Shown here: positions 1-53,722 of the stretch, piece after piece | How the letters are laid out: every line of letters starts with the position of its first letter | Position numbering within the stretch: the first letter of the stretch is position 1 | IMG/VR virus record: IMGVR_UViG_3300021411_000125 | Span: 1 to 53,722 of that record | DNA from: a virus | Taxonomy: Duplodnaviria > Caudoviricetes | Strand: one strand, 5' to 3' | DNA length: 53,722 bases | Position numbers and translations under genes: made by a program | The notes under the pieces: model-generated | Seen by the model: the letters and a program-made list of their open reading frames with translations, nothing else | The model's database searches: none | Told to the model about the DNA's origin: nothing

Positions 1-123
1 TAGCACCTCACCATTCGTGCCCGAGTTGACCATGTTTTGCAAGATCCACAATTACTCCGTGTCACCGCGTTGACCAGCGGTTTTGGGCCACTTCGGCTGA
101 GCGCCGTCCGATTGGAGTCGATC

Positions 124-489
124 ATGACCAAGCACAAGCCCCCGCCCCGCTTCGGCGACCGCGCCCTCGACCTGTGGAACGGCATCGCCAATAGTGGTCA
201 CTACGAGTTGCGAATTGACGAGCTGCTGATCCTCGAAGATGCCTGCCGCGAGATTGACTTGATCGAGCGCATGGAAGAGGAGCAGTCCGCCGGCAAGCTG
301 ACCGCTCTCGGATCCCAAGGTCAACCGGTGGCGGCGCCACTCATCGCCGAGCTCCGTCAGCACCGCGCGATGGTCGCCGCGCTGATGCGTCAGTTGAAGT
401 TGCCCGACTCTGGCGACGGCCGAGCTCAGCAGTCCACCACCGAGAAGGCTCGCATGGCCGCCAACACCCGGTGGGGTAACACCGCCTGA
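124..489 (+). CDS. terS: Terminase small subunit
   Basis: ATG 124 preceded by GGAG. Actinophage TerS-like pattern (LILEDACREID...GSQGQPVAAPLIAELRQHR...KARMAANTRW). TGATG overlap with TerL. Confidence 0.85.
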   Translation: MTKHKPPPRFGDRALDLWNGIANSGHYELRIDELLILEDACREIDLIERMEEEQSAGKLTALGSQGQPVAAPLIAELRQHRAMVAALMRQLKLPDSGDGRAQQSTTEKARMAANTRWGNTA

Positions 490-2276
490 TGGCTACTCTC
501 GTCCGGGCCTCGAAGGTCGACGAGAAGGCGGAGCTGGAACGGATCGAGAACTGGTATCGGCGTGAGTTGCACCGCCCGGTCGAGTTGCCGACCTACCGCT
601 TCGAGCCGGTGCGCATCGGGCCGACCTGGCAGACCGAGAAGGTCAACGGCGTCAATCGCTGGATCCTGCCGGAACGATCTCTCGGCTGGGAGGCACTGAC
701 GTTCTGTGGCCGGTGGCTACAGGTGACTCGTCAGGTGCCGTGGCAGTTCACGCTCGAGCAGGCGCGCTGGGTGTTGTGGTGGTACTCGCTCGAGAAGGAC
801 GGCTCCTGGACCTACCGCGACGCGGTGTTTCAACGGCTGAAGGGTCACGGCAAGGACCCCATCGGCGCGTGCCTGTCCATGAACGAAATGATCGGCAACT
901 GTCGCCTCGACGACTGGCGTGGTGACCGACCGATCGGGCGCCCGTTCGAAGAGGCGTGGATCCAGACCGCCGCCGTCTCGCTCGAGCAGACCAAGAACAC
1001 GATGCGGCTGCTACCCGGCATGGTTACGCCGGAGTGCAAGGCCCACTTCGGCGTCGCGGTACAGAAGGAGCAGGTCCACGCGCTCGGAGACACCCGCTTC
1101 ATGCAAGCGGTCACCAGCTCGCCGACCACGCTAGAAGGCGCTCGCGCATCGTTCGTCCTGATGAATGAGACGCACCATTGGCTGGCGAACAACTCCGGGC
1201 ACGACATGGCCGACGTGATCGAGCGGAACGCCACAAAGTCCCCCGGCGGCGCCGCGCGCACGGTACGAATCACCAACGCGTTCGAGGCGGGCCTCGATTC
1301 TGTTGCTGAACGTGATCGAGATGCCTACGAAGCGTCACTGGATAAGGATTCTCGCTCCGGTGGTTCGATCGGGCTGCTCTATGACTCGCTCGAGGCTGGC
1401 CCCGACGCTCCGCTGACCGCCGAAGATGCTCCAGAGATCATCAACACAGTCCGGGGCGACTCGACGTGGCTCGACATCAAGTCAATCGTCTCCTCGATCA
1501 TGGACTCCCGGAACCCGGCCAGCCGGAGCCGTCGCTTTTGGTACAACCAGATCGACTCGGCGGCCGACTCCTGGATGACTCGCAACTCTTGGGACTTGAT
1601 CTCGGCACCGAACAAGATGGTGCAGCCACGCGAGCAAGTCGCGGCGTTCTTCGACGGCTCCAAGAACGACGACACCACCGCGCTGGTCGGGTGTCGGATT
1701 TCCGACGGCCATGTCTTCAAGATCGGCAGTTGGTCCCGGCCGCCCGGCGGAAAAGCGCCCGACGGCAGCCCTTGGATCGTCAAGCGAGATGAGGTCGACG
1801 GTGCCGTGCGCTCGATGTTCGAGGACTACGACGTCGTCGCTTTCTACGCGGACCCCTCGGACGTGCGGGACTCCGAAGGCGAACGGTTCTGGGAGCCGAT
1901 GCTCGATGGCTGGCACCGCGACTTCGGCCCCCACTTGAAGCACTGGGCGATCAAGTCGGGCGACCGGACCCATTCCATCGCGTGGGACATGCGCTCCCGA
2001 GAGAGGACGTCGCTGTTCACCGACGCCGCGCAGCGGTTCGTCACCGAAGTGCAGGACAAGGCGTTCACCCATGACGGCAGTCGCTCGATGCGCCAGCACG
2101 TGCTCAACGCGAAGCGCCGACCCAATGAGTTCGGCATCTCGCTCGGCAAGGAACACCGCGAGTCGCTGCGAAAGGTCGACCTCGCGGTGTGTGCCGTTGG
2201 CGCGCGGATGGTTCGCCGGATGTACCTAAACCGCTCCACCGATACTAAGAAGCCCCGCTCGGGAAAGGTCTGGTGA
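489..2276 (+). CDS. terL: Terminase large subunit (virion-operon copy)
   Basis: Walker A-like RLKGHGKD, Walker B FVLMNETHHW, nuclease motifs FFDGSKNDD and KVDLAV. Located upstream of the portal. Confidence 0.95.
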   Translation: MATLVRASKVDEKAELERIENWYRRELHRPVELPTYRFEPVRIGPTWQTEKVNGVNRWILPERSLGWEALTFCGRWLQVTRQVPWQFTLEQARWVLWWYSLEKDGSWTYRDAVFQRLKGHGKDPIGACLSMNEMIGNCRLDDWRGDRPIGRPFEEAWIQTAAVSLEQTKNTMRLLPGMVTPECKAHFGVAVQKEQVHALGDTRFMQAVTSSPTTLEGARASFVLMNETHHWLANNSGHDMADVIERNATKSPGGAARTVRITNAFEAGLDSVAERDRDAYEASLDKDSRSGGSIGLLYDSLEAGPDAPLTAEDAPEIINTVRGDSTWLDIKSIVSSIMDSRNPASRSRRFWYNQIDSAADSWMTRNSWDLISAPNKMVQPREQVAAFFDGSKNDDTTALVGCRISDGHVFKIGSWSRPPGGKAPDGSPWIVKRDEVDGAVRSMFEDYDVVAFYADPSDVRDSEGERFWEPMLDGWHRDFGPHLKHWAIKSGDRTHSIAWDMRSRERTSLFTDAAQRFVTEVQDKAFTHDGSRSMRQHVLNAKRRPNEFGISLGKEHRESLRKVDLAVCAVGARMVRRMYLNRSTDTKKPRSGKVW

Positions 2277-2284
2277 GACTCCCC

Positions 2285-2392
2285 ATGCAGTCAGTCTTCG
2301 AGTTCGGAGGGTCGGTGATCAACGCGGCCGTCTTCGTTTACCTGACCAGCGAGCTAGCTACCTTCTACCGGACGCTAGAGAGTTACCTGTGA
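2285..2392 (+). CDS. Small hypothetical protein (35 aa)
   Basis: Read by hand from ATG 2285; fills the gap after terL and overlaps the next start (GTGA). Confidence 0.4.
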   Translation: MQSVFEFGGSVINAAVFVYLTSELATFYRTLESYL

Positions 2393-3042
2393 AGCGCTGG
2401 TTACTCGCCCCGATGGTCGTCGTGGCGATGCTGGCACTGACCGCCCCCGCGTTGGCCAGTTCTTGGCATCACCGAAACCACGAGGACAGGTCGTATTCCG
2501 CCTGGTACGAAGATCGCGGGGGCGATGACGAAGACTCTGACGAGGTCTGGGACGACGAGGATTCCAACTCTGAAGAGGACGATTCAGACTCGGGTGATAC
2601 ACCGACGGCAGACCCAGTTGTGGGTCCGGTCGTCGTCACGGGTGCGGAGAAGAGCATCCAGGCTGAGCTGACCGGTTACTCCTACCAGGACAACACCCCG
2701 CCCGGTAGCGCTGATATCTGCTGCCCGCAGCTCCACCAGAAGGCCGGCGGCCAGGGTACTTACGCGGACCCGATCACGACTGCCGTGGCCTCCAGTTCGT
2801 TCCCGCCCGGCACCCGGTTCTACATCCCGCCGATCAAGCGTTACGTGATCGTGGAGGATTCCGGCGCCAGCGACGGACAGAACCACCTGGACATCTGGGT
2901 CGGCGGCCAGGGTCACTCAAAGTCCGACTCCGACGCCTGCATGGACGACTTCACCGGAAACGCCACGATCATCCAGAACCCCGCCCCCGGACACCCTGTC
3001 GTCCCCGGAGAGCTCACTGGCTCCGGCGGCTGCAACATCTGA
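2389..3042 (+). CDS. Secreted 3D (Asp-Asp-Asp)/DPBB-like domain protein, possibly peptidoglycan-active
   Basis: Signal peptide (APALA/S), acidic linker, then TGY...PGTRFYIP...IVEDSG...HLDIWVG, resembling 3D/MltA-like barrels. Confidence 0.6.
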   Translation: MKRWLLAPMVVVAMLALTAPALASSWHHRNHEDRSYSAWYEDRGGDDEDSDEVWDDEDSNSEEDDSDSGDTPTADPVVGPVVVTGAEKSIQAELTGYSYQDNTPPGSADICCPQLHQKAGGQGTYADPITTAVASSSFPPGTRFYIPPIKRYVIVEDSGASDGQNHLDIWVGGQGHSKSDSDACMDDFTGNATIIQNPAPGHPVVPGELTGSGGCNI

Positions 3043-3071
3043 CCCGCGCACAGAAAGCGAGACGCTCCCCC

Positions 3072-4043
3072 ATGAGCCTGCCCACCATCAACGGCCGCAA
3101 GTTGGGCCGCAAGGCATTCGACCCTTCCCGCCCGAACGTCATGATGAGCCGACTGCGTACTGCCACGCTGAGCCCACCGGTGCAGTCCGACTGGTGGTGC
3201 GCCGCGATGGACACCATGGCCCTGAACGACCAGGTCGGCGACTGCACCATGGCCGATCAGGTTCACTCGGTGACGAGCTTGCAGTTCTACGGCCAGGCCA
3301 AGACGATCGTGGTCCCGGACTCCGAGACGCTCAAGGGCTACTCAGCCGTCAGCGGCTACGACCCGAGGACCGGCAAGAACGACAACGGCGCCACCTTGCA
3401 GGATGCCTTCGACTACGCGCGCAAGACCGGCTTCGTCGTCGGCGGCGTGGCGTACAAGACCGAGGCGTTTGCCCAGCTCGATGCGATCGACTCTCGGGGT
3501 AGCGTTGACTGGGACCTGATCAAGGTCTGCATGGACGCATTCGGCGGGGCCAGCATCGGCATGGTCTTCCCCGACTTCGCCATGGACCAGTTCGACAACA
3601 ACCAGGTCTGGGACTACAACCCCCGCAAGCGCTACCGCGAAGAAGGCGGCCACGACGTGCGGCTGGTCGGCTTTGGCATGGACGGAACCACGCCGTACCT
3701 CGACTGCGAGACCTGGGCGCAGAAGCACCGGATGACGATCCCGTTCGCCGAGAAGTTCATCGAAGAGTATTGGGTTCACGGTGAGCGTGACTGGCAGCGC
3801 CCCGACGGCACTGTGCCCAACGGCATCGACGCTGACTCAGCGCTCGCTCAGTTCTCCGCGCTGACCGGAGAGACCGGCAACCCGGGATGGGATTCCCCCG
3901 ACGTGCCCCCGGTCGTTGTGCCCCCGGTGGATCCGCCGGTCCCGACCGATGCCGACGGTCAGCTCGCCGACGCCTACGACCGTTCTCCGATCACGGAGTT
4001 CTCGACCGCGTTCAACTTATGGCGCGCCGGCAAGGGCGTCTGA
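3072..4043 (+). CDS. Papain-like (C1-type) cysteine peptidase-like protein
   Basis: NDQVGDCTMA (Cys), EEGGHDVRLVGF (His) and downstream TW motif in papain-fold order; Pro-rich tail. Confidence 0.65.
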   Translation: MSLPTINGRKLGRKAFDPSRPNVMMSRLRTATLSPPVQSDWWCAAMDTMALNDQVGDCTMADQVHSVTSLQFYGQAKTIVVPDSETLKGYSAVSGYDPRTGKNDNGATLQDAFDYARKTGFVVGGVAYKTEAFAQLDAIDSRGSVDWDLIKVCMDAFGGASIGMVFPDFAMDQFDNNQVWDYNPRKRYREEGGHDVRLVGFGMDGTTPYLDCETWAQKHRMTIPFAEKFIEEYWVHGERDWQRPDGTVPNGIDADSALAQFSALTGETGNPGWDSPDVPPVVVPPVDPPVPTDADGQLADAYDRSPITEFSTAFNLWRAGKGV

Positions 4044-4045
4044 CT

Positions 4046-4162
4046 GTGCTGGGCCTGTTCCGGTGGCTGGTCGCTGCTCATCGACGAGCGGTCATTCGCC
4101 GGAACAGTCCCGGCCGCACATTGCGCCGCGAGGTGCTCCAACGACGTAAGGACACGACGTGA
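4046..4162 (+). CDS. Small basic hypothetical protein
   Basis: GTG 4046; fills the gap and has a GTGA overlap with the portal start. Confidence 0.3.
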   Translation: MLGLFRWLVAAHRRAVIRRNSPGRTLRREVLQRRKDTT

Positions 4163-5700
4163 CGCTGGCCGACTCGGATCTGTCTTCCCTGGTCCAGGAC
4201 AAGTTGATCCCCGCGCTGAACAAGGAACGGCAGCGTCTGCGCCGGATCGACTGTTGGTACCGGTGGGATCACGAGGACGTCAAGCTGCCTCGTTCCGCGA
4301 CTGCTGAGCACCGCGCTTTGGTGAAGCTGTCCAAGGCGCCGTGGCTCGGTCTGGTTGTCACTTCGACCGCGCAGTGCCTGTTCGTGGACGGCTTCCGCAG
4401 CGTGCTTGACCCGGTCGGTGACCCCGAGGAAATCAACGCGCAGCTGCGTCAGAAGCCTGATTCGCCGCCGCTGCCGGTCAAGGACAAGCCGATCCTTCCT
4501 GAGGGGCCGTGGCGTATCTGGCTGGCGAATCAGATGGACAAGAAACAGGCCGCGATCCACCGCGCCGCGCTCGCCTACGGCTACACCTTCGCTACCGTGC
4601 TGCCGGGCGTCGACTTCACCGGTGAAGACATGCCGGTCATCCGTGGCGTCTCCCCGCGCAAGATGATCGCTCTCTATGAAGACCCGGCGAGTGACGATTG
4701 GCCGAAGTACGCCATGGAGCGCCTCGACTCCGACAAGGGCGAAGAGCGCTACCGGGTGTTCGATGAGAGCGACGTCTACACCGTCGTTCTCAAGACCGTG
4801 AAGCCTGACGACGGAAAGCCCAACTTCAAGATCGAGAAGCGCGAGACTCACGGCGCCAACGTCTGCCCCGTGGTGCGTTACTGCAACGAGCTCGACCTCG
4901 ATGGCCGGACCCCCGGTGAAGTAGAGCCGCACATCGCGCTGGCCGCTCGGATCAACAAGACCAGCTACGACCGGCTGCTCACCCAACACTTCAACAGCTG
5001 GAAGATCCGCTGGATTGCCGGTATGGCAGAGCCGGACACTGATGAGAACGCCGCTCGGGCGAAGCTGAAGCTGCAACAGAGCGACTTCTTGATTGCCGGC
5101 GACGCGGATACGAAGTTCGGCTCGTTCCCCGAGACGGGGTTGACTGGATTCATCGACGCGCACGAGGCTGACGTAGAAGCCCTGGCCGCCGTCACCCAGA
5201 CCCCGACCCATGAACTCACCGGCAAGATGGTGAACCTCTCGGCGGAAGCGCTTGCGGCGGCTCGAGCGAGTCAGAGCCAGAAGGTCGACGAGCGCAAGAG
5301 GGCCTTCGGCGGCGCCCACACTCAGGCTCTGCGCCTCGCCAGCTTCCTTGACGGCGACGACGAGCACGCCAAGGACATCACCGGCCGGGTCACCTGGCAG
5401 GACACCTCGATTCGCTCGATGGCCCAAGCTGTTGATGCACTCGGCAAGGCCGCGACGATGTTGCACGTCCCCGATCAGGCGCTCTGGTCGCGCATCCCGG
5501 GCGTGGAGAAGTCCGACGTCGCGGAGTGGGAGCGGCTGCGGAAGATGCAGGACCCGCTCGAGCAGATGACCGCGAATCTCGACCGTCAGGCTAAGGCAAC
5601 GCAGCTCGCGGCCAAGGGCGTGCCGGGTGACCAGTCGAGCACCAGCAACGGCACTGCTCCGAAGCCGAAGGCGTCCGCTACCGCGAAGCCGGCGGGCTGA
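4159..5700 (+). CDS. Portal protein (SPP1 gp6-like)
   Basis: 513 aa, synteny, and motifs PWLGLVV, CPVVRYCN, GEVEPHI, LSAEAL, LWSRIPG typical of actinophage portals. Confidence 0.93.
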   Translation: MTLADSDLSSLVQDKLIPALNKERQRLRRIDCWYRWDHEDVKLPRSATAEHRALVKLSKAPWLGLVVTSTAQCLFVDGFRSVLDPVGDPEEINAQLRQKPDSPPLPVKDKPILPEGPWRIWLANQMDKKQAAIHRAALAYGYTFATVLPGVDFTGEDMPVIRGVSPRKMIALYEDPASDDWPKYAMERLDSDKGEERYRVFDESDVYTVVLKTVKPDDGKPNFKIEKRETHGANVCPVVRYCNELDLDGRTPGEVEPHIALAARINKTSYDRLLTQHFNSWKIRWIAGMAEPDTDENAARAKLKLQQSDFLIAGDADTKFGSFPETGLTGFIDAHEADVEALAAVTQTPTHELTGKMVNLSAEALAAARASQSQKVDERKRAFGGAHTQALRLASFLDGDDEHAKDITGRVTWQDTSIRSMAQAVDALGKAATMLHVPDQALWSRIPGVEKSDVAEWERLRKMQDPLEQMTANLDRQAKATQLAAKGVPGDQSSTSNGTAPKPKASATAKPAG

Positions 5701-6626
5701 TGGCGGGAACCGAAGATGGCAAGCGGCTGACCGAGGCACACCGCCTACAGCAAGTCGAGATCCAGTTGCTGTTCCTTCGGGAGTTCATTCCGACGTGGCG
5801 ACTGATGAACTGGATCAAGATCGACGAGGTGTCTCAGGCGTGGCTCGCGGCGGTCATGCCGATCGTCGCAAAGTGGCGCCAAGAGTCCGCTGACGTCGCG
5901 GAATCGTATTACGACAGGTACCGTAAGGTAGAAGTACCACGATCATCTACTCCGGTGCCCGCTGTCGAGTTCGTTCATGCTCCAGAGCTACGGGGCCACC
6001 GTGAACCAGACGCGCCCGTTGTGGTCAACCTGGGGGATCGTCGCTCGCGCACTCGGGTTCGCCTCCCCCAGGACCGCGACACCAGCGACTGGGTTAAGCC
6101 GAAGATTGACTGGTCGAAGTTCGACGACTCCGCGCTGAAGGCTCTTCGTGGCGCCGGCCCGAACTACCTGAAGCAGCAGTCCGGCCGTGGCGAGACCGAA
6201 GAGCGCGCCATGCGCAAGGGGTTGCAGATCGTCTCCGGTACCGGCACCAAGCAGGTACTCGACGGCGGCCGGGAGACGATTCTCGAGCTGATCAAGTCCG
6301 ATCCGGTGATCAATCGGTACATCCGAGTAACCGACGGCGACCCGTGTGCGTTCTGCGCGATGCTCGCCAGTCGGGGCCCGGTGTATCTGACCGCCGAGTC
6401 CGCCGGTTTCCAAGCTCACGCCTCTTGTGCCTGCACCGCCGAACCCGTCGCCTCGAGCAACGCGGCCTGGCCTGGTCAAGCGGCTTACTACAAGCGGCTC
6501 TGGCGCGCGAACATCGAAGGTCGCTACTCCGGCCAGGACGCGATTAACGCCTGGCGCCGGCTGTACACAGACCTCCAACGCCAGGCCGCCGCTACTCCCG
6601 ATATCCAGCCAGGACAACTCGCCTAG
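5700..6626 (+). CDS. MuF-like minor head/capsid maturation protein
   Basis: Follows the portal; GGRETI...YIRV...CAFCAMLASRG...HASCACTAEP motif. Confidence 0.8.
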   Translation: MAGTEDGKRLTEAHRLQQVEIQLLFLREFIPTWRLMNWIKIDEVSQAWLAAVMPIVAKWRQESADVAESYYDRYRKVEVPRSSTPVPAVEFVHAPELRGHREPDAPVVVNLGDRRSRTRVRLPQDRDTSDWVKPKIDWSKFDDSALKALRGAGPNYLKQQSGRGETEERAMRKGLQIVSGTGTKQVLDGGRETILELIKSDPVINRYIRVTDGDPCAFCAMLASRGPVYLTAESAGFQAHASCACTAEPVASSNAAWPGQAAYYKRLWRANIEGRYSGQDAINAWRRLYTDLQRQAAATPDIQPGQLA

Positions 6627-7243
6627 CACCAAATGTGACGGCGACAGAAGCGCGACTTGTGGTCGTCGTGCGGAATCGGCACCGGGATGTAGGTGTGATC
6701 GTCGCTCGGAGCTGATGCGACCACGGCCTCGCCGTTACAGTTTCGGCCGTTGGAATCGAGACTGCGCAGGTTGTCCACATAGCTAGCGCTGGCGTCATTG
6801 TGGCCCGCATACACGGCCGTGTGGTCGTAGGTGACCATCTGCTCGCCGAAGTCGCCACCGGTGACCAAGACGTAGCGCAGCAGTCGACCGTAGCGATCCT
6901 TGTCGGGGCTACCAGGCTCGGAGCGCAGTGAAACGCCGTTGGACAGCAACAGCTCGGCGGTCTCCTTAGCTCTCGGGCCACCGGCGGTGGACATCTCGCA
7001 GGAGTCGATGCCGAGGACGCGAATCCGCTGACCAGTGTCGATGTCGAACGTGTCGCCGTCGATCACCTTCGTCACCGAGCGGTTGGCTTCGTCCACGTTG
7101 AAACCGGGGCCGTAGGCGATCCGTTCGCTCGGCGTCATCTCCTGCTCGGCGCTGTGCGCGACAACCGGGTCTGGGCTGCCACAACTGACCAGCACTACGG
7201 CTAGCGCTACGACGCTGAGCCAGTTCTTTCTACGTGTCCTCAT
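6623..7243 (-). CDS. Thermonuclease (SNase-like) lipoprotein
   Basis: ATG 7243; basic N-terminus and lipobox LVSC; VIDGDT, IRVLGIDSCE and DRYGRLLRYV are SNase motifs. Confidence 0.88.
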   Translation of the reverse strand: MRTRRKNWLSVVALAVVLVSCGSPDPVVAHSAEQEMTPSERIAYGPGFNVDEANRSVTKVIDGDTFDIDTGQRIRVLGIDSCEMSTAGGPRAKETAELLLSNGVSLRSEPGSPDKDRYGRLLRYVLVTGGDFGEQMVTYDHTAVYAGHNDASASYVDNLRSLDSNGRNCNGEAVVASAPSDDHTYIPVPIPHDDHKSRFCRRHIWC

Positions 7244-7252
7244 GACGAAGAG

Positions 7253-7273
7253 AATGCCACAAATTGAGGCATT
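7253..7273. promoter_or_regulatory. Palindromic operator/promoter motif AATGCCACA-AAT-TGAGGCATT
   Basis: Near-perfect 21-bp inverted repeat overlapping a - strand TG-n-CATTCT -10, 7 nt before the nuclease ATG. Related copies at 36028, 40590 and 45851. Confidence 0.7.
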
Positions 7274-7340
7274 ACCACAAGTGTCCCGCGACACACGGTC
7301 ACGGGTGCCCCGCAACGGGGTTGAGCAAGGAGAAGCCGCA

Positions 7341-7916
7341 ATGGCCGACGAAGACCCGAATGCAAGCGCTACCGACGACGAAGGCAAGCCTGGTACCGCC
7401 GCTGGTTCGAACGGCGACGGCGCGGGGTCGGCCGCTGACCCAGGTGACGGCGACTCCGGAACGGAGACCGTCGACTACAAGGATCAGGCCGAGAAGTGGA
7501 AGAAGCTGTCCCGCCAGAACGAGAAGAACCTGCGTGATGCGCAGTCGAAGATCAAAGAGTTCGAGGACAAGACCCTGTCGGAGTCGCAGCGCCTGGAAAA
7601 GGAGCGCGATGCCTTCAAGTCCACGGCGGAAACGTCGTCCACCGAGCTTGAGCGTTACAACATCGCTATCGAGAGTGCACCGGAGCACGCGACGCTTGCC
7701 CAGCTGCGCAAAGTAGCGAAGCGGATTCGCGGCGACTCCGCCGAAGCTCTCGAAGCCGATGCGAAAGAGCTGTGGGAAGACTACGCCCCCGCTCAGAAGT
7801 CCCCGCCCACTGCGGGCAAGCCCAAGGAACGACTCAAGGGCGGCGCTGACCCGGACGACGAGCCGGATGAGATGGACCCGGCAAAGATCGTCGCTGCCAT
7901 CCCCCGGGCGCGCTGA
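7341..7916 (+). CDS. Capsid scaffolding protein
   Basis: AAGGAG RBS before ATG 7341; acidic N-terminus, WKKLSR..E coiled coil; directly upstream of the capsid gene. Confidence 0.88.
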   Translation: MADEDPNASATDDEGKPGTAAGSNGDGAGSAADPGDGDSGTETVDYKDQAEKWKKLSRQNEKNLRDAQSKIKEFEDKTLSESQRLEKERDAFKSTAETSSTELERYNIAIESAPEHATLAQLRKVAKRIRGDSAEALEADAKELWEDYAPAQKSPPTAGKPKERLKGGADPDDEPDEMDPAKIVAAIPRAR

Positions 7917-7985
7917 AAACCACCGCACGGCTGTGCCACGGCCGGGTCGCGGTAACAACACCCCCAAGACCCAAGGAGGTCTGTC

Positions 7986-9245
7986 GTGGCTAACAGCTAC
8001 CTGAAGGCGGAGAAGATCGCGGCTACCGCGCTCGGACTCCTCCAGCGTGAGATCGTGCTCCCCGGACTCGTTTGGCACAACGCCGGTGGCAGCTTCCAAG
8101 GTGCGGCCGGTGACACCATCACCATTCGCGTGCCTGCCCGCACCCAGGCCCGGTCCCGCACGCTGCGAGGCGCTCGCGGACTCGCCTCCGAAGGCACCGG
8201 CATCATCCAGATGGATGAACTGACCGAGCACAGCGTCGATGTGACGCTGGATGAGGCCATCTACTCGGCGATCCCGACCACCGATGAAGAGCTCACCCTC
8301 GACATCAACGATTTCGCCGCTCAGATCCTCGCTCCGCAGGTGCGCGCTGTCGCCGAGGGTCTTGAGAACAAGGTCGCCGACGAGATGGTCAACGCGACCT
8401 ATGCGCAGACCGTCACGATCCCCCGGGCCATGCTGCCGGGTGACACGGCTTCCTATGCCTCGCTCGACACCTGGGACGTGTTCCGTGGCCTGGCTCAGGT
8501 CCGCAAGCTGATGAACGTGGCCAATATCCCGCAGAATGACCGCATCATTGTGGTTGGGGCGGACATGGAGGAAGCGTTCCTCAACGACCCGCACCTCAAC
8601 CGTTTCGACGGTTCTGGAGACTCGGGTCCCGGCTCGGCTCTGCGCGACGCGACCCTGGGTCGGATCGCCGGTTTCAACCAGGTGGTCGTTTCCAACGCAC
8701 TGCCGGCGGCCTTCGGTGTCGCGTTCCACCGCACGGCCTTCGTTCTGTCTCTGCAAGCCCCGGCTGTTCCGAGCGGCGTTCCGTTCGGCACCAGCCAGAG
8801 CTACCAGGGTCTGGCGATGCGGTACCTGCGTGACTACGACTTCCGGAACGTGCAGGACCGGGGCATGGTCGATGTCTACGCGGGTACCAACACCGTGGTC
8901 GACGGTGTTGTGTCCGAGGTCCAGACGCTGACCCCGACCGGCACGATCAGCGGTGGCACTTTCACCCTGACCGCGCGGGGCTACACCACGGCGGCACTGC
9001 CCTTCAACGCCACCGCAACCGCCATCGCTGCCGCGCTGAGCGCCCTTCCGGGTGTCTTCGCTACCGCCACCGGTGGTCCGATCAGCACCACGGCCGTCGT
9101 TGTTACCTTCAGGGACTCCGGCGACATGGCGCAGATGACGGTGACCAACTCGCTGACCGGCACCTCACCGGTCGTCACGCCGACCACCACGACCAGCGGT
9201 GCGCCGACGTTCGTTCGGGCTATCAAGTTGGCCTTGCACGCCTGA
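7986..9245 (+). CDS. Major capsid protein (P22 coat-like) with an inserted beta-rich domain near the C-terminus
   Basis: AAGGAGG RBS; GDTITIRVP, TDEELTLDI.DFA.QIL.PQ, AFHRTAF, RYLRDYD, terminal FVRAIKL. Confidence 0.92.
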   Translation: MANSYLKAEKIAATALGLLQREIVLPGLVWHNAGGSFQGAAGDTITIRVPARTQARSRTLRGARGLASEGTGIIQMDELTEHSVDVTLDEAIYSAIPTTDEELTLDINDFAAQILAPQVRAVAEGLENKVADEMVNATYAQTVTIPRAMLPGDTASYASLDTWDVFRGLAQVRKLMNVANIPQNDRIIVVGADMEEAFLNDPHLNRFDGSGDSGPGSALRDATLGRIAGFNQVVVSNALPAAFGVAFHRTAFVLSLQAPAVPSGVPFGTSQSYQGLAMRYLRDYDFRNVQDRGMVDVYAGTNTVVDGVVSEVQTLTPTGTISGGTFTLTARGYTTAALPFNATATAIAAALSALPGVFATATGGPISTTAVVVTFRDSGDMAQMTVTNSLTGTSPVVTPTTTTSGAPTFVRAIKLALHA

Positions 9246-9250
9246 GTCGT

Positions 9251-9286
9251 AGCTGCCGCCGCTGGCTTCGGTCAGCGGCGGCAGCT
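9251..9286 (+). terminator. GC-rich hairpin after the capsid gene
   Basis: AGCTGCCGCCGCTG / CAGCGGCGGCAGCT stem with a cUUCGg loop; no U tract. Confidence 0.65.
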
Positions 9287-9312
9287 TCTACCTGCTCAGG
9301 GAGGTGAGTTGC

Positions 9313-9402
9313 ATGGCTTACGAATTCAAGGTCATAAAGGTAGCGGTCAGTAGCACCCCCGTAGACGTTTTCGTTCTCCATCACCTCGCTGAGGAGGTCT
9401 GA
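9313..9402 (+). CDS. Small hypothetical protein (29 aa)
   Basis: GGAGGTGA RBS, ATG 9313, TGATG overlap with the next gene. Confidence 0.5.
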   Translation: MAYEFKVIKVAVSSTPVDVFVLHHLAEEV

Positions 9403-9890
9403 TGGCTGAACTACTACTCCCGCCGCTGGCAAAGGTGTCCGACCTCGAAGCTCGCATGAAGCGCGAGTTCACCACGGACGAAGACCTCGCGGAAGCAGAG
9501 TCGGCGTTGGATGAAGCGTCGGAGATCGTCCGGGAAGAGTCACGCAAGGCGTGGGTCGACCCGGACGACTCTTCGATCGTCACCGCGCCGAGGATCGTTC
9601 GAATCATCGTGCTGCGGGTCGCCGAGCGAAAGCTTCGCAACCCCGACGGCCTGTCTTCCGAAACCGCTGGTGACTACTCGTATCAGCGCAACGGGGTAGG
9701 CGCTGATGGTGGCCTGTACCTCACGCCGTGGGAGCTCGAGGTACTGCGTCGCCAGGCGGGACTGACGGGTCTCTGGACCCAACCGACCACTCGCGGCGAC
9801 ATCTACTGCGACATGGTCTTCCTGGAGGACTCCTACGGCTGCGAGTTGTTCCCAGTCGGAGACCTCGGCGTCTATCCGTACTACGACTAA
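9402..9890 (+). CDS. Head-to-tail adaptor
   Basis: LA..SDLEAR...RNPDG.SSET.GDYSY...GLYLT..E pattern; synteny. Confidence 0.85.
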   Translation: MAELLLPPLAKVSDLEARMKREFTTDEDLAEAESALDEASEIVREESRKAWVDPDDSSIVTAPRIVRIIVLRVAERKLRNPDGLSSETAGDYSYQRNGVGADGGLYLTPWELEVLRRQAGLTGLWTQPTTRGDIYCDMVFLEDSYGCELFPVGDLGVYPYYD

Positions 9891-9907
9891 GGGCGGGTGA
9901 GCGAGCC

Positions 9908-10279
9908 GTGGCTTTGACCAAGAACGGGCCGCACACCGTGACTATCTTCGTAGAGGAAGAGGCCGAAGACTTCGAGGGCAACATCGTCAAGCGGCCGTCG
10001 GCTACCGGCGTCGTGGTCAGCGGGGCTTGGATGCAGCCGCTGGCCTCGACGCGCGGTGCCTTCGCTGCCTTGAAAGTCGATGCTGGTCAGAACATCTCGG
10101 CGGCCTTTAAGTTGCTCTGTGCGCCGGCCAAGGCTCCTCTGGGCTGGTGGTCTCGCGTCGAGTGGTTCGACCCGATCACCAAGACACAGCGCAAGTTCGC
10201 GGTGCTCGGTGGTCCGATGCCCCGTGCGTTCAGTGCCGCGACCGATCACCTCAGTTGCACGCTTCAGGAGATGCGCTGA
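9908..10279 (+). CDS. Head-to-tail stopper
   Basis: GTG 9908; D..GN motif and WSRVEW; synteny. Confidence 0.7.
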   Translation: MALTKNGPHTVTIFVEEEAEDFEGNIVKRPSATGVVVSGAWMQPLASTRGAFAALKVDAGQNISAAFKLLCAPAKAPLGWWSRVEWFDPITKTQRKFAVLGGPMPRAFSAATDHLSCTLQEMR

Positions 10280-10593
10280 TGCCGAAGGTCAAGTTCTCTT
10301 GGGGTCCGGGCAACTCAGCGCGCAAATGCAACAAGACGGCGGCGTATCACAAGGAGACCGGTTTCGCGCTGAAGCGGGCAGCCAACCAGGTGTTCGCCAA
10401 CGCACGACGCAAGCTCGCTGAACACCACCACTCGGGCGACGCTGAGATCACGTTGACTCACGGCAAGCTCGACTACTACGTCAACCTCGATGACTTCCGT
10501 GGCCAAGGTGCCGCCGCTGCCATCGAGTTCGGTCACATCGCCGAGAACGGTCATTTCATCGAAGGCGTCCACGCGCTGACCAGTGGGCTCTGA
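10279..10593 (+). CDS. Neck protein (DUF5403-like)
   Basis: ATG 10279 (TGATG overlap); DYYVNL...AAAIEFGH motif. Confidence 0.7.
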   Translation: MPKVKFSWGPGNSARKCNKTAAYHKETGFALKRAANQVFANARRKLAEHHHSGDAEITLTHGKLDYYVNLDDFRGQGAAAAIEFGHIAENGHFIEGVHALTSGL

Positions 10594-11075
10594 TGCGTAC
10601 CGAGGAAGGCCGCGCCACTCCGTTCGTGGATGGCATCGGTGTCCAGCTCTGGATTTTGCGCAACACGCTCTCCAACTTGCGTGAGGGGCTCGGACTGCGA
10701 CCGGTTCAGGTCTTCAGTGACCTGCCGGACGAACTCGCTAAGTACGTTCCGGTGATCAAGATCCAACGCACCGGTGGCGCGAGCGACAACCCTCGGTTCA
10801 CCACCCAGTTCTGGATGAACTACCAGGTCTGGTGTGACGCCGAGCCAAGCACCGGCTGGGACGCGCGACAAGCGGCGTTCGAGTTGGCCAACCAAGTGTC
10901 CCGAACCATGTATGTCGCTTGGGAGAGCCAGATCGTTACCCCGCACGGGGCGATCACCAAGTGGCGGGAAAGCACCGGGTTCCGCAAGTTCGATGACCCG
11001 GAGTTGCCACACATCAGTCGGCAGGTTGCCACCTACGACCTGCTGATTCGTAACCCCAGTACCCCGCGCTCGTAG
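10593..11075 (+). CDS. Tail terminator protein
   Basis: Synteny; IQRTGG motif and a R.VATYDL.IR C-terminus. Confidence 0.75.
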   Translation: MRTEEGRATPFVDGIGVQLWILRNTLSNLREGLGLRPVQVFSDLPDELAKYVPVIKIQRTGGASDNPRFTTQFWMNYQVWCDAEPSTGWDARQAAFELANQVSRTMYVAWESQIVTPHGAITKWRESTGFRKFDDPELPHISRQVATYDLLIRNPSTPRS

Positions 11076-11146
11076 TTCCAACCATCCGTTGACCTACCGG
11101 CCGCCGCGCAGTCCGGGATGTGTCTGCACCCATGAGAGGACTGACC

Positions 11147-12007
11147 ATGGCTCTCGATGATGCCGCAGTCATCATCCCGGGAACTGGCTTTGTCTATGTC
11201 GCGCCAGCCGGGACCGTTGTTCCCTCCGACAAGGTAAATCCCGCGTCTCCGTGGCGCGACCTCGGCCACACCTCGATTGATGATGGTCTGACCATCACTA
11301 AGGACGGTGGCGACTCAAACATCCTGGGCACCTGGCGTAACCCCGCACTGCGGGACCGCCGCGACCCAGTGGTGTTCGCGCTGACGATCCACCTGTTGCA
11401 GCTGTCCAACGACACGCTGAGCATGTACTTCGGCATAGGTGACACCACGGTTGACGGTGTCTTCGGTGTCGCGCTGATCCCTGAGCCGGTGCAACTGGCG
11501 ATGTTCATTCGCATCGTCGATGGCGACAACGGGATGCAGGTTTACTTGCCGAAGGTCTCGGTCGGCTCGGATGACGATGTCGAGGTTGACGTCGAGAACT
11601 TCCTCGCCTTCCCGGTGCGCGCTACGATCCTCGGTATCACCGGTCAGCCGCTGATGGAGTTCTACGGCGACGACCTGGGCCTGCGTACCTCCGAGGTGCA
11701 GACGGTCACCATCACTGGTACCCCCACCGGCGGCAGCTTCAAGCTGACTCTCGACGGAGATATCACGGCGACTATCGCCTGGAACGCCATCGCCTCGGTG
11801 GTTCAGACCGCGTTGCGGGCCCTGGACACTCCGTTCGCCGATGGCGTTGTGGTCACCGGTGGTCCCGGCCCTGGTACCCCGTACGTGGTTACCTTCGCCA
11901 GCGACCTTGCGGACAACAACGTCCCGCAGATGACGGCGGATGGCGCCCTGCTCACCGGCGGCACCTCACCGGCGGTCGGAGTAGTCACCACCACGCCGGG
12001 TTCCTGA
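11147..12007 (+). CDS. Major tail protein with C-terminal accessory domain
   Basis: GAGGA RBS before ATG 11147; PGTGFVYVAP, WRDLGHTS, LGTW motifs; C-terminal EVQTVTITG domain. Confidence 0.9.
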   Translation: MALDDAAVIIPGTGFVYVAPAGTVVPSDKVNPASPWRDLGHTSIDDGLTITKDGGDSNILGTWRNPALRDRRDPVVFALTIHLLQLSNDTLSMYFGIGDTTVDGVFGVALIPEPVQLAMFIRIVDGDNGMQVYLPKVSVGSDDDVEVDVENFLAFPVRATILGITGQPLMEFYGDDLGLRTSEVQTVTITGTPTGGSFKLTLDGDITATIAWNAIASVVQTALRALDTPFADGVVVTGGPGPGTPYVVTFASDLADNNVPQMTADGALLTGGTSPAVGVVTTTPGS

Positions 12008-12011
12008 TCAA

Positions 12012-12056
12012 GCTGTGGAGTGACGTGAACCGCGCGGGGACACGTCACTCCACAGC
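12012..12056 (+). terminator. 16-bp hairpin after the major tail gene
   Basis: GCTGTGGAGTGACGTG (12012-12027) / CACGTCACTCCACAGC (12041-12056). Confidence 0.65.
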
Positions 12057-12110
12057 GCCTTACCTATTCCCGCGAATTCCCGCGAAATCTGTGAAGGAGA
12101 CCCCGCGCCC

Positions 12111-12698
12111 ATGAGCCGCCCCACCGACCTTCGCTACAACCAGTCACTGCCTATGAAGCTGCCAGAGCCTGAGATTGGTAACCCGATCCGTCGAGGCGAT
12201 ACCGTGACCAACATTGATCCGCTGGGTAACGTGATCCCGGCCCCGGGTGAGGTGCTCGAGACTCACGGCGGTTACACCGTCGCGCCGGGCCTAGCGGCTC
12301 AGGCTGCCAAGGAAGCCGAAGGCCCGAAGCCAGGTATCAGCGACGTCATCGCCGAAGAGGCCGTGCCGGCGCGGTATCCAGACGGGTGCCCAGCGTTCCG
12401 ACCGCTGCATCGTCTTGGATTCAAGGAGAAGGCCGAGGCGTTCGAGCTCTACGACGTCGTGCAGAAGACCAGCAAGACGATCGGATCGCCGAAGAAGGGC
12501 GACGAACTCGACGCTAAGCGCGCCGCCAACTACTACCGGCTGCTTGCCAAGATCGACGAGTTCCTCTCTTTCGTCGCCATCGACAAAGAAGCCTATGAGA
12601 ACTGGCCCGGTCGGACCGATGAGACGCTGTTCGGTCAGGCGTGGAACGCGTACCAGGGGGACGCTCAGCCGGGGGAAGCCGCCAGCTTGTCCAACTGA
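12111..12698 (+). CDS. Tail assembly chaperone (short form)
   Basis: AAGGAG RBS; lies between major tail and tape measure; ends QPGEA..LSN, covering the slippery site. Confidence 0.85.
   Translation: MSRPTDLRYNQSLPMKLPEPEIGNPIRRGDTVTNIDPLGNVIPAPGEVLETHGGYTVAPGLAAQAAKEAEGPKPGISDVIAEEAVPARYPDGCPAFRPLHRLGFKEKAEAFELYDVVQKTSKTIGSPKKGDELDAKRAANYYRLLAKIDEFLSFVAIDKEAYENWPGRTDETLFGQAWNAYQGDAQPGEAASLSN
12671..12677 (+). promoter_or_regulatory. -1 ribosomal frameshift site G GGG GAA
   Basis: GGGGGAA in the correct phase of the chaperone ORF; the downstream ORF ending at 13093 is in the -1 frame. Confidence 0.85.
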
Positions 12699-13093
12699 TT
12701 GATGATCACGGGCCGGCGGTCCTGGCTGATCTGCTGCGCTACTACGGCGTGGATCTGCGGGACCTCTGGCGTGACGGCTGCGACCTCACGCCCCGGTACG
12801 TGTTCTGGTTGGTCGAGCACCTCCCGGCGGATTCCGCGACGTACGCGGCGATGAAGGGCGGACCCGAGTTCCGGCCCTGGACGATCGACACGTACTTGAT
12901 CGCGCAGATAGTCAACATGCTTGCCGTGGCGAATCACCAGCGCGCCGGCAAGAGAATTCGCAAGATGCCGATCCAGCCGCCGAAGCCCAAGGTTACGACC
13001 GCTCAGAAGAAGAGGCGCGGCCGGGTTGTGCGCGTCTCCGACATGAACGCGCGGCGAGCACTCGCACGGCAGATCAACGAGTCCAGTAAGTAA
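12677..13093 (+). CDS. Tail assembly chaperone, frameshifted C-terminal extension
   Basis: -1 frame ORF with ADLLRYYGVDLRDLW...LP.DSA...W....YL.A...N pattern. Confidence 0.85.
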   Translation, partial: SRQLVQLIDDHGPAVLADLLRYYGVDLRDLWRDGCDLTPRYVFWLVEHLPADSATYAAMKGGPEFRPWTIDTYLIAQIVNMLAVANHQRAGKRIRKMPIQPPKPKVTTAQKKRRGRVVRVSDMNARRALARQINESSK

Positions 13094-13112
13094 CTGACCG
13101 GAGGGGGTAGTC

Positions 13113-16100
13113 GTGAGCAGCCCCGGAGGTCAGGAAGTCGCACGGGTCAGCGTCAAGGTACTGCCCGATACCGCCGGCTTCGCGCAGAAGCTCAAGGGCG
13201 ACCTCCAGAAGATCAACGAGCAGGTCGTCGTCGAGGTCAACTTCGACATCGACGTGGCTGGGCTGATCACTGCGCTCGAGGCGTTGAAGCTGCCGAAGGT
13301 TACGGTCCCGGTCGATTTCGAGACCGTGCGCGATGCGAAGATCGAGGTCAGTGCCGACACTACGACGGCTAAGACTGAGGTCGACAAGACAGTAGCCGAG
13401 ATCAACGCCAAGAAGGCGTCAGTCAAGGTTGAGGCGGATACGGCGGCTTTTTCCAAGATCAAGCTCGAAGCGCTGATGAGCAACGTCACGCTGAAGGCCA
13501 AGATGGATCTTGATACCACTTCCTTCCTCGCACAGGTCGAAACGGCGAAGCTGGCAGCCGAGCGAATCTCGACGATCCGCGCCAAGTTCGACGTGGACCG
13601 GAGCGCACTCGACCGAGTCGGAAGCGTCATCACTTCGATCACCAACACGGTCCAGGGCGGCCTGACTTCGGCGATGTCCGGAGTCTCCAGCATCGGCAGC
13701 AGCATCGCGGACAACTGGTCGAAGATCTCGAGCACGGTCGGCAGTGTTGCCACTGGGGTCTTGACCATCGGTGCCTACGCGGCGGCCGGTGTCGGCATCG
13801 TGGACGTGCTCGCGGCGGCGTGGGGATTGGTCTCCACCGCTGTGCTCGCGGTGCCAGCGGCGGTCGCCCTAATTGGTGCCCCGATCGCCGCCGTAATGCT
13901 TGGCATGGACGGGATCAAGAAGGCCGCGAAAACCCTCGAGCCGGCCTTCAAGTCGCTGAAAGCGGCGGTCTCCGACACCTTCGCCAAGCAGCTGGTCCCC
14001 GCGTTCAACACCCTGAAGGCCGTGATGCCCACGGTGCAGACGGGAATGGTCGGAATCGCCTCGGCGCTGTCCACCATGGCGGTCAATCTGGCTAAGTTCC
14101 TCGCCTCGGCGCAGGGCACCTCGTTGCTGGCGACGACCTTCGACAACGTGAAGGCGGCGCTACTCGGGATCTCTCCGGGCATCAACGGGATTGTGGAAGG
14201 GTTCCTCCGGCTGACCGCGACCAAGAGCGCGTTCGATGCCCTTGTCCAGGTGATCAACACCGTGGGCACCGGGTTCAGCGACATGGTCAACGAGCTGTCC
14301 CGGACCGACACGCTGACCGCCGCGTTCAAGGGCCTTGGCGACGTGGTGTCTTCGGTCGCGCAGGGCTTCCTTGACCTGATGAAGAACGGCGTCACGGCCT
14401 TCTCGACCATGGCACCGGGGCTCGATTCCTTCGTGCAGTCGGTGACAAGCTTCTTCAACAGGTTCGACTGGAAGAAGATCGGCGCTGACATCGGTGGGGC
14501 CTTCAAGGGCATCGGTGACGCGATCAAGGGCGTGCCGCAGTCGACCATCGACGGCATCGCTAAGGGTTTTGCGTCCCTCAACCAGACCATGAACAGCGCC
14601 GGGGTTCAGGCGTTTATCCAGGACGTCATCAGCCTGATTCCGGCCGCGCTAAGCCTGGTCAATGATCTTGCTACCGCCCTCGGCTCTCTGGAACTCGCTG
14701 ACGCGGCGGTTCAGAACTTCCTCCAGGGCGTCAATGATTCGATCACCAACTGGTCGACCACCACCGATGCCGCGATTCAGGCTTGGGCGCAGAGCACCCA
14801 CGACACTATCGCCAACTGGTCGACCGGCCTCGACACCTCGATCAACACGGGCCTACAGGCGGTACACGACGCAATTATCAACTGGTCGACGACGACCGAC
14901 GCGACGATTCAAGCTTGGGTTCAGAGCACCCACGACGCGATAGCCACCTGGTCCGACGGTCTCGACGCCTCGATCAACGGTGGACTGCAGTCGATCAACG
15001 ACGCGATCACCAACTGGTCGACGACGACCGAAGCGACGATCCAGGCATGGGTTCAGTCGACGCATGACTCCATCGCCAACTGGTCGACCGGTCTCGACAC
15101 CTCGATCAATACAGGTCTCACCGCCGTGAACGCCGCCATTGTCAACTGGTCGACGACTACCGACGCGGTCATCCAGGCGTGGGCGCAGAGCACCCACGAC
15201 AAGATCGCCGCTTGGTCGCAGGGCCTCGATGCCGATATCCAAGGCGGTCTTCAGAGCTCGCACGATTCGATCGCCGCGTGGGCCACCGACACCGACAAGG
15301 TGATCCAAGACTGGGCACAGAGCACCCACGATAAGATCGCCGCGTGGGCTCAGGGTGTCCTGACCGATATCCAAAGTGGATTGTCGGGGCTGCCGGGTCA
15401 GATCGAGAGCCTCTTCGGCCAGACCGGACCGGCCGCCGCCAAGGGACTGAGTGGTACGTCTACGGCGGTTGGCACCGAGATGAAGGTCGTCAACGCGGCC
15501 TTTACGACGCCGCTTGACTCGCTGCCCGGCGACGTCGGTACCTCGATGACCGGGGTCGACACCGCGATCACCGCGCCGCTCGCTCCCGTCGCGGGGCAGG
15601 TCGGCTCGTCGATGGCTGGGATCTCGGGGGCTGTGACCAGCGGCCTGGCTCCGATTCCCGGGTTGTTCGTTACAGCGTTCACCGGACTCGGCGTGAGCGT
15701 GACCGCCGGGATGCTGGCCATTCAGCAGTCAGTTAACACTGGGTTTGTCGGGATTCAGGCGGCCTTCACCGCCGGCTTCGCGTTGCTGACGACCTCGGCC
15801 GCTCTCTCGTTTGTCAACCTAGCCGCGCTGGTCGTAACCCCCGGAATGCTAGCTATGCAGCTGGCTGTGACGACGGGGTTTGTCGGTATCCAGGCAGCCT
15901 TCACCGCCGGATTCGCGCTGCTGACTACTTCGGTGGCGCTGTCGTTCGTCAGCCTCGCCGCGCTCGTCGTGACGCCCGGAATGTTGGCCATGCAACTAGC
16001 GGTTAACACTGGGTTTGTCGGGATTCAGGCGGCCTTCACCGCCGGCTTCGCGTTACTGACCACCAACGCGGCCTTGGCCTTCGTCAACCTCGCCGCGCTG

Positions 16101-17069
16101 GTCGTAACGCCCGGGATGCTGGCGATGCAGCTGGCTGTTACGACGGGGTTTGTCGGGATTCAGGCCGCCTTCACCGCCGGTTTCGCGTTGCTGACGACCT
16201 CGGTGGCCCTGGCGTTCGTCAACCTCGCCGCGCTCGTTGTGACGCCCGGGATGCTGGCTATGGCGCTGGCGGTGACAACCGGATTCATCGGCATCCAGCT
16301 CGCCTTCACCACGGGGTTCGCGCTGCTGACTACTTCGATCGCGCTGGCCTTCGTCAACCTGGCCACGCTGGTTGTGACTCCTGGGATGCTGGCTATGCAA
16401 CAGGCCGTGACGACCGGGTTCATCGGCATCACCGCCGCCATGACCGCCGGAATGGCAGCGCTCGCAGCGGCAGTTACCGCCGGACAGCAGCCGATCATCG
16501 ACGCCTTTACCGCCATGTCTGACGCGGTATTGCAGGTCGCCCAACAGCTGATCGACGCCATGACCACCGTTGGCACCAACATGATGCAGTCACTCGCCAA
16601 CGCGATCCTCGCCGGTGAGTCGACTGTGGTCAACGCAATCGCTCAGGTGATAGCGGCGGCCATCGCGGCGGCTACTTCGATGCTCGGTATTGCCTCGCCT
16701 TCGAAGGTCTCCGGCGGCTGGGGCGACAACACCATCGCCGGCTTCGCCAACCAGGTGCTTGCGGGAAAGCAGACCGTGGTCAGCGCCATGCAGGACACCT
16801 TCGGTGCGGCGGTCGATGCCGGTCAGAAGGTGATGAGCAGCGCGACGTTCGCCGGCCCGTCACTCGACTCGAACTGGATGGCCTCGGCGTCGGGTGCGCT
16901 CACGGCTAGCAACGCAGGCATCGGAGACAGCACTGGCGGTGGCGGCGGCAACTTCACTGTCAACAACACGATCAACGCCGCGAACGGAAACGCCTCCGCC
17001 AAGCAGCTCGCCGACCAGGTGGTATTCCAGACGAAGTACTCGCGCAGGGGTGTCCACAGTGGGAGGTAG
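13113..17069 (+). CDS. Tape measure protein
   Basis: 1318 aa, Ala/Gly-rich; RVSVKVLPD start, periodic W/F repeats, LGIASPSKV near the C-terminus. Confidence 0.95.
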   Translation: MSSPGGQEVARVSVKVLPDTAGFAQKLKGDLQKINEQVVVEVNFDIDVAGLITALEALKLPKVTVPVDFETVRDAKIEVSADTTTAKTEVDKTVAEINAKKASVKVEADTAAFSKIKLEALMSNVTLKAKMDLDTTSFLAQVETAKLAAERISTIRAKFDVDRSALDRVGSVITSITNTVQGGLTSAMSGVSSIGSSIADNWSKISSTVGSVATGVLTIGAYAAAGVGIVDVLAAAWGLVSTAVLAVPAAVALIGAPIAAVMLGMDGIKKAAKTLEPAFKSLKAAVSDTFAKQLVPAFNTLKAVMPTVQTGMVGIASALSTMAVNLAKFLASAQGTSLLATTFDNVKAALLGISPGINGIVEGFLRLTATKSAFDALVQVINTVGTGFSDMVNELSRTDTLTAAFKGLGDVVSSVAQGFLDLMKNGVTAFSTMAPGLDSFVQSVTSFFNRFDWKKIGADIGGAFKGIGDAIKGVPQSTIDGIAKGFASLNQTMNSAGVQAFIQDVISLIPAALSLVNDLATALGSLELADAAVQNFLQGVNDSITNWSTTTDAAIQAWAQSTHDTIANWSTGLDTSINTGLQAVHDAIINWSTTTDATIQAWVQSTHDAIATWSDGLDASINGGLQSINDAITNWSTTTEATIQAWVQSTHDSIANWSTGLDTSINTGLTAVNAAIVNWSTTTDAVIQAWAQSTHDKIAAWSQGLDADIQGGLQSSHDSIAAWATDTDKVIQDWAQSTHDKIAAWAQGVLTDIQSGLSGLPGQIESLFGQTGPAAAKGLSGTSTAVGTEMKVVNAAFTTPLDSLPGDVGTSMTGVDTAITAPLAPVAGQVGSSMAGISGAVTSGLAPIPGLFVTAFTGLGVSVTAGMLAIQQSVNTGFVGIQAAFTAGFALLTTSAALSFVNLAALVVTPGMLAMQLAVTTGFVGIQAAFTAGFALLTTSVALSFVSLAALVVTPGMLAMQLAVNTGFVGIQAAFTAGFALLTTNAALAFVNLAALVVTPGMLAMQLAVTTGFVGIQAAFTAGFALLTTSVALAFVNLAALVVTPGMLAMALAVTTGFIGIQLAFTTGFALLTTSIALAFVNLATLVVTPGMLAMQQAVTTGFIGITAAMTAGMAALAAAVTAGQQPIIDAFTAMSDAVLQVAQQLIDAMTTVGTNMMQSLANAILAGESTVVNAIAQVIAAAIAAATSMLGIASPSKVSGGWGDNTIAGFANQVLAGKQTVVSAMQDTFGAAVDAGQKVMSSATFAGPSLDSNWMASASGALTASNAGIGDSTGGGGGNFTVNNTINAANGNASAKQLADQVVFQTKYSRRGVHSGR
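14748..15360 (+). repeat. 132-bp (44-aa) Trp-containing coding tandem repeat in the tape measure
   Basis: AACTGGTCGAC (NWST) recurs at 14748, 14880, 15012 and 15144. Confidence 0.9.
15702..16440 (+). repeat. 135-bp (45-aa) hydrophobic coding tandem repeat in the tape measure
   Basis: PGMLAM unit recurs at 15840, 15975, 16110, 16245 and 16380. Confidence 0.9.
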
Positions 17070-17071
17070 CG

Positions 17072-17968
17072 GTGCAGCTTGAGCTTCCCGAGCTAGGCTA
17101 TGAGCTCGACGGTGACTTCGTTTTCGGCACCGACACCCCGTGGGTCGTCACCAATTTCGACTACGGCACCGCCGACATCGCCAACAACGACATCGCGGCT
17201 CCGCGCTCGGATGGGCTGTTGTTCGGCCGCGATTTCGTGGGTGGACCCTCGTTCAACCTGGACATCGACGTCATCCCGGACTATCCGATCGCCGGCAACG
17301 GTGTCGAAGCTACCGACCTCTGGGGCAAGTTCAAGTCCCGGTGGCGCAACGACAAGGCGCGGCTCACCCCGGGATACGCCTCGATGTTGCGAATGTCGCG
17401 TAACGGTCGGATCCGCCGCGTCTACGGCCGTACCCGCGCGATCCAGCCGCAGCCGGAGAAGGACGTCAATGGCTGGTGGTTGGCTGGCGCGCAGTGGCAG
17501 TGCATGGACGACTACTTCTACTCCGACGAAGAGCGCACCAACACCGTCACGCTCGTGCCGCCGGAGGCTGGTGGCTACCTCATCCCACCGGATGACCCAT
17601 GGACCTCGATCGGTGTCAGCTACGAGCCGGGTGTAGTGCACATCGGGGGTGACGATCCGGCCTGGATGTGCTTCATGTTCCGGGGCCCGATCACCCGCCC
17701 GGTCGTCGAGATCGTCGGGCACTGGGCAATCGGCCTCAACGTGACGTTGCGCGAGGGCGAGTGGATCGGCATCGACCCGCGCCCCTGGTCTCGCGGTGTG
17801 CGCACGAGTTCCGGCTTTGACCTCGGCGGTGCGCTGCTACCCGGCTCCCCGGTGCTGTCAGCCGTGAAGCTCGACCCCGGTAGCTACGAAATCGTGCTAC
17901 GTGGCACCGATGAAACCGGCACCGCCACGATGACCACCGCGTGGCGCGAAACCTTCTCTTCGATCTGA
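17072..17968 (+). CDS. Distal tail (Dit)-like minor tail protein
   Basis: First gene after the tape measure; DG..FGRD, RRVYGR, GPITRP motifs. Confidence 0.82.
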   Translation: MQLELPELGYELDGDFVFGTDTPWVVTNFDYGTADIANNDIAAPRSDGLLFGRDFVGGPSFNLDIDVIPDYPIAGNGVEATDLWGKFKSRWRNDKARLTPGYASMLRMSRNGRIRRVYGRTRAIQPQPEKDVNGWWLAGAQWQCMDDYFYSDEERTNTVTLVPPEAGGYLIPPDDPWTSIGVSYEPGVVHIGGDDPAWMCFMFRGPITRPVVEIVGHWAIGLNVTLREGEWIGIDPRPWSRGVRTSSGFDLGGALLPGSPVLSAVKLDPGSYEIVLRGTDETGTATMTTAWRETFSSI

Positions 17969-17980
17969 GAGGCACACCTT

Positions 17981-19033
17981 ATGAGCTGGGATGACGGTGT
18001 TCCGTGGGCAATTGGCGGTGGCAGCGCCATGCCCGCCGAGATCCTGCGTCTGCTCAGCTGGGCCGCTCTTGGTGGACAGGAAGGTGTGTTCGCCTCGGCG
18101 GACTTGCGCATCAACGCGCTCGAGACGCCGGGCACCTCGATCCGAGCGATGCCGGGAGCCTGTTCGGTCGGTAACCGCGCGCTGAACGCCTCGAAGGAGC
18201 TCTACGTAGGGCGGCTGTTCAGCCAAGACATCGTCCCGATCTCCCCGACCAGCGGAACCGGTCGCAGCGACCTGATCGTGGTCCAGATCGAGAACCCCTA
18301 CATCAGCGGCGAGCCGTGGGGGATTCCTCCGGACCCTGCTAACGGTCCCTACATCTTCACTCGGGTCATTTCGAATGTCGCCGCTACGGTAAAATCGGTC
18401 GGATCCCTCAACTTGGGAATCTCGGCGATCACCCTGGCGCGTATCGACATCCCGCCGTCGACTGGCACGATCATCCAGTCGATGATCAAGGACTTGCGCA
18501 CTGTGGTTAACCCGATGACCGGCGCCGTGCAACCGCCGGACGACGGTGGCGACGGCGACGACGGCGACCCGGTGGTCATTGAGCCGGGTGGTGACGGAGA
18601 CGACGACGGCGGGGACGACACCGACCCGTTGACCAGCACCCAGACCAGTTATGTCTCTTGGCCGTTCACCGGAAACACCGACATCGCGGTCCCGTTGTGG
18701 GCGAACTTCGCCGATGTCACGGTCACCGTGATCGGGGCGCTCGTGCAGAACACCGGTGGAGGTGACTTCGGTGGACTGTTCGGTTTCATCCGGCTGATCT
18801 TCGGCGGCATCGCACAGGAGGAACAGACCTGGGCCTGCAACACCGAGGGACGCCAAGACATCGTCTGGGCGAAGACCAACATGCCGGTTCCGCTCGCACA
18901 GCGCGGCACCACGCAGCACTTCCACCTGACCCACAAAATGCTCGCGGGGTTCGGTGAGGGGCGGCTGCTGTCCACGAGGTCGACCCGGATCAGGTTCGAC
19001 ATCAAGTTCAAGCAGAGGCCGGGGACTGACTGA
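17981..19033 (+). CDS. Minor tail protein
   Basis: RSDLIVVQIENP...ITLARIDIP...I....IKDLR pattern common in actinophage minor tails. Confidence 0.78.
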   Translation: MSWDDGVPWAIGGGSAMPAEILRLLSWAALGGQEGVFASADLRINALETPGTSIRAMPGACSVGNRALNASKELYVGRLFSQDIVPISPTSGTGRSDLIVVQIENPYISGEPWGIPPDPANGPYIFTRVISNVAATVKSVGSLNLGISAITLARIDIPPSTGTIIQSMIKDLRTVVNPMTGAVQPPDDGGDGDDGDPVVIEPGGDGDDDGGDDTDPLTSTQTSYVSWPFTGNTDIAVPLWANFADVTVTVIGALVQNTGGGDFGGLFGFIRLIFGGIAQEEQTWACNTEGRQDIVWAKTNMPVPLAQRGTTQHFHLTHKMLAGFGEGRLLSTRSTRIRFDIKFKQRPGTD

Positions 19034-19383
19034 TGACCAGCTACTCAATGACCGCTCGCAACAAGGTCGTCGACTCGCTCGGCGTCAACGGCGGTGCCGA
19101 CTGGTATTCGCTGCATACCGGAGACCCGGGCACTACCGGCGCCAACGAGCTCGCCGGCTGCCCGCGTAAGACGACCACGTACCCGAGCGCGGGTGCCGGT
19201 GAGTCGACCAACGGTGGTGTGCTGTTCGACGTGCCAGCCGGGTCCACGGTCAACTTCTTCGCTCGCTGGTCGGCCAGCACCGCCGGTACGTTCCTGCTCG
19301 GTGGCCCGTTGCCGGCGACCGAAGTCTTCGGCGTCGCCGGGCAGTACCAGCTGAGCAACAAGATCGTTCAGGGCGCGGCCTGA
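19033..19383 (+). CDS. Small tail/fibre-associated protein
   Basis: SLHTGDPG.TG.NE motif; TGATG-coupled. Confidence 0.6.
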   Translation: MTSYSMTARNKVVDSLGVNGGADWYSLHTGDPGTTGANELAGCPRKTTTYPSAGAGESTNGGVLFDVPAGSTVNFFARWSASTAGTFLLGGPLPATEVFGVAGQYQLSNKIVQGAA

Positions 19384-19385
19384 CC

Positions 19386-19670
19386 ATGGGCGCGCTGGAA
19401 CGCGTGCCGGGTGTTCAGAATTGGGTAGACCGAGTAGGCGGCCTACCCAGTTACATCAACCGCATTGCGCTGCACCTGCACACTGAGTCGGGCATGGATA
19501 TCAGTCGAGCTATCGCTACCGCCGTGAATGCCGCCAAGAAAATGTGCCTGACGGGGGACCTCAACTGGCCCGGCTTGCAGCACGTGAACCTCGGATCTCG
19601 GGCGGAGGCGTGCGCGGCGGTAGCCGAATGGGAAGCAAAGAAATCGGCTTCGCACGTGAAGAAGGGGTGA
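19386..19670 (+). CDS. Hypothetical phage protein
   Basis: Tightly packed ORF (NWV...GGLP.YI.RIA..L...SRAIATAV). Confidence 0.65.
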   Translation: MGALERVPGVQNWVDRVGGLPSYINRIALHLHTESGMDISRAIATAVNAAKKMCLTGDLNWPGLQHVNLGSRAEACAAVAEWEAKKSASHVKKG

Positions 19671-19674
19671 GGTA

Positions 19675-22188
19675 GTGGCGCTCAGGCTGTACCTCACAAA
19701 CGACACCTCGCCGTATACCCCGCCGAACATCCGGGGGACTTGGACCGATGCCGCGCTGACGGGTGCTAACTACCTGTCCCGCCACAAGACCGGTGTCAGT
19801 ACCACAGCGGTCAAGGCGGAGACCTCGAGTTCGGCCGCCTGGGCGGTGTTGCTGCGGCGATTCATCTCTGATCCGGTAAACAACCCGGGAACACTGCAAG
19901 GTGCCTTTACGGTGGTCGCCGGTTGGCTGGAAGCTAACGCCGCCGCGAACATGGTGACCCGGATCCACATGTACGTCACCGCTGGAAACACCGCCACGGT
20001 GCGCGGGACGCTGACTGCCCTGGCACTGGACGGCACCACCGAATTCCCGGTCATCGGCTTCGGCACCGGCGCTTGCGGAGTTAAGCTGACCGGCACCGCC
20101 AGCTCGGTCGCGGTCTTGGTTGGTGACCGGATCGTCATCGAGATCGGTTACAAGGCCGCCAACACCGTGACGACCAGCTACGCCGGCACGCTGTACTACG
20201 GCGGTGTGGCGTCCGATTTGGTCGACAACGACCTCAACGTGGCCACTCGGCCAGGATGGGTCGAGTTCGCGCACACCTCGTTCCACGATGCCTTCGACAT
20301 CCCGTTCCGTTCCGGTACCACTACCACGACTGTCGGCGTCACCCAGCAGGCATGGGATCCAAGCAAGGTTAAGACCGTCACCACGACCACGACGCTGCAC
20401 GCCGGTGTGTCGACCCCCGCCGCGTACAAGGTCGCCAAGACGATCACCGGCTCGATCCGTCCGCCTGGCCGCCCACCGATCGGCGTCCCGGAGACCGGCT
20501 CGTTCACTACCGGGACTTCGAACCGTGTTGGCGGCACCGTGGTTCATGCGCCGAAGCCGACCATGCCCGGCTCAGCGGTTCGTGTGGCCTCGACGACGGC
20601 GGAGTCCATCACTGACCGAACCACGCTCAAGGGCGTGCCGTACGCGTACATTCAGGGCGAGTACCACGATGTCAGCCCGCCTAACGCTGACCTGTTGACT
20701 CAGTCGCGGCCACCGAACCCGCAGAAGCCGGTGCGCTTCATTGCCCAAGACATCAGGACGCACCGCTTCTTGACCTACGAACTGCCGTTGGTCGACGTTG
20801 AGATCACTTGGCAGCTCTCTGGCCCGAGCATGCTCACCGCGAAATTGCACCCGGAGTCGCCGACGCTTCAGGAGCTGGGCATCACCGCCTGGGCTACCTG
20901 GATCCACGTCGACCAAGACGGTCAACTGCTAGCCAGCTTCATCCTGCAACCAGCCCGCATCGACGGTGAGAACTACAGCGTTGAGGGCATGGGGTTCAGC
21001 GGCTACGCCCAGGGAGTCCCGTTCTACGGTTGGGACGACTACGTAGCCACCGACGCGTGCGACGTCATGCGACGGATTTGGAATCACCTTGAGTCCTACC
21101 CTGATGCGCGCTTGGGGGTGCAGCTGACCAACACTATGAGCAACCTGCTTCTTGGGATTCCGGCCACGCAGAAGCTCACCGATGATGGCTTCCTGGTCTG
21201 GGATGAACAAAACCAGATCGAGGAAAAGCCACCGACCAAGACGCTGCCCGAAGGTACCGACATCGCCATCACCGGGCATCAATTCGACTTCAACCCGGCG
21301 ACCGCGCCGTTCGCCCCGGAGTTCCCTGACTTGATGGTCACCTATAACGACGGTGCCATCTACCGCTTCCACCCAGAAATGGTCGATGCCGTTCCGTACA
21401 CACTCGCGTGGTTCAACGACACGGACTGCGGCCAGGAATTCGACAACCTAGCCCGGACCGCGAAGGTGGAGTACCGCGAGGTCACGTTCTGGGATCTAGA
21501 TCCGACCCACGACATTTCGGTCATTCCGAAGCCACGCCGTAGTCTGGAGATGGCTTTCCCGCGTCTGGGTCGCAAGCGTTACGAGCTGAGAGTCGCGCAA
21601 GACGAGAACCTGCTCGCCGCGATTCCTCTCGAGGAGTCCACTGGTGCGGCCGGCTACGCCTCACAGATTCTGGCGCGTGGTGCTGGGGAAGGCCGCCAAG
21701 CATTGCGCGGCTACTACGGCGTCGCCGACCCCAAGCGGATCCGCCGTGTCGCCATCGTCAAGGACGCCACTCTGTTTACTCAGGCCGCGATGACGTCACT
21801 GGCTACCGATGAACTCGCGCGACGACTGGCTGCCATCACCATCGGCACCGTCGTGCTCAAGGACTGGCACCCCAACGCGCCGCTCGGCAGCTTCATGGTC
21901 GGCGACGAGTTCCTGATCACTGGCTTCGTGCCCTGGGCAGGGTTCGTGGAATTCTGGCACCGGATCATCGCCTACACCTGGGCACCGGAGAAGAACACGA
22001 TCACCTGCACGACGCGTCGCTCTGAGCAGTTTGGTTACGGAAAACCGATCCCTGACCCGCAGCCAGTCCCGCAGGTTCCGGCGTTTACATGGGCGGAGAT
22101 CGACGATGATCAGGCCACGATCCCCGATCTGAACAAGACCGTCGACCCGTTCCAGCCGACGGTCCCGCCGCATGAATCGACCGGCTGA
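19675..22188 (+). CDS. Minor tail protein (baseplate hub-like C-terminal half, beta-rich N-terminal extension)
   Basis: 837 aa; C-terminal half has LSGP, D.CD..R.IW, LGR.R, G.GEG, HPNAP.GS..VGD patterns. Confidence 0.75.
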   Translation: MALRLYLTNDTSPYTPPNIRGTWTDAALTGANYLSRHKTGVSTTAVKAETSSSAAWAVLLRRFISDPVNNPGTLQGAFTVVAGWLEANAAANMVTRIHMYVTAGNTATVRGTLTALALDGTTEFPVIGFGTGACGVKLTGTASSVAVLVGDRIVIEIGYKAANTVTTSYAGTLYYGGVASDLVDNDLNVATRPGWVEFAHTSFHDAFDIPFRSGTTTTTVGVTQQAWDPSKVKTVTTTTTLHAGVSTPAAYKVAKTITGSIRPPGRPPIGVPETGSFTTGTSNRVGGTVVHAPKPTMPGSAVRVASTTAESITDRTTLKGVPYAYIQGEYHDVSPPNADLLTQSRPPNPQKPVRFIAQDIRTHRFLTYELPLVDVEITWQLSGPSMLTAKLHPESPTLQELGITAWATWIHVDQDGQLLASFILQPARIDGENYSVEGMGFSGYAQGVPFYGWDDYVATDACDVMRRIWNHLESYPDARLGVQLTNTMSNLLLGIPATQKLTDDGFLVWDEQNQIEEKPPTKTLPEGTDIAITGHQFDFNPATAPFAPEFPDLMVTYNDGAIYRFHPEMVDAVPYTLAWFNDTDCGQEFDNLARTAKVEYREVTFWDLDPTHDISVIPKPRRSLEMAFPRLGRKRYELRVAQDENLLAAIPLEESTGAAGYASQILARGAGEGRQALRGYYGVADPKRIRRVAIVKDATLFTQAAMTSLATDELARRLAAITIGTVVLKDWHPNAPLGSFMVGDEFLITGFVPWAGFVEFWHRIIAYTWAPEKNTITCTTRRSEQFGYGKPIPDPQPVPQVPAFTWAEIDDDQATIPDLNKTVDPFQPTVPPHESTG

Positions 22189-22200
22189 GGAGTCTGACAC

Positions 22201-23907
22201 ATGACGCAGCCGGTAGCGGGGTCTGACGAGCGCGCGATTGCCGCTATGGGCAATCAGATCGCCGAGCAGCAGCGTCAGATCGACTTGATCAACATGGGGC
22301 AGAACCAAAGCTCCCTGGGATTTAGCTCGATCGAGAATGGCTCGTTGGTGATCTACGATGCCGACGGAAACGTGCGGAACGTGATCGGCAAGCAGGACGA
22401 CGGCTCCTACGTTGGTGGCGCTAGCCCGATCGCGCTCGACCCGCCGGAGATCCCGAACCCGCCGACGGTCACGCCGGGCTTCGGCACGCTGAAGGTAGCC
22501 AGCAACGGCAGCACCGACCCACCGTGGCCGCGATCATTCTCGCACGTCAACGTGTACCTGAGTTCGGGTACCGGTATCGGAGACGACCCGATCACCGAAG
22601 GCATCATCGTCGGCACGATCATCGGCACCACGGACTCGGCCTTCGTCATCGCCGGACTACTGCCGAAGCCGTACCGGGTCTGGCTGACCAGCGTCGGAAT
22701 CGATACCGCCGAGTCAGAAGCTTCCGTAGCCGTGACAGCTACCCCCACGATGGTTGTCGGTCAGGACATCCTCGACGGGGCAATTTCTGAGCTCAAGTTA
22801 GCTGACGACGCGGTGACCGCCGCAAAGCTTGCCGCCAGCTCGGTCGGGACTATTCAGATCCAGGGCGAGTCGATCGACGTCACAAAGCTGGCCGACGGTT
22901 CTGTGACTGGTGAGAAGATCGTCGCCGAAGCCATCGGGGTCGGGCACCTCGCGGCTGCTTCGGTCACCGCCGTGGCGCTCGCGGCCAACGCGGTACAGGC
23001 CAACAACATCGCGGCCGATCAGATCCAAGCGCATCACATGGCGGTTGGGTCGGTCACCGCCGAAGCGATCCTGGCGTTGAGCATCCAGGCCGACAAGCTG
23101 GCCGCTAACTCGATCACAGCGGGAAAGATCGCGGCCGGCGCCATCACCGCTGACAAGCTGCAAGCCGACATCATCATCGCCAACGCCACCTTCGAGACCG
23201 GCTCGAGTGGCCGGCGAGTAGTGATCTCGGGTCCAGGCAACGAGGTGCGGTTCTTCCCGCAGCTCAACGAGAACGCCTACGGGCGCATCTACTCCTACGT
23301 CAGCGACACCTACCCCGATGACGTCAACATTGAGTTCCGGGCGATCGATTCCGATGAGGTGAACGTTCAGCCACGCCTCGTGTTGACCCCCGACACGATC
23401 TTCGCGGGTCTTACCGACAGAGGCGACGACACCCTCAATCGCGGTGGCTACATGCAGATGGAAGAGTCGCTCGCAGCCTTCGGCACCAAGAACGCCACTG
23501 GCGGCGTTGAGCAGGGCATCTTCTGTGCCGCTGACGACGGCATAAAGATGCGAGGGTTCTTCCCCAACCACAAGGAAGATCCCACCGACGCACTGTTCGT
23601 AGCCGGCTACACGTTCACCAACACGTCTTCTACCGGCTACTGGACTAACCTCGGATTAGGCATGCGGCAAGCGCTGATTCGTCCTTTTATCACATTAGTG
23701 GTTACCGGTATTGATCAGGCGGACAGCGCTTCCAACAACTTGTTGTCAGTCCGGAATTATATATCAATGACTACGCCGTCAGCTATACGTTCCACTTTCG
23801 GACACACTACGGCAACATCGCTCCAACCGAATAAGGTGTGTTCCATGACCTGGATGGTAATTTCCGTCGGAATTGCGCTTTCCGATGCCGCGCCGGGAAC
23901 TTCGTGA
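22201..23907 (+). CDS. Tail tip/fibre protein
   Basis: N-terminal coiled coil, FN3-like segment, serial (A/S)xxITAxKL/I decamer repeats, divergent C-terminus. Confidence 0.75.
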   Translation: MTQPVAGSDERAIAAMGNQIAEQQRQIDLINMGQNQSSLGFSSIENGSLVIYDADGNVRNVIGKQDDGSYVGGASPIALDPPEIPNPPTVTPGFGTLKVASNGSTDPPWPRSFSHVNVYLSSGTGIGDDPITEGIIVGTIIGTTDSAFVIAGLLPKPYRVWLTSVGIDTAESEASVAVTATPTMVVGQDILDGAISELKLADDAVTAAKLAASSVGTIQIQGESIDVTKLADGSVTGEKIVAEAIGVGHLAAASVTAVALAANAVQANNIAADQIQAHHMAVGSVTAEAILALSIQADKLAANSITAGKIAAGAITADKLQADIIIANATFETGSSGRRVVISGPGNEVRFFPQLNENAYGRIYSYVSDTYPDDVNIEFRAIDSDEVNVQPRLVLTPDTIFAGLTDRGDDTLNRGGYMQMEESLAAFGTKNATGGVEQGIFCAADDGIKMRGFFPNHKEDPTDALFVAGYTFTNTSSTGYWTNLGLGMRQALIRPFITLVVTGIDQADSASNNLLSVRNYISMTTPSAIRSTFGHTTATSLQPNKVCSMTWMVISVGIALSDAAPGTS

Positions 23908-24644
23908 TGGCCGACGACATCTTCATTCACCATGCCGAGATGTCTCTCGTGGGCGGGGAGCCGCATTACGTAGTCGCGGTCCAGGAGGGGGAACTCTACG
24001 GTGATGATATTCCGGAGGGCGCGGTTGCACTTACTTGCCACCTGTTACCGGCCGATATCTTCGAGTCTCGCGCCGCCGAGTACGGCATCGATCCCGAGAC
24101 CCCCGGCGGCTGGGATGACATCCTCCACATAGTGTTCGCGCCGGTCCAGGACTCCCGGACGATCTCGGAGCAACTGGCGGACCCGGACCACCTCTACAAC
24201 GCACCGACCACCGAGCATGCCCGCAAGGCGAAGCTACTTCAGGTTCGCAAGGCGATGGGTGCCCGGAAGCTGCGTGGCGTACTGGGGGTCAGTGAACATC
24301 GACTGTTGATCAACGAGGCTACTCGGATCGAAGAGTCCGACGCCGAAGATCCGATCGAGTTCATCAAGCGCACGGCCCCGATGAGCCACGAACACATCAG
24401 GGTTAAGCAGGAGTACGTCCGACGGACCAGGATCACCTCCAAAGCACGTCGCCTCGGACTAGACCCCAACCGCGCCTACACGCCGGAAGAGTTGGAACAG
24501 CACGAGAAGCGTCGGGCGATGAAGAAGGAGCCGCAGCGCGAGTCAGCTGACAAGTTGGCGATCAGGCTGCTTGGAGCACCGATGGACGACGTTCGTGGCG
24601 ACCGGCTGCCGCCTCGGTTCGGCTCACCGTCCAAGTACCTGTGA
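23907..24644 (+). CDS. Hypothetical protein
   Basis: ATG 23907 via TGATG overlap; typical codon usage; RAAEYGID motif. Confidence 0.7.
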   Translation: MADDIFIHHAEMSLVGGEPHYVVAVQEGELYGDDIPEGAVALTCHLLPADIFESRAAEYGIDPETPGGWDDILHIVFAPVQDSRTISEQLADPDHLYNAPTTEHARKAKLLQVRKAMGARKLRGVLGVSEHRLLINEATRIEESDAEDPIEFIKRTAPMSHEHIRVKQEYVRRTRITSKARRLGLDPNRAYTPEELEQHEKRRAMKKEPQRESADKLAIRLLGAPMDDVRGDRLPPRFGSPSKYL

Positions 24645-24749
24645 AACACCGCTTCTGCCAGCCACCCACTGTAAAATGATGTTGGTCTCGCCCGCCGCGC
24701 CCGGTGTCGATTTCAGTTGGTGCCGTGGCATTGGTAGAGGGGGTGAGGT

Positions 24750-25007
24750 GTGCTCTCGAAGTCTGTCCTCAACGCGATCGCCTTGGTCATCACTGGCGTG
24801 TGGACCCTCTCGTTCCTGGCCCAATTCGTCCCCGCCTTCGACTACAAGCCTGACCCCCAGATCAACCTGATCTTCGGAACGCTCGTCGGTGGAGCCTTCG
24901 CCCTGCCGAAGCTGTTGGGCTCACGAAAAAGGGACGACGAGGACGACGGCGGCCGGCACCGGAAGCCGCCGGAGCCGGTTGAGGCCGAGAGCGGTGGTAG
25001 GTCATGA
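24750..25007 (+). CDS. Two-TM membrane protein (holin-like)
   Basis: Two hydrophobic segments and a charged C-terminal tail. Confidence 0.65.
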   Translation: MLSKSVLNAIALVITGVWTLSFLAQFVPAFDYKPDPQINLIFGTLVGGAFALPKLLGSRKRDDEDDGGRHRKPPEPVEAESGGRS

Positions 25008-25348
25008 ACGTACACCGGAGGCGCTGGTACTGGCCCGCGTTCGAGATCCGCCGCACCGTTCTAGGTATCGTCGTGATCGGTTTGATGGGATACTCCTTCT
25101 GGCAGTCGCATGAGGTCACGGCGTGCCAGAAAAACTTCAACGTCACGTTCAATCAGGGTCTCAAGGAGCGCAGCGACGCCGCCAGCACCGAGCGCCAGGC
25201 CCAGCGGGAGATGCTCGACGCGATACTCGATCCGGCCGGCACTGTCGCGTCACGGTCGGCGGCTCTAGTCGCCTGGCGAACGGCTCTGGACGAAGCGGAC
25301 CGCAAGCGCGACGCCAACCCCCTGCCAGAGGATCCACAATGCGACTGA
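25004..25348 (+). CDS. Single-TM membrane protein
   Basis: N-terminal TM, helical ectodomain ending NPLP...C; ATGA overlap. Confidence 0.7.
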   Translation: MNVHRRRWYWPAFEIRRTVLGIVVIGLMGYSFWQSHEVTACQKNFNVTFNQGLKERSDAASTERQAQREMLDAILDPAGTVASRSAALVAWRTALDEADRKRDANPLPEDPQCD

Positions 25349-26139
25349 AGATCAAAGGACACCTTCAGCGTCTCGGCAGCTCCGTACCGCCTGCGGCGAC
25401 CATCGGTATTTCGATCATCGTCGCTACCATCATCTTGAGTACCACCGCCGCTCAGTCTGACTCGAAGGCCGACGTCGCCACGGCCAAAGCGGTCAGCATC
25501 TCTACTTCGCTGAGTCAGCTGTGCCACGCCGGTAACGACCTCGCCGCTCTGTTGCAGTCCGCGCGTACGGTCGATGGGTTGCCACTGTGCCCCACGGCCG
25601 AGGCTATCAAGATCAACCCAACGGCCGCGCCGGTGCAGCTGGTTAGTGACGACCACATCGTTTCGTTGATCCGCGCTGAGCTCGCTCGGACCCCCGTTAC
25701 GGGATCTACCGCTCCGACGTTATCGCAGGTCATCGACGCAGTGCGCGCCGTCATGAAAGAGAATCCCGTACTCTTCAAGGGTGAAAAGGGTGACCCGGGC
25801 GACGAGGCGTCAACCTCGGAAATCGCTCAGGTCGTCGCGTCGTACTTTCGGGCCAACGCGGAACAGTTCCGGGGTCCGGCGGGGAAGGACGGTAGGGATG
25901 GCAAGGACGGCGTAGCGGGTAAGGATGGAGTGAACGGCTCCAACGGATCGAATGGTTCGAACGGTACTTACGAACCGCAGCCAACCGTGACGCAGACCGT
26001 TACCCCCGATCCCGTACCCGACCAAGGCGATAGTGACACCACACCCCCAACTGTTACCCAAACCGAGACCCAGCAGAACACCGAGAACTCCACGCGACAA
26101 CGTCAGCGCGGCGGCCTTGGTGGCTTACTGGGGAACTGA
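25339..26139 (+). CDS. Membrane-anchored collagen-like protein
   Basis: ATG 25339; TM, Cys pair, G-X-Y repeats (GPAGKDGRDGKDG), Pro/Thr-rich tail. Confidence 0.75.
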   Translation: MRLKIKGHLQRLGSSVPPAATIGISIIVATIILSTTAAQSDSKADVATAKAVSISTSLSQLCHAGNDLAALLQSARTVDGLPLCPTAEAIKINPTAAPVQLVSDDHIVSLIRAELARTPVTGSTAPTLSQVIDAVRAVMKENPVLFKGEKGDPGDEASTSEIAQVVASYFRANAEQFRGPAGKDGRDGKDGVAGKDGVNGSNGSNGSNGTYEPQPTVTQTVTPDPVPDQGDSDTTPPTVTQTETQQNTENSTRQRQRGGLGGLLGN

Positions 26140-26167
26140 ATCCCCGCCCACTGAGAGGTTGAACCCA

Positions 26168-27022
26168 ATGTTCCGCACCTTCCTGGTCGCGGTGCTGTCG
26201 GTCCTGGCGCTGAGCAGCGTCGGGGTCGGCGTCGCCGTTGCCGCAACTCCTCTACCCGCTGTGGCGGACTGTGTTCAGGTCCTTAACAGCGACGCCAAGT
26301 GTGATACCAACACGTCCGCGAAGATCGACGCCAACAAGTTCGCCGCTACCACCGAGGCCGAGTGCAACGCCCGACACGGTGACTGGCACTGGGTGAACGG
26401 CAGCTGCATCCTGGACCGTCACAACGGTGGTAATCACTCTGACTGCATCGGCGACCAGGCGCCCGGTATCCCCGGTTGCCAGCGCGGCGGCCCGGTCTAC
26501 CACGGCCCGATCTACAGCGACTGCAACGACGCGCGCACCCACGGCTACCGTGACATTCGCCGGGGTGACTCCCGCTACAACGACAGCTGGGACCGCAACC
26601 GCGACGGCATCGCCTGTGACGACGGTGACCTGGTCATCGTCAGCGACGACGGCGACTGCGTGACCTACGCGACCGCGCGCGACTCCATCCGCAACTACGG
26701 GCTGGCCTACAACCGGTACCGCACCCAGTACCACGGCGACTGGAACCGGTTGAACACCCACGATCGCAGCGACCTGAGCCGGCTCTACTCGCTCAACCAC
26801 CGCTACGTCTCCGAGGGTTGGAACTCATCGCGGCTGTCGAACCTGCGGACCGTCTGCAAGGACACCAGCCCGACGGTGACCATCGTGAACGAGGCGCCGC
26901 CGGCGACCATCATCAACCAGGCGCCGGCCGCGACGTACACCGCGCCGGCTCCGCAGGTCTCCACGGTTCCTTCGGGCGCCGCTGAGACCGGTGGATTCGA
27001 TGAGGCGCACTCCGCCGGCTGA
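26168..27022 (+). CDS. Secreted excalibur Ca-binding domain protein, candidate sortase substrate
   Basis: ATG 26168; signal peptide; YSDCNDAR..G...IRRGDSRY...WDRNRDGIACD excalibur motif; C-terminal QVSTVPSGAAETGG. Confidence 0.82.
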   Translation: MFRTFLVAVLSVLALSSVGVGVAVAATPLPAVADCVQVLNSDAKCDTNTSAKIDANKFAATTEAECNARHGDWHWVNGSCILDRHNGGNHSDCIGDQAPGIPGCQRGGPVYHGPIYSDCNDARTHGYRDIRRGDSRYNDSWDRNRDGIACDDGDLVIVSDDGDCVTYATARDSIRNYGLAYNRYRTQYHGDWNRLNTHDRSDLSRLYSLNHRYVSEGWNSSRLSNLRTVCKDTSPTVTIVNEAPPATIINQAPAATYTAPAPQVSTVPSGAAETGGFDEAHSAG

Positions 27023-27699
27023 TGTTCCGCATCCCGCTGGTCATCCTGTCCCTCGGCCTCGCGCTCGCTGGCTGTGGCATCGCTCCTGAAGCGGCCATAT
27101 CAGCGACCGAGGGACAGGACCAGCCTTACCTCAGCCAAGCGCCACCCAGTGTTGCCGCACAGCCGGTAGCGATCCAGATCCCGTCCATCGGCATCGACTC
27201 GACCCGATCGACCTGGATCCCCCTCGGCATCCAGGGCCGCAACGGCATCAAGGTCACCCCTCCCGGCAAGTCCGGCGAGATCGAAGTGCCGCCGCTGGAC
27301 GACCCGCTCAAGCTCGGCTGGTACTGCCCCGACGGTCTACCCAACTGTGGCGCGCCGGTACCCGGGCAGGACGGCCCGCTTGTCGTCGTCGGCCACATCA
27401 ACGGCAACGGCAAGCCGGGAATCTTCGCCAAGCTGAAACAGCTCAAAGTAGGCGACAAAATCTTCATTCGTCGCAAGGACGACCGCGCCGCTGCTTACCA
27501 CGTTACGAAGGTCTCGGAACCACTGAAGAGTGACTTCCCAACCGAGCAGGTCTACGGCGATACCCCAACGCCTACCCTGAGGTTGATCACCTGCGGAGGT
27601 GGCGGCAACGCTCTCGAGCGTATCCCCGGCGCCGGCTCCAGTTACAAGAACCAGACGATCGTCTTCGCTGAACAAGACACCCTGAGCAAGACCCCCTGA
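27022..27699 (+). CDS. Class F sortase (lipoprotein signal)
   Basis: Lipobox LAGC; IPSIGI, GWY, PG..G..VVVGH (His), F..L..L..GD, LRLITCGG (Cys). Confidence 0.9.
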   Translation: MFRIPLVILSLGLALAGCGIAPEAAISATEGQDQPYLSQAPPSVAAQPVAIQIPSIGIDSTRSTWIPLGIQGRNGIKVTPPGKSGEIEVPPLDDPLKLGWYCPDGLPNCGAPVPGQDGPLVVVGHINGNGKPGIFAKLKQLKVGDKIFIRRKDDRAAAYHVTKVSEPLKSDFPTEQVYGDTPTPTLRLITCGGGGNALERIPGAGSSYKNQTIVFAEQDTLSKTP

Positions 27700-27713
27700 C
27701 CAGGAGGCGCGGC

Positions 27714-28154
27714 GTGGAAGCGTGCTGCTTCAAGCACTGGGTCAAGCGGGCCCTCAAAAGCATCCGATCCGACGCCGCAGCGGAGCGCGCCGAGGCCCGG
27801 GTGAGACACCAAGAAGTCATGACCAAGCTGAGCCAGATCACTGAGAGGTTGGACATCATGGCAGCACGTGAGGAAGCGGCGTGGGAGAAGCATGCCGCCG
27901 ACGTGGCAGCGGTGAAGGCGGGCTGGGACACCCTGGTTGCCAGCAACGCCGCCAAGGACCAGCGGATCGCTGACCTCGAAGCCGCGCTCGAAGCGGCCGG
28001 TGGCGACGTACAGGCGCAGATTGACGCCGCGCTGGAAGTCGACAGCGAGGGCGACGCGGTGAAGGTCGAGTCCGCCAACGCCGCCCTGGAGAGTCTGCTG
28101 GCTCCGCCGGTGGAGCCGGGCAACGGCGGAGACAACATTCCTCCGCTGGGCTGA
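27714..28154 (+). CDS. Coiled-coil hypothetical protein (start uncertain)
   Basis: AGGAGG RBS; Ala/Glu-rich helical ORF. Confidence 0.65.
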   Translation: MEACCFKHWVKRALKSIRSDAAAERAEARVRHQEVMTKLSQITERLDIMAAREEAAWEKHAADVAAVKAGWDTLVASNAAKDQRIADLEAALEAAGGDVQAQIDAALEVDSEGDAVKVESANAALESLLAPPVEPGNGGDNIPPLG

Positions 28155-28163
28155 GTAGACCCG

Positions 28164-29231
28164 ATGCCTCGGCGTATGTTCCCGCGACGGAACGCCGAGG
28201 CATCGGCTCAGCCGGCGATGACTCTGCTACCGGCGCAAACACCGATCTTCGATGAGATGATCGAGGGTGTGAAGGTCACCGCTGAAGACGTTCCGTTCGG
28301 ACTCAACGCTGACCTGATGCCGGCTGAGGAGCAGCACAACCACGGCGAGCACGGTTTCTACGCCACGCTCACCGACGCGACTGGCCGCAGCATGATCAAG
28401 TCGCCGAACTACTCGAGCCGTGGCGGCAAGACGGTTCGACTCCTGATTGTGCACACCGCCGAGGGCGCCCGGACCGTTGAGTCACTCGGCTCGTGGTTCT
28501 CTTCTCCGTCGCGGCAGGTCTCTTCGCACGCCGGCATCGACGACAAGCGAATTGAGACCTACGTCCCGTACGACCAGGCCGCCTGGACCTGCCGCGCCGC
28601 CAACTCGATCTCAGACAACGTCGAGTTGTGCGGCTTCGCGGCCTGGACGCGCGAGCAGTGGCTGAACGACCACCCGCAGATGCTCGCACTGACCGCCCAG
28701 TGGCTCCGTGAGCGCGCGGTCGCTCGAGGCATCCCGTTGCGCAAGCTGACCCCCGAGCAGGTCGCGGCTGGGCAGTCAGGCGTCTGCGCGCACGTGGACT
28801 GGACGATCGGTATGAAGGACGGCACGCATACCGACTGCGGCACCGAATTCCCGTGGGACCACGTGATGAGCCTGGCCACCGCTTCCGCCCCCGCGCCCGT
28901 AGAGGAACCCTCGATGGCCGTCGAACGCTACGAGTTGCCAGCCGGCGACAACATGGAAGAGACGTTGATCGTGCCGGTGTTCAACGCCACCGACCGCGCC
29001 GAGCTCTGGATGGTCACTGGTTGGCAGGACGCGATCGTGCACGCGATGTACTTCGTCCGTGACCGGGGACCGGACCTTGATCCGAAGGTAGAGAACTGGG
29101 GCGGCACCGGTGAATGGACGTTGGTACGCGACGACCGACCCGGCTTCGACCTCGGCCAGGGCTGCACGTCGATCGCTGTCATGTACTCCTCTCCCCGCCC
29201 AATACATTGCTTGATCAGGTACCCGTCATGA
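28164..29231 (+). CDS. Endolysin, N-acetylmuramoyl-L-alanine amidase (Amidase_2-like)
   Basis: LIVHTAEG, VSSH, AW....N..S..VELCG, H.D and HTDCG..FPW zinc-amidase motifs; upstream of the holin. Confidence 0.9.
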   Translation: MPRRMFPRRNAEASAQPAMTLLPAQTPIFDEMIEGVKVTAEDVPFGLNADLMPAEEQHNHGEHGFYATLTDATGRSMIKSPNYSSRGGKTVRLLIVHTAEGARTVESLGSWFSSPSRQVSSHAGIDDKRIETYVPYDQAAWTCRAANSISDNVELCGFAAWTREQWLNDHPQMLALTAQWLRERAVARGIPLRKLTPEQVAAGQSGVCAHVDWTIGMKDGTHTDCGTEFPWDHVMSLATASAPAPVEEPSMAVERYELPAGDNMEETLIVPVFNATDRAELWMVTGWQDAIVHAMYFVRDRGPDLDPKVENWGGTGEWTLVRDDRPGFDLGQGCTSIAVMYSSPRPIHCLIRYPS

Positions 29232-29299
29232 GCGCACGTCACGCGAAGCCAGAGCCGGCCGCCGAGCCGGATGAGCAACACCTCACAACTGGAGACACC

Positions 29300-29668
29300 A
29301 TGAAGATCTTCGGTAGGGAACCCGCACTCTGGCTGGCCGCGATCGCCGCCGTCGTGTCGCTGGGCTCGCAGTTCATCTGGCACCTTTCCGACACCCAACA
29401 GTCGGTTATCAACGCGGTGGCGCTGGCGCTGGTCGGCCTGCTCACCACCGCTTCGGTCGATCAGGAGAAGCTCGCGCCCGCGATCCTCGGCCTGATCTCG
29501 GCGCTGGTCGCGCTCGGCATGGGCTTCGGCTGGCATCTCGACCCAACGGATCAGTCAGTGATCATGTCTGCCGCCGCCGGCATCGTGGCGATGTTCGTTC
29601 GCACCCAGGTCACGGTCGACGCTCCGGCTCACTACGCGGACGACGAGACGGCAGAAGCAGCTGCATGA
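29300..29668 (+). CDS. Holin (4 TM); alternative upstream ATG at 29228
   Basis: GGAG RBS; MKIFGREPA...RTQVT pattern; four hydrophobic helices; follows the lysin. Confidence 0.8.
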   Translation: MKIFGREPALWLAAIAAVVSLGSQFIWHLSDTQQSVINAVALALVGLLTTASVDQEKLAPAILGLISALVALGMGFGWHLDPTDQSVIMSAAAGIVAMFVRTQVTVDAPAHYADDETAEAAA

Positions 29669-29832
29669 TCATCCTCGGAGTTCTGTTGCTCCTGGTTCAC
29701 GCCTTGCTCCTGCCGCTCTACGTGTTCTACGTCCTCGGCTGGATCTTCGTCGTGGTCGGCCTGCTCCTGTTTTTGCTCGGAGTCGTCGGGCCCACTGACC
29801 GCTATGTCGGCGGCCGAAGGTACTGGTACTGA
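29665..29832 (+). CDS. Small membrane protein (DUF6131-like), missing from the ORF track
   Basis: Read by hand: MIILGVLLLLVH...LLGVVGPTDRYVGGRRYWY; ATGA/TGATG coupling on both sides. Confidence 0.75.
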   Translation: MIILGVLLLLVHALLLPLYVFYVLGWIFVVVGLLLFLLGVVGPTDRYVGGRRYWY

Positions 29833-29975
29833 TGACCGCCCCCACTCCGCCCAAGGACCCGAGGGGCTCCGTACCGGGTACCGCTTCGCGCCGCTCGGTG
29901 GGTAGGGCGACGCCGAAGGTTAAGCCGGCACAGCGGGGCGGGGGCGCCGCTCCGAAGCCCCCCGTGCAGGAATAG
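29832..29975 (+). CDS. Small Pro/Lys/Arg-rich hypothetical protein
   Basis: 47 aa, TGATG-coupled; fills the gap up to the next RBS. Confidence 0.45.
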   Translation: MTAPTPPKDPRGSVPGTASRRSVGRATPKVKPAQRGGGAAPKPPVQE

Positions 29976-29985
29976 GAGACTCGCG

Positions 29986-30798
29986 GTGACCCACGTGTTC
30001 GGATACGCCCGAGACGCGGAGACTGGTGTCCCGCTTCTCGGGCGTGAGGTCACCGCGAGTATCTATCCGCGCGGCGCCGCCAGCTTCCCGCCAATCTCCG
30101 GTGGCATTGACACGCTCATTACCGGCGCCGACGGCCGTACCGACGGTTACTGGGAACTGGTGCTGCCGTCCACGGCCGGCTCCGGCGCGGTGATGCGGAT
30201 CCGTGAATGGCTCAACCGAACGCTGTATGTCGATATCCCGGAGTTGGGCAGCGACCCAACACCGATCGACGCCGAGACGATCCAGGTCAACCCAGATGAC
30301 GGCAACCCGCTACCGCCGGAGCAGGCGAGCCTGTTTCTGACGCGCGCGGAACTCGGCCAGGTCTCCGGTGTCGCTCAACTCGACTCCGGCGGAAAGATCC
30401 CGCTGTCACAGCTGCCGGTCATCGAGGGTACCGACGGACAGCTGTTGCTTTCCCGCGTTGCTGGTGAAGATCTCGGCGGGCATCGCGTGGTGACGTTGTC
30501 GGAGTCGAACACGATCGTCTACGCGAGCAACGACAACTCAGGTCAGGTCGAAGCACCCCTTTGGCTGACGCTTGGCGCCATCGGAGTCGGCGCGACGGAC
30601 TCGGTACTCGCCTACGGGCCGATCACCGAACCGTCTTGGAGCTGGAACCCCGGACCGGTTTATCTCGGTACCGACGGCCTCCTGACCCAGGACTCACCCG
30701 AGCCCCCCGCGCTGTTCAACGTTCAGGTCGGGTTCGCTACCAGCTCGACCCGGGTCGTCTTCGACCGCCGAGTCTCACTAGCCCTCATTCAGGAGTAG
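29986..30798 (+). CDS. Putative virion fibre-associated protein
   Basis: AGGAG RBS; GVAQLD..GK.P..QLP fibre motif; C-terminal AGE.LGGHRVV...W.W..GPVYLG..G.LTQ domain. Confidence 0.65.
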   Translation: MTHVFGYARDAETGVPLLGREVTASIYPRGAASFPPISGGIDTLITGADGRTDGYWELVLPSTAGSGAVMRIREWLNRTLYVDIPELGSDPTPIDAETIQVNPDDGNPLPPEQASLFLTRAELGQVSGVAQLDSGGKIPLSQLPVIEGTDGQLLLSRVAGEDLGGHRVVTLSESNTIVYASNDNSGQVEAPLWLTLGAIGVGATDSVLAYGPITEPSWSWNPGPVYLGTDGLLTQDSPEPPALFNVQVGFATSSTRVVFDRRVSLALIQE

Positions 30799-30804
30799 AC
30801 CACC

Positions 30805-31305
30805 ATGGCCAAGTACTTGACCAACAGCTCAGGCACCGTCACCGAAGTAGCCACACTCGTTACCTCGGCCGGTGCTGGTGACTCCGGCAAGATCCCCTCG
30901 TTGGACGCCGCCGGGCATCTGGACACTTCGTTCATGCCGACTGGTATCGGCGCCGACACCGCCGCGATCACCGCCTCCGAGGCGCTGGCTGCCGGTGACC
31001 TAGTCAGCATCTGGAACTCGACCGGCGCCAAGGTCCGCAAGGCCGATGCCAGCACCGCCGGAAAGGAAGCGCACGGCTTCGTCCTCTCCTCGGTGTCCAG
31101 CTCCGGTACCGCGACCGTCTACTTCGAAGGCTCCAACACGGGAGTCACTTCCCTGACCCCGGGCGTGCAGTACCTGTCGACCACGCCGGGCATCGCATCC
31201 GCCACCGCGCCGTCCGGTTCGGGCAACGTCGTGCAGCGGGTCGGGTTCGCCACCGCCGCAGCCGCGCTGAACTTCGACGCCGGCACCCCGATCGTTCTCG
31301 CCTGA
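30805..31305 (+). CDS. Conserved phage structural protein (cement/DUF2190-like fold suspected)
   Basis: SAGA.D.GKIP.LD..G.LD, ASEALAAGDLV, G..YLSTTPG, VVQRVG; AGGAG RBS. Confidence 0.65.
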   Translation: MAKYLTNSSGTVTEVATLVTSAGAGDSGKIPSLDAAGHLDTSFMPTGIGADTAAITASEALAAGDLVSIWNSTGAKVRKADASTAGKEAHGFVLSSVSSSGTATVYFEGSNTGVTSLTPGVQYLSTTPGIASATAPSGSGNVVQRVGFATAAAALNFDAGTPIVLA

Positions 31306-33017
31306 TGGCAACCCGCCGGCCCCTCGCCGTGGTCAGCGGGGCTGTTTCTGAGGTCCCGTCCGGCGACACCGTCGACCCCGCCGCGTTGCCCACGTTTGTT
31401 GCGTCGATCAGCAACGACGAAGGCTCGATCACCATAGACAGCCTCGGCAGCGGGGCGTTCAACGTCAAGGTCGCGGCGGTCATCTTCTCCAACCTCACCT
31501 CGTTGCTCGCGGGGAAGCAGGACATTGACGCTGATCTCACCGACATCGCTGGGTTGTCAGCGACCGACGGTGACTTCCTGCGCCGGGTCTCCGGGCACTG
31601 GGCCAACATCACCACCGCCGCGCTGAAGACGGCACTAGCTCTTGCCAAAGCGGACGTCGGGTTAGGCAACGTCGACAACACCTCGAACGCGACCGAGCGC
31701 GCGGCGGCAGCGACGCTGACTAACAAGACACTCACCTCTCCGGCCATCACGACTCCGACTGGCATCGTCAAGGGCGACGTGGGTCTCGGCAACGTCGACA
31801 ACACCAGCAACGTCACTGAGCGCGCGGCGTCGGCGACCTTGACTAACAAGACGCTGACCAGTCCGGTGATCAACACTCCGACGGGCATCGTGGCCAGTGA
31901 CGTCGGTGCTCAGCCGGTTGACTCGGACTTGACTGCTTTCGCGGCGATCAGCCCGAGCAACGACGACATCGTGCAGCGCAAAGCCGGAGCTTGGATTAAC
32001 CGCACCGTCGCTCAGCTGGCTACTGATCTCGCGCTCGCCGCGACGTATCAGCCGCTGGACGCCGACCTCACCGACCTCGCGGGGCTGACCTACACCGACG
32101 GAGACTTCGTCCGCAGGGTGTCGGGCCACTTCGCCACCATCACTACGGCGGCACTGAAGACCGCGCTGAGCCTGACCGCGACCGACGTCGGCCTGGGTAA
32201 CGTCAATAACACCTCGAACGTCACCGAGCGAGCCGCCGCCGCGACGTTGACCAACAAGACGCTCACTTCACCGGTGATCAGTACTCCGACCGGAATCGTC
32301 AAAGGTGACGTCGGCCTAGGCAACGTCGACAACACCTCGAATACGACGGAGCGGGCAGCAGCTGCCACGCTGACCAACAAGACGCTGACTAGTCCGGTGA
32401 TCAACACCCCGACCGGTATCACCGCCAGCGACGTCGGAGCTCAGCCGGTTGACTCGGATTTGACGGCCTTCGCCGCGCTGACTCCGACCAACGACGACGT
32501 CGTGCAGCGCAAGGCTGGCGCCTGGGTTAACCGCACCATCGCTCAGCTGCTGACCGACCTTGGTCTGGCGGCGCTGTATCAGCCGCTCGCTAGCAAGCTG
32601 ACCGACATCGCGGCGCTGACCGCCACGTCGGGCAACATCGTCACCGGTAACGGCACCACGTGGACCTCAGCGGCTCCGGCGGTACCGGCATGGTCTACGA
32701 AGGTCGAGACGATTGCCGACTCCTCTTCGCTGACCGGCGACTCACTGTCGGGCGCGATCCAGGTCGGGGTGTGCACCGCACTCACGCAGGCGGCCACGGT
32801 CAACCCACCGAGCAACGGCTACGTCGGCGCCGTGTACCGCTACATCATCACCGCGTCCGGTGGCGCTCGAGTGGTTACACCATCCGGGTTCGCCGCATCG
32901 ACTGACAACGGTAGCGGCGCGGCGGTCAGCGTCCCGTCCGGCAAGACCATCTCGATCTTCTCTCAGTACATCGGATCGAGTGGTTGGTTGTACGGCGGCT
33001 ACGAGTTGCTGGTCTGA
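31305..33017 (+). CDS. Tail fibre protein with nested repeats
   Basis: Four DVGLGNV(D/N)NTS / TLTNKTLTSP units within a 177-aa duplication. Confidence 0.82.
   Translation: MATRRPLAVVSGAVSEVPSGDTVDPAALPTFVASISNDEGSITIDSLGSGAFNVKVAAVIFSNLTSLLAGKQDIDADLTDIAGLSATDGDFLRRVSGHWANITTAALKTALALAKADVGLGNVDNTSNATERAAAATLTNKTLTSPAITTPTGIVKGDVGLGNVDNTSNVTERAASATLTNKTLTSPVINTPTGIVASDVGAQPVDSDLTAFAAISPSNDDIVQRKAGAWINRTVAQLATDLALAATYQPLDADLTDLAGLTYTDGDFVRRVSGHFATITTAALKTALSLTATDVGLGNVNNTSNVTERAAAATLTNKTLTSPVISTPTGIVKGDVGLGNVDNTSNTTERAAAATLTNKTLTSPVINTPTGITASDVGAQPVDSDLTAFAALTPTNDDVVQRKAGAWVNRTIAQLLTDLGLAALYQPLASKLTDIAALTATSGNIVTGNGTTWTSAAPAVPAWSTKVETIADSSSLTGDSLSGAIQVGVCTALTQAATVNPPSNGYVGAVYRYIITASGGARVVTPSGFAASTDNGSGAAVSVPSGKTISIFSQYIGSSGWLYGGYELLV
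31518..32620 (+). repeat. 531-bp (177-aa) coding tandem duplication
   Basis: Unit starts at 31518 and 32049, with a partial unit at 32580. Confidence 0.85.
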
Positions 33018-33020
33018 CCG

Positions 33021-34667
33021 ATGGGATTCGTAGCGGATATCCTCGGCTTCGGCAACGCGGCGGGCCCCCATTTCGATTTCGACTACTCAACCGCGACCGG
33101 CGCCGGCATCACCAACCTCACGCAGGCACAGCTCGCATCGAGCGCTGGCGTCGCCAGCATCATCTATGCCTCGGCGGATGCTCAGTCGGTTGTGCTGCGC
33201 TCTGATGTGGACGTCGACCCGATCGCCGCCAACGGCTACCCCCGCTCGGAGTGGCGGGAGAAGGGCACCAACGGCACCACTGATCGGGCGTTCACCGACA
33301 CCACCGGCGACCACATGGTCGAAGTGTTGGTCCTGCCGATGCATCTGCCGCCGATCAAGCCCGCGTTCGTGGTGCTGCAAGAGCATGACAGCGCGCAGGA
33401 TCTCCTCGAAATCGTGGTACAGGGCCGCTCCGACTACGCGACCTCCGGCAAGCTCGAAGTCGCGCTGAAGGTCGCGGTCGGCGGGTCCAGCAGCAGCGCC
33501 GGCATCCCCCGGTTCATCGCCGACTACGGCACACTCGCCGAGCTGATCACCAAACCGAAGTGGCTGAACGCCAAGATCCGCACCGGCTTGATCAACGGGG
33601 GAGCGGCTGGGTGGTCCGCGTCCTGCGCCGGCGTCACGATCAACAGCTGGGACGCCGGCATCCCGACCAGGGACGCGTCGGTCAGCAACACCTGCTACTA
33701 CAAGACCGGCATGTACCTCCAGACCAAGTGGACCGGTTCAGGCACCGGTGGTCTGGAGACCGACCGCAACGAGTACGGCGAAGCGGCCTGGCGCAGCATC
33801 AAGGTCACCCACAACGGCGAGTCGCTTCCGTTCATCCCGGTCACCGGCTCACGCGCCGAAGACACCATCAGCAACGTGAGGTGGGGCGCCAAGGCCGAGG
33901 GCGTCAACTCCGCGACGCCGACCGTTCTGACCCTCACTCCGGCACTTCCGGCCAGCCTCGTCAAGGACGACATGGTCTACGTTGTTGCCCGCACCCGGAG
34001 GACATCTCCGTCTACCGGAGTTGTGTCTAGTCCCGCTATCGAGTCCGTATCCCCGACGTGGAACCGGCTCTTGACTAGCAGCGGCGGGGAGTTCGCCAGT
34101 GGCGCTTTTGGCACCGACTTGACCAGCCACTCGCAGCGGATGCGGATCTGGTGTCGGCCGTGGTTCTCCGGAATGGCCGCACCCGCCCTGACCTTTACAT
34201 CGGGGGTCCCCGAAGACATCATGTCCGCGCAGTGCTTTGCCATCTACGGCGGCAAGCTCGGAGCTGTCGCTGAAGTCGTTGACCAGGTCCCGGCGAACTT
34301 CAACTACGGCGCGAGCAGTACCACGATCCTCGGCCCCACCGCCGCGCTACCGGCTGATGCTGAAGCTGGTTCGCTCGCTCTTGCGCTGCTGGCCAACGAG
34401 TTCAACGTGACCAGCGGCGCGGCGACCACGGTCTCCGGAGACGGGTTGACCTGGGTCGAGGGTGGTGAAGGCATCGGGACCACCATCGCTTTCCAGGCAT
34501 GGGCCAACGACCACGCCATCGTGCCGGGAACTGCCGGTCAGGCCATCACCGCCAAGCAGTCCGCGAACACGGCGCACACCACGGGCAAGTCGGCGTCCGT
34601 GTTGATGACGCTGAAGCGGGCCAAGAAGCGCCGTCACCACAACCGAGTCCCCACTTCGACCGGATGA
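33021..34667 (+). CDS. Polysaccharide lyase family 7 (alginate lyase-like) domain protein, putative depolymerase
   Basis: YPRSEWRE, VVLQEHD and YYKTGMYLQ match the PL7 RxELRE / QIH / YFKAGxYxQ motifs in order; beta-rich C-terminal half. Confidence 0.75.
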   Translation: MGFVADILGFGNAAGPHFDFDYSTATGAGITNLTQAQLASSAGVASIIYASADAQSVVLRSDVDVDPIAANGYPRSEWREKGTNGTTDRAFTDTTGDHMVEVLVLPMHLPPIKPAFVVLQEHDSAQDLLEIVVQGRSDYATSGKLEVALKVAVGGSSSSAGIPRFIADYGTLAELITKPKWLNAKIRTGLINGGAAGWSASCAGVTINSWDAGIPTRDASVSNTCYYKTGMYLQTKWTGSGTGGLETDRNEYGEAAWRSIKVTHNGESLPFIPVTGSRAEDTISNVRWGAKAEGVNSATPTVLTLTPALPASLVKDDMVYVVARTRRTSPSTGVVSSPAIESVSPTWNRLLTSSGGEFASGAFGTDLTSHSQRMRIWCRPWFSGMAAPALTFTSGVPEDIMSAQCFAIYGGKLGAVAEVVDQVPANFNYGASSTTILGPTAALPADAEAGSLALALLANEFNVTSGAATTVSGDGLTWVEGGEGIGTTIAFQAWANDHAIVPGTAGQAITAKQSANTAHTTGKSASVLMTLKRAKKRRHHNRVPTSTG

Positions 34668-34680
34668 CCGAGGAGACAGA

Positions 34681-35028
34681 GTGACGATCAAGTGGCACGA
34701 GGAACGAATCGAGCGGACTCAGTTCCCGGTTGACGCTGAAGGCGCCAAGGCAGCAACACCCTTCCTCCCGCTCCGATCTGAGAAGCTTCTTCGGGCTACA
34801 GGTATGTGGGTCCGAGTCTGGAGCTGGGCGAATTCTGTCCCGGGACACGCAGTGCCCGACTTCGCTGCCGCCTTCGACGTCTGGGGCATGAGTGAATTCG
34901 AGGGGCAGGAGAACGGCTACTCGAATTACCAGCTTATGGGCGGCCGGAGCGAGTACAGCGCACTGACGCAATTCCTGCCACTCTATTCATTGACCGTTCG
35001 TCGTCTACCAGCGGTATCACAGGTTTGA
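34681..35028 (+). CDS. Hypothetical protein
   Basis: GAGGAG RBS before GTG; codon usage atypical. Confidence 0.45.
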   Translation: MTIKWHEERIERTQFPVDAEGAKAATPFLPLRSEKLLRATGMWVRVWSWANSVPGHAVPDFAAAFDVWGMSEFEGQENGYSNYQLMGGRSEYSALTQFLPLYSLTVRRLPAVSQV

Positions 35029-35030
35029 TC

Positions 35031-35208
35031 TCGGTCGCTGAGCAAGTTAGCCCCGCCGCTCAGCGACCGAAGGTTGTGCTGGACAACCACAGCCGACACG
35101 CTAGTCGCAGCACCACCGGCCCAGACTTCGCCGGAAAGCGAGCGGTAGCCCAACATCTTGTCCGCTCCCCGCCGGTAGCCTCGCGGATTGCCGCCGCGCC
35201 GAGGCTGC
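35031..35208 (+). ncRNA. Candidate multi-hairpin structured RNA
   Basis: Consecutive stems 35031-43/35058-70, 35072-78/35088-94, 35115-20/35171-76 and 35175-83/35200-08; G-U pairs favour the + strand. Confidence 0.45.
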
Positions 35209-35212
35209 AACG

Positions 35213-35251
35213 AAGAAGCCCGTCACCCCATTCCGGGTGACGGGCTTCTTT
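35213..35251. terminator. Bidirectional intrinsic terminator
   Basis: AAGAAGCCCGTCACCC / GGGTGACGGGCTTCTT(T) between converging units. Confidence 0.88.
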
Positions 35252-35266
35252 GCGTTTCGAGGCAGA

Positions 35267-35437
35267 TCAGTCGCACTTCTCCGTGTGCGCGGTAGCTGCG
35301 GTGATCACAGCCGGTGAGTCATCGTGCCCGATCCGCCAGCCGATCGAGAGCAGAACCAGGCCAGCGGCTACGGCTGCCGCAACCCTGGCACCGGTGGTCG
35401 GGTGGACGACGGCCTCGGGTGCCCGGTGCCCCGCCAT
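35267..35437 (-). CDS. Small single-TM protein
   Basis: ATG 35437 via TGATG overlap; one hydrophobic helix. Confidence 0.6.
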   Translation of the reverse strand: MAGHRAPEAVVHPTTGARVAAAVAAGLVLLSIGWRIGHDDSPAVITAATAHTEKCD

Positions 35438-35700
35438 CAGCGACAGCTGTTGATGCCGGGGTACCAGGATGCCGGGATAGCGGCGCCTCGCTGCATCTGG
35501 TAGTCGACGTAGGAGAACTGGTCGTAGGGGACGTTGTTCTCCAACCAGCGAACCAAGCACTCGCAGTAGGAAGCCGGACCGCCGCCTTGTTCACAGGCAC
35601 CGGTCGCTACAAGCTTCACACTCTCGGGGTAGGAATACCGAGTAGCGCAGCCGGTGATCGGCAAGGCGAGCAGTACGGTGGCCAGGATCAGGGCCCTCAT
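35437..35700 (-). CDS. Small Cys-rich lipoprotein
   Basis: Lipobox ITGC; C...YCEC...C. Confidence 0.7.
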   Translation of the reverse strand: MRALILATVLLALPITGCATRYSYPESVKLVATGACEQGGGPASYCECLVRWLENNVPYDQFSYVDYQMQRGAAIPASWYPGINSCR

Positions 35701-35981
35701 CAGTGGTGGCCAGCCGCCGCGCCGATCGCGCTGAAGAGCCAGAACAGCGACCAGAATGAGCAGCCGATGATGCTGAAGATCAGCCCCACGGTGCCGAGCG
35801 CGTGCTGCTTGAGGCCGACCTTCTTCGCCTCGTCGCGGCCGAGCAGCGCGAAGATCAGGCCGAGAATCGAGACCGGCGACAGCGCGCCGAAGATGAAGCC
35901 AAGGATGTCCTGCCAGGAAACCTCGGCGTGGGTACGTAGCGCGTAGATGGGCGCGGGATTGATCGGAAACTGCTCAGTCAC
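35700..35981 (-). CDS. Two-TM membrane protein (DUF4190-like)
   Basis: SILGLIFALLG...G....GLIFSIIG pattern. Confidence 0.7.
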   Translation of the reverse strand: MTEQFPINPAPIYALRTHAEVSWQDILGFIFGALSPVSILGLIFALLGRDEAKKVGLKQHALGTVGLIFSIIGCSFWSLFWLFSAIGAAAGHH

Positions 35982-36027
35982 GGGAGTCTCTTTCGTTGGG
36001 CGAGAGTGGTTCGTTCCACTACTACTA

Positions 36028-36044
36028 TGCCACAGATTGAGGCA
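36028..36044. promoter_or_regulatory. Palindromic motif TGCCACA-GAT-TGAGGCA overlapping a - strand -10
   Basis: On the - strand reads GCCTCAATCTGTGGCATAGT, upstream of the 35981 operon. Confidence 0.7.
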
Positions 36045-36167
36045 CTCTGACTACGGGTCACCCAACCGAGTGGGGAGATCTGGGAACTTCACCCCTTTTC
36101 CGGGGTGAGGTTGGCCGGCACCGGGAGCTCAGCCAGCTTGATCTTCGGCAGTTTCGTCTTCGGCCGC

Positions 36168-36788
36168 TCAGTCACCCGTTGCCTTCTTCCAAGAAGCCAT
36201 CGAGCCGATCTTGACGCACACCCAACCGCGCATGATGAACCACTCGTGCACGTTGCCGCAGCGACAGCGACGCTTCTCGCCCGGTCGCGGGTACGGCCAC
36301 ACCATCTCGAGGCAGTCGTGTGGCTTCATGACCGCATGCACCTCGGCGCAATACAGCTGAGCGCGCACTGCTCTTCACTGCGCGAGCACGCAAGCACCTG
36401 GTCGCCGCTACGGACGACCGTCGGGAACGGCACCACGGCCCGCATGATGAACGCCGCCAGCCACGAGTAGTAGCGCTGCGCCATGGCCGGCTCCGGCAAC
36501 TGAGTGATCACGGCTTCTCCTTGGCGAGTCTCAGGGCTGTCAGATATAGCCACGCCGCCGCCGCGTAAGAGGAGCAGTAGATCTCCTCAGACCCGAGAGT
36601 GAACAGCCACATCCCGTCCTTGCGAATGATCTTCACGCGGGGAGTTCCTTTGTGGTGCGGACCCGGGCGACACTTCGCCGCACGACGAGTCGGGTTGTCT
36701 TCACGGTCACGATCGCGGCGAACATCCAGATACCGGCGATCAACGACAGCGCGATCTTGACGTCAGTCGGGTCTTCCTTCATCGACAT
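36168..36788 (-). other. Run of four small coupled ORFs (36633-36788, 36508-36636, 36326-36511, 36168-~36329)
   Basis: Translated by hand; successive GTGA/ATGA overlaps; the first has a TM, the last is Cys/His-rich. Confidence 0.5.
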
Positions 36789-36999
36789 GGCTTTCTACTT
36801 CCCTGGGCGGGGTGGACAGCTGTGCGCGGAGCTTCGTCATCGACCACCGGAACTGACCGCGCGGGCCGGGGGTCTTGAACTCGTACTTCACCTTGCCATC
36901 GCGCTGCCAGGTGAGCAGCGTCTTGCGGGTGACGCCGAGCTTCGCAGCGGCAACTCCGGTTCGTACGATGTCACTGTCAGTCACTAGGTCATCTCTCAT
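36763..36999 (-). CDS. MerR-like winged HTH protein (excisionase/BldC-like)
   Basis: RTGVAAAKLGVTRKTLLTWQRDGKV....TPG..GQFRW. Confidence 0.8.
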   Translation of the reverse strand: MRDDLVTDSDIVRTGVAAAKLGVTRKTLLTWQRDGKVKYEFKTPGPRGQFRWSMTKLRAQLSTPPREVESHVDEGRPD

Positions 37000-37074
37000 T
37001 GTGGGGCTTAAACTACCGCAGATGGTATCAGTTAGCTACACTAGACGGACACCCACCCGCGACTGGGAGCCGAC

Positions 37075-37323
37075 GTGGCCACGCCCAAGATCAGCAACGA
37101 CCGACGCGCCATGCTGCGCATTGCCAACCACCTCATTACCGCAGCTGGAAGGCTGTACGTGACCCAGAATGGCGAGCCACTGACCCCCGCGCAGGAGGAC
37201 GGCAACGACTTCGCCGAGGACATGATGTTCTTCGCCAACGAGACCCGGGAGCGCTTCGGCAAGGAGCCACTACCACTACGCAACACCGCCGTCGGCACCC
37301 AGAAGAAGGACGACTGGACGTGA
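37075..37323 (+). CDS. Hypothetical protein (first gene of the + strand island)
   Basis: GGGAG RBS; TACACT -10-like hexamer at 37037; high GC3. Confidence 0.7.
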   Translation: MATPKISNDRRAMLRIANHLITAAGRLYVTQNGEPLTPAQEDGNDFAEDMMFFANETRERFGKEPLPLRNTAVGTQKKDDWT

Positions 37324-37643
37324 CGTCGCCCGGAGGTGGTGACGCTACGAAGTCGTCTGATGACAAGATGACGCCGATGCGTCGGATGATGTGGGGCGCC
37401 GCCACGATCCACGTTCTCTCCGGTCTCGCCGCGACGATCGTCTACATGGGTGGTGGCTTCTTCTCCGACGGGTTCCGGGGTCTCGCGGTGCTCGCGATTG
37501 TCGGTGGCTTCTGGACGATCTGGGCGAAGAACGAAGACCAGCAAGACCGCGACGCGTGGCTGTTCCGGATGCCGACGCAGCAGAACTCCGGCCCGAAGAC
37601 TTTCTCAGACTTCCGCGACGACACCCGAGGACCCCGCGCATGA
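37320..37643 (+). CDS. Two-TM membrane protein
   Basis: GTGA overlap; two hydrophobic segments. Confidence 0.65.
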   Translation: MTSPGGGDATKSSDDKMTPMRRMMWGAATIHVLSGLAATIVYMGGGFFSDGFRGLAVLAIVGGFWTIWAKNEDQQDRDAWLFRMPTQQNSGPKTFSDFRDDTRGPRA

Positions 37644-37903
37644 GCAACGAGATCAACGTCGAGCTGCCGCCCGAACCCGCTCCTGGCTCCGTAGTACTCA
37701 CCGTTAAAGGCACCGCGTACCAGCGTGGCAGCGGCGCAGTGGCCCAGTTCTTCTGTGGCTTCGACTGCACCTGGACTCCGGCCGGCGGAACCGTCGCGTT
37801 GCCGTGGGTGTCTTTGGTCGCCTCTGGACCGTTGCTGGTGCTGACCAACGACGAGACCACTCACTGGCTGTGCGAGCAGGAGCGCAAGGGGTACGTGTCG
37901 TGA
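37640..37903 (+). CDS. Hypothetical protein
   Basis: ATGA overlap; LPPEP.PGSVV motif. Confidence 0.65.
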   Translation: MSNEINVELPPEPAPGSVVLTVKGTAYQRGSGAVAQFFCGFDCTWTPAGGTVALPWVSLVASGPLLVLTNDETTHWLCEQERKGYVS

Positions 37904-38085
37904 CGGCCTCGGTGCAACGTGCCGGACGGGTCTTCGAGCTCGACGTCGTCAACACCTTGACCGCCGAGCGACGACGCCGTGGTGAGCGACTACTCCGGCT
38001 GCTGGAAAACGCGGTTGATCACGGTTTCGAAATCTGGCTGCGTGACCCGAACACCGGAACAAGAGAGAGGGTGCATCTGCTGTGA
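37900..38085 (+). CDS. Hypothetical protein
   Basis: GTGA-coupled on both sides. Confidence 0.55.
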   Translation: MTASVQRAGRVFELDVVNTLTAERRRRGERLLRLLENAVDHGFEIWLRDPNTGTRERVHLL

Positions 38086-38342
38086 GCAGTGGAGACGAAG
38101 GCGTGACTTTCGGGCGGCGGCGCGGATGGCCGCCAATAACCGCTGAGGAACGGTTGCACCAGCGAGGCTACATCGTGCCCGGCATCAGCGGCTACGTCTA
38201 CCGGGCACCTGGCGCCGAGCAACTGGTCATGAACGAGCTGATCGGCATGGTCACCGAACGCCCGTTGAGCACGGAAGACGCCGTCGAGATCAGGGCGTCG
38301 GCGCGTCGCATCATCAGCTTGGTCCGCTACCACACGCCGTGA
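38082..38342 (+). CDS. Hypothetical protein
   Basis: Coupled ORF with typical codon usage. Confidence 0.6.
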   Translation: MSSGDEGVTFGRRRGWPPITAEERLHQRGYIVPGISGYVYRAPGAEQLVMNELIGMVTERPLSTEDAVEIRASARRIISLVRYHTP

Positions 38343-38372
38343 TCGTTCCGCTCTGAGGGGAGAATCGAAGTC

Positions 38373-38864
38373 ATGGGAGAGGTGCCGGATCGGTGGCCTC
38401 CGCTGCCCGGCACCCCGCTTCGTAAAGCGCTCGCCGAGGCGGTGTTTGAGCACGTCAAGAGTGGTGAGCTGACCTACCGGGAGATCGCTAACAAGCATAA
38501 GCTGAGCTCGACGTCGATCGTCACCAGGCTCTACCGCGAGGCGATCAAAGCGGGCTGGACAGAGGAGACCCGGGAAGAGGAACTCAGTCGTCTGGCGGCC
38601 TGGCACGAGCGGCTCGAAGAGGGTTTCGAGAGCGCGCTGTCCGCCGGTGACCACGCCGCGATCCCCGGGTTGGCGAAGGCCGCCGCCGAGATCTCCCGCG
38701 AGCTACGCAAGATCTACAACATCGACGTGACCCCGACGATCAAGATGCAGAACATCAATGCAGGTGGCTTGGACGCGCCGGCACCAGACCCGGCGGTAGG
38801 CCGCTGGGCGAAGCAGTACAAGGACTCCAACCTCTACCGGGAGAGAACCGATGGAAGCGATTGA
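38373..38864 (+). CDS. HTH protein resembling a terminase small subunit (second copy)
   Basis: GGGGAG RBS; LTYREIA HTH, REEELSRL, GD.AAI, R..RK...D.P pattern; upstream of the second TerL. Confidence 0.65.
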   Translation: MGEVPDRWPPLPGTPLRKALAEAVFEHVKSGELTYREIANKHKLSSTSIVTRLYREAIKAGWTEETREEELSRLAAWHERLEEGFESALSAGDHAAIPGLAKAAAEISRELRKIYNIDVTPTIKMQNINAGGLDAPAPDPAVGRWAKQYKDSNLYRERTDGSD

Positions 38865-39039
38865 CCCCGAGACGGTCCAGGACATGAAGATCGAGATCCA
38901 GGAGCTGCGCCACGCTGTTCGATCACTATGTAGCGTCGTGGAAGACCTCGCGGACAACCCGATCGCGCACATCTACAACAAGATGCCGTCTCCCGGTAAC
39001 CGCGCCCGGACCATCGTGACGTTGCTGGATGAGCAATGA
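38851..39039 (+). CDS. Small hypothetical protein
   Basis: GGAG RBS; overlaps both neighbours. Confidence 0.6.
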   Translation: MEAIDPETVQDMKIEIQELRHAVRSLCSVVEDLADNPIAHIYNKMPSPGNRARTIVTLLDEQ

Positions 39040-40586
39040 GTCTGCAGGCCGAGGTGCCGACTGACGAGCTGTGGATTACCGGCCCGCCGTGGTGGCCGGC
39101 GCACGAGTACGTCACGGCCCTCGACGGCAGAGACATCCGTCGCCAGGACAACCGCTACGCGATGTGCCGCAACAACCCACTGCTATTCGGACTGCTCTAC
39201 TTCCCGCATCTGATGCTGCAACGCGACCCCCGCGACCCGGCCGCGCCGGAACGGATCTACCTCTCGGATCTGCACTGCGACATGGCGAAATCGGCGGTGC
39301 GCTGGGCTCGTGACGACATCGGCATCGGCGAGATCCGAGACGCCTGGATCGCACCTCGCGGCGCGGCGAAGTCCACCTGGCTGCTGGTCATCCTGGTGAT
39401 CTGGGCGCTCGCTTTCGGACACCTGCGGTTCATCGTGCTGCTCGGTTCGACGCGCAAGGCGATCGCTGACACTCACTTCAAGAACCTGGTCGACGAGCTC
39501 ACCGGCAACGAACTGATCTCCTTCGACTTCCCGAACCTGACCAGCCCGGAGCGCAAGCCGCAGACCTCGGAGTACCGCGCCGGCAACGGAACCGTCGTCA
39601 TCGCGCGCGGCCTCGACGAATCGAACCTCGGTCTGAACATCAAGTCGATGCGACCCGATGGGCTGTTCATCGACGACCCCGAAGCCGACGAAGGCAACTT
39701 CAGCCTGACTAAGAAGGACAAGAGGATCGCCACGATTCGTCAGGCGGTGCTCGGCATGAATCTGCGCGCGGTGGTGCAGTGGGCCGGCACGACGACCGCC
39801 TACAACTGCCTGGCGCATGATCTGGTTCGCTCCGCCGTCGGCGAGGACACCTCGGAGTGGGTCGCCGAGACCGGGTTCCGCTGCCACTACTACCCGGTGA
39901 TCATCACCGATGGTGGCACCACGCAGCGCAGCCTCTGGCCGGTGATGTGGCCGATGAGCTACTTGCTCGAGCACCGAGGCGAGCGGGACTTCGAGCTGAA
40001 CTTGATGAACCGCCCGTTGACTAACAGCGGGACCATGTGGACGCAGGATAGCTTCGTCTACGGCATCCCCGAGTCGTGGGCGCGCGGCTTCTCCCGCTAC
40101 CTGCTACGCATCGACCCGGCCGTCACCTCGAAGGCGACCAGCGACTACACCGGGATGTGTGTCGCCGCCTACTCAAGCTCCGCTCGGTCGGTCGGCATCT
40201 TGATGGCCAACGCGGTGCGGGTCGACCCCGACGGGTTACGGACCAACGCTGAGCTTGCTCTTGCCCAGTTCCCGGAGATCCGCGAGATTCAGGTTGAGGG
40301 TAACCAGGGCATGGACTACGTGGCGCGGGTGCTGCACGGGCTGCCGAAGCACATCAAGGTGACGTTGCCCCGCTCCGCTGCCGGCAAGGACGCCTCGGTG
40401 GCCTCGAAGGCAACCCGGTTCGGGGTGGCGTTCAACTACTACCAGCGCGGCATTGTCCGCCATGCACATCAGTTTCGGATCGTCGAGGACCAGATGCTCG
40501 GCTTCCCGAACGCGGCGTTCGACGACGGCGCTGACGCGGTGGTGGGCGCGGTGAACGAGCTGTTGCATCATCTCCCGAAGCTGTAG
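39036..40586 (+). CDS. terL: Second terminase large subunit (Terminase_6/6C-type)
   Basis: Walker A APRGAAKST, Walker B RPDGLFIDDPE, GT coupling motif, SLWP; nuclease motifs IDPA, SDYTG, VEGNQG, FP...FDDGADA. Confidence 0.88.
   Translation: MSLQAEVPTDELWITGPPWWPAHEYVTALDGRDIRRQDNRYAMCRNNPLLFGLLYFPHLMLQRDPRDPAAPERIYLSDLHCDMAKSAVRWARDDIGIGEIRDAWIAPRGAAKSTWLLVILVIWALAFGHLRFIVLLGSTRKAIADTHFKNLVDELTGNELISFDFPNLTSPERKPQTSEYRAGNGTVVIARGLDESNLGLNIKSMRPDGLFIDDPEADEGNFSLTKKDKRIATIRQAVLGMNLRAVVQWAGTTTAYNCLAHDLVRSAVGEDTSEWVAETGFRCHYYPVIITDGGTTQRSLWPVMWPMSYLLEHRGERDFELNLMNRPLTNSGTMWTQDSFVYGIPESWARGFSRYLLRIDPAVTSKATSDYTGMCVAAYSSSARSVGILMANAVRVDPDGLRTNAELALAQFPEIREIQVEGNQGMDYVARVLHGLPKHIKVTLPRSAAGKDASVASKATRFGVAFNYYQRGIVRHAHQFRIVEDQMLGFPNAAFDDGADAVVGAVNELLHHLPKL
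40346..40396 (+). repeat. 51-bp inverted repeat, copy 1 (inside the second TerL)
   Basis: 49/51 identical to the reverse complement of 44549-44599; first 39 nt perfect. Confidence 0.92.
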
Positions 40587-40589
40587 AGC

Positions 40590-40610
40590 CGCCTCAAACT
40601 GTGGCATAAT
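40590..40610 (+). promoter_or_regulatory. Motif GCCTCA-AAC-TGTGGCA plus extended -10 (TG-G-CATAAT); likely leaderless promoter
   Basis: CATAAT 40605-40610, 6 nt before ATG 40617. Confidence 0.72.
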
Positions 40611-40616
40611 GGTGGG

Positions 40617-40832
40617 ATGGAACCCGACATGGACGGCATGATCAACGAGGAGTTGTGGAGCGACGAGCGGATTGGTCGGGAGCTGAATCCGGAGAAGCCG
40701 CTGAGCCCCCACTCGGTGCGCCGCGAGATGTCGCGGGCGAAGATCCCGATGCGCAGCGGCCGTAGCGCGCGGCTGGTCCGAGCACTGCTAGCACGGCGCG
40801 CGAACCGTGGTTCCGGTGCAGCTGATGAGTGA
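40617..40832 (+). CDS. Small basic HTH-like protein
   Basis: WSDERIGREL....SPHSVRREMSRAKIPMR; follows the promoter motif. Confidence 0.6.
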   Translation: MEPDMDGMINEELWSDERIGRELNPEKPLSPHSVRREMSRAKIPMRSGRSARLVRALLARRANRGSGAADE

Positions 40833-41239
40833 CTGTGTTTGACGGCCCGGTCCACAAGCTCGGGCCGCATGAGCGAGCGCACTACGAAGCAGCGAAGGGT
40901 CTCGGTTGTCCTGGTCAGGTCTGGTACGACAAGGCCAACAACTTGTACCGCTGGGAAACCCGCATCAACACCAATCTACAAGGCGCCATCGTGAACGCGG
41001 CAGGCTACCTAGCCGGGGGATTCGACTCAGATGCTGCCCTCGAAGACATCCTGGTCGACTGCCGACGATCGAAGGTCACGGTGGAGTCAGTATTCGAGAC
41101 CGCCAGGCCGTACGCCGACCGGGGACAACGCTACGGGGCCGGGCCACCGGAGCCACCCCCCACGGCCGGGGACCGGGTACGCCGTCGCGGCCGCACGTCG
41201 TCAGCGACCAAGAAGCGCGGCTTCTTCTACTGGGGGTAG
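40829..41239 (+). CDS. Hypothetical protein
   Basis: GTGA-coupled, 136 aa. Confidence 0.6.
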   Translation: MTVFDGPVHKLGPHERAHYEAAKGLGCPGQVWYDKANNLYRWETRINTNLQGAIVNAAGYLAGGFDSDAALEDILVDCRRSKVTVESVFETARPYADRGQRYGAGPPEPPPTAGDRVRRRGRTSSATKKRGFFYWG

Positions 41240-41264
41240 GTCACGTCACGTGGAGGAAGCAGAA

Positions 41265-41444
41265 GTGGGCAGCATCGACGTCCGCGCCATCGTGCGGGTA
41301 CTCGCCACCGGTGAAGAAGGCAAGGTCAAGTACTTGGCGTACCGAGCTGTGGCAAGGCGCCCGATGGCCGGCGCGTTCGTCAAGTTCAAGGGCGAGAACT
41401 TCGCGCGCTGGTACCCGCTGACGGCGCTGCGACCGGTGGGCTGA
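41265..41444 (+). CDS. Small SH3/KOW-like beta protein
   Basis: GGAGG RBS; VRVLATGEEGKV...VKF...WYP...L.PV. Confidence 0.6.
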   Translation: MGSIDVRAIVRVLATGEEGKVKYLAYRAVARRPMAGAFVKFKGENFARWYPLTALRPVG

Positions 41445-41568
41445 GCGCCCGATTCCAGTACCCTGGGAAGCGAGGAGTTAACCGCCAGCTAGGGAGTCCA
41501 CGCGCGCAAGGACGGTCATGATCCGGCACCTATCCAATACCGAGTAGCCGTACCTGCTCCTCACGCCA

Positions 41569-41604
41569 AGAAGCCCCGCTCCGGTGATCTGGAGCGGGGC
41601 TTCT
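41569..41604. terminator. Bidirectional terminator at the end of the + strand island
   Basis: AGAAGCCCCGCTCC / GGAGCGGGGCTTCT between converging genes. Confidence 0.85.
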
Positions 41605-41619
41605 GCCTTGGGCGGGTTT

Positions 41620-42135
41620 CTACACAGTGGTCAGTGCGCGCAGCAGGTTCTTCTTCGCGCCGACCCACGTCTTGTTGCTGAACCGCGACCCGGTGCCGTG
41701 TAGCTCGGTGGTCGGGATGCCCAGCCAGAAGCGTGACAGGACGTACTCACGCTGACCCGGTGGCAACGCGTCCAGGGCCAACGACAGCCGTCCCTCGTGG
41801 TAGCCCAGGTCGACGGCTTCGAGGCTCTCCGAGTGGCTCAGCGCCTCGAACAGCGCTCCGGTGGACGTCTCGTTGTTCAGCCCCCGGCGCGGCGCGGCGA
41901 GCTCATCGCGGATCCAGTTACGCATCTTGTTGCGGGCGACGCCGATGCACCACCCCTCGAGCGCATCGGCGTCGCTGAGCAGGTGGACCGGAACCGTCGG
42001 CAGTGCACGCCACACGGCAACCCAACCCTCCTGGGCCAGGTCGTCGGCGTAGCGGGACTGGCTGCCAAGCATCTGAGCGGCGCGGCACCGGAGCTTCGGT
42101 CCGAGGAGGGTGAGAAGTTCGACGTCGGAGATCAC
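41620..42135 (-). CDS. RNA polymerase sigma factor (ECF/sigma70 regions 2 and 4)
   Basis: GTG 42135; ADDLAQEGWVAVWR, W...VARNK..N..R, ALDALPPGQRE.V..RFW. Confidence 0.85.
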   Translation of the reverse strand: MISDVELLTLLGPKLRCRAAQMLGSQSRYADDLAQEGWVAVWRALPTVPVHLLSDADALEGWCIGVARNKMRNWIRDELAAPRRGLNNETSTGALFEALSHSESLEAVDLGYHEGRLSLALDALPPGQREYVLSRFWLGIPTTELHGTGSRFSNKTWVGAKKNLLRALTTV

Positions 42136-42524
42136 GCCGGCAGCGCTACTTCGAGGCCGAGCAGGTCGTAGCGCTCGTAGACACGCTTGCGGCCGTGGTG
42201 CGCCCAGCGCCGGTACACCCCGCCCCACAGTCCTTCTTCGCGGGTGGTGTCACCTTCGGCGCGGCACTGGTTGATCAGCGGGCAGCCGGCGCAGAACCGC
42301 AGGGCCGAGCGCTGGATCTCTTCGGGGATCGACCGCACACCTCGGCGGCCTTCACGGTGGTCGAACTGGAACTCCTGATACAGCCCGGCGCAGGCGGGAC
42401 GATCCTCGGCGTGGTTCAACGTCGGACGGTCCAACATCAGGCGCTGCAAGAGCTTGATCGGCAGGTCTTCGAGGGCTAATTCATCGGAACTGGGGAGTCT
42501 GTTGTTACACGTGGGGATGAGCAT
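42132..42524 (-). CDS. WhiB-family transcriptional regulator
   Basis: PAC...FCAGCPLINQC...GLWGG four-Cys WhiB signature. Confidence 0.88.
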   Translation of the reverse strand: MLIPTCNNRLPSSDELALEDLPIKLLQRLMLDRPTLNHAEDRPACAGLYQEFQFDHREGRRGVRSIPEEIQRSALRFCAGCPLINQCRAEGDTTREEGLWGGVYRRWAHHGRKRVYERYDLLGLEVALPA

Positions 42525-42665
42525 GTGCGGGGTGCCTCCGTTGGGCGGGGAGCCTGGAGTGCTGTGTACAACGACCGAGCGGGGGATCGGTTACTCAGAT
42601 GGACGCGGCGAATCGCCAGAGGTTGCTCCTAGTGCAACAAGACGCGTGAGCTACACCCGAATGGG

Positions 42666-43004
42666 CTACTGGACGCTCAGCACCGTGATGTGGTCGACGA
42701 CCGGGTTCAGGGCCCACCGGCGACCGGACGACTCCTCGTGGACATAGAGCCAGTCGGAGATGTCAGTCTCCGAGCGAGCGATGACTCGACCGAACCTCGT
42801 GCCGATCGGCATGTCGTGCCACCGAACCCGAACCCCGACCTTCAGAGCCAGAATCTGACTCGTCGTGACGTCGGTGCTTACCACCATCACTGTGGTGTTC
42901 GGCTCGCTCACGGGCTTCGCGCAGGAGTTGTTCGATGACGCCACCGTGATGCGGGGCGCCGGCAACAGGCTGGTGGCAGGGTTGTCCAGGACGGGGTAGG
43001 TCAT
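42666..43004 (-). CDS. Hypothetical protein (start uncertain; overlaps upstream ORF)
   Basis: High GC3 in this frame; beta-rich C-terminus. Confidence 0.5.
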   Translation of the reverse strand: MTYPVLDNPATSLLPAPRITVASSNNSCAKPVSEPNTTVMVVSTDVTTSQILALKVGVRVRWHDMPIGTRFGRVIARSETDISDWLYVHEESSGRRWALNPVVDHITVLSVQ

Positions 43005-43473
43005 GGCGGGCGGGGACCTTCCAGGTGTAGATCGTCTTCGGGGCGGGGTTGTCGTGGCGTTCGGTCTTCAGCGGCTTCACCGGTGCGAGCGCCTGGGTCT
43101 GCTCGATCGTTGGCCTCTCCCATGCGACATCCACAACGGGCTCCACGAGCGAGGCGACGGCACCGGAGCGGGTGCGCAACTGGCTGGGTATCCCGTCGGC
43201 AGGCAACGTGTCGATCAGCGGCGGACCGATCTCACCCGGCATCGGGCGCTCCGCTCGGAAGCTGGTCTCGTGCGTCGGGGTCAGGAGCCCCACCAGGGTC
43301 AGCACCAGGAACACCGAGGCGGTGGAGCCGACCAGCTTCGTGAAGGGGAAGCTCCACAGCACAAGCAGCCGGGGCCCCCACGAGGCAATTTCGGCTGACG
43401 TCCAGGTGATCGCGCGGCGTGGGCGGGACGGCGGGACGATCAGCACGTGCCGGCCTTTATTCACCGACCACAT
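42763..43473 (-). CDS. Single-TM protein with low-complexity tail
   Basis: Hydrophobic helix SVFLVLTLVGLL; the 3' part overlaps the 42666-43004 ORF. Confidence 0.5.
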   Translation of the reverse strand: MWSVNKGRHVLIVPPSRPRRAITWTSAEIASWGPRLLVLWSFPFTKLVGSTASVFLVLTLVGLLTPTHETSFRAERPMPGEIGPPLIDTLPADGIPSQLRTRSGAVASLVEPVVDVAWERPTIEQTQALAPVKPLKTERHDNPAPKTIYTWKVPARHDLPRPGQPCHQPVAGAPHHGGVIEQLLREARERAEHHSDGGKHRRHDESDSGSEGRGSGSVARHADRHEVRSSHRSLGD

Positions 43474-43783
43474 CCGGGTGGTGCTCGATCACGGTCTCGA
43501 TCGCCAGCAGCAGCGCCGCCGCCAAGTCGATCTGGTCTTCCTCGGTCATGTGCTTGCGGAACGGGCGGGGGACCCGTCGCATGATGACCTCTTCGACCTT
43601 CTGTACCGCCGTGAGGCAGGCGTTCGAAGCGGGATCAGCGATCAGGAGAACGGAGGGCACGGGGAGCTCCCTGGGTGAAAAGAATCCGGTGGGCGGGTGG
43701 GACAGTTGTGAATAGCATTCCACGCCAGTACGCCGAACGCCGTGCCATCGCCCGAAGAAGATCACGGTAACGCAGCCCGTCAC
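43457..43783 (-). CDS. Hypothetical protein (true start probably near 43660)
   Basis: The 3' part has good codon usage. Confidence 0.45.
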   Translation of the reverse strand: MTGCVTVIFFGRWHGVRRTGVECYSQLSHPPTGFFSPRELPVPSVLLIADPASNACLTAVQKVEEVIMRRVPRPFRKHMTEEDQIDLAAALLLAIETVIEHHPDVVGE

Positions 43784-43961
43784 GGGTGGCGCGCATGTAC
43801 TCGATGTTCAGCTGGATGACCAGGGCAGCGAGATCCTGCTCTTTGTGACTGTGGAACACCGAGTCTTCAGCGGCGATGTGCTTAGCGAGGGCATACGCCT
43901 CGGTGAGGCTACGCGCGCCGTCGCGGTGGTGCTCGTTGTCGAACACCTGGTTCAGCTTCAC
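43635..43961 (-). CDS. Hypothetical protein
   Basis: GTGA-coupled to the upstream ORF. Confidence 0.55.
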   Translation of the reverse strand: MKLNQVFDNEHHRDGARSLTEAYALAKHIAAEDSVFHSHKEQDLAALVIQLNIEYMRATRDGLRYRDLLRAMARRSAYWRGMLFTTVPPAHRILFTQGAPRALRSPDR

Positions 43962-44152
43962 TTCGATACCTGCTTCCAGTGGATCACGCGGTTGATCGCT
44001 TCGAGGCGGTCGGTCAGCTCCCGGTACTCGAAGCTGTCGATGAAGACCAGGCCCAGTTGACGGTTGATCGCGCGCTGGCCGTTGCGCAGCTCAACTGGGT
44101 TCCACCGCGTGTAGAGGTTGTTCCAGAACGACATCGACTGGCGGCGCTTCAC
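43958..44152 (-). CDS. Hypothetical protein
   Basis: Coupled on both sides; high GC3. Confidence 0.6.
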   Translation of the reverse strand: MKRRQSMSFWNNLYTRWNPVELRNGQRAINRQLGLVFIDSFEYRELTDRLEAINRVIHWKQVSK

Positions 44153-44607
44153 GGGGTCAGCTCGATCGTCGGCTTAACGCCGGTGGCCCAGTCGATCAAG
44201 TACCTCTGAGTACCCTGGGACAGCCCCGCGAAGTCTCGGGAGGCGGCTTCCAGAATCCGGGACTTGTGGTCGGGCTTGGCCTCGGCGTCGCGGTTGGGCA
44301 CCGGCTTCGACTCCGGCACCCGGATCGGGAGTTCCAGTTCGTCGCGCAACTTCTTGTTCTCGGCCGTGAGCTGGGTGCGGTTACGTTCGAGCGCGTCACG
44401 CTGGTTGCGGATCTCCTCCGCTGTATCCAACAACCGAGAGATCCGCTCTTCGAAGTGAAGTCGCTCGTTGAGCCGGGCGTGAGCAGCCTTCTCGAGCTGC
44501 TCGTCAGCCCAGAGCCGGTACTGGTTCAGCGTGGTGGTGGTAGTGCGTGAGGCATCCTTTCCGGCAGCGGAGCGGGGCAACGTCACCTTGATGTGCTTCT
44601 TGATCAC
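44149..44607 (-). CDS. Coiled-coil protein whose N-terminus is shared with the second TerL
   Basis: AGGAG RBS, GTG 44607 overlapping the upstream stop; begins MIKKHIKVTLPRSAAGKDAS. Confidence 0.7.
   Translation of the reverse strand: MIKKHIKVTLPRSAAGKDASRTTTTTLNQYRLWADEQLEKAAHARLNERLHFEERISRLLDTAEEIRNQRDALERNRTQLTAENKKLRDELELPIRVPESKPVPNRDAEAKPDHKSRILEAASRDFAGLSQGTQRYLIDWATGVKPTIELTP
44549..44599 (-). repeat. 51-bp inverted repeat, copy 2
   Basis: Reverse complement matches 40346-40396 with 2 synonymous differences. Confidence 0.92.
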
Positions 44608-44801
44608 AGCTTCGCTCCTAGCTGACGCAGTGTTGATATCGAGTTTCGGATCGAGCGGTGGTCGCTTGGTGTCGAGGGGAAGAAGCACAACCCGCCACCG
44701 GGAGCCTTCGCTTTGTAGTGCCCGGATCTCTTACCCAGAGTCACTTCCCAACCCTGGGCTTCGAGATCACGAACGAGCCGCTCCGTGTCTCGGTTGGTCA
44801 C
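44604..44801 (-). CDS. HicA-like small protein
   Basis: L...LEAQGW.V....SGHYK...P.G......TPSD.RS..N....LR..G. Confidence 0.7.
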   Translation of the reverse strand: MTNRDTERLVRDLEAQGWEVTLGKRSGHYKAKAPGGGLCFFPSTPSDHRSIRNSISTLRQLGAKL

Positions 44802-44992
44802 AACACCGCGCCCATGGAGCGCAAGTCAGACACCCAGTTACGAACAGACCGGGGATCCGTTGTGGCCGCCGAACAGAAAACGTACGGGCCTTCGCCGTTC
44901 GGAGTCTTCGCCTTGTAGTAGGTGCCGTTGCGGGTTTGGCTGACTTTCCAACCCTGACTCTGAAGCCGGGCTGCTAGTTGATCTGGGGTCAT
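44798..44992 (-). CDS. HicA-like small protein (tandem paralogue)
   Basis: L..QGW.V...YKAK.P.G...D.RS.RN..S.LR..GA.L; aligns with its neighbour but lacks the GH His. Confidence 0.62.
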   Translation of the reverse strand: MTPDQLAARLQSQGWKVSQTRNGTYYKAKTPNGEGPYVFCSAATTDPRSVRNWVSDLRSMGAVL

Positions 44993-45507
44993 GACTGGGT
45001 CTCCTTGTCTAGGAACTTCTTGGTCTCGATGGTGGTGCGCTCGTAGATCTTCGTGTAATCGGTGAGCACCTTGCGCGCGGCTACCTGCAACACCGAGGCC
45101 AGCGAGTTGACCGGGAATCCAGCGGTGATACCGAGCTTGTCGAACAGCTCCCCAATCAGCTCAGAGGTCTTCACCCCGATCTCAGCGGCGACGTCGTCGA
45201 GGCGACCAAGCGACGGGGCCGAGCGAGCCGAGGAGCGGGTCATCTCGATGACGGGGTGACCGTTGATCAGGCCGATGGACTTGTCGTTCTCCTCCAACAG
45301 CGCCTGGATCTTGCCCTTGGCCTCCTTCTCCTCGGCCGAGTCAGCTTCAATGCGGGCCCGCAGCGTGATCAGCTTCTCGTACCAGTCACCGAGCACATCT
45401 ATCGGCATCGCGTCCGGGCTGACGGTCTCCTCGGCCGCCTGAAGCTCGGTCTCGATGGTGATGGAAGCGGTGGCCGGGTCGACGACCTTCTTGGCCCTGG
45501 GCGGCAT
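44989..45507 (-). CDS. Hypothetical protein
   Basis: AAGGAG RBS; helical N-terminal half, G.ING.PVI motif. Confidence 0.7.
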   Translation of the reverse strand: MPPRAKKVVDPATASITIETELQAAEETVSPDAMPIDVLGDWYEKLITLRARIEADSAEEKEAKGKIQALLEENDKSIGLINGHPVIEMTRSSARSAPSLGRLDDVAAEIGVKTSELIGELFDKLGITAGFPVNSLASVLQVAARKVLTDYTKIYERTTIETKKFLDKETQS

Positions 45508-45554
45508 GTTCCTGCTCCTTCTTTGTGGTGCTGCTTCGGTGTCGGGTTGAGCGG

Positions 45555-45830
45555 TTACCGGTTGCGGCCGTAGCCCCGGTCACCCGGGTCCAGGTAGCCG
45601 TCACCGCCGCAGTTGCCACAACCGTTGTCTGCACCAGCCCGGCGAGACGTGGTACGCAGTGCCTTCGGGATCGGGCTACGGCCGCGATTGCACAGGGGAC
45701 AGGGCTTGCGCATCTTGTTGGGATCGGTGCGGCTACTCATCGGCTTGGCCAAGAATCCGGAGCCCGACGCTTTCTTCGCGGCGGCACGGGCCTTGTCCTC
45801 ATTCATGAGGCGCCTACTGTACGAAGCCAT
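45555..45830 (-). CDS. Basic DnaJ-type zinc-finger protein
   Basis: ATG 45830; CPLC..G and CGNCGGDG; preceded by TGG-TATGAT 6 nt upstream (leaderless). Confidence 0.62.
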   Translation of the reverse strand: MASYSRRLMNEDKARAAAKKASGSGFLAKPMSSRTDPNKMRKPCPLCNRGRSPIPKALRTTSRRAGADNGCGNCGGDGYLDPGDRGYGRNR

Positions 45831-45836
45831 GATGCA

Positions 45837-45867
45837 ATCATACCATAAAGGGCCTCGGCTTGTGGCA
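45837..45867 (-). promoter_or_regulatory. Extended -10 promoter plus degenerate palindrome copy (GCCTC-GGCT-TGTGGCA)
   Basis: On the - strand: TTGCCA...TGGTATGAT-N6-ATG. Confidence 0.6.
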
Positions 45868-45871
45868 AGAA

Positions 45872-46069
45872 TCAGACAACCAGAAGACCGCGACGGAAGG
45901 CGTTGGCAACGGCGGAAGCGCGGTCCACGGCGCCGAGCTTGCGGTACAGCGAGGAGATCGCTCGGGTCGCGGTGCCGGAGGACAGCTCGAGCTTGCGGAC
46001 GATGCGTTCGTTGCTGAAGCCCTGGGCGATGAGCTCCAGACACGCCAGCTCCCGGTCGGTGAACATCAT
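45872..46069 (-). CDS. Stand-alone LuxR/GerE-type HTH regulator
   Basis: TDRE..CL.LIAQG.SN..I...L.LS..T......LYRKLG..DR..AV..A...GLL. Confidence 0.85.
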   Translation of the reverse strand: MMFTDRELACLELIAQGFSNERIVRKLELSSGTATRAISSLYRKLGAVDRASAVANAFRRGLLVV

Positions 46070-46095
46070 CGCTGACCCCGGAAGCCGGTCACCGC

Positions 46096-47823
46096 TCAGC
46101 CCTTCTTCTTGCCGGACGCGGTGCAGTAGCCATCGCTGCCGTCGGGGGTCGCGGACTTGAAGGCGCAGTTCCCGGTCAGCAAGTCATCGACCAGGCCGAA
46201 CACCCCGGCCCCCTCGACCGTGGCGCAGAAGACTTCCTCGACTCGGTCGGTCTCGGTCACCGACTTAACGACCCAACCGCGACCGGGCTTCGATGTGTCC
46301 GCGAGGCGACCGACCACCCGCTCCGCGTGGTGCGGCAACAGGAAGAACCACCCGGGTAGGTCCCGCACGTTCAGGTCGATCTTATATAAGTTCGTCGGCT
46401 CGGTGCCGTAACCGACCCGCGACGAGGTGCTGATAATCCCGTATCGGATGCCCGTCACCGCCGCTACGTCGCGCACAAATTTGATGGCGGTTCGATCAGC
46501 CGAGGAGATCCCGCACTGGCCGGCTTTGGATACGGACCCGTCGGCAGCGAAGTACCCGGCCAACCAGCTGATCAGCTCCGAAGCCGGGAGTTCGATCGAC
46601 GGGCGGCTCTTCCAGGCGCGGTCGATGCCGTAGAGCCACTGCATTGTGTCGCCGTTGGCGGCTGGGTACTCGTGCGCGACGAGCTCGGGGAAGTAGTCGA
46701 GCATCCCGGCCTTGCGGCTCCGGCCGTACACCGAGAGCGTGCCGACCTTGCGAGTTCCGTGCGTCTTGGTCCCGTCTCCGTAGACGAACCCGCGCGCCAC
46801 TGCCTTCCGATCCTGCGCCACCGCGTCGGGGGCTACCCGGATGCCAGTGAGTCGGTGGCCCGGCCGTAGCTCCACGGTCAGCATCTCGGTACCGTTCTCC
46901 AGGATCCACCGGTGCTCAGCCGTGGCGTGCACGATCTTGGTGGCGTTGTGCCGGCGCAGCTCGACTTTGTGCAGCCGCTGGGCACCGAATGACCGGACCG
47001 GCACCGACTCGAAAGTGCCGAAGCCCTCGGCCGTCGGGACCAGCAGCTCGTGCTTGCCGCCGGCCAACTCCGAGATCGGGCGGACCCCCTGACGAGTCAC
47101 TACCTCGGTCTCCGCTGCCAGGCAGAAGAAGCAGTGCCCACCGGGGGTCTCGGGAATTCTCATCGGCTCGACACCGGCTTCGGACAGCTTCTGCACCACC
47201 TGCATCCGGGCGAGCGCCTTCACCGCAATCATCGGGTCGAACGGCTCGGACCAGATGTGCAGCGCCGACAGCTTCTTCGCCCGGCCGAGGAAGCAGATCC
47301 CGACTCGGTTCACCTGGTAGCCGGCGTTGAGGTAGCCGAGTCCGTAACAGTGCGCCTGCGTCCTGTACGTAGGACTGGGGCCTTCGCTGACGTACTTGGT
47401 GTACTGCGAGTCGCCGAGCACCTTCCAGTCCAGCACGGTACCGGTGGGGGCATGGAACACGTCGCAGGAGCCGCCGAGTCCCAGTCCTACGTCAACGCGG
47501 CGTTCGGTATGCCAGATCGGAGCGGTCGGCCAGGGAGGATTCGCGGCCTCGAAGCAGTCCGCGAGCCACGCGTGCACGGCGGTGCCGACGATTGACGGCC
47601 ACGGATCATGCAGGTCACGCGTCGGCGGTCGATCTGACATCTGGAAGGCAAGTTGCCGCGCGCACGGGGTGCCGACCTGTGACGGGCCGATCGAGCGCTG
47701 CAACGACCGTGGCGCGTTGCTGGCGAACAGCTTGATCTGATGGATGATCGGGGTCCGCAACCCGGTCTCGTCAGCGGACGCCGCGAGGTCTGACTTCGTC
47801 GGAACGAGCACACCGAGCGCCAT
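46096..47823 (-). CDS. Cas4/RecB-like PD-(D/E)XK exonuclease interrupted by an intein
   Basis: IGPS.VG.PCARQ, GTAVH, GSCD, VLDWK, QAHCYG; C-terminal C-FF-[intein]-C...C. Spliced product 256 aa. Confidence 0.88.
   Translation of the reverse strand: MALGVLVPTKSDLAASADETGLRTPIIHQIKLFASNAPRSLQRSIGPSQVGTPCARQLAFQMSDRPPTRDLHDPWPSIVGTAVHAWLADCFEAANPPWPTAPIWHTERRVDVGLGLGGSCDVFHAPTGTVLDWKVLGDSQYTKYVSEGPSPTYRTQAHCYGLGYLNAGYQVNRVGICFLGRAKKLSALHIWSEPFDPMIAVKALARMQVVQKLSEAGVEPMRIPETPGGHCFFCLAAETEVVTRQGVRPISELAGGKHELLVPTAEGFGTFESVPVRSFGAQRLHKVELRRHNATKIVHATAEHRWILENGTEMLTVELRPGHRLTGIRVAPDAVAQDRKAVARGFVYGDGTKTHGTRKVGTLSVYGRSRKAGMLDYFPELVAHEYPAANGDTMQWLYGIDRAWKSRPSIELPASELISWLAGYFAADGSVSKAGQCGISSADRTAIKFVRDVAAVTGIRYGIISTSSRVGYGTEPTNLYKIDLNVRDLPGWFFLLPHHAERVVGRLADTSKPGRGWVVKSVTETDRVEEVFCATVEGAGVFGLVDDLLTGNCAFKSATPDGSDGYCTASGKKKG
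46168..47124 (-). mobile_element. Intein (319 aa) with LAGLIDADG homing endonuclease
   Basis: Starts CLAAETEV; block B ATAEHRW; GFVYGDG and WLAGYFAADGS motifs; ends VFCATV...LLTGN/C. Confidence 0.92.
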
Positions 47824-47824
47824 G

Positions 47825-48013
47825 TCAGTCCCCCAACTGGTTCGTCGTGCTCGGGTATTTGGCCTCCAGGCTCAATGTCGCGTGCACCTGCGCCATCAAC
47901 AGGTACGGGACCGTCCAGCTGTCCGGCTCCGCCTGTTGATGGCTCTGCTCGATTGCCAGGTTCAGCTTCCGCTCGGCCTCGGCTCGATGCTCGGCGCGAG
48001 TCATCGTCTTCAC
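47825..48013 (-). CDS. Hypothetical protein
   Basis: GTG 48013; EH..EAER.L...AQVHATL pattern. Confidence 0.62.
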   Translation of the reverse strand: MKTMTRAEHRAEAERKLNLAIEQSHQQAEPDSWTVPYLLMAQVHATLSLEAKYPSTTNQLGD

Positions 48014-48123
48014 AGCAGTCCCCCGTCCTTCGGTGGTTTGCGATTGTTCAGGGCACCGGTGAGGAGAATCAGCAGCGCGACCAGGACCAGCGCCCCGATA
48101 CCGACCCAGCAACCGGTGGTCAC
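48010..48123 (-). CDS. Small single-TM protein, missing from the ORF track
   Basis: Read by hand: MTTGCWVGIGALVLVALLILLTGALNNRKPPKDGGLL; GTGA overlaps on both sides; GGAG RBS. Confidence 0.6.
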   Translation of the reverse strand: MTTGCWVGIGALVLVALLILLTGALNNRKPPKDGGLL

Positions 48124-48584
48124 GGCTTCTCCGTCATCTCGGCGGCGGCTCGGGCGTCAGCGGCTGCGGCCCGTTCCAGCTTCGCGGCGACGTGTTCGGC
48201 GGCCATCAGGTTGAACACGATCGCGGCGGCGTGGTCTTCTCCGTCATTGGTTCCGGTGATCCACTGCATCATGTGCCGCAGCGCCGACGACTTGGCCCGT
48301 TGCAGCGCGTCGTCGTCGGAGAAGGATTCCCAGTTCCTCGGACTATATTTTTCTGCCCCCTTGGCCATGTGGACCGCGCACCGGGTCAGCAGCTGCTCCT
48401 CGAACGGCACACCGCGCGGCAGCAGCAACTCGAACCGGGCTCGGTCGCCGTGGCTCTCGCGCATCCCGCCACCGGCGAACGGCTCGTGCTGCATGTCCTC
48501 GACACCGGGATCGGTGAGCCGCCGTCCAGCGGTCAGCCACTCGTTGAGATCCTCTTTGGACACGGATAGGAGACGGTTTTTCAC
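48120..48584 (-). CDS. dATP/dGTP diphosphohydrolase-like protein (DUF5664-type)
   Basis: G..R....DR.RFEL, GAEKY..RNWE, SALRH...W..G....EDH.AA..FN. Confidence 0.8.
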   Translation of the reverse strand: MKNRLLSVSKEDLNEWLTAGRRLTDPGVEDMQHEPFAGGGMRESHGDRARFELLLPRGVPFEEQLLTRCAVHMAKGAEKYSPRNWESFSDDDALQRAKSSALRHMMQWITGTNDGEDHAAAIVFNLMAAEHVAAKLERAAAADARAAAEMTEKP

Positions 48585-48745
48585 GAGCTGACCATCCCTT
48601 CGTCGTGCATCCACTCACCAGAAGCTTCGATGTCAAGCACCTGGTGCGGCACCGGCACGAACACCTCAGCGGCCGGCGGCAGGAACGGGTCCGGGTTGTA
48701 GATGTGTTCGACCCACGGCACGCCGCAGTTGCAGCTCTCTGTCAT
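48581..48745 (-). CDS. Small hypothetical protein
   Basis: ATG 48745; CNCG..W.EH; GTGA overlap downstream. Confidence 0.5.
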   Translation of the reverse strand: MTESCNCGVPWVEHIYNPDPFLPPAAEVFVPVPHQVLDIEASGEWMHDEGMVSS

Positions 48746-48778
48746 GATCAACTCAATTCCCTGGGCGGGGTGTTGTCG

Positions 48779-48844
48779 TACGTCGGCGGGATTCGAACCC
48801 GCATCACCCATCATCTGGGACTCTGCCAATTGAGCTACGACGCC
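48779..48844 (-). tRNA. tRNA-like element with a truncated anticodon arm (no assignable anticodon, no CCA)
   Basis: GGCGTCG-TA-GCTC AATTGGCA GAGT-CCCA GATGA TGGG-TGAT-GCGGG TTCGAAT CCCGC-CGACGTA; canonical D and T arms. Confidence 0.72.
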
Positions 48845-48849
48845 AGGGC

Positions 48850-49140
48850 GGTGTTGCCGAGTGAACGGCTGGCTAGCTACCCACGGCCCCTTCACCGGTG
48901 ATCCTCTACTCTGAGCGTCCCGTTCGCAGCGCTACTACTAGGGCATCCTCGCCACCGGCTGTTTGAGATGCGAAGCGTGGGTTTCAGGCCGCCCCGTTGA
49001 CCAGGGATCCTGGCCGTACCGCCCACGCTTCACATCGTTCCGATCTACCTCGTTGTTCCTGGGTGCCGGCCGAGAGAACTCGGATGCGGACCAGGTCACG
49101 GTCGGCTGCGGCCCTCGGAACGACAGGCTCAGCACTTCAC
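48850..49140 (-). ncRNA. Candidate large structured RNA upstream of the tRNA-like element
   Basis: Stems 49115-23/49035-43, 49022-36/48967-81 (15 bp) and 48953-59/48894-900 with nested hairpins; mismatches become G-U on the - strand. Confidence 0.5.
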
Positions 49141-49168
49141 GGGTCTCTGTGGAGTTGTGTTCCGCGAG

Positions 49169-49930
49169 TTATGCGGTCTGGGTGGGTACGGCCTGCTGGG
49201 CGTGCAATCCCGCGATAGCCGCCTCGACATCGAACTTCGGGACCGACACCGGAGCAATCTGCGGCTGCCACTGCGGCTGTGCCACCGGTGCGGGAGCCTG
49301 GTAGACCGGTTGAGAAGCCGCTGCCGTGAGCTGCGGGGTCCACTGCGGCTGCGCAACCGGGACCTGCTGGGCCGGCGGCTGGTAGTTCTGCACCTGACCA
49401 ACCCACTGCGGCTGCGCAACCGGCTGCTGAACCTGCGGTGACTGGCCCCACATCGGCGCGGCGGCCGGGGCGGGCACTACAGAGGCAGCCTGGTCAGCGG
49501 CAATTTTCGCGGCTCGCTCGGCGTCGATACGACCGGGGAACGCGGCATCCCAGCCGGCGACGTAGGACAGCTCGTCACCTTCAAGGGGAATCAGCTTGCC
49601 GTAGGCGTTGCCGGACTGCCCAGTTACCGTGATGATCTTCACCGGCAGTGGCTCGGCGGGCGTGCCGTCGGTCTTCACGTAGCCCTTGATGTGGTCCACG
49701 ATCGCTTCGGCGCCCCAGATCACCGAGACATGCACGGTGTTCGCGGCGACGTCCACGATGTCGCAGATCACGACGTCCTTGGGCTTCGGAAAACGCTGCG
49801 TCACGAACTGCGGCCGGAACTCCCGGGGCACGACGATCAGCGGCTTGTTGGCGTTGTAGCGGGGATCGAATGACCCGGCCTTTCCACCAGTGGGGGGCGG
49901 GGTGAAGGTTCCTAGAGCGATGGGACTCAC
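49169..49930 (-). CDS. Hypothetical protein with Gln/Pro-rich repeated tail (possibly ssDNA-binding)
   Basis: Beta-rich N-terminal domain, repeated PVAQPQW units; lies between helicase and exonuclease. Confidence 0.6.
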   Translation of the reverse strand: MSPIALGTFTPPPTGGKAGSFDPRYNANKPLIVVPREFRPQFVTQRFPKPKDVVICDIVDVAANTVHVSVIWGAEAIVDHIKGYVKTDGTPAEPLPVKIITVTGQSGNAYGKLIPLEGDELSYVAGWDAAFPGRIDAERAAKIAADQAASVVPAPAAAPMWGQSPQVQQPVAQPQWVGQVQNYQPPAQQVPVAQPQWTPQLTAAASQPVYQAPAPVAQPQWQPQIAPVSVPKFDVEAAIAGLHAQQAVPTQTA

Positions 49931-50023
49931 CTGTCTCTGTCTCGTGACGTTTCGTATTAGTGCTGTTCACGGTACTGCTCAGTAGTGTTCCGATGCGGTG
50001 CGACTTACTACTCTGCCATCATA

Positions 50024-52255
50024 TCACCTTGCAACCTGGGATGCGACGTAACTGGCGATCGAGTTGACCACGTTGTTGCGCTGGCCGAACTCGATCACAT
50101 CAGCGATATAGCCAGCATCGGCGTTGTCGGGCTGTGGGTGCGTCGGGTTGATCCGCCGAGCGACCGCGCGAGCGGAGTCAGACGCCGGCCGCTTGCGCCA
50201 CGCGGCCATCGGCGCGAGGAAGTTCGGTGCGGAAGTTTCATCGGCCGCGAAGTCGATGGTTTTGCGGTAGGCGTCCTCGGCACCGAACAGCTGTTCCTTC
50301 ACCGCGATGTAGTCGACCTGGTTGCCCCGTTCGAACCAGCTGATCGGCACGTACTGGGCTTCTACGGTGCCGTTGGGCGGAGTGACCATCACCGCGATGG
50401 CGATGCCCCGGATCTCACGGCCGTTGTGGATCGGCGCCCAGAGGTGACCACCGGTGCTGCGGATCATCCAGCCTTCCCGCGCGGTGAAGACCGGCTTCGG
50501 CTCCTTCTTCGGTCCGCGCAACTTCAGTCCCTGCACCGCGCCTGGCGCCTTCACCTCCGGGCGCTCTTCCTCCTCGCCGAACAGATCCCCGCGCACCGAG
50601 CCGACGTAGCCGGTGACCATCGCGGTCGCCACGTCTCCTTCAGGCTCTTCCTTCAGCGCGACCAGCGCCTCCCGCATCCCGGTCTTCAGCCGCTCGATGA
50701 TCGAACCCTTGCGGGCGGCCTCGGCGACCATGTCGGAGACCCGCCGCTCGATCGCGGTGAGGTCGTCGATCGTCTTGGCCGGCGGCGTGCTCGCGGTGAG
50801 CGCCAGGTCGATGCCCTCGGTCGTCGTGTTGAGCAGCCCATCCAGCGGCTCGACCGTGCGGCGAGCGAATTCGGTGAGCCCCGGCAGCTTGTCGCCGTAG
50901 TTCTCGGCGGTGATCTTGATCTGCTCGGTGCTTCGCTCGCCGTCGTTCTGCCGCTCACGCAAGGCATCGGTATGCGCGGCGATGCGGTCCAGCCAGCCGC
51001 CTCGAGCCCGGTCAGTCCGCTCGAGCAGGTCGGTCAGCTGCTCACCGTCGCGCGCTTCAAGTACATCGGAGTCGGTCAGCGCCTCGACACCCGCGAGAGA
51101 GTGACCGTCACTGGCGCCAGCGACATCGAACACCGTGGCGAAGCGCTTGCCCGGTGCCGGCCGCAACGCTCGACCCACGGCCTGGCGGAAGAAGATCCGG
51201 GAGCGGGTTGGGCGGGCCAGGACGACGGTGTCGGTCATCGGGACGTCGAAGCCTTCGCTGACGATGCCGACGTTGCACAGCCAGCGGATCCGGTCTTCGC
51301 GGAAGTCACTGATGATCTTCTTCCGGCTGTTCTTGTCCATCGTGCCGTCGATGTGGCCGCACGTGGCACCGAGATCGTTCATGATCTGAGTCAGGTGCTT
51401 GGAGCTGGCCACGGTCGGCGCGAAGATGACGCCCTTGCTGTCGGGCAGCTCGCTCATCACCGCCTTTGCCACAATCTCGAAGGCGCCGACAGCCTCCATC
51501 GCCTCGGCGAGTTCCTTCTCCCGGTAGTCGACCGCGCCGGACATCCGCGACGTCGGAACCTCGCTCAGGTCCAGTCCGTCGATGGTCAGATGCCGCAACC
51601 TTGGCGGCACCAAGTAGCCCTCGCCAGGGATGCACTCCACCTCGAGGTCTAGGTCTCTCGGGTCGAGCTTGTGCGAGATCAACCAGCCGATGTCGACGTT
51701 CGCCACGATCGCTTCGAACACCTCGTCGAGACGGCGGTAATCCTCCCGGAACGGGGTCGCGGTAACACCCAGCGCGCGGGCGCGACCGGAGAAGCAACCG
51801 AGCGCGGTCATCACCCGCTTGAACGAGTCGCTGGCGTAGTGGTGCGCCTCGTCGGCGATGACCAGAGACGGGTTCGGCAGGTCGCGCATGGTCGACGCGC
51901 TCGCCAACGTCTGCGGAGTGGTGACCAGTACATCCGTCGCGCGCCACCGGTAGATCGCCTTGAGCCGCTTCGTCGAACCAGCTAGGCCCGGGGATCCGAT
52001 GACCTGCTCGATACGCAGCTCCGGTGCGGTCTTTCGCAAGTGCTCGGCAGCCTGCTCGATCAACTCTCTGCGGTGTGCCAGGACGATCACCGGACCATCG
52101 GCGCGGCGGCGTTCCAGGTGCCGCTTGATGATCTCGCAGAAGATGTAGGTCTTGCCTCCGCCGGTGGCCATGCTGATCATCGGGCGGTCCAGACCACCGT
52201 CCCATGCCGCGAACACCGCGTCGATGACCCGCAGCTGATACGGCCGGGCCTTCAT
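50024..52255 (-). CDS. SF2 DEAH-box (ResIII-like) helicase
   Basis: ATG 52255; RPYQ, ATGGGKT, DEAHH, TAT, EGFDVP, QAVGRALR. Confidence 0.93.
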   Translation of the reverse strand: MKARPYQLRVIDAVFAAWDGGLDRPMISMATGGGKTYIFCEIIKRHLERRRADGPVIVLAHRRELIEQAAEHLRKTAPELRIEQVIGSPGLAGSTKRLKAIYRWRATDVLVTTPQTLASASTMRDLPNPSLVIADEAHHYASDSFKRVMTALGCFSGRARALGVTATPFREDYRRLDEVFEAIVANVDIGWLISHKLDPRDLDLEVECIPGEGYLVPPRLRHLTIDGLDLSEVPTSRMSGAVDYREKELAEAMEAVGAFEIVAKAVMSELPDSKGVIFAPTVASSKHLTQIMNDLGATCGHIDGTMDKNSRKKIISDFREDRIRWLCNVGIVSEGFDVPMTDTVVLARPTRSRIFFRQAVGRALRPAPGKRFATVFDVAGASDGHSLAGVEALTDSDVLEARDGEQLTDLLERTDRARGGWLDRIAAHTDALRERQNDGERSTEQIKITAENYGDKLPGLTEFARRTVEPLDGLLNTTTEGIDLALTASTPPAKTIDDLTAIERRVSDMVAEAARKGSIIERLKTGMREALVALKEEPEGDVATAMVTGYVGSVRGDLFGEEEERPEVKAPGAVQGLKLRGPKKEPKPVFTAREGWMIRSTGGHLWAPIHNGREIRGIAIAVMVTPPNGTVEAQYVPISWFERGNQVDYIAVKEQLFGAEDAYRKTIDFAADETSAPNFLAPMAAWRKRPASDSARAVARRINPTHPQPDNADAGYIADVIEFGQRNNVVNSIASYVASQVAR

Positions 52256-52449
52256 CGGCGGAAGTCCTTCGAGGTCATGGCCAGCATTACCGCGCCGAGC
52301 AGGAACAGCGGGAAGAGGAACCAGTACAGCCGTGCGCCGGAGCTGATCGCGGCGTAGAGAAAGATCGCGGAGACGGCCAGGTAGATCCAGGCAAGTGCCA
52401 TTACGATTGTGGCCAGGGTCTTGCGCCATTCGGCGTGCCAGATCCTCAT
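52252..52449 (-). CDS. Two-TM membrane protein
   Basis: ATGA-coupled; two hydrophobic helices. Confidence 0.62.
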   Translation of the reverse strand: MRIWHAEWRKTLATIVMALAWIYLAVSAIFLYAAISSGARLYWFLFPLFLLGAVMLAMTSKDFRR

Positions 52450-52634
52450 CGCCGAACGCCGTACTTCCGATCCAGCGATGCGACGGTCAGCATCTCGACG
52501 ATCGGCAATGCGAAGCCGCACATAGCGATGAAACCGAAGCTCGACGCCGCGACGGAGCTACCGGTGATGATGTAGGCGTCGAGCTGCGCACCGCCGAGCA
52601 GCACGTAGGCGGACATAGTGATCTTGAACAGCAT
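52446..52634 (-). CDS. Two-TM membrane protein
   Basis: GGGAG RBS; hydrophobic. Confidence 0.6.
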   Translation of the reverse strand: MLFKITMSAYVLLGGAQLDAYIITGSSVAASSFGFIAMCGFALPIVEMLTVASLDRKYGVRR

Positions 52635-52680
52635 GATGCGGTCTCCCTGGGCGGGGTGGTTTCTCTCGTGTCGTATCAGT

Positions 52681-52761
52681 GCGGTACCGGGGAGCCGCCA
52701 GTGGGTCGAGTGACCCGGAAGTTTGAGGACTCCGATCCGGAACGACTACCCCCGGTACCGC
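52681..52761 (-). ncRNA. Candidate 81-nt structured RNA or 5' leader
   Basis: 12-bp closing stem 52750-61/52681-92, extended by a G-U-rich stem and two inner hairpins; starts 6 nt after TGG-TATGAT (52768-73). Confidence 0.5.
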
Positions 52762-52780
52762 GTTACCATCATACCACAGT

Positions 52781-53011
52781 TCACGTGCCGATGGCGTCAG
52801 TGTTCGCCGGCTGCTGGTAGACGAAGCCGCTGACCCCCGGCTTCACGTAGGGCCGGTCCCGCTCCTCGGTCAGCCGCTCGATCTCCGCCTTGGCCTCGGC
52901 CAGCTCCGCCTTCAGCGAGGACGTGTCGGAGAAGTTGCAAACGTGTGTGAGTACCGTTGAGGCACCGACGCGGTGGCCGCACAGCACGCAGGGCACCAAT
53001 GCTTCGCTCAC
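52781..53011 (-). CDS. Small Zn-finger/coiled-coil protein
   Basis: GTG 53011 after GGAGAGG; CVLC...HVC, then a coiled coil. Confidence 0.58.
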   Translation of the reverse strand: MSEALVPCVLCGHRVGASTVLTHVCNFSDTSSLKAELAEAKAEIERLTEERDRPYVKPGVSGFVYQQPANTDAIGT

Positions 53012-53063
53012 GCCGCCTCTCCCTTCAGGGCGTCGGTCAGGGCGACCGGGAGCACGACCGTGG

Positions 53064-53387
53064 TCACGTCGTCTCCTCGCCACTCCAGCCGTGCTCAACC
53101 AGCCAATCGAAGTCGGCCTTGGTCAGCGCACTGCCCTGGCAGGACTGGCACGCGCAAGGCTGGAGGTGGCCCTGGACGCCGTAGGTGTAGTACAGCCCGT
53201 TCTTGTTCCGGTCGGAGTGCATCCAACGCAGCGCCGCGAGGAACCCAGGCCAGTCGTACATGCGTGCCACCGACAGCCGGCTCCAGACCTCCTGGACGTC
53301 CGCCTCGCCGGCGGTGAACATTTCGAGCAGCTCGAAGATGCTGGCGTCGAGGATGCGGGCCAGCTTCGCTGCGTCAGCCACGCTCAC
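53064..53387 (-). CDS. Hypothetical protein
   Basis: GTG 53387; high GC3; C.C..C motif. Confidence 0.55.
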   Translation of the reverse strand: MSVADAAKLARILDASIFELLEMFTAGEADVQEVWSRLSVARMYDWPGFLAALRWMHSDRNKNGLYYTYGVQGHLQPCACQSCQGSALTKADFDWLVEHGWSGEETT

Positions 53388-53427
53388 CCCTGCCCCCGCT
53401 CGACCGGGACCGGGAGCACGACCGGGG

Positions 53428-53643
53428 TCAACAGACCACGTCCTTCGGTTCGCAGCGGTGCGCCTTCGCCCGCTCCTCCGCCTCGGCCGGGGTGATGAAC
53501 TCGACCTCGGACCACGACTCGCTACAGCGGGTGCACCGATACACGTGGCTGAACAACCCGCTATCACCGGGAGCGGCGCGGCCGTGGATGTCGACGCCGA
53601 GGGTGCATAGCGTTTGTCGATGTCGGCGGAACCGGCGCGTCAT
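53428..53643 (-). CDS. Small Cys/His-rich protein
   Basis: GGGAGAG RBS; C....H...CTRC...HRC. Confidence 0.5.
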   Translation of the reverse strand: MTRRFRRHRQTLCTLGVDIHGRAAPGDSGLFSHVYRCTRCSESWSEVEFITPAEAEERAKAHRCEPKDVVC

Positions 53644-53722
53644 CGCTTCTCTCCCTTCACCGCGTCGTCCAGTGCCCGATACAACATCTCGTTCTCCTGC
53701 TCGCCGCAGACGTCACGGAAGT

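Follow-up and report, generated by a model that had tools for sequence, protein, structure and literature searches.

Gene arrangement at the locus

The window, meaning the whole stretch of DNA that was analysed (53,722 nucleotides), is a 93%-complete, siphovirus-like phage genome of 54 kb and actinophage type, and its source is a soil phage of high-GC bacteria. Its late operon includes a gene for a predicted secreted protein, here called the cargo, and directly after it a gene for a sortase. The genes and features of this region are the following:

25339 to 26139, plus strand: collagen-repeat protein with an N-terminal segment resembling a membrane anchor, directly 5' of the cargo gene (PF01391, E 6.8e-5, below the cut-off)
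26168 to 27022, plus strand: cargo gene, predicted secreted Excalibur-domain protein P0001, 284 aa, stop codon included in the coordinates (open reading frame and translation, PF05901)
27020 to 27024, plus strand: TGATG overlap of cargo stop and sortase start (sequence)
27022 to 27699, plus strand: sortase gene, class F-type and predicted to be lipoprotein-anchored, P0002, 225 aa, stop codon included in the coordinates (PF04203, NF033748, AlphaFold2/Foldseek)
27714 to 28154, plus strand: helical protein of 146 aa, between the sortase and endolysin genes (open reading frame)
28164 to 29231, plus strand: endolysin, an N-acetylmuramoyl-L-alanine amidase (amidase_2; PF01510, E 7e-8; PHROG 12609 endolysin, E 1e-26)
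29228 to 29668, plus strand: holin with three hydrophobic segments (PHROG 9752 holin, E 7e-25, over residues 62-177 of the long open reading frame; hydrophobic windows)

The start of the collagen-repeat gene was chosen as the ATG overlapping the stop of the preceding open reading frame. Its product matches PHROG tail-fibre families and has a hydrophobic window at residues 14-32. The cargo stop codon TGA (27020-27022) overlaps the sortase ATG (27022-27024), which is the TGATG coupling described in the original prediction, and the endolysin gene and then the holin gene follow the pair after a single open reading frame, in agreement with the claim that it lies just upstream of lysin and holin. 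The 146-aa product of the intervening frame gave no Pfam family at the cut-off and no PHROG match, and the frame is found in the same place in the related loci L001, L003 and L004. The holin may start at 29228, in an ATGA overlap with the endolysin stop, or at 29300. Judged by hydrophobic windows, exported or membrane proteins are arranged in a run around the cargo-sortase pair. A cargo start at 26033 was ruled out, as the gene would then overlap the upstream gene and the relatives begin with MFRT, MIKS or MRR.

No promoter-like site was found in 23500-30500, where terminator-like sites occurred at chance level, and by this a moron-type expression of the pair was ruled out. The record, which is 93% complete, yielded neither a tyrosine nor a serine integrase. 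The original prediction had suggested lysogenic conversion as one purpose of the pair, but with no integrase found, the position in the late operon and no promoter-like site, this idea is without support here. Among 50,697 records of cultured phages, neither megablast of 25000-30000 nor tblastn of the sortase gave a match.

The cargo protein

The N-terminus of the cargo, MFRTFLVAVLSVLALSSVGVGVAVAA, was recognised by inspection as a Sec-type signal peptide, and the protein ends in ...QVSTVPSGAAETGGFDEAHSAG. The following parts can be told apart upstream of its C-terminal end:

26168 to 26242, plus strand: predicted Sec signal peptide, residues 1-25, A-V-A followed by A26 (inspection of the translation)
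26513 to 26617, plus strand: Excalibur calcium-binding domain, residues 116-150 (Pfam PF05901, profile positions 1-35 of 36)
26654 to 26854, plus strand: conserved three-helix domain, residues 163-229, with the invariant Cys164 and Cys230 at its borders (AlphaFold2, family alignment)

The predicted signal peptide has the n-region MFR, a 19-residue hydrophobic window with a Kyte-Doolittle mean of 1.85 and an A-x-A site, and it is kept in those relatives in the family alignment that have their N-terminus present. The match to PF05901 is above the cut-off (32.8 bits against 22, E 8.7e-8), and calcium binding is predicted from it. Together with the ten cysteines of the protein, this agrees with the earlier description of the cargo as a secreted, Cys-rich Excalibur protein. 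The AlphaFold2 model of the whole cargo is poor, with a mean pLDDT of 54.1, and its sole confident part is the three-helix domain (pLDDT about 75-89). A fold search with this domain (VIA-align) returned generic helical bundles alone, with Z at most 5.4, and an Atlas search returned Excalibur clusters alone, with scores below 0.8 and TM below 0.5. As a separate observation, names of Atlas clusters give leads to small actinobacterial Excalibur proteins with LAETG or LPXTG anchors.

The sortase and its class

The sortase matches the Pfam family Sortase PF04203 (peptidase C60) above the cut-off (58.6 bits against 26.6, E 6.9e-16). Four short features are relevant to its function:

27064 to 27075, plus strand: lipobox L15-A16-G17-C18 (translation)
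27394 to 27396, plus strand: codon of the catalytic His125, in VVGH (invariant column in 29 aligned sortases)
27592 to 27594, plus strand: codon of the catalytic Cys191, in LRLITCGG (invariant column in 29 aligned sortases)
27649 to 27651, plus strand: codon of Asn210, in the position that the catalytic Arg takes in other sortase classes (alignment)

The His, the Cys and the lipobox are thus intact, as first reported, and most of the phage clade, as well as several cellular relatives, retain [AS]-[GS]-C or something close to it at the lipobox. The class F assignment, which was to be confirmed by HMM, stood in part. The best NCBIfam model is that of class F, NF033748, about 100 bits above every other class (127.3 bits, the next being class E with 24.5), but the score is below the curated cut-off of 166. 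The nearest cellular relatives also carry the NCBI name class F. Around Asn210 the phage stretch Y208-x-N-[QN]-T-I-V (Y-K-N-Q-T-I-V) lines up with Y-x-[DA]-N-[VI]-I-V in the cellular class F sequences, and according to a passage in PMC6998099 the catalytic Arg is replaced by Asn in actinobacterial class F.

The AlphaFold2 model of the sortase has a mean pLDDT of 79.7. When it was compared with the PDB by Foldseek there were 108 matches at E <= 0.001, the top ones being sortases of classes A, C, D and E with a probability of 1.00 and E about 1e-7; a search of PDB chains with the sequence only gave no match. A tree was built from class F-like rows alone, without an outgroup of other classes, and its branch that separates viral from cellular sortases had an SH-aLRT of 76. 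The phage sortase also has insertions specific to its clade; among them are two cysteines at 102/109 and additional residues that directly follow the catalytic Cys.

The sorting tag and the missing anchor

A textbook sorting signal consists of three parts, a motif, a stretch of hydrophobic residues and a tail that carries positive charge. The C-terminal end of the cargo is made up of two features:

26969 to 26992, plus strand: sorting tag P268-S-G-A-A-E-T274-G275, a class F 'GVDTG-type' motif (family conservation, pattern match to cellular partners, NF058571)
26993 to 27019, plus strand: short polar tail G-F-D-E-A-H-S-A-G, where a membrane helix and basic tail would be usual (translation)

The cargo peptide spanning the tag is VPSGAAETGGFDE; VPSGAAETGGFDEAHSAG. 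After the T-G there are nine residues, with no hydrophobic stretch and no Arg or Lys, so the membrane anchor is missing as was claimed, the count then having been about eight. Compared with the GVDTG sorting domain, the cargo has the motif but neither the membrane-spanning segment nor the basic tail, and its sequence does not match the profile NF058571, either as the whole protein at E <= 0.1 or with the last 100 residues at E <= 1. The cargo end is better read as a class F 'GVDTG-type' signal, P-x-G-x-x-x-T-G, than as the generic 'TG-containing motif' of the original prediction. When the open reading frames of the window were scanned for a second substrate, the tag pattern was present at a real gene end in the cargo alone.

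Searches with the cargo gave 30 relatives at E <= 0.001, and 169 representatives at the same threshold in a 50% library. The alignment that we used contains 29 sequences, the cargo and 28 relatives, and the tails were counted more widely on 50 family representatives. P268 and G275 are invariant in the alignment, G270 is kept in at least 90% of the members and T274 in 26 of the 29; in the other 3 the cut position is a G, not a T. The tag is conserved inside an otherwise variable, Pro-rich linker, and this visible constraint suggests that its columns are under selection. In all 29 members a tail of 2-12 residues follows the aligned T-G-[GD], and the tails are conserved within subgroups, as DEAHxxx, STLIH/STQL or SxAFTLAHNRAV.

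The original prediction named hydrophobic tails in all homologues as the sign that this copy is truncated. None of the 28 aligned relatives has such a tail, and among the wider representatives it is present, after the same motif, in 5 and lacking in 45 of the 50. The tail-less state spans sequence identities down to about 30%. A truncated cargo copy was thereby ruled out, and the comparison supports a reading of the absent membrane anchor as a conserved property of the family. In the survey of co-occurrence, all 8 related metagenome loci that could be evaluated have a sortase gene directly 3' of the cargo gene, with cargo identities as low as 31%; two further loci end at the contig edge and were left out as non-evaluable. 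Contigs of identical length also recur between the hit lists of the two proteins. This comparison supports the view that the two genes form a dedicated sortase-substrate pair. No relative of the cargo family was found in IMG/VR, and 185,579 species genomes gave two matches only, both confined to the Excalibur domain.

Viral and cellular class F loci

Among the distinct class F sortase loci in IMG/VR the partner is tail-less in 24 of 25. A start and a signal-peptide-like hydrophobic region were found for 21 of the 24 partners examined, and 10 of the 25 loci scanned have an endolysin no more than about 3 kb away. Cargos unrelated to the one described here bear the same tag beside the sortase in other viral loci; the present cargo forms a separate family of Excalibur proteins. 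Going by these sequences, the partner is as a rule anchor-less within the viral branch of class F sortases. The viral tail-less loci are essentially one viral lineage on the sortase tree, and because three changes suffice there to explain the tail state, the contrast between viral and cellular tails is not a set of independent events.

The cellular systems of Actinomycetota, with sortases of class F (NF033748) and GVDTG partners (NF058571), belong to the same sortase branch and have the same His, Cys and Asn as the phage enzyme. A class F-like match at E <= 1e-10 is present in 187 of 401 sampled Actinomycetes genomes. In the loci of the best-matching cellular sortases the substrate gene is also directly upstream, and in 32 of 34 the neighbour carries the tag P-x-G-[GA]-[AV]-x-T-G at its end as well; the remaining 2 loci sit at contig starts. 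The profile NF058571 recognises the neighbour in L027 (33 bits, cut-off 29), and those in L044 and L016 score below the cut-off. However, a membrane helix and an Arg-rich, basic tail follow in 29 of the 32 tagged cellular partners, by a strict automated count that agrees with reading by eye, whereas in the phage cargo and in close relatives of it T-G-[GD] is followed by 2-12 polar residues. The phage sortase further differs from the cellular ones in its score below the NF033748 cut-off, in its clade-specific insertions and in being virus-borne beside lysis genes.

Complex prediction

A complex of sortase residues 40-225 and cargo residues 225-284 was predicted with custom alignments as input. 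The median score was 0.47 (runs 0.47, 0.46 and 0.55), and the best of 3 controls scored 0.00. The runs had at least 72% of their contacts in common; the pLDDT of the partner was at least 48, a level at which its own fold is uncertain. In the benchmark, 58 of 80 solved complexes reached the mark, as did 2 of 110 mismatched pairs, and scores of 0.60 or less came from 7 of the 80 solved complexes and from both passing mismatches. The prediction weakly favours the pairing of sortase and cargo, and since sortase-peptide complexes have already been solved, the pass may reflect likeness only.

A proposed mechanism and its alternatives

Our main reading, to which we give a probability of about 0.6, is that the two genes make up a phage-encoded, dedicated sortase-substrate module, which would be expressed with the late genes for tail and lysis and would fix the cargo to the host wall. 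The phage would in this way probably attach the cargo to the envelope of a cell that is about to burst. The cargo would be exported by Sec and its signal peptide removed, and the ten cysteines would probably form disulfides outside the cell. The sortase, lipid-anchored at the outer face of the membrane, would recognise P-S-G-A-A-E-T-G and cut between T274 and G275, the position that we infer from sortase chemistry. This would release a ten-residue peptide and leave the cargo bound to Cys191 by a thioester, which would then be resolved by an amine from the host envelope. The likeliest acceptor would be a peptidoglycan stem peptide or lipid II precursor, and a calcium-binding protein would thereby be linked covalently to the infected cell's wall a short time before the cell lyses. 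The parts of this reading differ in strength. We consider it quite likely that the sortase has the cargo as its substrate and cleaves it at the tag; peptidoglycan as the acceptor is a tentative assignment, which we put at somewhat under even odds.

Because the tag comes without a membrane helix and a basic tail, the cargo would not be held in the membrane, and its capture must therefore rely on co-expression and on the membrane-bound enzyme. Schneewind and colleagues reportedly found that a staphylococcal substrate without the hydrophobic or charged tail was secreted and not anchored to the wall. As removal of the tail abolishes anchoring in that case, efficient anchoring of the tail-less cargo is not a given. 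Decoration of the virions, which the original prediction also had in mind, is unlikely, because virions assemble in the cytoplasm and both proteins carry export signals.

The alternative that survives best, unlikely as it is, also has the pair as enzyme and substrate but the product would not be anchored to the wall. Water could resolve the thioester, which would amount to trimming or activation and a soluble release of the cargo, or the amine of another protein could do so, and the acceptors considered were the neighbouring membrane-anchored collagen-repeat protein, a host surface protein and another cargo molecule. A soluble product would fit the missing membrane-retention signal, and the tails DEAHxxx, STLIH and AFTLAHNRAV are conserved in their subgroups beyond what a mere leaving group would need. 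The exported or membrane proteins that lie in a run around the pair would fit too, as would the insertions of the sortase clade, one of which comes directly after the catalytic Cys; in class A sortases the region after this Cys affects selectivity. However, no recognisable feature is seen on any candidate acceptor, the tag is at the end of no other open reading frame in the window, and the tag of the cargo is that of cellular partners with the full wall-sorting architecture.

It is also conceivable, but improbable, that the phage sortase chiefly re-sorts or competes for GVDTG-type proteins of the host, with the Excalibur protein being independent and the resemblance of its end to a tag without function. 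Class F sortases and tagged proteins are common enough in Actinomycetes for this, as the genome counts above show, and a phage enzyme of the same specificity could accept host substrates. Such a role is hard to reconcile with the adjacency of cargo and sortase in all 8 evaluable loci, with the conservation of the tag across the 29 aligned cargo sequences, or with the unrelated cargos in other viral loci that keep the tag beside the sortase.

That the pair is a non-functional, decaying remnant of a host operon, its anchor lost by truncation, is very improbable. The tag does lack two of the three canonical signal parts, and since 5 of the 50 family representatives keep a hydrophobic segment, the tail-less form could derive from a tailed one. 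But both open reading frames are intact and the catalytic residues invariant, the tag is visibly constrained, and the tail-less state holds in 45 of 50 cargo representatives and 24 of 25 distinct viral loci, and down to about 30% identity.

A programmed frameshift at the TGATG, which would fuse cargo and sortase so that the hydrophobic N-terminus of the latter, starting right after the short tail, became the missing anchor at a spacing resembling the canonical signal, was ruled out by a stop in the sortase frame at 27001-27003 that leaves six codons, with no slippery heptamer visible there, and by variable junctions in the relatives L005, L007, L009 and L010, where about 20 to 190 bases lie between the tblastn matches of cargo and sortase, with no overlap; that no longer relatives of 498-2000 aa were found is weak evidence in the same direction.

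Relation to known sortase systems

The reading of the pair as a wall-anchoring module has its nearest viral counterpart in huge gut phages. In the passages of a preprint that describe them, these phages have a sortase B with the gene of a signal-peptide-bearing substrate immediately upstream, and the enzyme is proposed to display phage proteins on the host wall (bioRxiv 10.64898/2026.10.24.761521). As far as that text goes, the enzyme there is of class B and the phages infect Bacillota and are larger than 200 kb, whereas the sortase described here is class F-type and the genome a 54 kb one of actinophage type. The gut phage substrates are described in the same text with the full signal of motif, hydrophobic segment and positive tail, while the cargo here is without the tail.

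Passages in two sources name SrtF of Cutibacterium (Propionibacterium) acnes (Di Girolamo et al. 2019) as the only characterised class F sortase (PMC8225981, PMC13251363). It is described there as a housekeeping enzyme of LPXTG substrates with canonical tails (PMC8225981). It shares the class assignment with the phage enzyme but, by these accounts, is neither virus-borne nor paired with one dedicated cargo. In Actinoplanes, a quadruple mutant with all four class F genes deleted is stated to have no phenotype, in a passage of PMC13251363. The class E sortases SrtE1/E2 of Streptomyces have LAXTG substrates, the chaplins, according to a section of PMC8225981, and the A-A-E-T-G of the cargo resembles LAETG. 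However, conservation in the cargo falls on the upstream P and G and on the T-G at the end, not on an L at position 1, and the model scores given above place the phage sortase with class F and not with class E.

Our literature search found no paper on a phage class F-type sortase with a tail-less partner. What is new, as far as the sequences tell, is a viral class F-type sortase paired with a tail-less, tagged cargo, and this is a variant of the known phage and cellular sortase-substrate pairs.

Of all sortase classes, class F has the least understood natural role, and one sortase with one partner on a phage is a minimal, self-contained pair in which the class F tag, cut site and acceptor can be studied. 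If the candidate pair works as predicted, the textbook three-part sorting signal would be dispensable in a conserved natural system. This would be relevant to the way in which sortases find substrates and to protein ligation tools that are based on sortases. A further step, which is speculative and which we regard as doubtful, is that anchor-less sorting is a distinct, virus-typical sortase mode, by which a lineage of soil actinophages staples soluble acidic or calcium-binding cargo to host peptidoglycan precursors or wall amines before lysis. Should this be true, the stapled cargo might assist the endolysin by capping cross-linking sites, or form a coat on the wall and on wall debris against adsorption of progeny and rival phages. 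The helix and basic tail might then have been shed because a leftover peptide embedded in the membrane would harm a cell whose lysis is timed by the holin. For phage biology, the locus points to a virus-encoded transpeptidase that is predicted to modify the host envelope covalently and whose gene lies beside those for lysis.

The cargo, the sortase and their surroundings

The cargo and sortase genes probably make up a phage-carried class F-type sortase system in which the sorting signal is reduced to the motif alone. They lie in a nearly whole siphovirus-type phage genome (the IMG/VR record is linear and estimated to be 93% complete), with a G+C content of 61–66% along the whole window. According to PHROG matches the first genes are, in order, small and large terminase, portal, protease, scaffold and major head protein, followed by adaptor, tail terminator and major tail protein. 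Between the fibre genes and the cargo lies a series of small genes for exported or membrane proteins; sortase, a 146-residue ORF, an endolysin and a holin come after the cargo. Among cultured phages the terminase is closest to those of actinophages, at no more than 46% identity, and cultured phage records gave no match to the region (megablast) or to the sortase (tblastn).

Features of the window
489–2276: terminase
13113–17069: tape measure (PHROG), then minor tail and fibre proteins to about 23900
24750–25007: 85-residue protein with two hydrophobic segments, looks envelope-targeted
25004–25348: 114-residue protein with a hydrophobic N-terminus, looks envelope-targeted
25339–26139: collagen-repeat protein with an N-terminal membrane-anchor-like segment, looks envelope-targeted
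26168–27022, plus strand: secreted Excalibur protein, the cargo
27022–27699, plus strand: sortase
28164–29231: amidase-type endolysin (PHROG), holin after it
29986–30798 and 30805–31305: tail-fibre-like genes (PHROG 4368)
31305–33017: tail fibre/collar families (PHROG)
33021–34667: 548-residue protein with an Alginate_lyase2 domain (Pfam, E 2e-13)
39036–40586: second terminase-large-subunit-like ORF (PHROG 38, E 1e-49), far from the terminase

The three envelope-targeted-looking genes at 24750–26139, just upstream of the pair, are all present in the related metagenome locus L001 as well. Tail-fibre-like genes resume past the lysis cassette, so the lysis genes are embedded among tail genes, and the Alginate_lyase2 protein is possibly a capsule or exopolysaccharide depolymerase. 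PHROG 38 was also observed near the sortase module in the viral loci L060 (8767–10344) and L065 (8937–10385, minus strand).

The cargo is 284 residues long, with a Sec-type signal peptide predicted by inspection, ten cysteines and an Excalibur domain at residues 116–150 (Pfam, 32.8 bits against a cut-off of 22). A three-helix domain at residues 163–229 is confident in the structure model, and the C-terminal part is a proline-rich linker followed by the end ...VPSGAAETGGFDEAHSAG. The cargo stop and the sortase start overlap as TGATG. The sortase has 225 residues, a PF04203 match of 58.6 bits and a lipobox, L-A-G-C, at residues 15–18; His125 and Cys191 are invariant across 29 aligned sequences. 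The best structural matches of its model (mean pLDDT 79.7) are solved sortases (Foldseek probability 1.00, E ~1e-7). The original prediction had described a secreted, cysteine-rich Excalibur protein coupled by TGATG to a lipobox sortase with intact His and Cys, near lysin and holin, and every point was correct when the ORFs, domains, overlap, lipobox, catalytic residues and nearest class were checked. Its assignment to class F stands in that this is the nearest NCBIfam class, with 127.3 bits versus 24.5 for the next, but the score lies below the curated cut-off of 166, which counts against the reading. Asn210 occupies the place of the catalytic Arg of other classes, and PMC6998099 describes Asn instead of this Arg in actinobacterial class F enzymes.

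The phage sortase clade carries two insertions that are absent from cellular class F relatives. Residues 102–110 (window 27325–27351) contain C-P-D-G-L-P-N-C, whose two conserved cysteines possibly form a disulfide, and residues 192–205 (window 27595–27636) contain G-G-G-N-A-L-E-R-I-P-G-A-G right behind the catalytic Cys.

Relatives of the pair

A word-based protein search found 30 cargo relatives at E ≤ 0.001, and the query was aligned with the 28 best of them, the two weakest (E above 1e-4) being omitted. All 29 sequences end P-x-G-x-x-x-[T/G]-G-[GD], then just 2–12 residues, and a hydrophobic segment after the tag was found in none of them. P268 and G275 never vary, and 26 of the 29 have T274; Gly at the cut position in three family members counts against the enzyme–substrate reading. 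An exhaustive profile search of a 50%-identity library gave 169 proteins at E ≤ 0.001, most of them covering the Excalibur part only, and we examined the 50 representatives whose match extends to the C-terminal part of the cargo profile. No hydrophobic segment follows the motif in 45, while five have one: with basic residues in P0163, P0173 and P0192, and without these in P0166 and P0187, which our script scored as tail-less because each has fewer than two. The cargo family therefore spans tailed and tail-less forms, the tail-less form being dominant; that some relatives combine the same motif with a full anchor is good evidence for a genuine sorting signal. The missing anchor noticed in the original prediction is thus shared by most homologues examined; that the short tail is an accident of this copy is ruled out by the alignment and the representatives.

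The coupling of the two genes also recurs. Ten cargo-related loci were recovered from metagenome contigs, and the sortase gene directly follows the cargo gene in eight; the remaining two contigs stop 9 and 171 bases past the cargo match. The 146-residue ORF and the endolysin are kept in L001, L003 and L004, and the holin too in the first two. Sixteen proteins at 46–83% identity make up the group closest to the sortase, after which come cellular class F sortases at 41% or less. Several of the sortase relatives come from contigs equal in length to those of cargo relatives. Among 401 sampled genomes of the class Actinomycetes, including eight flagged as unpublished, 187 have a class F-like match at E ≤ 1e-10, the best only E 8e-28, and none of the genomes searched yielded a member of the phage group.

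The tag in cellular and viral loci

For the 34 cellular sortases with the best matches we inspected the upstream genes, and as two are at contig starts, 32 could be evaluated. All 32 partners end P-x-G-[GA]-[AV]-x-T-G (PRGGAQTG, PVGAVHTG and PEGAPQTG are examples), a pattern that the tag of the cargo, P-S-G-A-A-E-T-G, fits. Twenty-nine of them continue past the motif with a spacer, a membrane helix and an Arg-rich tail, whereas the phage cargo has the motif and then a short tail only. The three tail-less partners include those of L031, from an unpublished genome (29/31 are tailed if it is omitted), and of the cellular genome G316. The G316 pair (locus L048, 9349–11222, minus strand) has a partner of 428 residues that ends eight residues after P-Q-G-G-V-D-T-G, and its gene runs into the start of the gene for a class F sortase with a membrane anchor; the flanking sugar-metabolism and transporter-like ORFs are ordinary cellular surroundings with no phage genes. 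NCBIfam NF058571, 'GVDTG sorting domain', matches such neighbours; L027 reaches 33 bits, above the cut-off of 29, which L044 and L016 miss. The profile does not match the phage cargo, as expected because two thirds of the signal is absent.

Scanned with the sortase alignment, IMG/VR yielded 31 loci at 30–45% identity, from which exact duplicates (L072, L073, L080), one at a contig edge (L079) and two motif-less by pattern (L074, L078) were removed. By eye L074 ends ...IDTGLGGTA and is tail-less; L078 is on a low-GC contig and has a hydrophobic end. The partner is tail-less in 24 of the 25 distinct loci, ending 1–25 residues after the motif, mostly 2–6, and only L071 has a full tail. Tailed partners are thus found in 29/32 cellular versus 1/25 viral loci (Fisher p 9e-12, the events not being independent). 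A start and a signal-peptide-like hydrophobic region were seen in 21 of 24 viral partners examined. A PHROG scan of 53 flanking ORFs from 25 loci showed at least one lysis or virion gene in 16 loci, and an endolysin within about 3 kb in 10; L071 had none. Among the viral loci a full helix-and-basic tail occurs only in L071–L073, which are identical; the two flanking ORFs scanned there showed no phage hallmark, and these loci may be cellular DNA inside a prophage call.

A quick maximum-likelihood tree covered 77 sortase domains, with L031, L072, L073 and loci with too short a domain omitted. A weakly supported split (SH-aLRT 76) divides it: the cargo-family sortases and 22 viral ones share one side, four viral rows branch basally on the cellular side, and L071 is nested among cellular rows. 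Only three changes of tail state are needed. A fair statement from these sequences would be that a single old viral lineage of class F-type sortases operates with tail-less partners, and that such pairs also occur, in isolation, in cells.

By eye, the tag of many viral partners is immediately preceded by an Excalibur-like D-x-D-x-D-G-x-x-C-E stretch or by long acidic runs. Such stretches or Asp/Glu runs lie within about 40 residues of it in L053, L056, L058, L059, L060, L065, L066, L075 and L077, whose cargos are otherwise unrelated upstream ORFs, which hints that acidic, calcium-binding cargo may be a common theme.

Discussion

Sortases recognise a motif, cut after its Thr and hold the product as a thioester on the Cys until an amine resolves it. 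By this chemistry the exported cargo would be cut between T274 and G275 of the tag, P268-S-G-A-A-E-T274-G275, and transferred to an amine of the envelope, most likely that of the peptidoglycan stem peptide or of lipid II. The transfer would take place late in infection, since the pair lies in a late operon: the five genes running from the collagen-repeat protein to the endolysin are spaced by 28, −1, 14 and 9 bases, and no promoter-like site was seen around the pair. When the sortase domain was modelled in complex with the 60 C-terminal residues of the cargo, the median score was 0.47 (best control 0.00), a level at which passes are rare among solved complexes and where both passing mismatches fell. 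With a partner pLDDT of about 50, at least 72% of contacts common to runs and author-built alignments, the prediction weakly supports a modelled contact between the sortase and the cargo tail, and solved sortase–peptide complexes may account for the pass.

The main rival explanation is that the sortase does no more than trim the cargo, or that it links the cargo to a different protein. In classical staphylococcal work, substrates without a hydrophobic or charged tail were reportedly secreted and not anchored, which counts against attachment to the envelope. Two further points speak against the proposed mechanism: no class F enzyme is known to use this tag, and, according to PMC13251363, class F sortases are without a known role even in cells. 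The original prediction also proposed decoration of virions, which is unlikely because both proteins carry predicted export signals, and lysogenic conversion, which found no backing, as the 93%-complete record has no tyrosine or serine integrase family match.

An October 2026 preprint (bioRxiv 10.64898/2026.10.24.761521) describes huge gut phages that carry sortase B and canonical substrates for it, whereas here the sortase is of class F type, with an anchor-less partner, in an ordinary-sized actinophage. Such systems were absent from the literature searched, where no paper defining a GVDTG-type or class F sortase tag was found either. If the cargo does become wall-bound, one may conjecture that it affects the wall, or the adsorption of other phages or of progeny to debris, as is suggested by the predicted calcium binding and the nearby lysis genes.

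Follow-up and report, generated by a model that had tools for sequence, protein, structure and literature searches.

Positions 38373–40832 of the window, the whole 53,722-nt stretch of phage DNA that was analyzed, probably hold a functional accessory terminase cassette with a role outside routine packaging, likeliest in inter-virus conflict (probability roughly 0.6). Tailed phages are expected to have one terminase, matched to their own portal, and phage classification and virome surveys treat TerL as a single-copy marker. The extra portal-less pair of the window probably has a so far undescribed job. A full-text literature search, which did not extend to supplementary files, found no description of a portal-less second terminase arrangement. 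The genes of the head module and of the cassette are as follows:

37–489, + strand: TerS1, the head module's cognate small terminase (PHROG 1496, E 8e-18)
489–2276, + strand: TerL1, the cognate large terminase (PHROG 9, E 1.8e-59)
4159–5700, + strand: portal of the SPP1 type (SPP1_portal PF05133, E 1.2e-46; PHROG 104, E 7.5e-107)
38373–38864, + strand: TerS2, small-terminase-like partner with a putative N-terminal HTH, a helical middle, and a conserved motif of the ..LGLDAP.K.. type
38851–39039, + strand: 62-aa ORF between TerS2 and TerL2, with high third-position GC
39036–40586, + strand: TerL2, intact large terminase (ATPase plus RNase H-like nuclease; PHROG 38) with no adjoining portal
40617–40832, + strand: orf71, small HTH-like protein of 71 aa, directly 3′ of TerL2

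Both ORFs of the TerS/TerL pair reported in the original prediction were found on the + strand where it had placed them (38373–38864, 163 aa; 39036–40586, 516 aa). The window represents a 53.7-kb phage with a complete set of head, tail, and lysis genes, in which the cassette is embedded. It is a soil phage, and an intein with a LAGLIDADG domain is present elsewhere in its genome. The contig starts 36 nt upstream of TerS1. The pair does not lie in the early arm, as had been proposed, but in the last part of the rightward arm, 3′ of the tail-fiber and lysis genes (endolysin, 28164–29231). This arm converges on the leftward arm, whose first genes, from 41620 on, encode a sigma factor and WhiB. 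The claim that no portal or capsid gene follows the pair was borne out: PHROG and Pfam scans of 30 selected ORFs revealed none from 22 kb to the window end. A cognate portal for TerL2 was also sought elsewhere on the contig. Three tblastn queries (a Dryad-type portal, a Mulchroom-type portal, and the window's own) gave no match near TerL2, and tblastn together with the selected-ORF scans located no portal within 12 kb upstream of TerL2 or in all of the downstream contig. Since profile scans detected no capsid, portal, connector, integration, or helper-dependence genes nearby, the cassette itself is not a satellite. None of the defense families modeled in PADLOC was matched among 10 proteins of the 35.4–41.2 kb region. 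Scans of 34.6–42.3 kb gave no promoters and two terminator-like sites, against 3.9 expected. No near-identical DNA to the window stretch was found among deposited phages.

By profile, TerL2 and TerL1 belong to unrelated families, in line with the earlier claim. TerL2 matches PHROG 38 (‘terminase large subunit’; E 1.2e-49, residues 37–514), whereas TerL1 matches PHROG 9. Judging by this match and by its identity to annotated terminases, TerL2 is a true TerL. It is 32–35% identical to the terminases of Dryad and Gibson (Streptomyces), OscarSo (Microbacterium), and the satellite Mulchroom. TerL2 has no Pfam match of its own, and several of its homologs carry PF17289 (Terminase_6C); the single NCBIfam match, TIGR01630 (E 4.4e-5), is below the family cutoff. 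A sequence-profile search of the PDB returned nothing at E ≤ 0.01. At a looser cut-off, the closest solved structure was T7 gp19 (4bij), a marginal match (E 0.011) confined to the nuclease domain. A single-protein scan of viral contigs with TerL2 gave no relatives, and a scan of species genomes with the alignment of close relatives gave no match.

The terminases of Dryad, Gibson, Wentworth, OscarSo, and Wyvern are likewise of the PHROG 38 type, with 33–35% identity over 86–88% of TerL2. They share its motifs and are preceded by a gene of the TerS2 family, to which Dryad gp1 belongs (E 1.5e-11). Unlike TerL2, however, the Dryad-type terminase has a portal directly next to it (Dryad genes 9 and 10). 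Indeed, a Dryad/Mulchroom-type portal is located directly 3′ of the TerL2 homolog (33–41% identity) in 77 of 80 IMG/VR loci. In a tree of 82 rows, a single clade (SH-aLRT 100) unites the 36 rows with an adjacent portal, and the 11 rows without one all fall outside it; a tree of 137 rows gives the same split between portal-adjacent and portal-less rows. With distant sequences of the PHROG 38 type as the root of the 82-row tree, the portal-less rows branch off basally as a grade and are not a derived clade, and the tree therefore does not support the direction ‘lost its portal’. Among 50,697 deposited phage records, no relative closer than 41% to three portal-less copies was found.

The catalytic machinery of TerL2 appears complete. 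The ATPase and nuclease motifs that had been described as intact (APRGAAKST, LFIDDPE, IDPA, SDYTG, VEGNQG, and FDDGADA) are all in the translation and fall on invariant alignment columns. In an 18-sequence alignment, the invariant columns are K112, S113, D213, D214, D360, D370, E421, D496, and D497. TerL2 itself has K112, D213, D214, E216, and G251/T252, corresponding to Walker A, Walker B with the catalytic Glu, and motif III. From their position in the motifs, we take D360, D370, E421, D496, D497, and D500 to be the nuclease active site. Conservation was also followed in 44 sequences outside the portal-linked clade, 36 of which (32 in the 82-row tree) lack genomic context. The Walker A Lys is kept in 44/44, the Walker B Asp residues in 44/44 and 42/44, and the catalytic Glu in 41/44, the other three having Asp. 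Motif III retains its Gly in 40/44 and its Thr in 44/44, Arg101, Arg108, and Arg206 are each present in 44/44, and the six nuclease Asp/Glu residues are kept in 41–44 of the 44. Substitutions of ATPase and coupling residues in this set are conservative only. These conserved ring-ATPase features argue for a portal-like docking partner of TerL2.

The proposed HTH TerS-like gene upstream of TerL2 stood in part: its position 5′ of the TerL is co-inherited, but TerS2 has no significant match to any named TerS family and its HTH matches are non-significant. The TerS2 family (~160 aa) yielded 600 library matches at E ≤ 1e-3. Of 59 aligned members, 56 match PHROG 645 and only two match the TerS PHROG (1482); TerS2 itself reaches PHROG 645, labeled ‘Rnase E’, at E 5e-4 only. 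No similarity of the family to TerS1 or to the Mulchroom TerS was detected by hhalign, and pairwise BLASTP of TerS2 against the Mulchroom TerS, Dryad gp7, and TerS1 gave nothing. For the N-terminal HTH-like stretch, the best solved structures are of the sigma region 4 or GerE type (E 0.05–0.3), with HTH_23-bearing Atlas clusters also among the weak matches, and the helical middle was judged by eye from the sequence. TerS2 gave no relatives in a single-protein scan of viral contigs and no tblastn match among deposited phages. The genomic position is far more regular. TerS2 lies 172 nt upstream of TerL2 in the window, where it is the only strong member of its family. In 64 of the 77 portal-adjacent loci, the family HMM picks out an ORF that precedes the TerL2-type gene on the same strand; among the 63 loci with at least 1500 nt of upstream sequence, 57 have one. 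Such an ORF is also upstream in L085, L086, L087, G001, G006, G007, G008, and G011, and weakly in G009 and G010. As a weak lead, the TerS2 homolog of G006 matches an HTH gene in Rhodococcus phage Tonitrus, 1.3 kb upstream of that phage's terminase.

Two smaller ORFs accompany the pair. The 62-aa ORF has no family match in profile searches and is weakly conserved in the related contig L085 (46% over 46 aa, dN/dS 0.36). A homolog search with orf71 gave two close relatives. Homologs of orf71 lie directly 3′ of TerL2 in L085, L086, L088, G007 (L038/L136), and G008 (L078), and none was found in any portal-adjacent locus. From this distribution, orf71 appears to be specific to portal-less cassettes and is often part of them.

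The cassette is intact, under purifying selection, and vertically retained in this phage lineage. L085, an independent metagenome contig with 75–87% nucleotide identity (~80%) over 20 kb, holds the TerS2/TerL2 pair in the same position. Relative to L085, dN/dS is 0.227 for TerS2 and 0.24 for TerL2, compared with 0.215 for the endolysin. Within TerL2, the values are 0.28 for the N-terminus, 0.28 for the ATPase, and 0.18 for the nuclease; that of orf71 is 0.166. In L086, whose TerL2 is 45% identical at the amino acid level, the gene order is orf82, TerS2, TerL2, orf71, and then sigma factor and WhiB on the minus strand. On the earlier question of whether relatives keep the orphan pair and whether dN/dS is low, both contigs keep it, and the pair has 0.23 against L085. 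The assembly of this region bears on an inverted repeat:

40346–40396: arm 1, 51 nt, inside TerL2 (aa 437–453), 96% complementary to 44549–44599
44549–44599: arm 2, inside the minus-strand ORF 44149–44688, absent from L085

Both arms encode, in frame, the same 17 residues, and independent short-k contigs stop at the repeat inside TerL2. Phage genomes are mosaic, and the repeat shows recent recombination and breaks short-k contigs, as would suit a non-functional recombination relic or an assembly chimera of two phages, both of which the original prediction had entertained. Nevertheless, either origin is very improbable. Reading frames are intact in two close relatives and in a third at 45% identity, the catalytic residues are all kept, dN/dS is 0.23, and the synteny is repeated in L085, which speaks against a relic and against the pseudogenization of homologs that had also been considered. 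As for a chimera, a single contig of 24,351 nt from a different assembler runs from the tail genes through the lysis genes to 40375 with zero differences, depth across the region is even (12.5–15.9), and two other carriers, G006 and G010, are complete assemblies with terminal repeats.

A second terminase accompanies the portal-less form in all six carriers that are at least 84% complete. It is of the PHROG 9 type in G000, G001, G008, G009, and G010 and of the PHROG 2 type in G006, and it adjoins the carrier's own portal in the five genomes in which a portal was looked for (G000, G001, G006, G008, and G009). In contrast, neither a PHROG 9 nor a PHROG 2 terminase was found in any of five control genomes of the portal-adjacent, Dryad-type clade. 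At least five phage backbones are represented among the carriers. Their portals fall into three families (PHROG 104, 12, and 64), and their cognate terminases belong to PHROG 9, some members being only 25–28% identical to TerL1, and to PHROG 2. The recurrence of the portal-less form in at least five backbones equipped with a terminase and portal of their own agrees with the general proposal of an additional or repurposed function. Homologs of TerL1 with 62–63% identity are found at the left ends of G001, G002, and G009, adjoining a portal of 54–55% identity. G002 has a head module of the same type (TerL1, 63%) and no homolog of TerL2, TerS2, or orf71, and the cassette is therefore accessory. 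The cassettes of G001 and G009 belong to a different subclade and are located on the other arm. The contigs of G000, G001, G002, and G009 all start within ~60 nt of TerS1, whether the cassette is present or not. These starts fit genome ends made by TerS1/TerL1, but they could be an assembly coincidence. An arrangement in which TerL2 is the main terminase and TerL1 the extra one was dropped, as it is TerL1 that sits with TerS1 and the portal where the contig begins, and G002 does without TerL2.

The cassette is best read as a mobile, selected accessory terminase unit, comprising TerS2, TerL2, and often the small HTH protein, but what the unit acts on can be explained in several ways. It might provide a second packaging mode beside TerS1/TerL1: TerS2/TerL2 would attach to the resident portal and, starting at a different pac site, fill the proheads of the phage itself, for example in headful mode with DNA of the phage, the host, or a plasmid (transduction). 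All translocation-related residues are retained, a cognate TerS-like partner is always close by, and the cassette of G006 sits within the head module, with the portal on one side and MuF and capsid genes on the other. Yet docking would have to be promiscuous, given three unrelated portal families and two families of cognate terminases; moreover, contigs begin at TerS1 with or without the cassette, and G002 lives without it. On balance, this second mode is unlikely. Action without any capsid, as a TerS2-guided, ATP-dependent endonuclease or translocase in replication, recombination, or host-DNA degradation, seems less probable again. The TerL2-type gene ends the non-structural arm in G001, G010, and G011, with exonuclease and helicase genes preceding it on its strand in G011, and the window copy adjoins the sigma factor and WhiB without a portal, all of which would suit such an enzyme. 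However, its position is inconsistent, being 3′ of the lysis genes in the window and among head genes in G006, and the ATPase activity of TerL depends on ring assembly at the portal. To our knowledge, no similar case of a capsid-independent role of a TerL has been described. Considering the three portal families of the carriers together with the ring features, neither docking on the own portal nor capsid-free action fits cleanly.

Quite improbable, too, is a selfish cassette that behaves like a homing endonuclease, cutting cassette-free genomes and spreading by recombinational repair with no gain for the phage. Its patchy occurrence in relatives (absent from G002; another subclade and another arm in G001 and G009) and its tendency to occupy convergent arm junctions would be expected of such an element, and the LAGLIDADG intein shows that selfish elements are present in the genome. 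Homing, however, requires no translocating ATPase, whereas the cassette shows long vertical retention and purifying selection that covers both the ATPase and the nuclease; flanking repeats or a conserved target were not seen. A role for TerL2 as a decoy for terminase-sensing defense proteins was dropped, because a decoy needs no conserved catalytic residues.

The leading guess for the role of the accessory cassette is that it competes for, or pirates, foreign packaging systems. TerS2 would be the DNA-recognizing small subunit, TerL2 a complete ATP-driven translocase-nuclease, and orf71 a small HTH protein, and the whole would descend from a packaging module like that of the Dryad/OscarSo/Mulchroom-type actinophages and satellites, with the portal link lost. 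TerS1/TerL1 would handle routine genome packaging and set the genome ends, while TerS2/TerL2 would recognize, cut, and translocate other DNA or act at another capsid. The likeliest use would be in conflict with co-resident phages, prophages, or satellites that use a PHROG 38-type terminase, whose concatemers might be cut or whose proheads might be loaded with DNA. A more far-reaching form of this idea, in which portal-less cassettes are a widespread, horizontally moving actinophage weapon acting by terminase mimicry, capsid piracy, or cutting of rival concatemers at pac sites, is tentative and rather doubtful. By mimicking the Dryad/OscarSo/Mulchroom-type terminase, the cassette would in that case be able to dock on proheads made by co-infecting phages or by co-resident prophages and satellites, and the carrier would fill them with its own DNA. 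If true, phages would have their own equivalent of the packaging redirection seen in satellites, and the cassettes would form a new class of inter-virus conflict system. More generally, selection has kept a whole additional terminase set that has no portal, which points to a terminase function beyond own-genome packaging, for which conflicts among co-resident viruses and satellites are a possible arena. The portal-less cassette offers a concrete gene set with a simple genomic signature, and its existence means that a count or classification of actinophages by TerL can rest on the wrong gene.

Known systems resemble the accessory cassette in part. Like it, the satellite Mulchroom is a mobile element with its own TerS and a TerL of the TerL2 family. 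In contrast to the cassette, satellites such as Mulchroom and the capsid-forming PICIs encode a portal, scaffold, capsid, and connectors, and Mulchroom also an integrase. One report describes competition of satellites with the helper through the satellites' own packaging genes, as well as satellite-encoded TerS or Rpp that redirect packaging in conflict between mobile elements (PMC10690885). SaPI/PICI redirection by TerS or Rpp is similar to the cassette in that a packaging specificity factor is carried without an own capsid; however, SaPIs and PICIs borrow the helper's TerL, whereas in the window a whole TerL is carried and the carrier is a phage. Cluster C1 mycobacteriophages are large myoviruses, and their Pham3880 provides another ‘terminase-like’ ATPase that is separate from the TerL types in actinophages. 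In the source paper, Pham3880 is listed apart from the TerL types, has no POG match, and is treated only as an intein host (PMC5050341).

The window carries a second, real TerS/TerL pair, as the original prediction held. TerL2 (516 amino acids) matches PHROG 38, 'terminase large subunit', with an E-value of 1.2e-49, a family different from that of TerL1, and every TerL2 motif quoted in that prediction is present in the translation on invariant alignment columns. The product of the gene upstream, TerS2, has 163 amino acids and an HTH-like N-terminus. Again as claimed, the pair is not followed by any portal or capsid gene. Its assignment to an early arm was mistaken: the pair closes the rightward arm, 3′ of the lysis genes, and converges on the leftward arm. 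The window spans an entire IMG/VR virus record, which is linear (53,722 bp, G+C about 64%), with a CheckV completeness of 93%. Its genes point rightward between 37 and about 41.2 kb; from 41.6 kb onward they all point leftward.

Main features of the window
37–489, rightward, TerS1 (PHROG 1496), start of the rightward arm
489–2276, rightward, TerL1 (PHROG 9, E-value 1.8e-59)
4159–5700, rightward, SPP1-type portal (PHROG 104), cognate to TerL1
After the head genes, rightward, tail and fibre genes, a sortase, then the endolysin (28164–29231)
Up to 34.7 kb, rightward, fibre-like and lyase-like proteins
38373–38864, rightward, TerS2
39036–40586, rightward, TerL2
40617–40832, rightward, orf71, which together with TerS2 and TerL2 forms the cassette
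Leftward arm, sigma factor, WhiB, intein-bearing exonuclease and helicase

WhiB and the best TerL1 matches, which are to Microbacterium, Bifidobacterium, Mycobacterium and Streptomyces phages (identity ≤46%), suggest an actinobacterial host.

The pair is neither a recombination relic nor the product of a chimeric assembly. The metagenome contig L085 is colinear with the window over 28.9–48.7 kb at 75–87% nucleotide identity and carries the pair in the same place. Between the two, dN/dS is 0.23 for TerL2 (N-terminal part, 0.28; ATPase, 0.28; nuclease, 0.18) and 0.227 for TerS2, compared with 0.215 for the endolysin and 0.14–0.28 for fibre and lysis-region genes. The more distant metagenome locus L086 (TerL2 45% identical in amino acids) keeps the order orf82, TerS2, TerL2, orf71, sigma factor (−) and WhiB (−); thus, the cassette has been inherited vertically through deep divergence. 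This retention in both loci, with values of about 0.23 in L085, excludes a relic. As to the assembly, a different assembler, applied to the probable source sample, gave a 24,351-nt contig that extends from the tail genes to 40375 with zero differences, and the depth across the region is even (12.5–15.9).

A 51-nt inverted repeat (40346–40396 and 44549–44599; 49/51 complementary, 96%) joins TerL2 codons 437–453 to the beginning of a leftward ORF (44149–44688), both arms encoding the same 17 residues in frame. This peptide is native to TerL2, and the repeat is absent from L085. Short-k contigs of the other assembler end exactly at the repeat arms, and coverage of the repeat node is doubled. The assembled orientation agrees with L085 and yields an intact TerL2; for the 4.2-kb segment between the arms, it is taken solely from the original assembly and synteny with L085.

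The nearest deposited relatives of TerL2 (33–35% identity) are terminases of the Streptomyces phages Dryad, Gibson and Wentworth, the Microbacterium phages OscarSo and Wyvern, and the Streptomyces satellite Mulchroom. In Dryad and Mulchroom, a portal directly follows the PHROG 38-type terminase gene. A portal of the Dryad/Mulchroom type begins about 100–700 nt after the terminase in 77 of the 80 IMG/VR loci that were the best of 376 TerL2 relatives (33–41% identity), the portal-less exceptions being L007, L038 and L078. Further portal-less copies occur in four metagenome loci, in the contig G001 (reached via TerL1 relatives) and in L135, L148 and L151 (later scan). For three portal-less copies, no relative above 41% identity was found among 50,697 deposited phage records.

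The two arrangements are separated phylogenetically. In a 137-row FastTree, a starred clade of 93 rows holds all 78 portal-adjacent rows (77 IMG/VR loci and Dryad; the other 15 are without known context), and every portal-less row falls outside. In an 82-row IQ-TREE (quick search, LG+G4), 36 portal-adjacent rows form one clade with an SH-aLRT of 100; all 11 portal-less rows lie outside it, as do 32 proteins without visible genomic context. Rooting on three distant PHROG 38-type sequences places the portal-less rows as a basal grade. This root is not trusted, given the length of the branch to the outgroup and the lack of a visible genomic context for the outgroup itself, so either arrangement may have come first.

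Searched against 1.84 billion representative sequences, a profile of TerS2 and its relatives retrieved 600 proteins (E ≤ 1e-3), and 59 full-length family members were aligned. Fifty-six of the 59 match PHROG 645 (labelled 'Rnase E', to us an apparent mis-annotation), and two match a TerS PHROG. According to an HMM of this alignment, a TerS2-family ORF lies 5′ of the TerL2-type gene, on the same strand, in 64/77 portal-adjacent loci (57 of the 63 with at least 1500 nt available upstream), Dryad gene 1 being one of them; in 41 portal-adjacent loci it is ≤700 nt away (median gap, 422 nt). The portal-less copies in L085, L086, L087, G001, G006, G007, G008 and G011 are also preceded by such an ORF, and those in G009 and G010 by a weak match. 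TerS2 shows no significant sequence similarity to named TerS families; by linkage and architecture rather than by similarity, it can be called the putative TerS of the TerL2 family.

Outside the portal-linked clade, the Walker A Lys, the first Walker B Asp, the motif III Thr, and Arg101, Arg108 and Arg206 are each conserved in 44/44 sequences. The second Walker B Asp is found in 42 (Glu in two), the catalytic Glu in 41 (Asp in three), the motif III Gly in 40 (Ala in four) and the nuclease acidic residues in 41–44. We take these columns to be the motifs named from their position and from the known motifs of terminases, not from a structure. Judged from its sequence, the enzyme looks fully active. 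Since the coupling motif and the arginines are kept, selection appears to act on translocation as well as cutting.

Among the contigs searched over their whole length, all portal-less carriers of at least 84% completeness (6/6) encode a second terminase. It is of the PHROG 9 type in the window, G001 (61 kb), G008 (62 kb), G009 (70 kb) and G010 (74 kb; terminal repeats, 100% complete). In G006 (68 kb; terminal repeats, 100% complete), a PHROG 2-type terminase spans the contig ends and adjoins a PHROG 64 portal, a combination also present in L087. The fragments G007 (53% complete) and G011 (40%) yielded no second terminase, and none of the five control genomes of the portal-adjacent clade (85–100% complete) has a PHROG 9 or PHROG 2 terminase. 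G001 and G009 share the window's head module (TerL1, 62%; portal, 54–55%). G008 has a PHROG 12 portal, and the cognate terminases of G008 and G010 are 28% and 25% identical to TerL1, respectively. The contig G002 has the window-type head module (TerL1, 63%) and no homologue of TerL2, TerS2 or orf71; the cassette is therefore accessory. The TerL2 copies of G001 and G009 belong to a different subclade, 32–34% identical to the window's, and are found where the other arm ends, which suggests separate acquisitions or relocation. The TerL2-type gene is last or near-last before the convergent arm junction in the window, G001, G009, G010 and G011; the G006 copy is flanked by the portal on one side and the MuF and capsid genes on the other.

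Collectively, these observations show a complete TerS/TerL set without a portal, under selection and mobile between phages already equipped with a terminase. As proteins, these are typical of their families; what is unusual is how their genes are arranged. What began as one odd gene pair is a recurrent accessory terminase cassette. All four contigs with the window's head module (window, G001, G002 and G009), cassette-bearing or not, start within about 60 nt of TerS1, which suggests defined physical genome ends there. Because of these starts and their position beside the portal, TerS1 and TerL1 presumably package the genome. TerS2, perhaps with orf71, would recognize DNA that TerL2 would cut and translocate, the target lying outside the phage's own routine packaging. 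Ordinary family members belong to temperate phages (3/5 control records are classed as proviruses), to phages of Streptomyces and Microbacterium that are lytic, and to a satellite; hence, our leading guess is that the cassette interferes with, or pirates, their co-resident packaging systems.

Alternatively, TerS2/TerL2 may fill the phage's own proheads in a second mode of packaging or process DNA independently of any capsid, or the cassette may be selfish. Retention of the translocation residues makes a role that involves some capsid portal, whether the phage's own or another's, likelier than one as a nuclease alone. Satellites bearing both a TerS and a TerL of the TerL2 family encode portal and capsid genes too, and SaPI-type elements only a TerS or TerS-binding protein (PMC10690885). 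Cluster C1 mycobacteriophages have a 'terminase-like' protein that is set apart from the TerL types and named as an intein host (PMC5050341). Full-text literature listings on second, orphan or paralogous terminases showed no report of a conserved portal-less terminase in siphophage-like genomes.

A protein of 56–71 residues, by eye excisionase/MerR-like in its HTH, lies directly 3′ of TerL2 in the window (orf71), L085, L086, L088, G007 and G008, and in none of the portal-adjacent loci; orf71 has no Pfam match. In G006 (58069–58566, −) and L087 (3018–3476, +), its place is taken by a protein with a JAMM/MPN-like H-x-H ... S-x-x-D motif, also identified by eye. Between the orf71 and orf136 homologues, L085 contains about 2.1 kb of extra genes (11744–13874), against just 20 nt in the window; genes have been gained and lost at the junction that follows the cassette. 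Between the convergent arms, a 39-nt intergenic stretch (41569–41607) is all that the window shares with a minor 720-nt contig (depth 5.6 versus 12.5), which differs on both sides and recurs in each of the two runs from the probable source sample; a one-base insertion variant also occurs at 41586. This may reflect a variant strain or a terminator-like element that both sequences contain.

Elsewhere in the window, the sortase (27022–27699; PF04203, E-value 7e-16) adjoins an Excalibur-domain protein (26033–27022) just 5′ of the endolysin. Its homologues (32–40% identity), kept in G001, G002 and G009, mark it as a stable feature of this group of phages. The Cas4/RecB-like exonuclease (46096–47823, −; PHROG 1674, E-value 3e-64 over residues 19–239) has an intein-like insert (LAGLIDADG_3, E-value 2e-6, and a weak Hint_2 match), at the site of which L085 lacks about 970 nt. 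Finally, a protein with an alginate-lyase-like domain (33021–34667; PF08787, E-value 2e-13) and a fibre-like protein (31305–33017) are placed after the lysis gene, not among the tail genes, and may be depolymerases or receptor-binding proteins.
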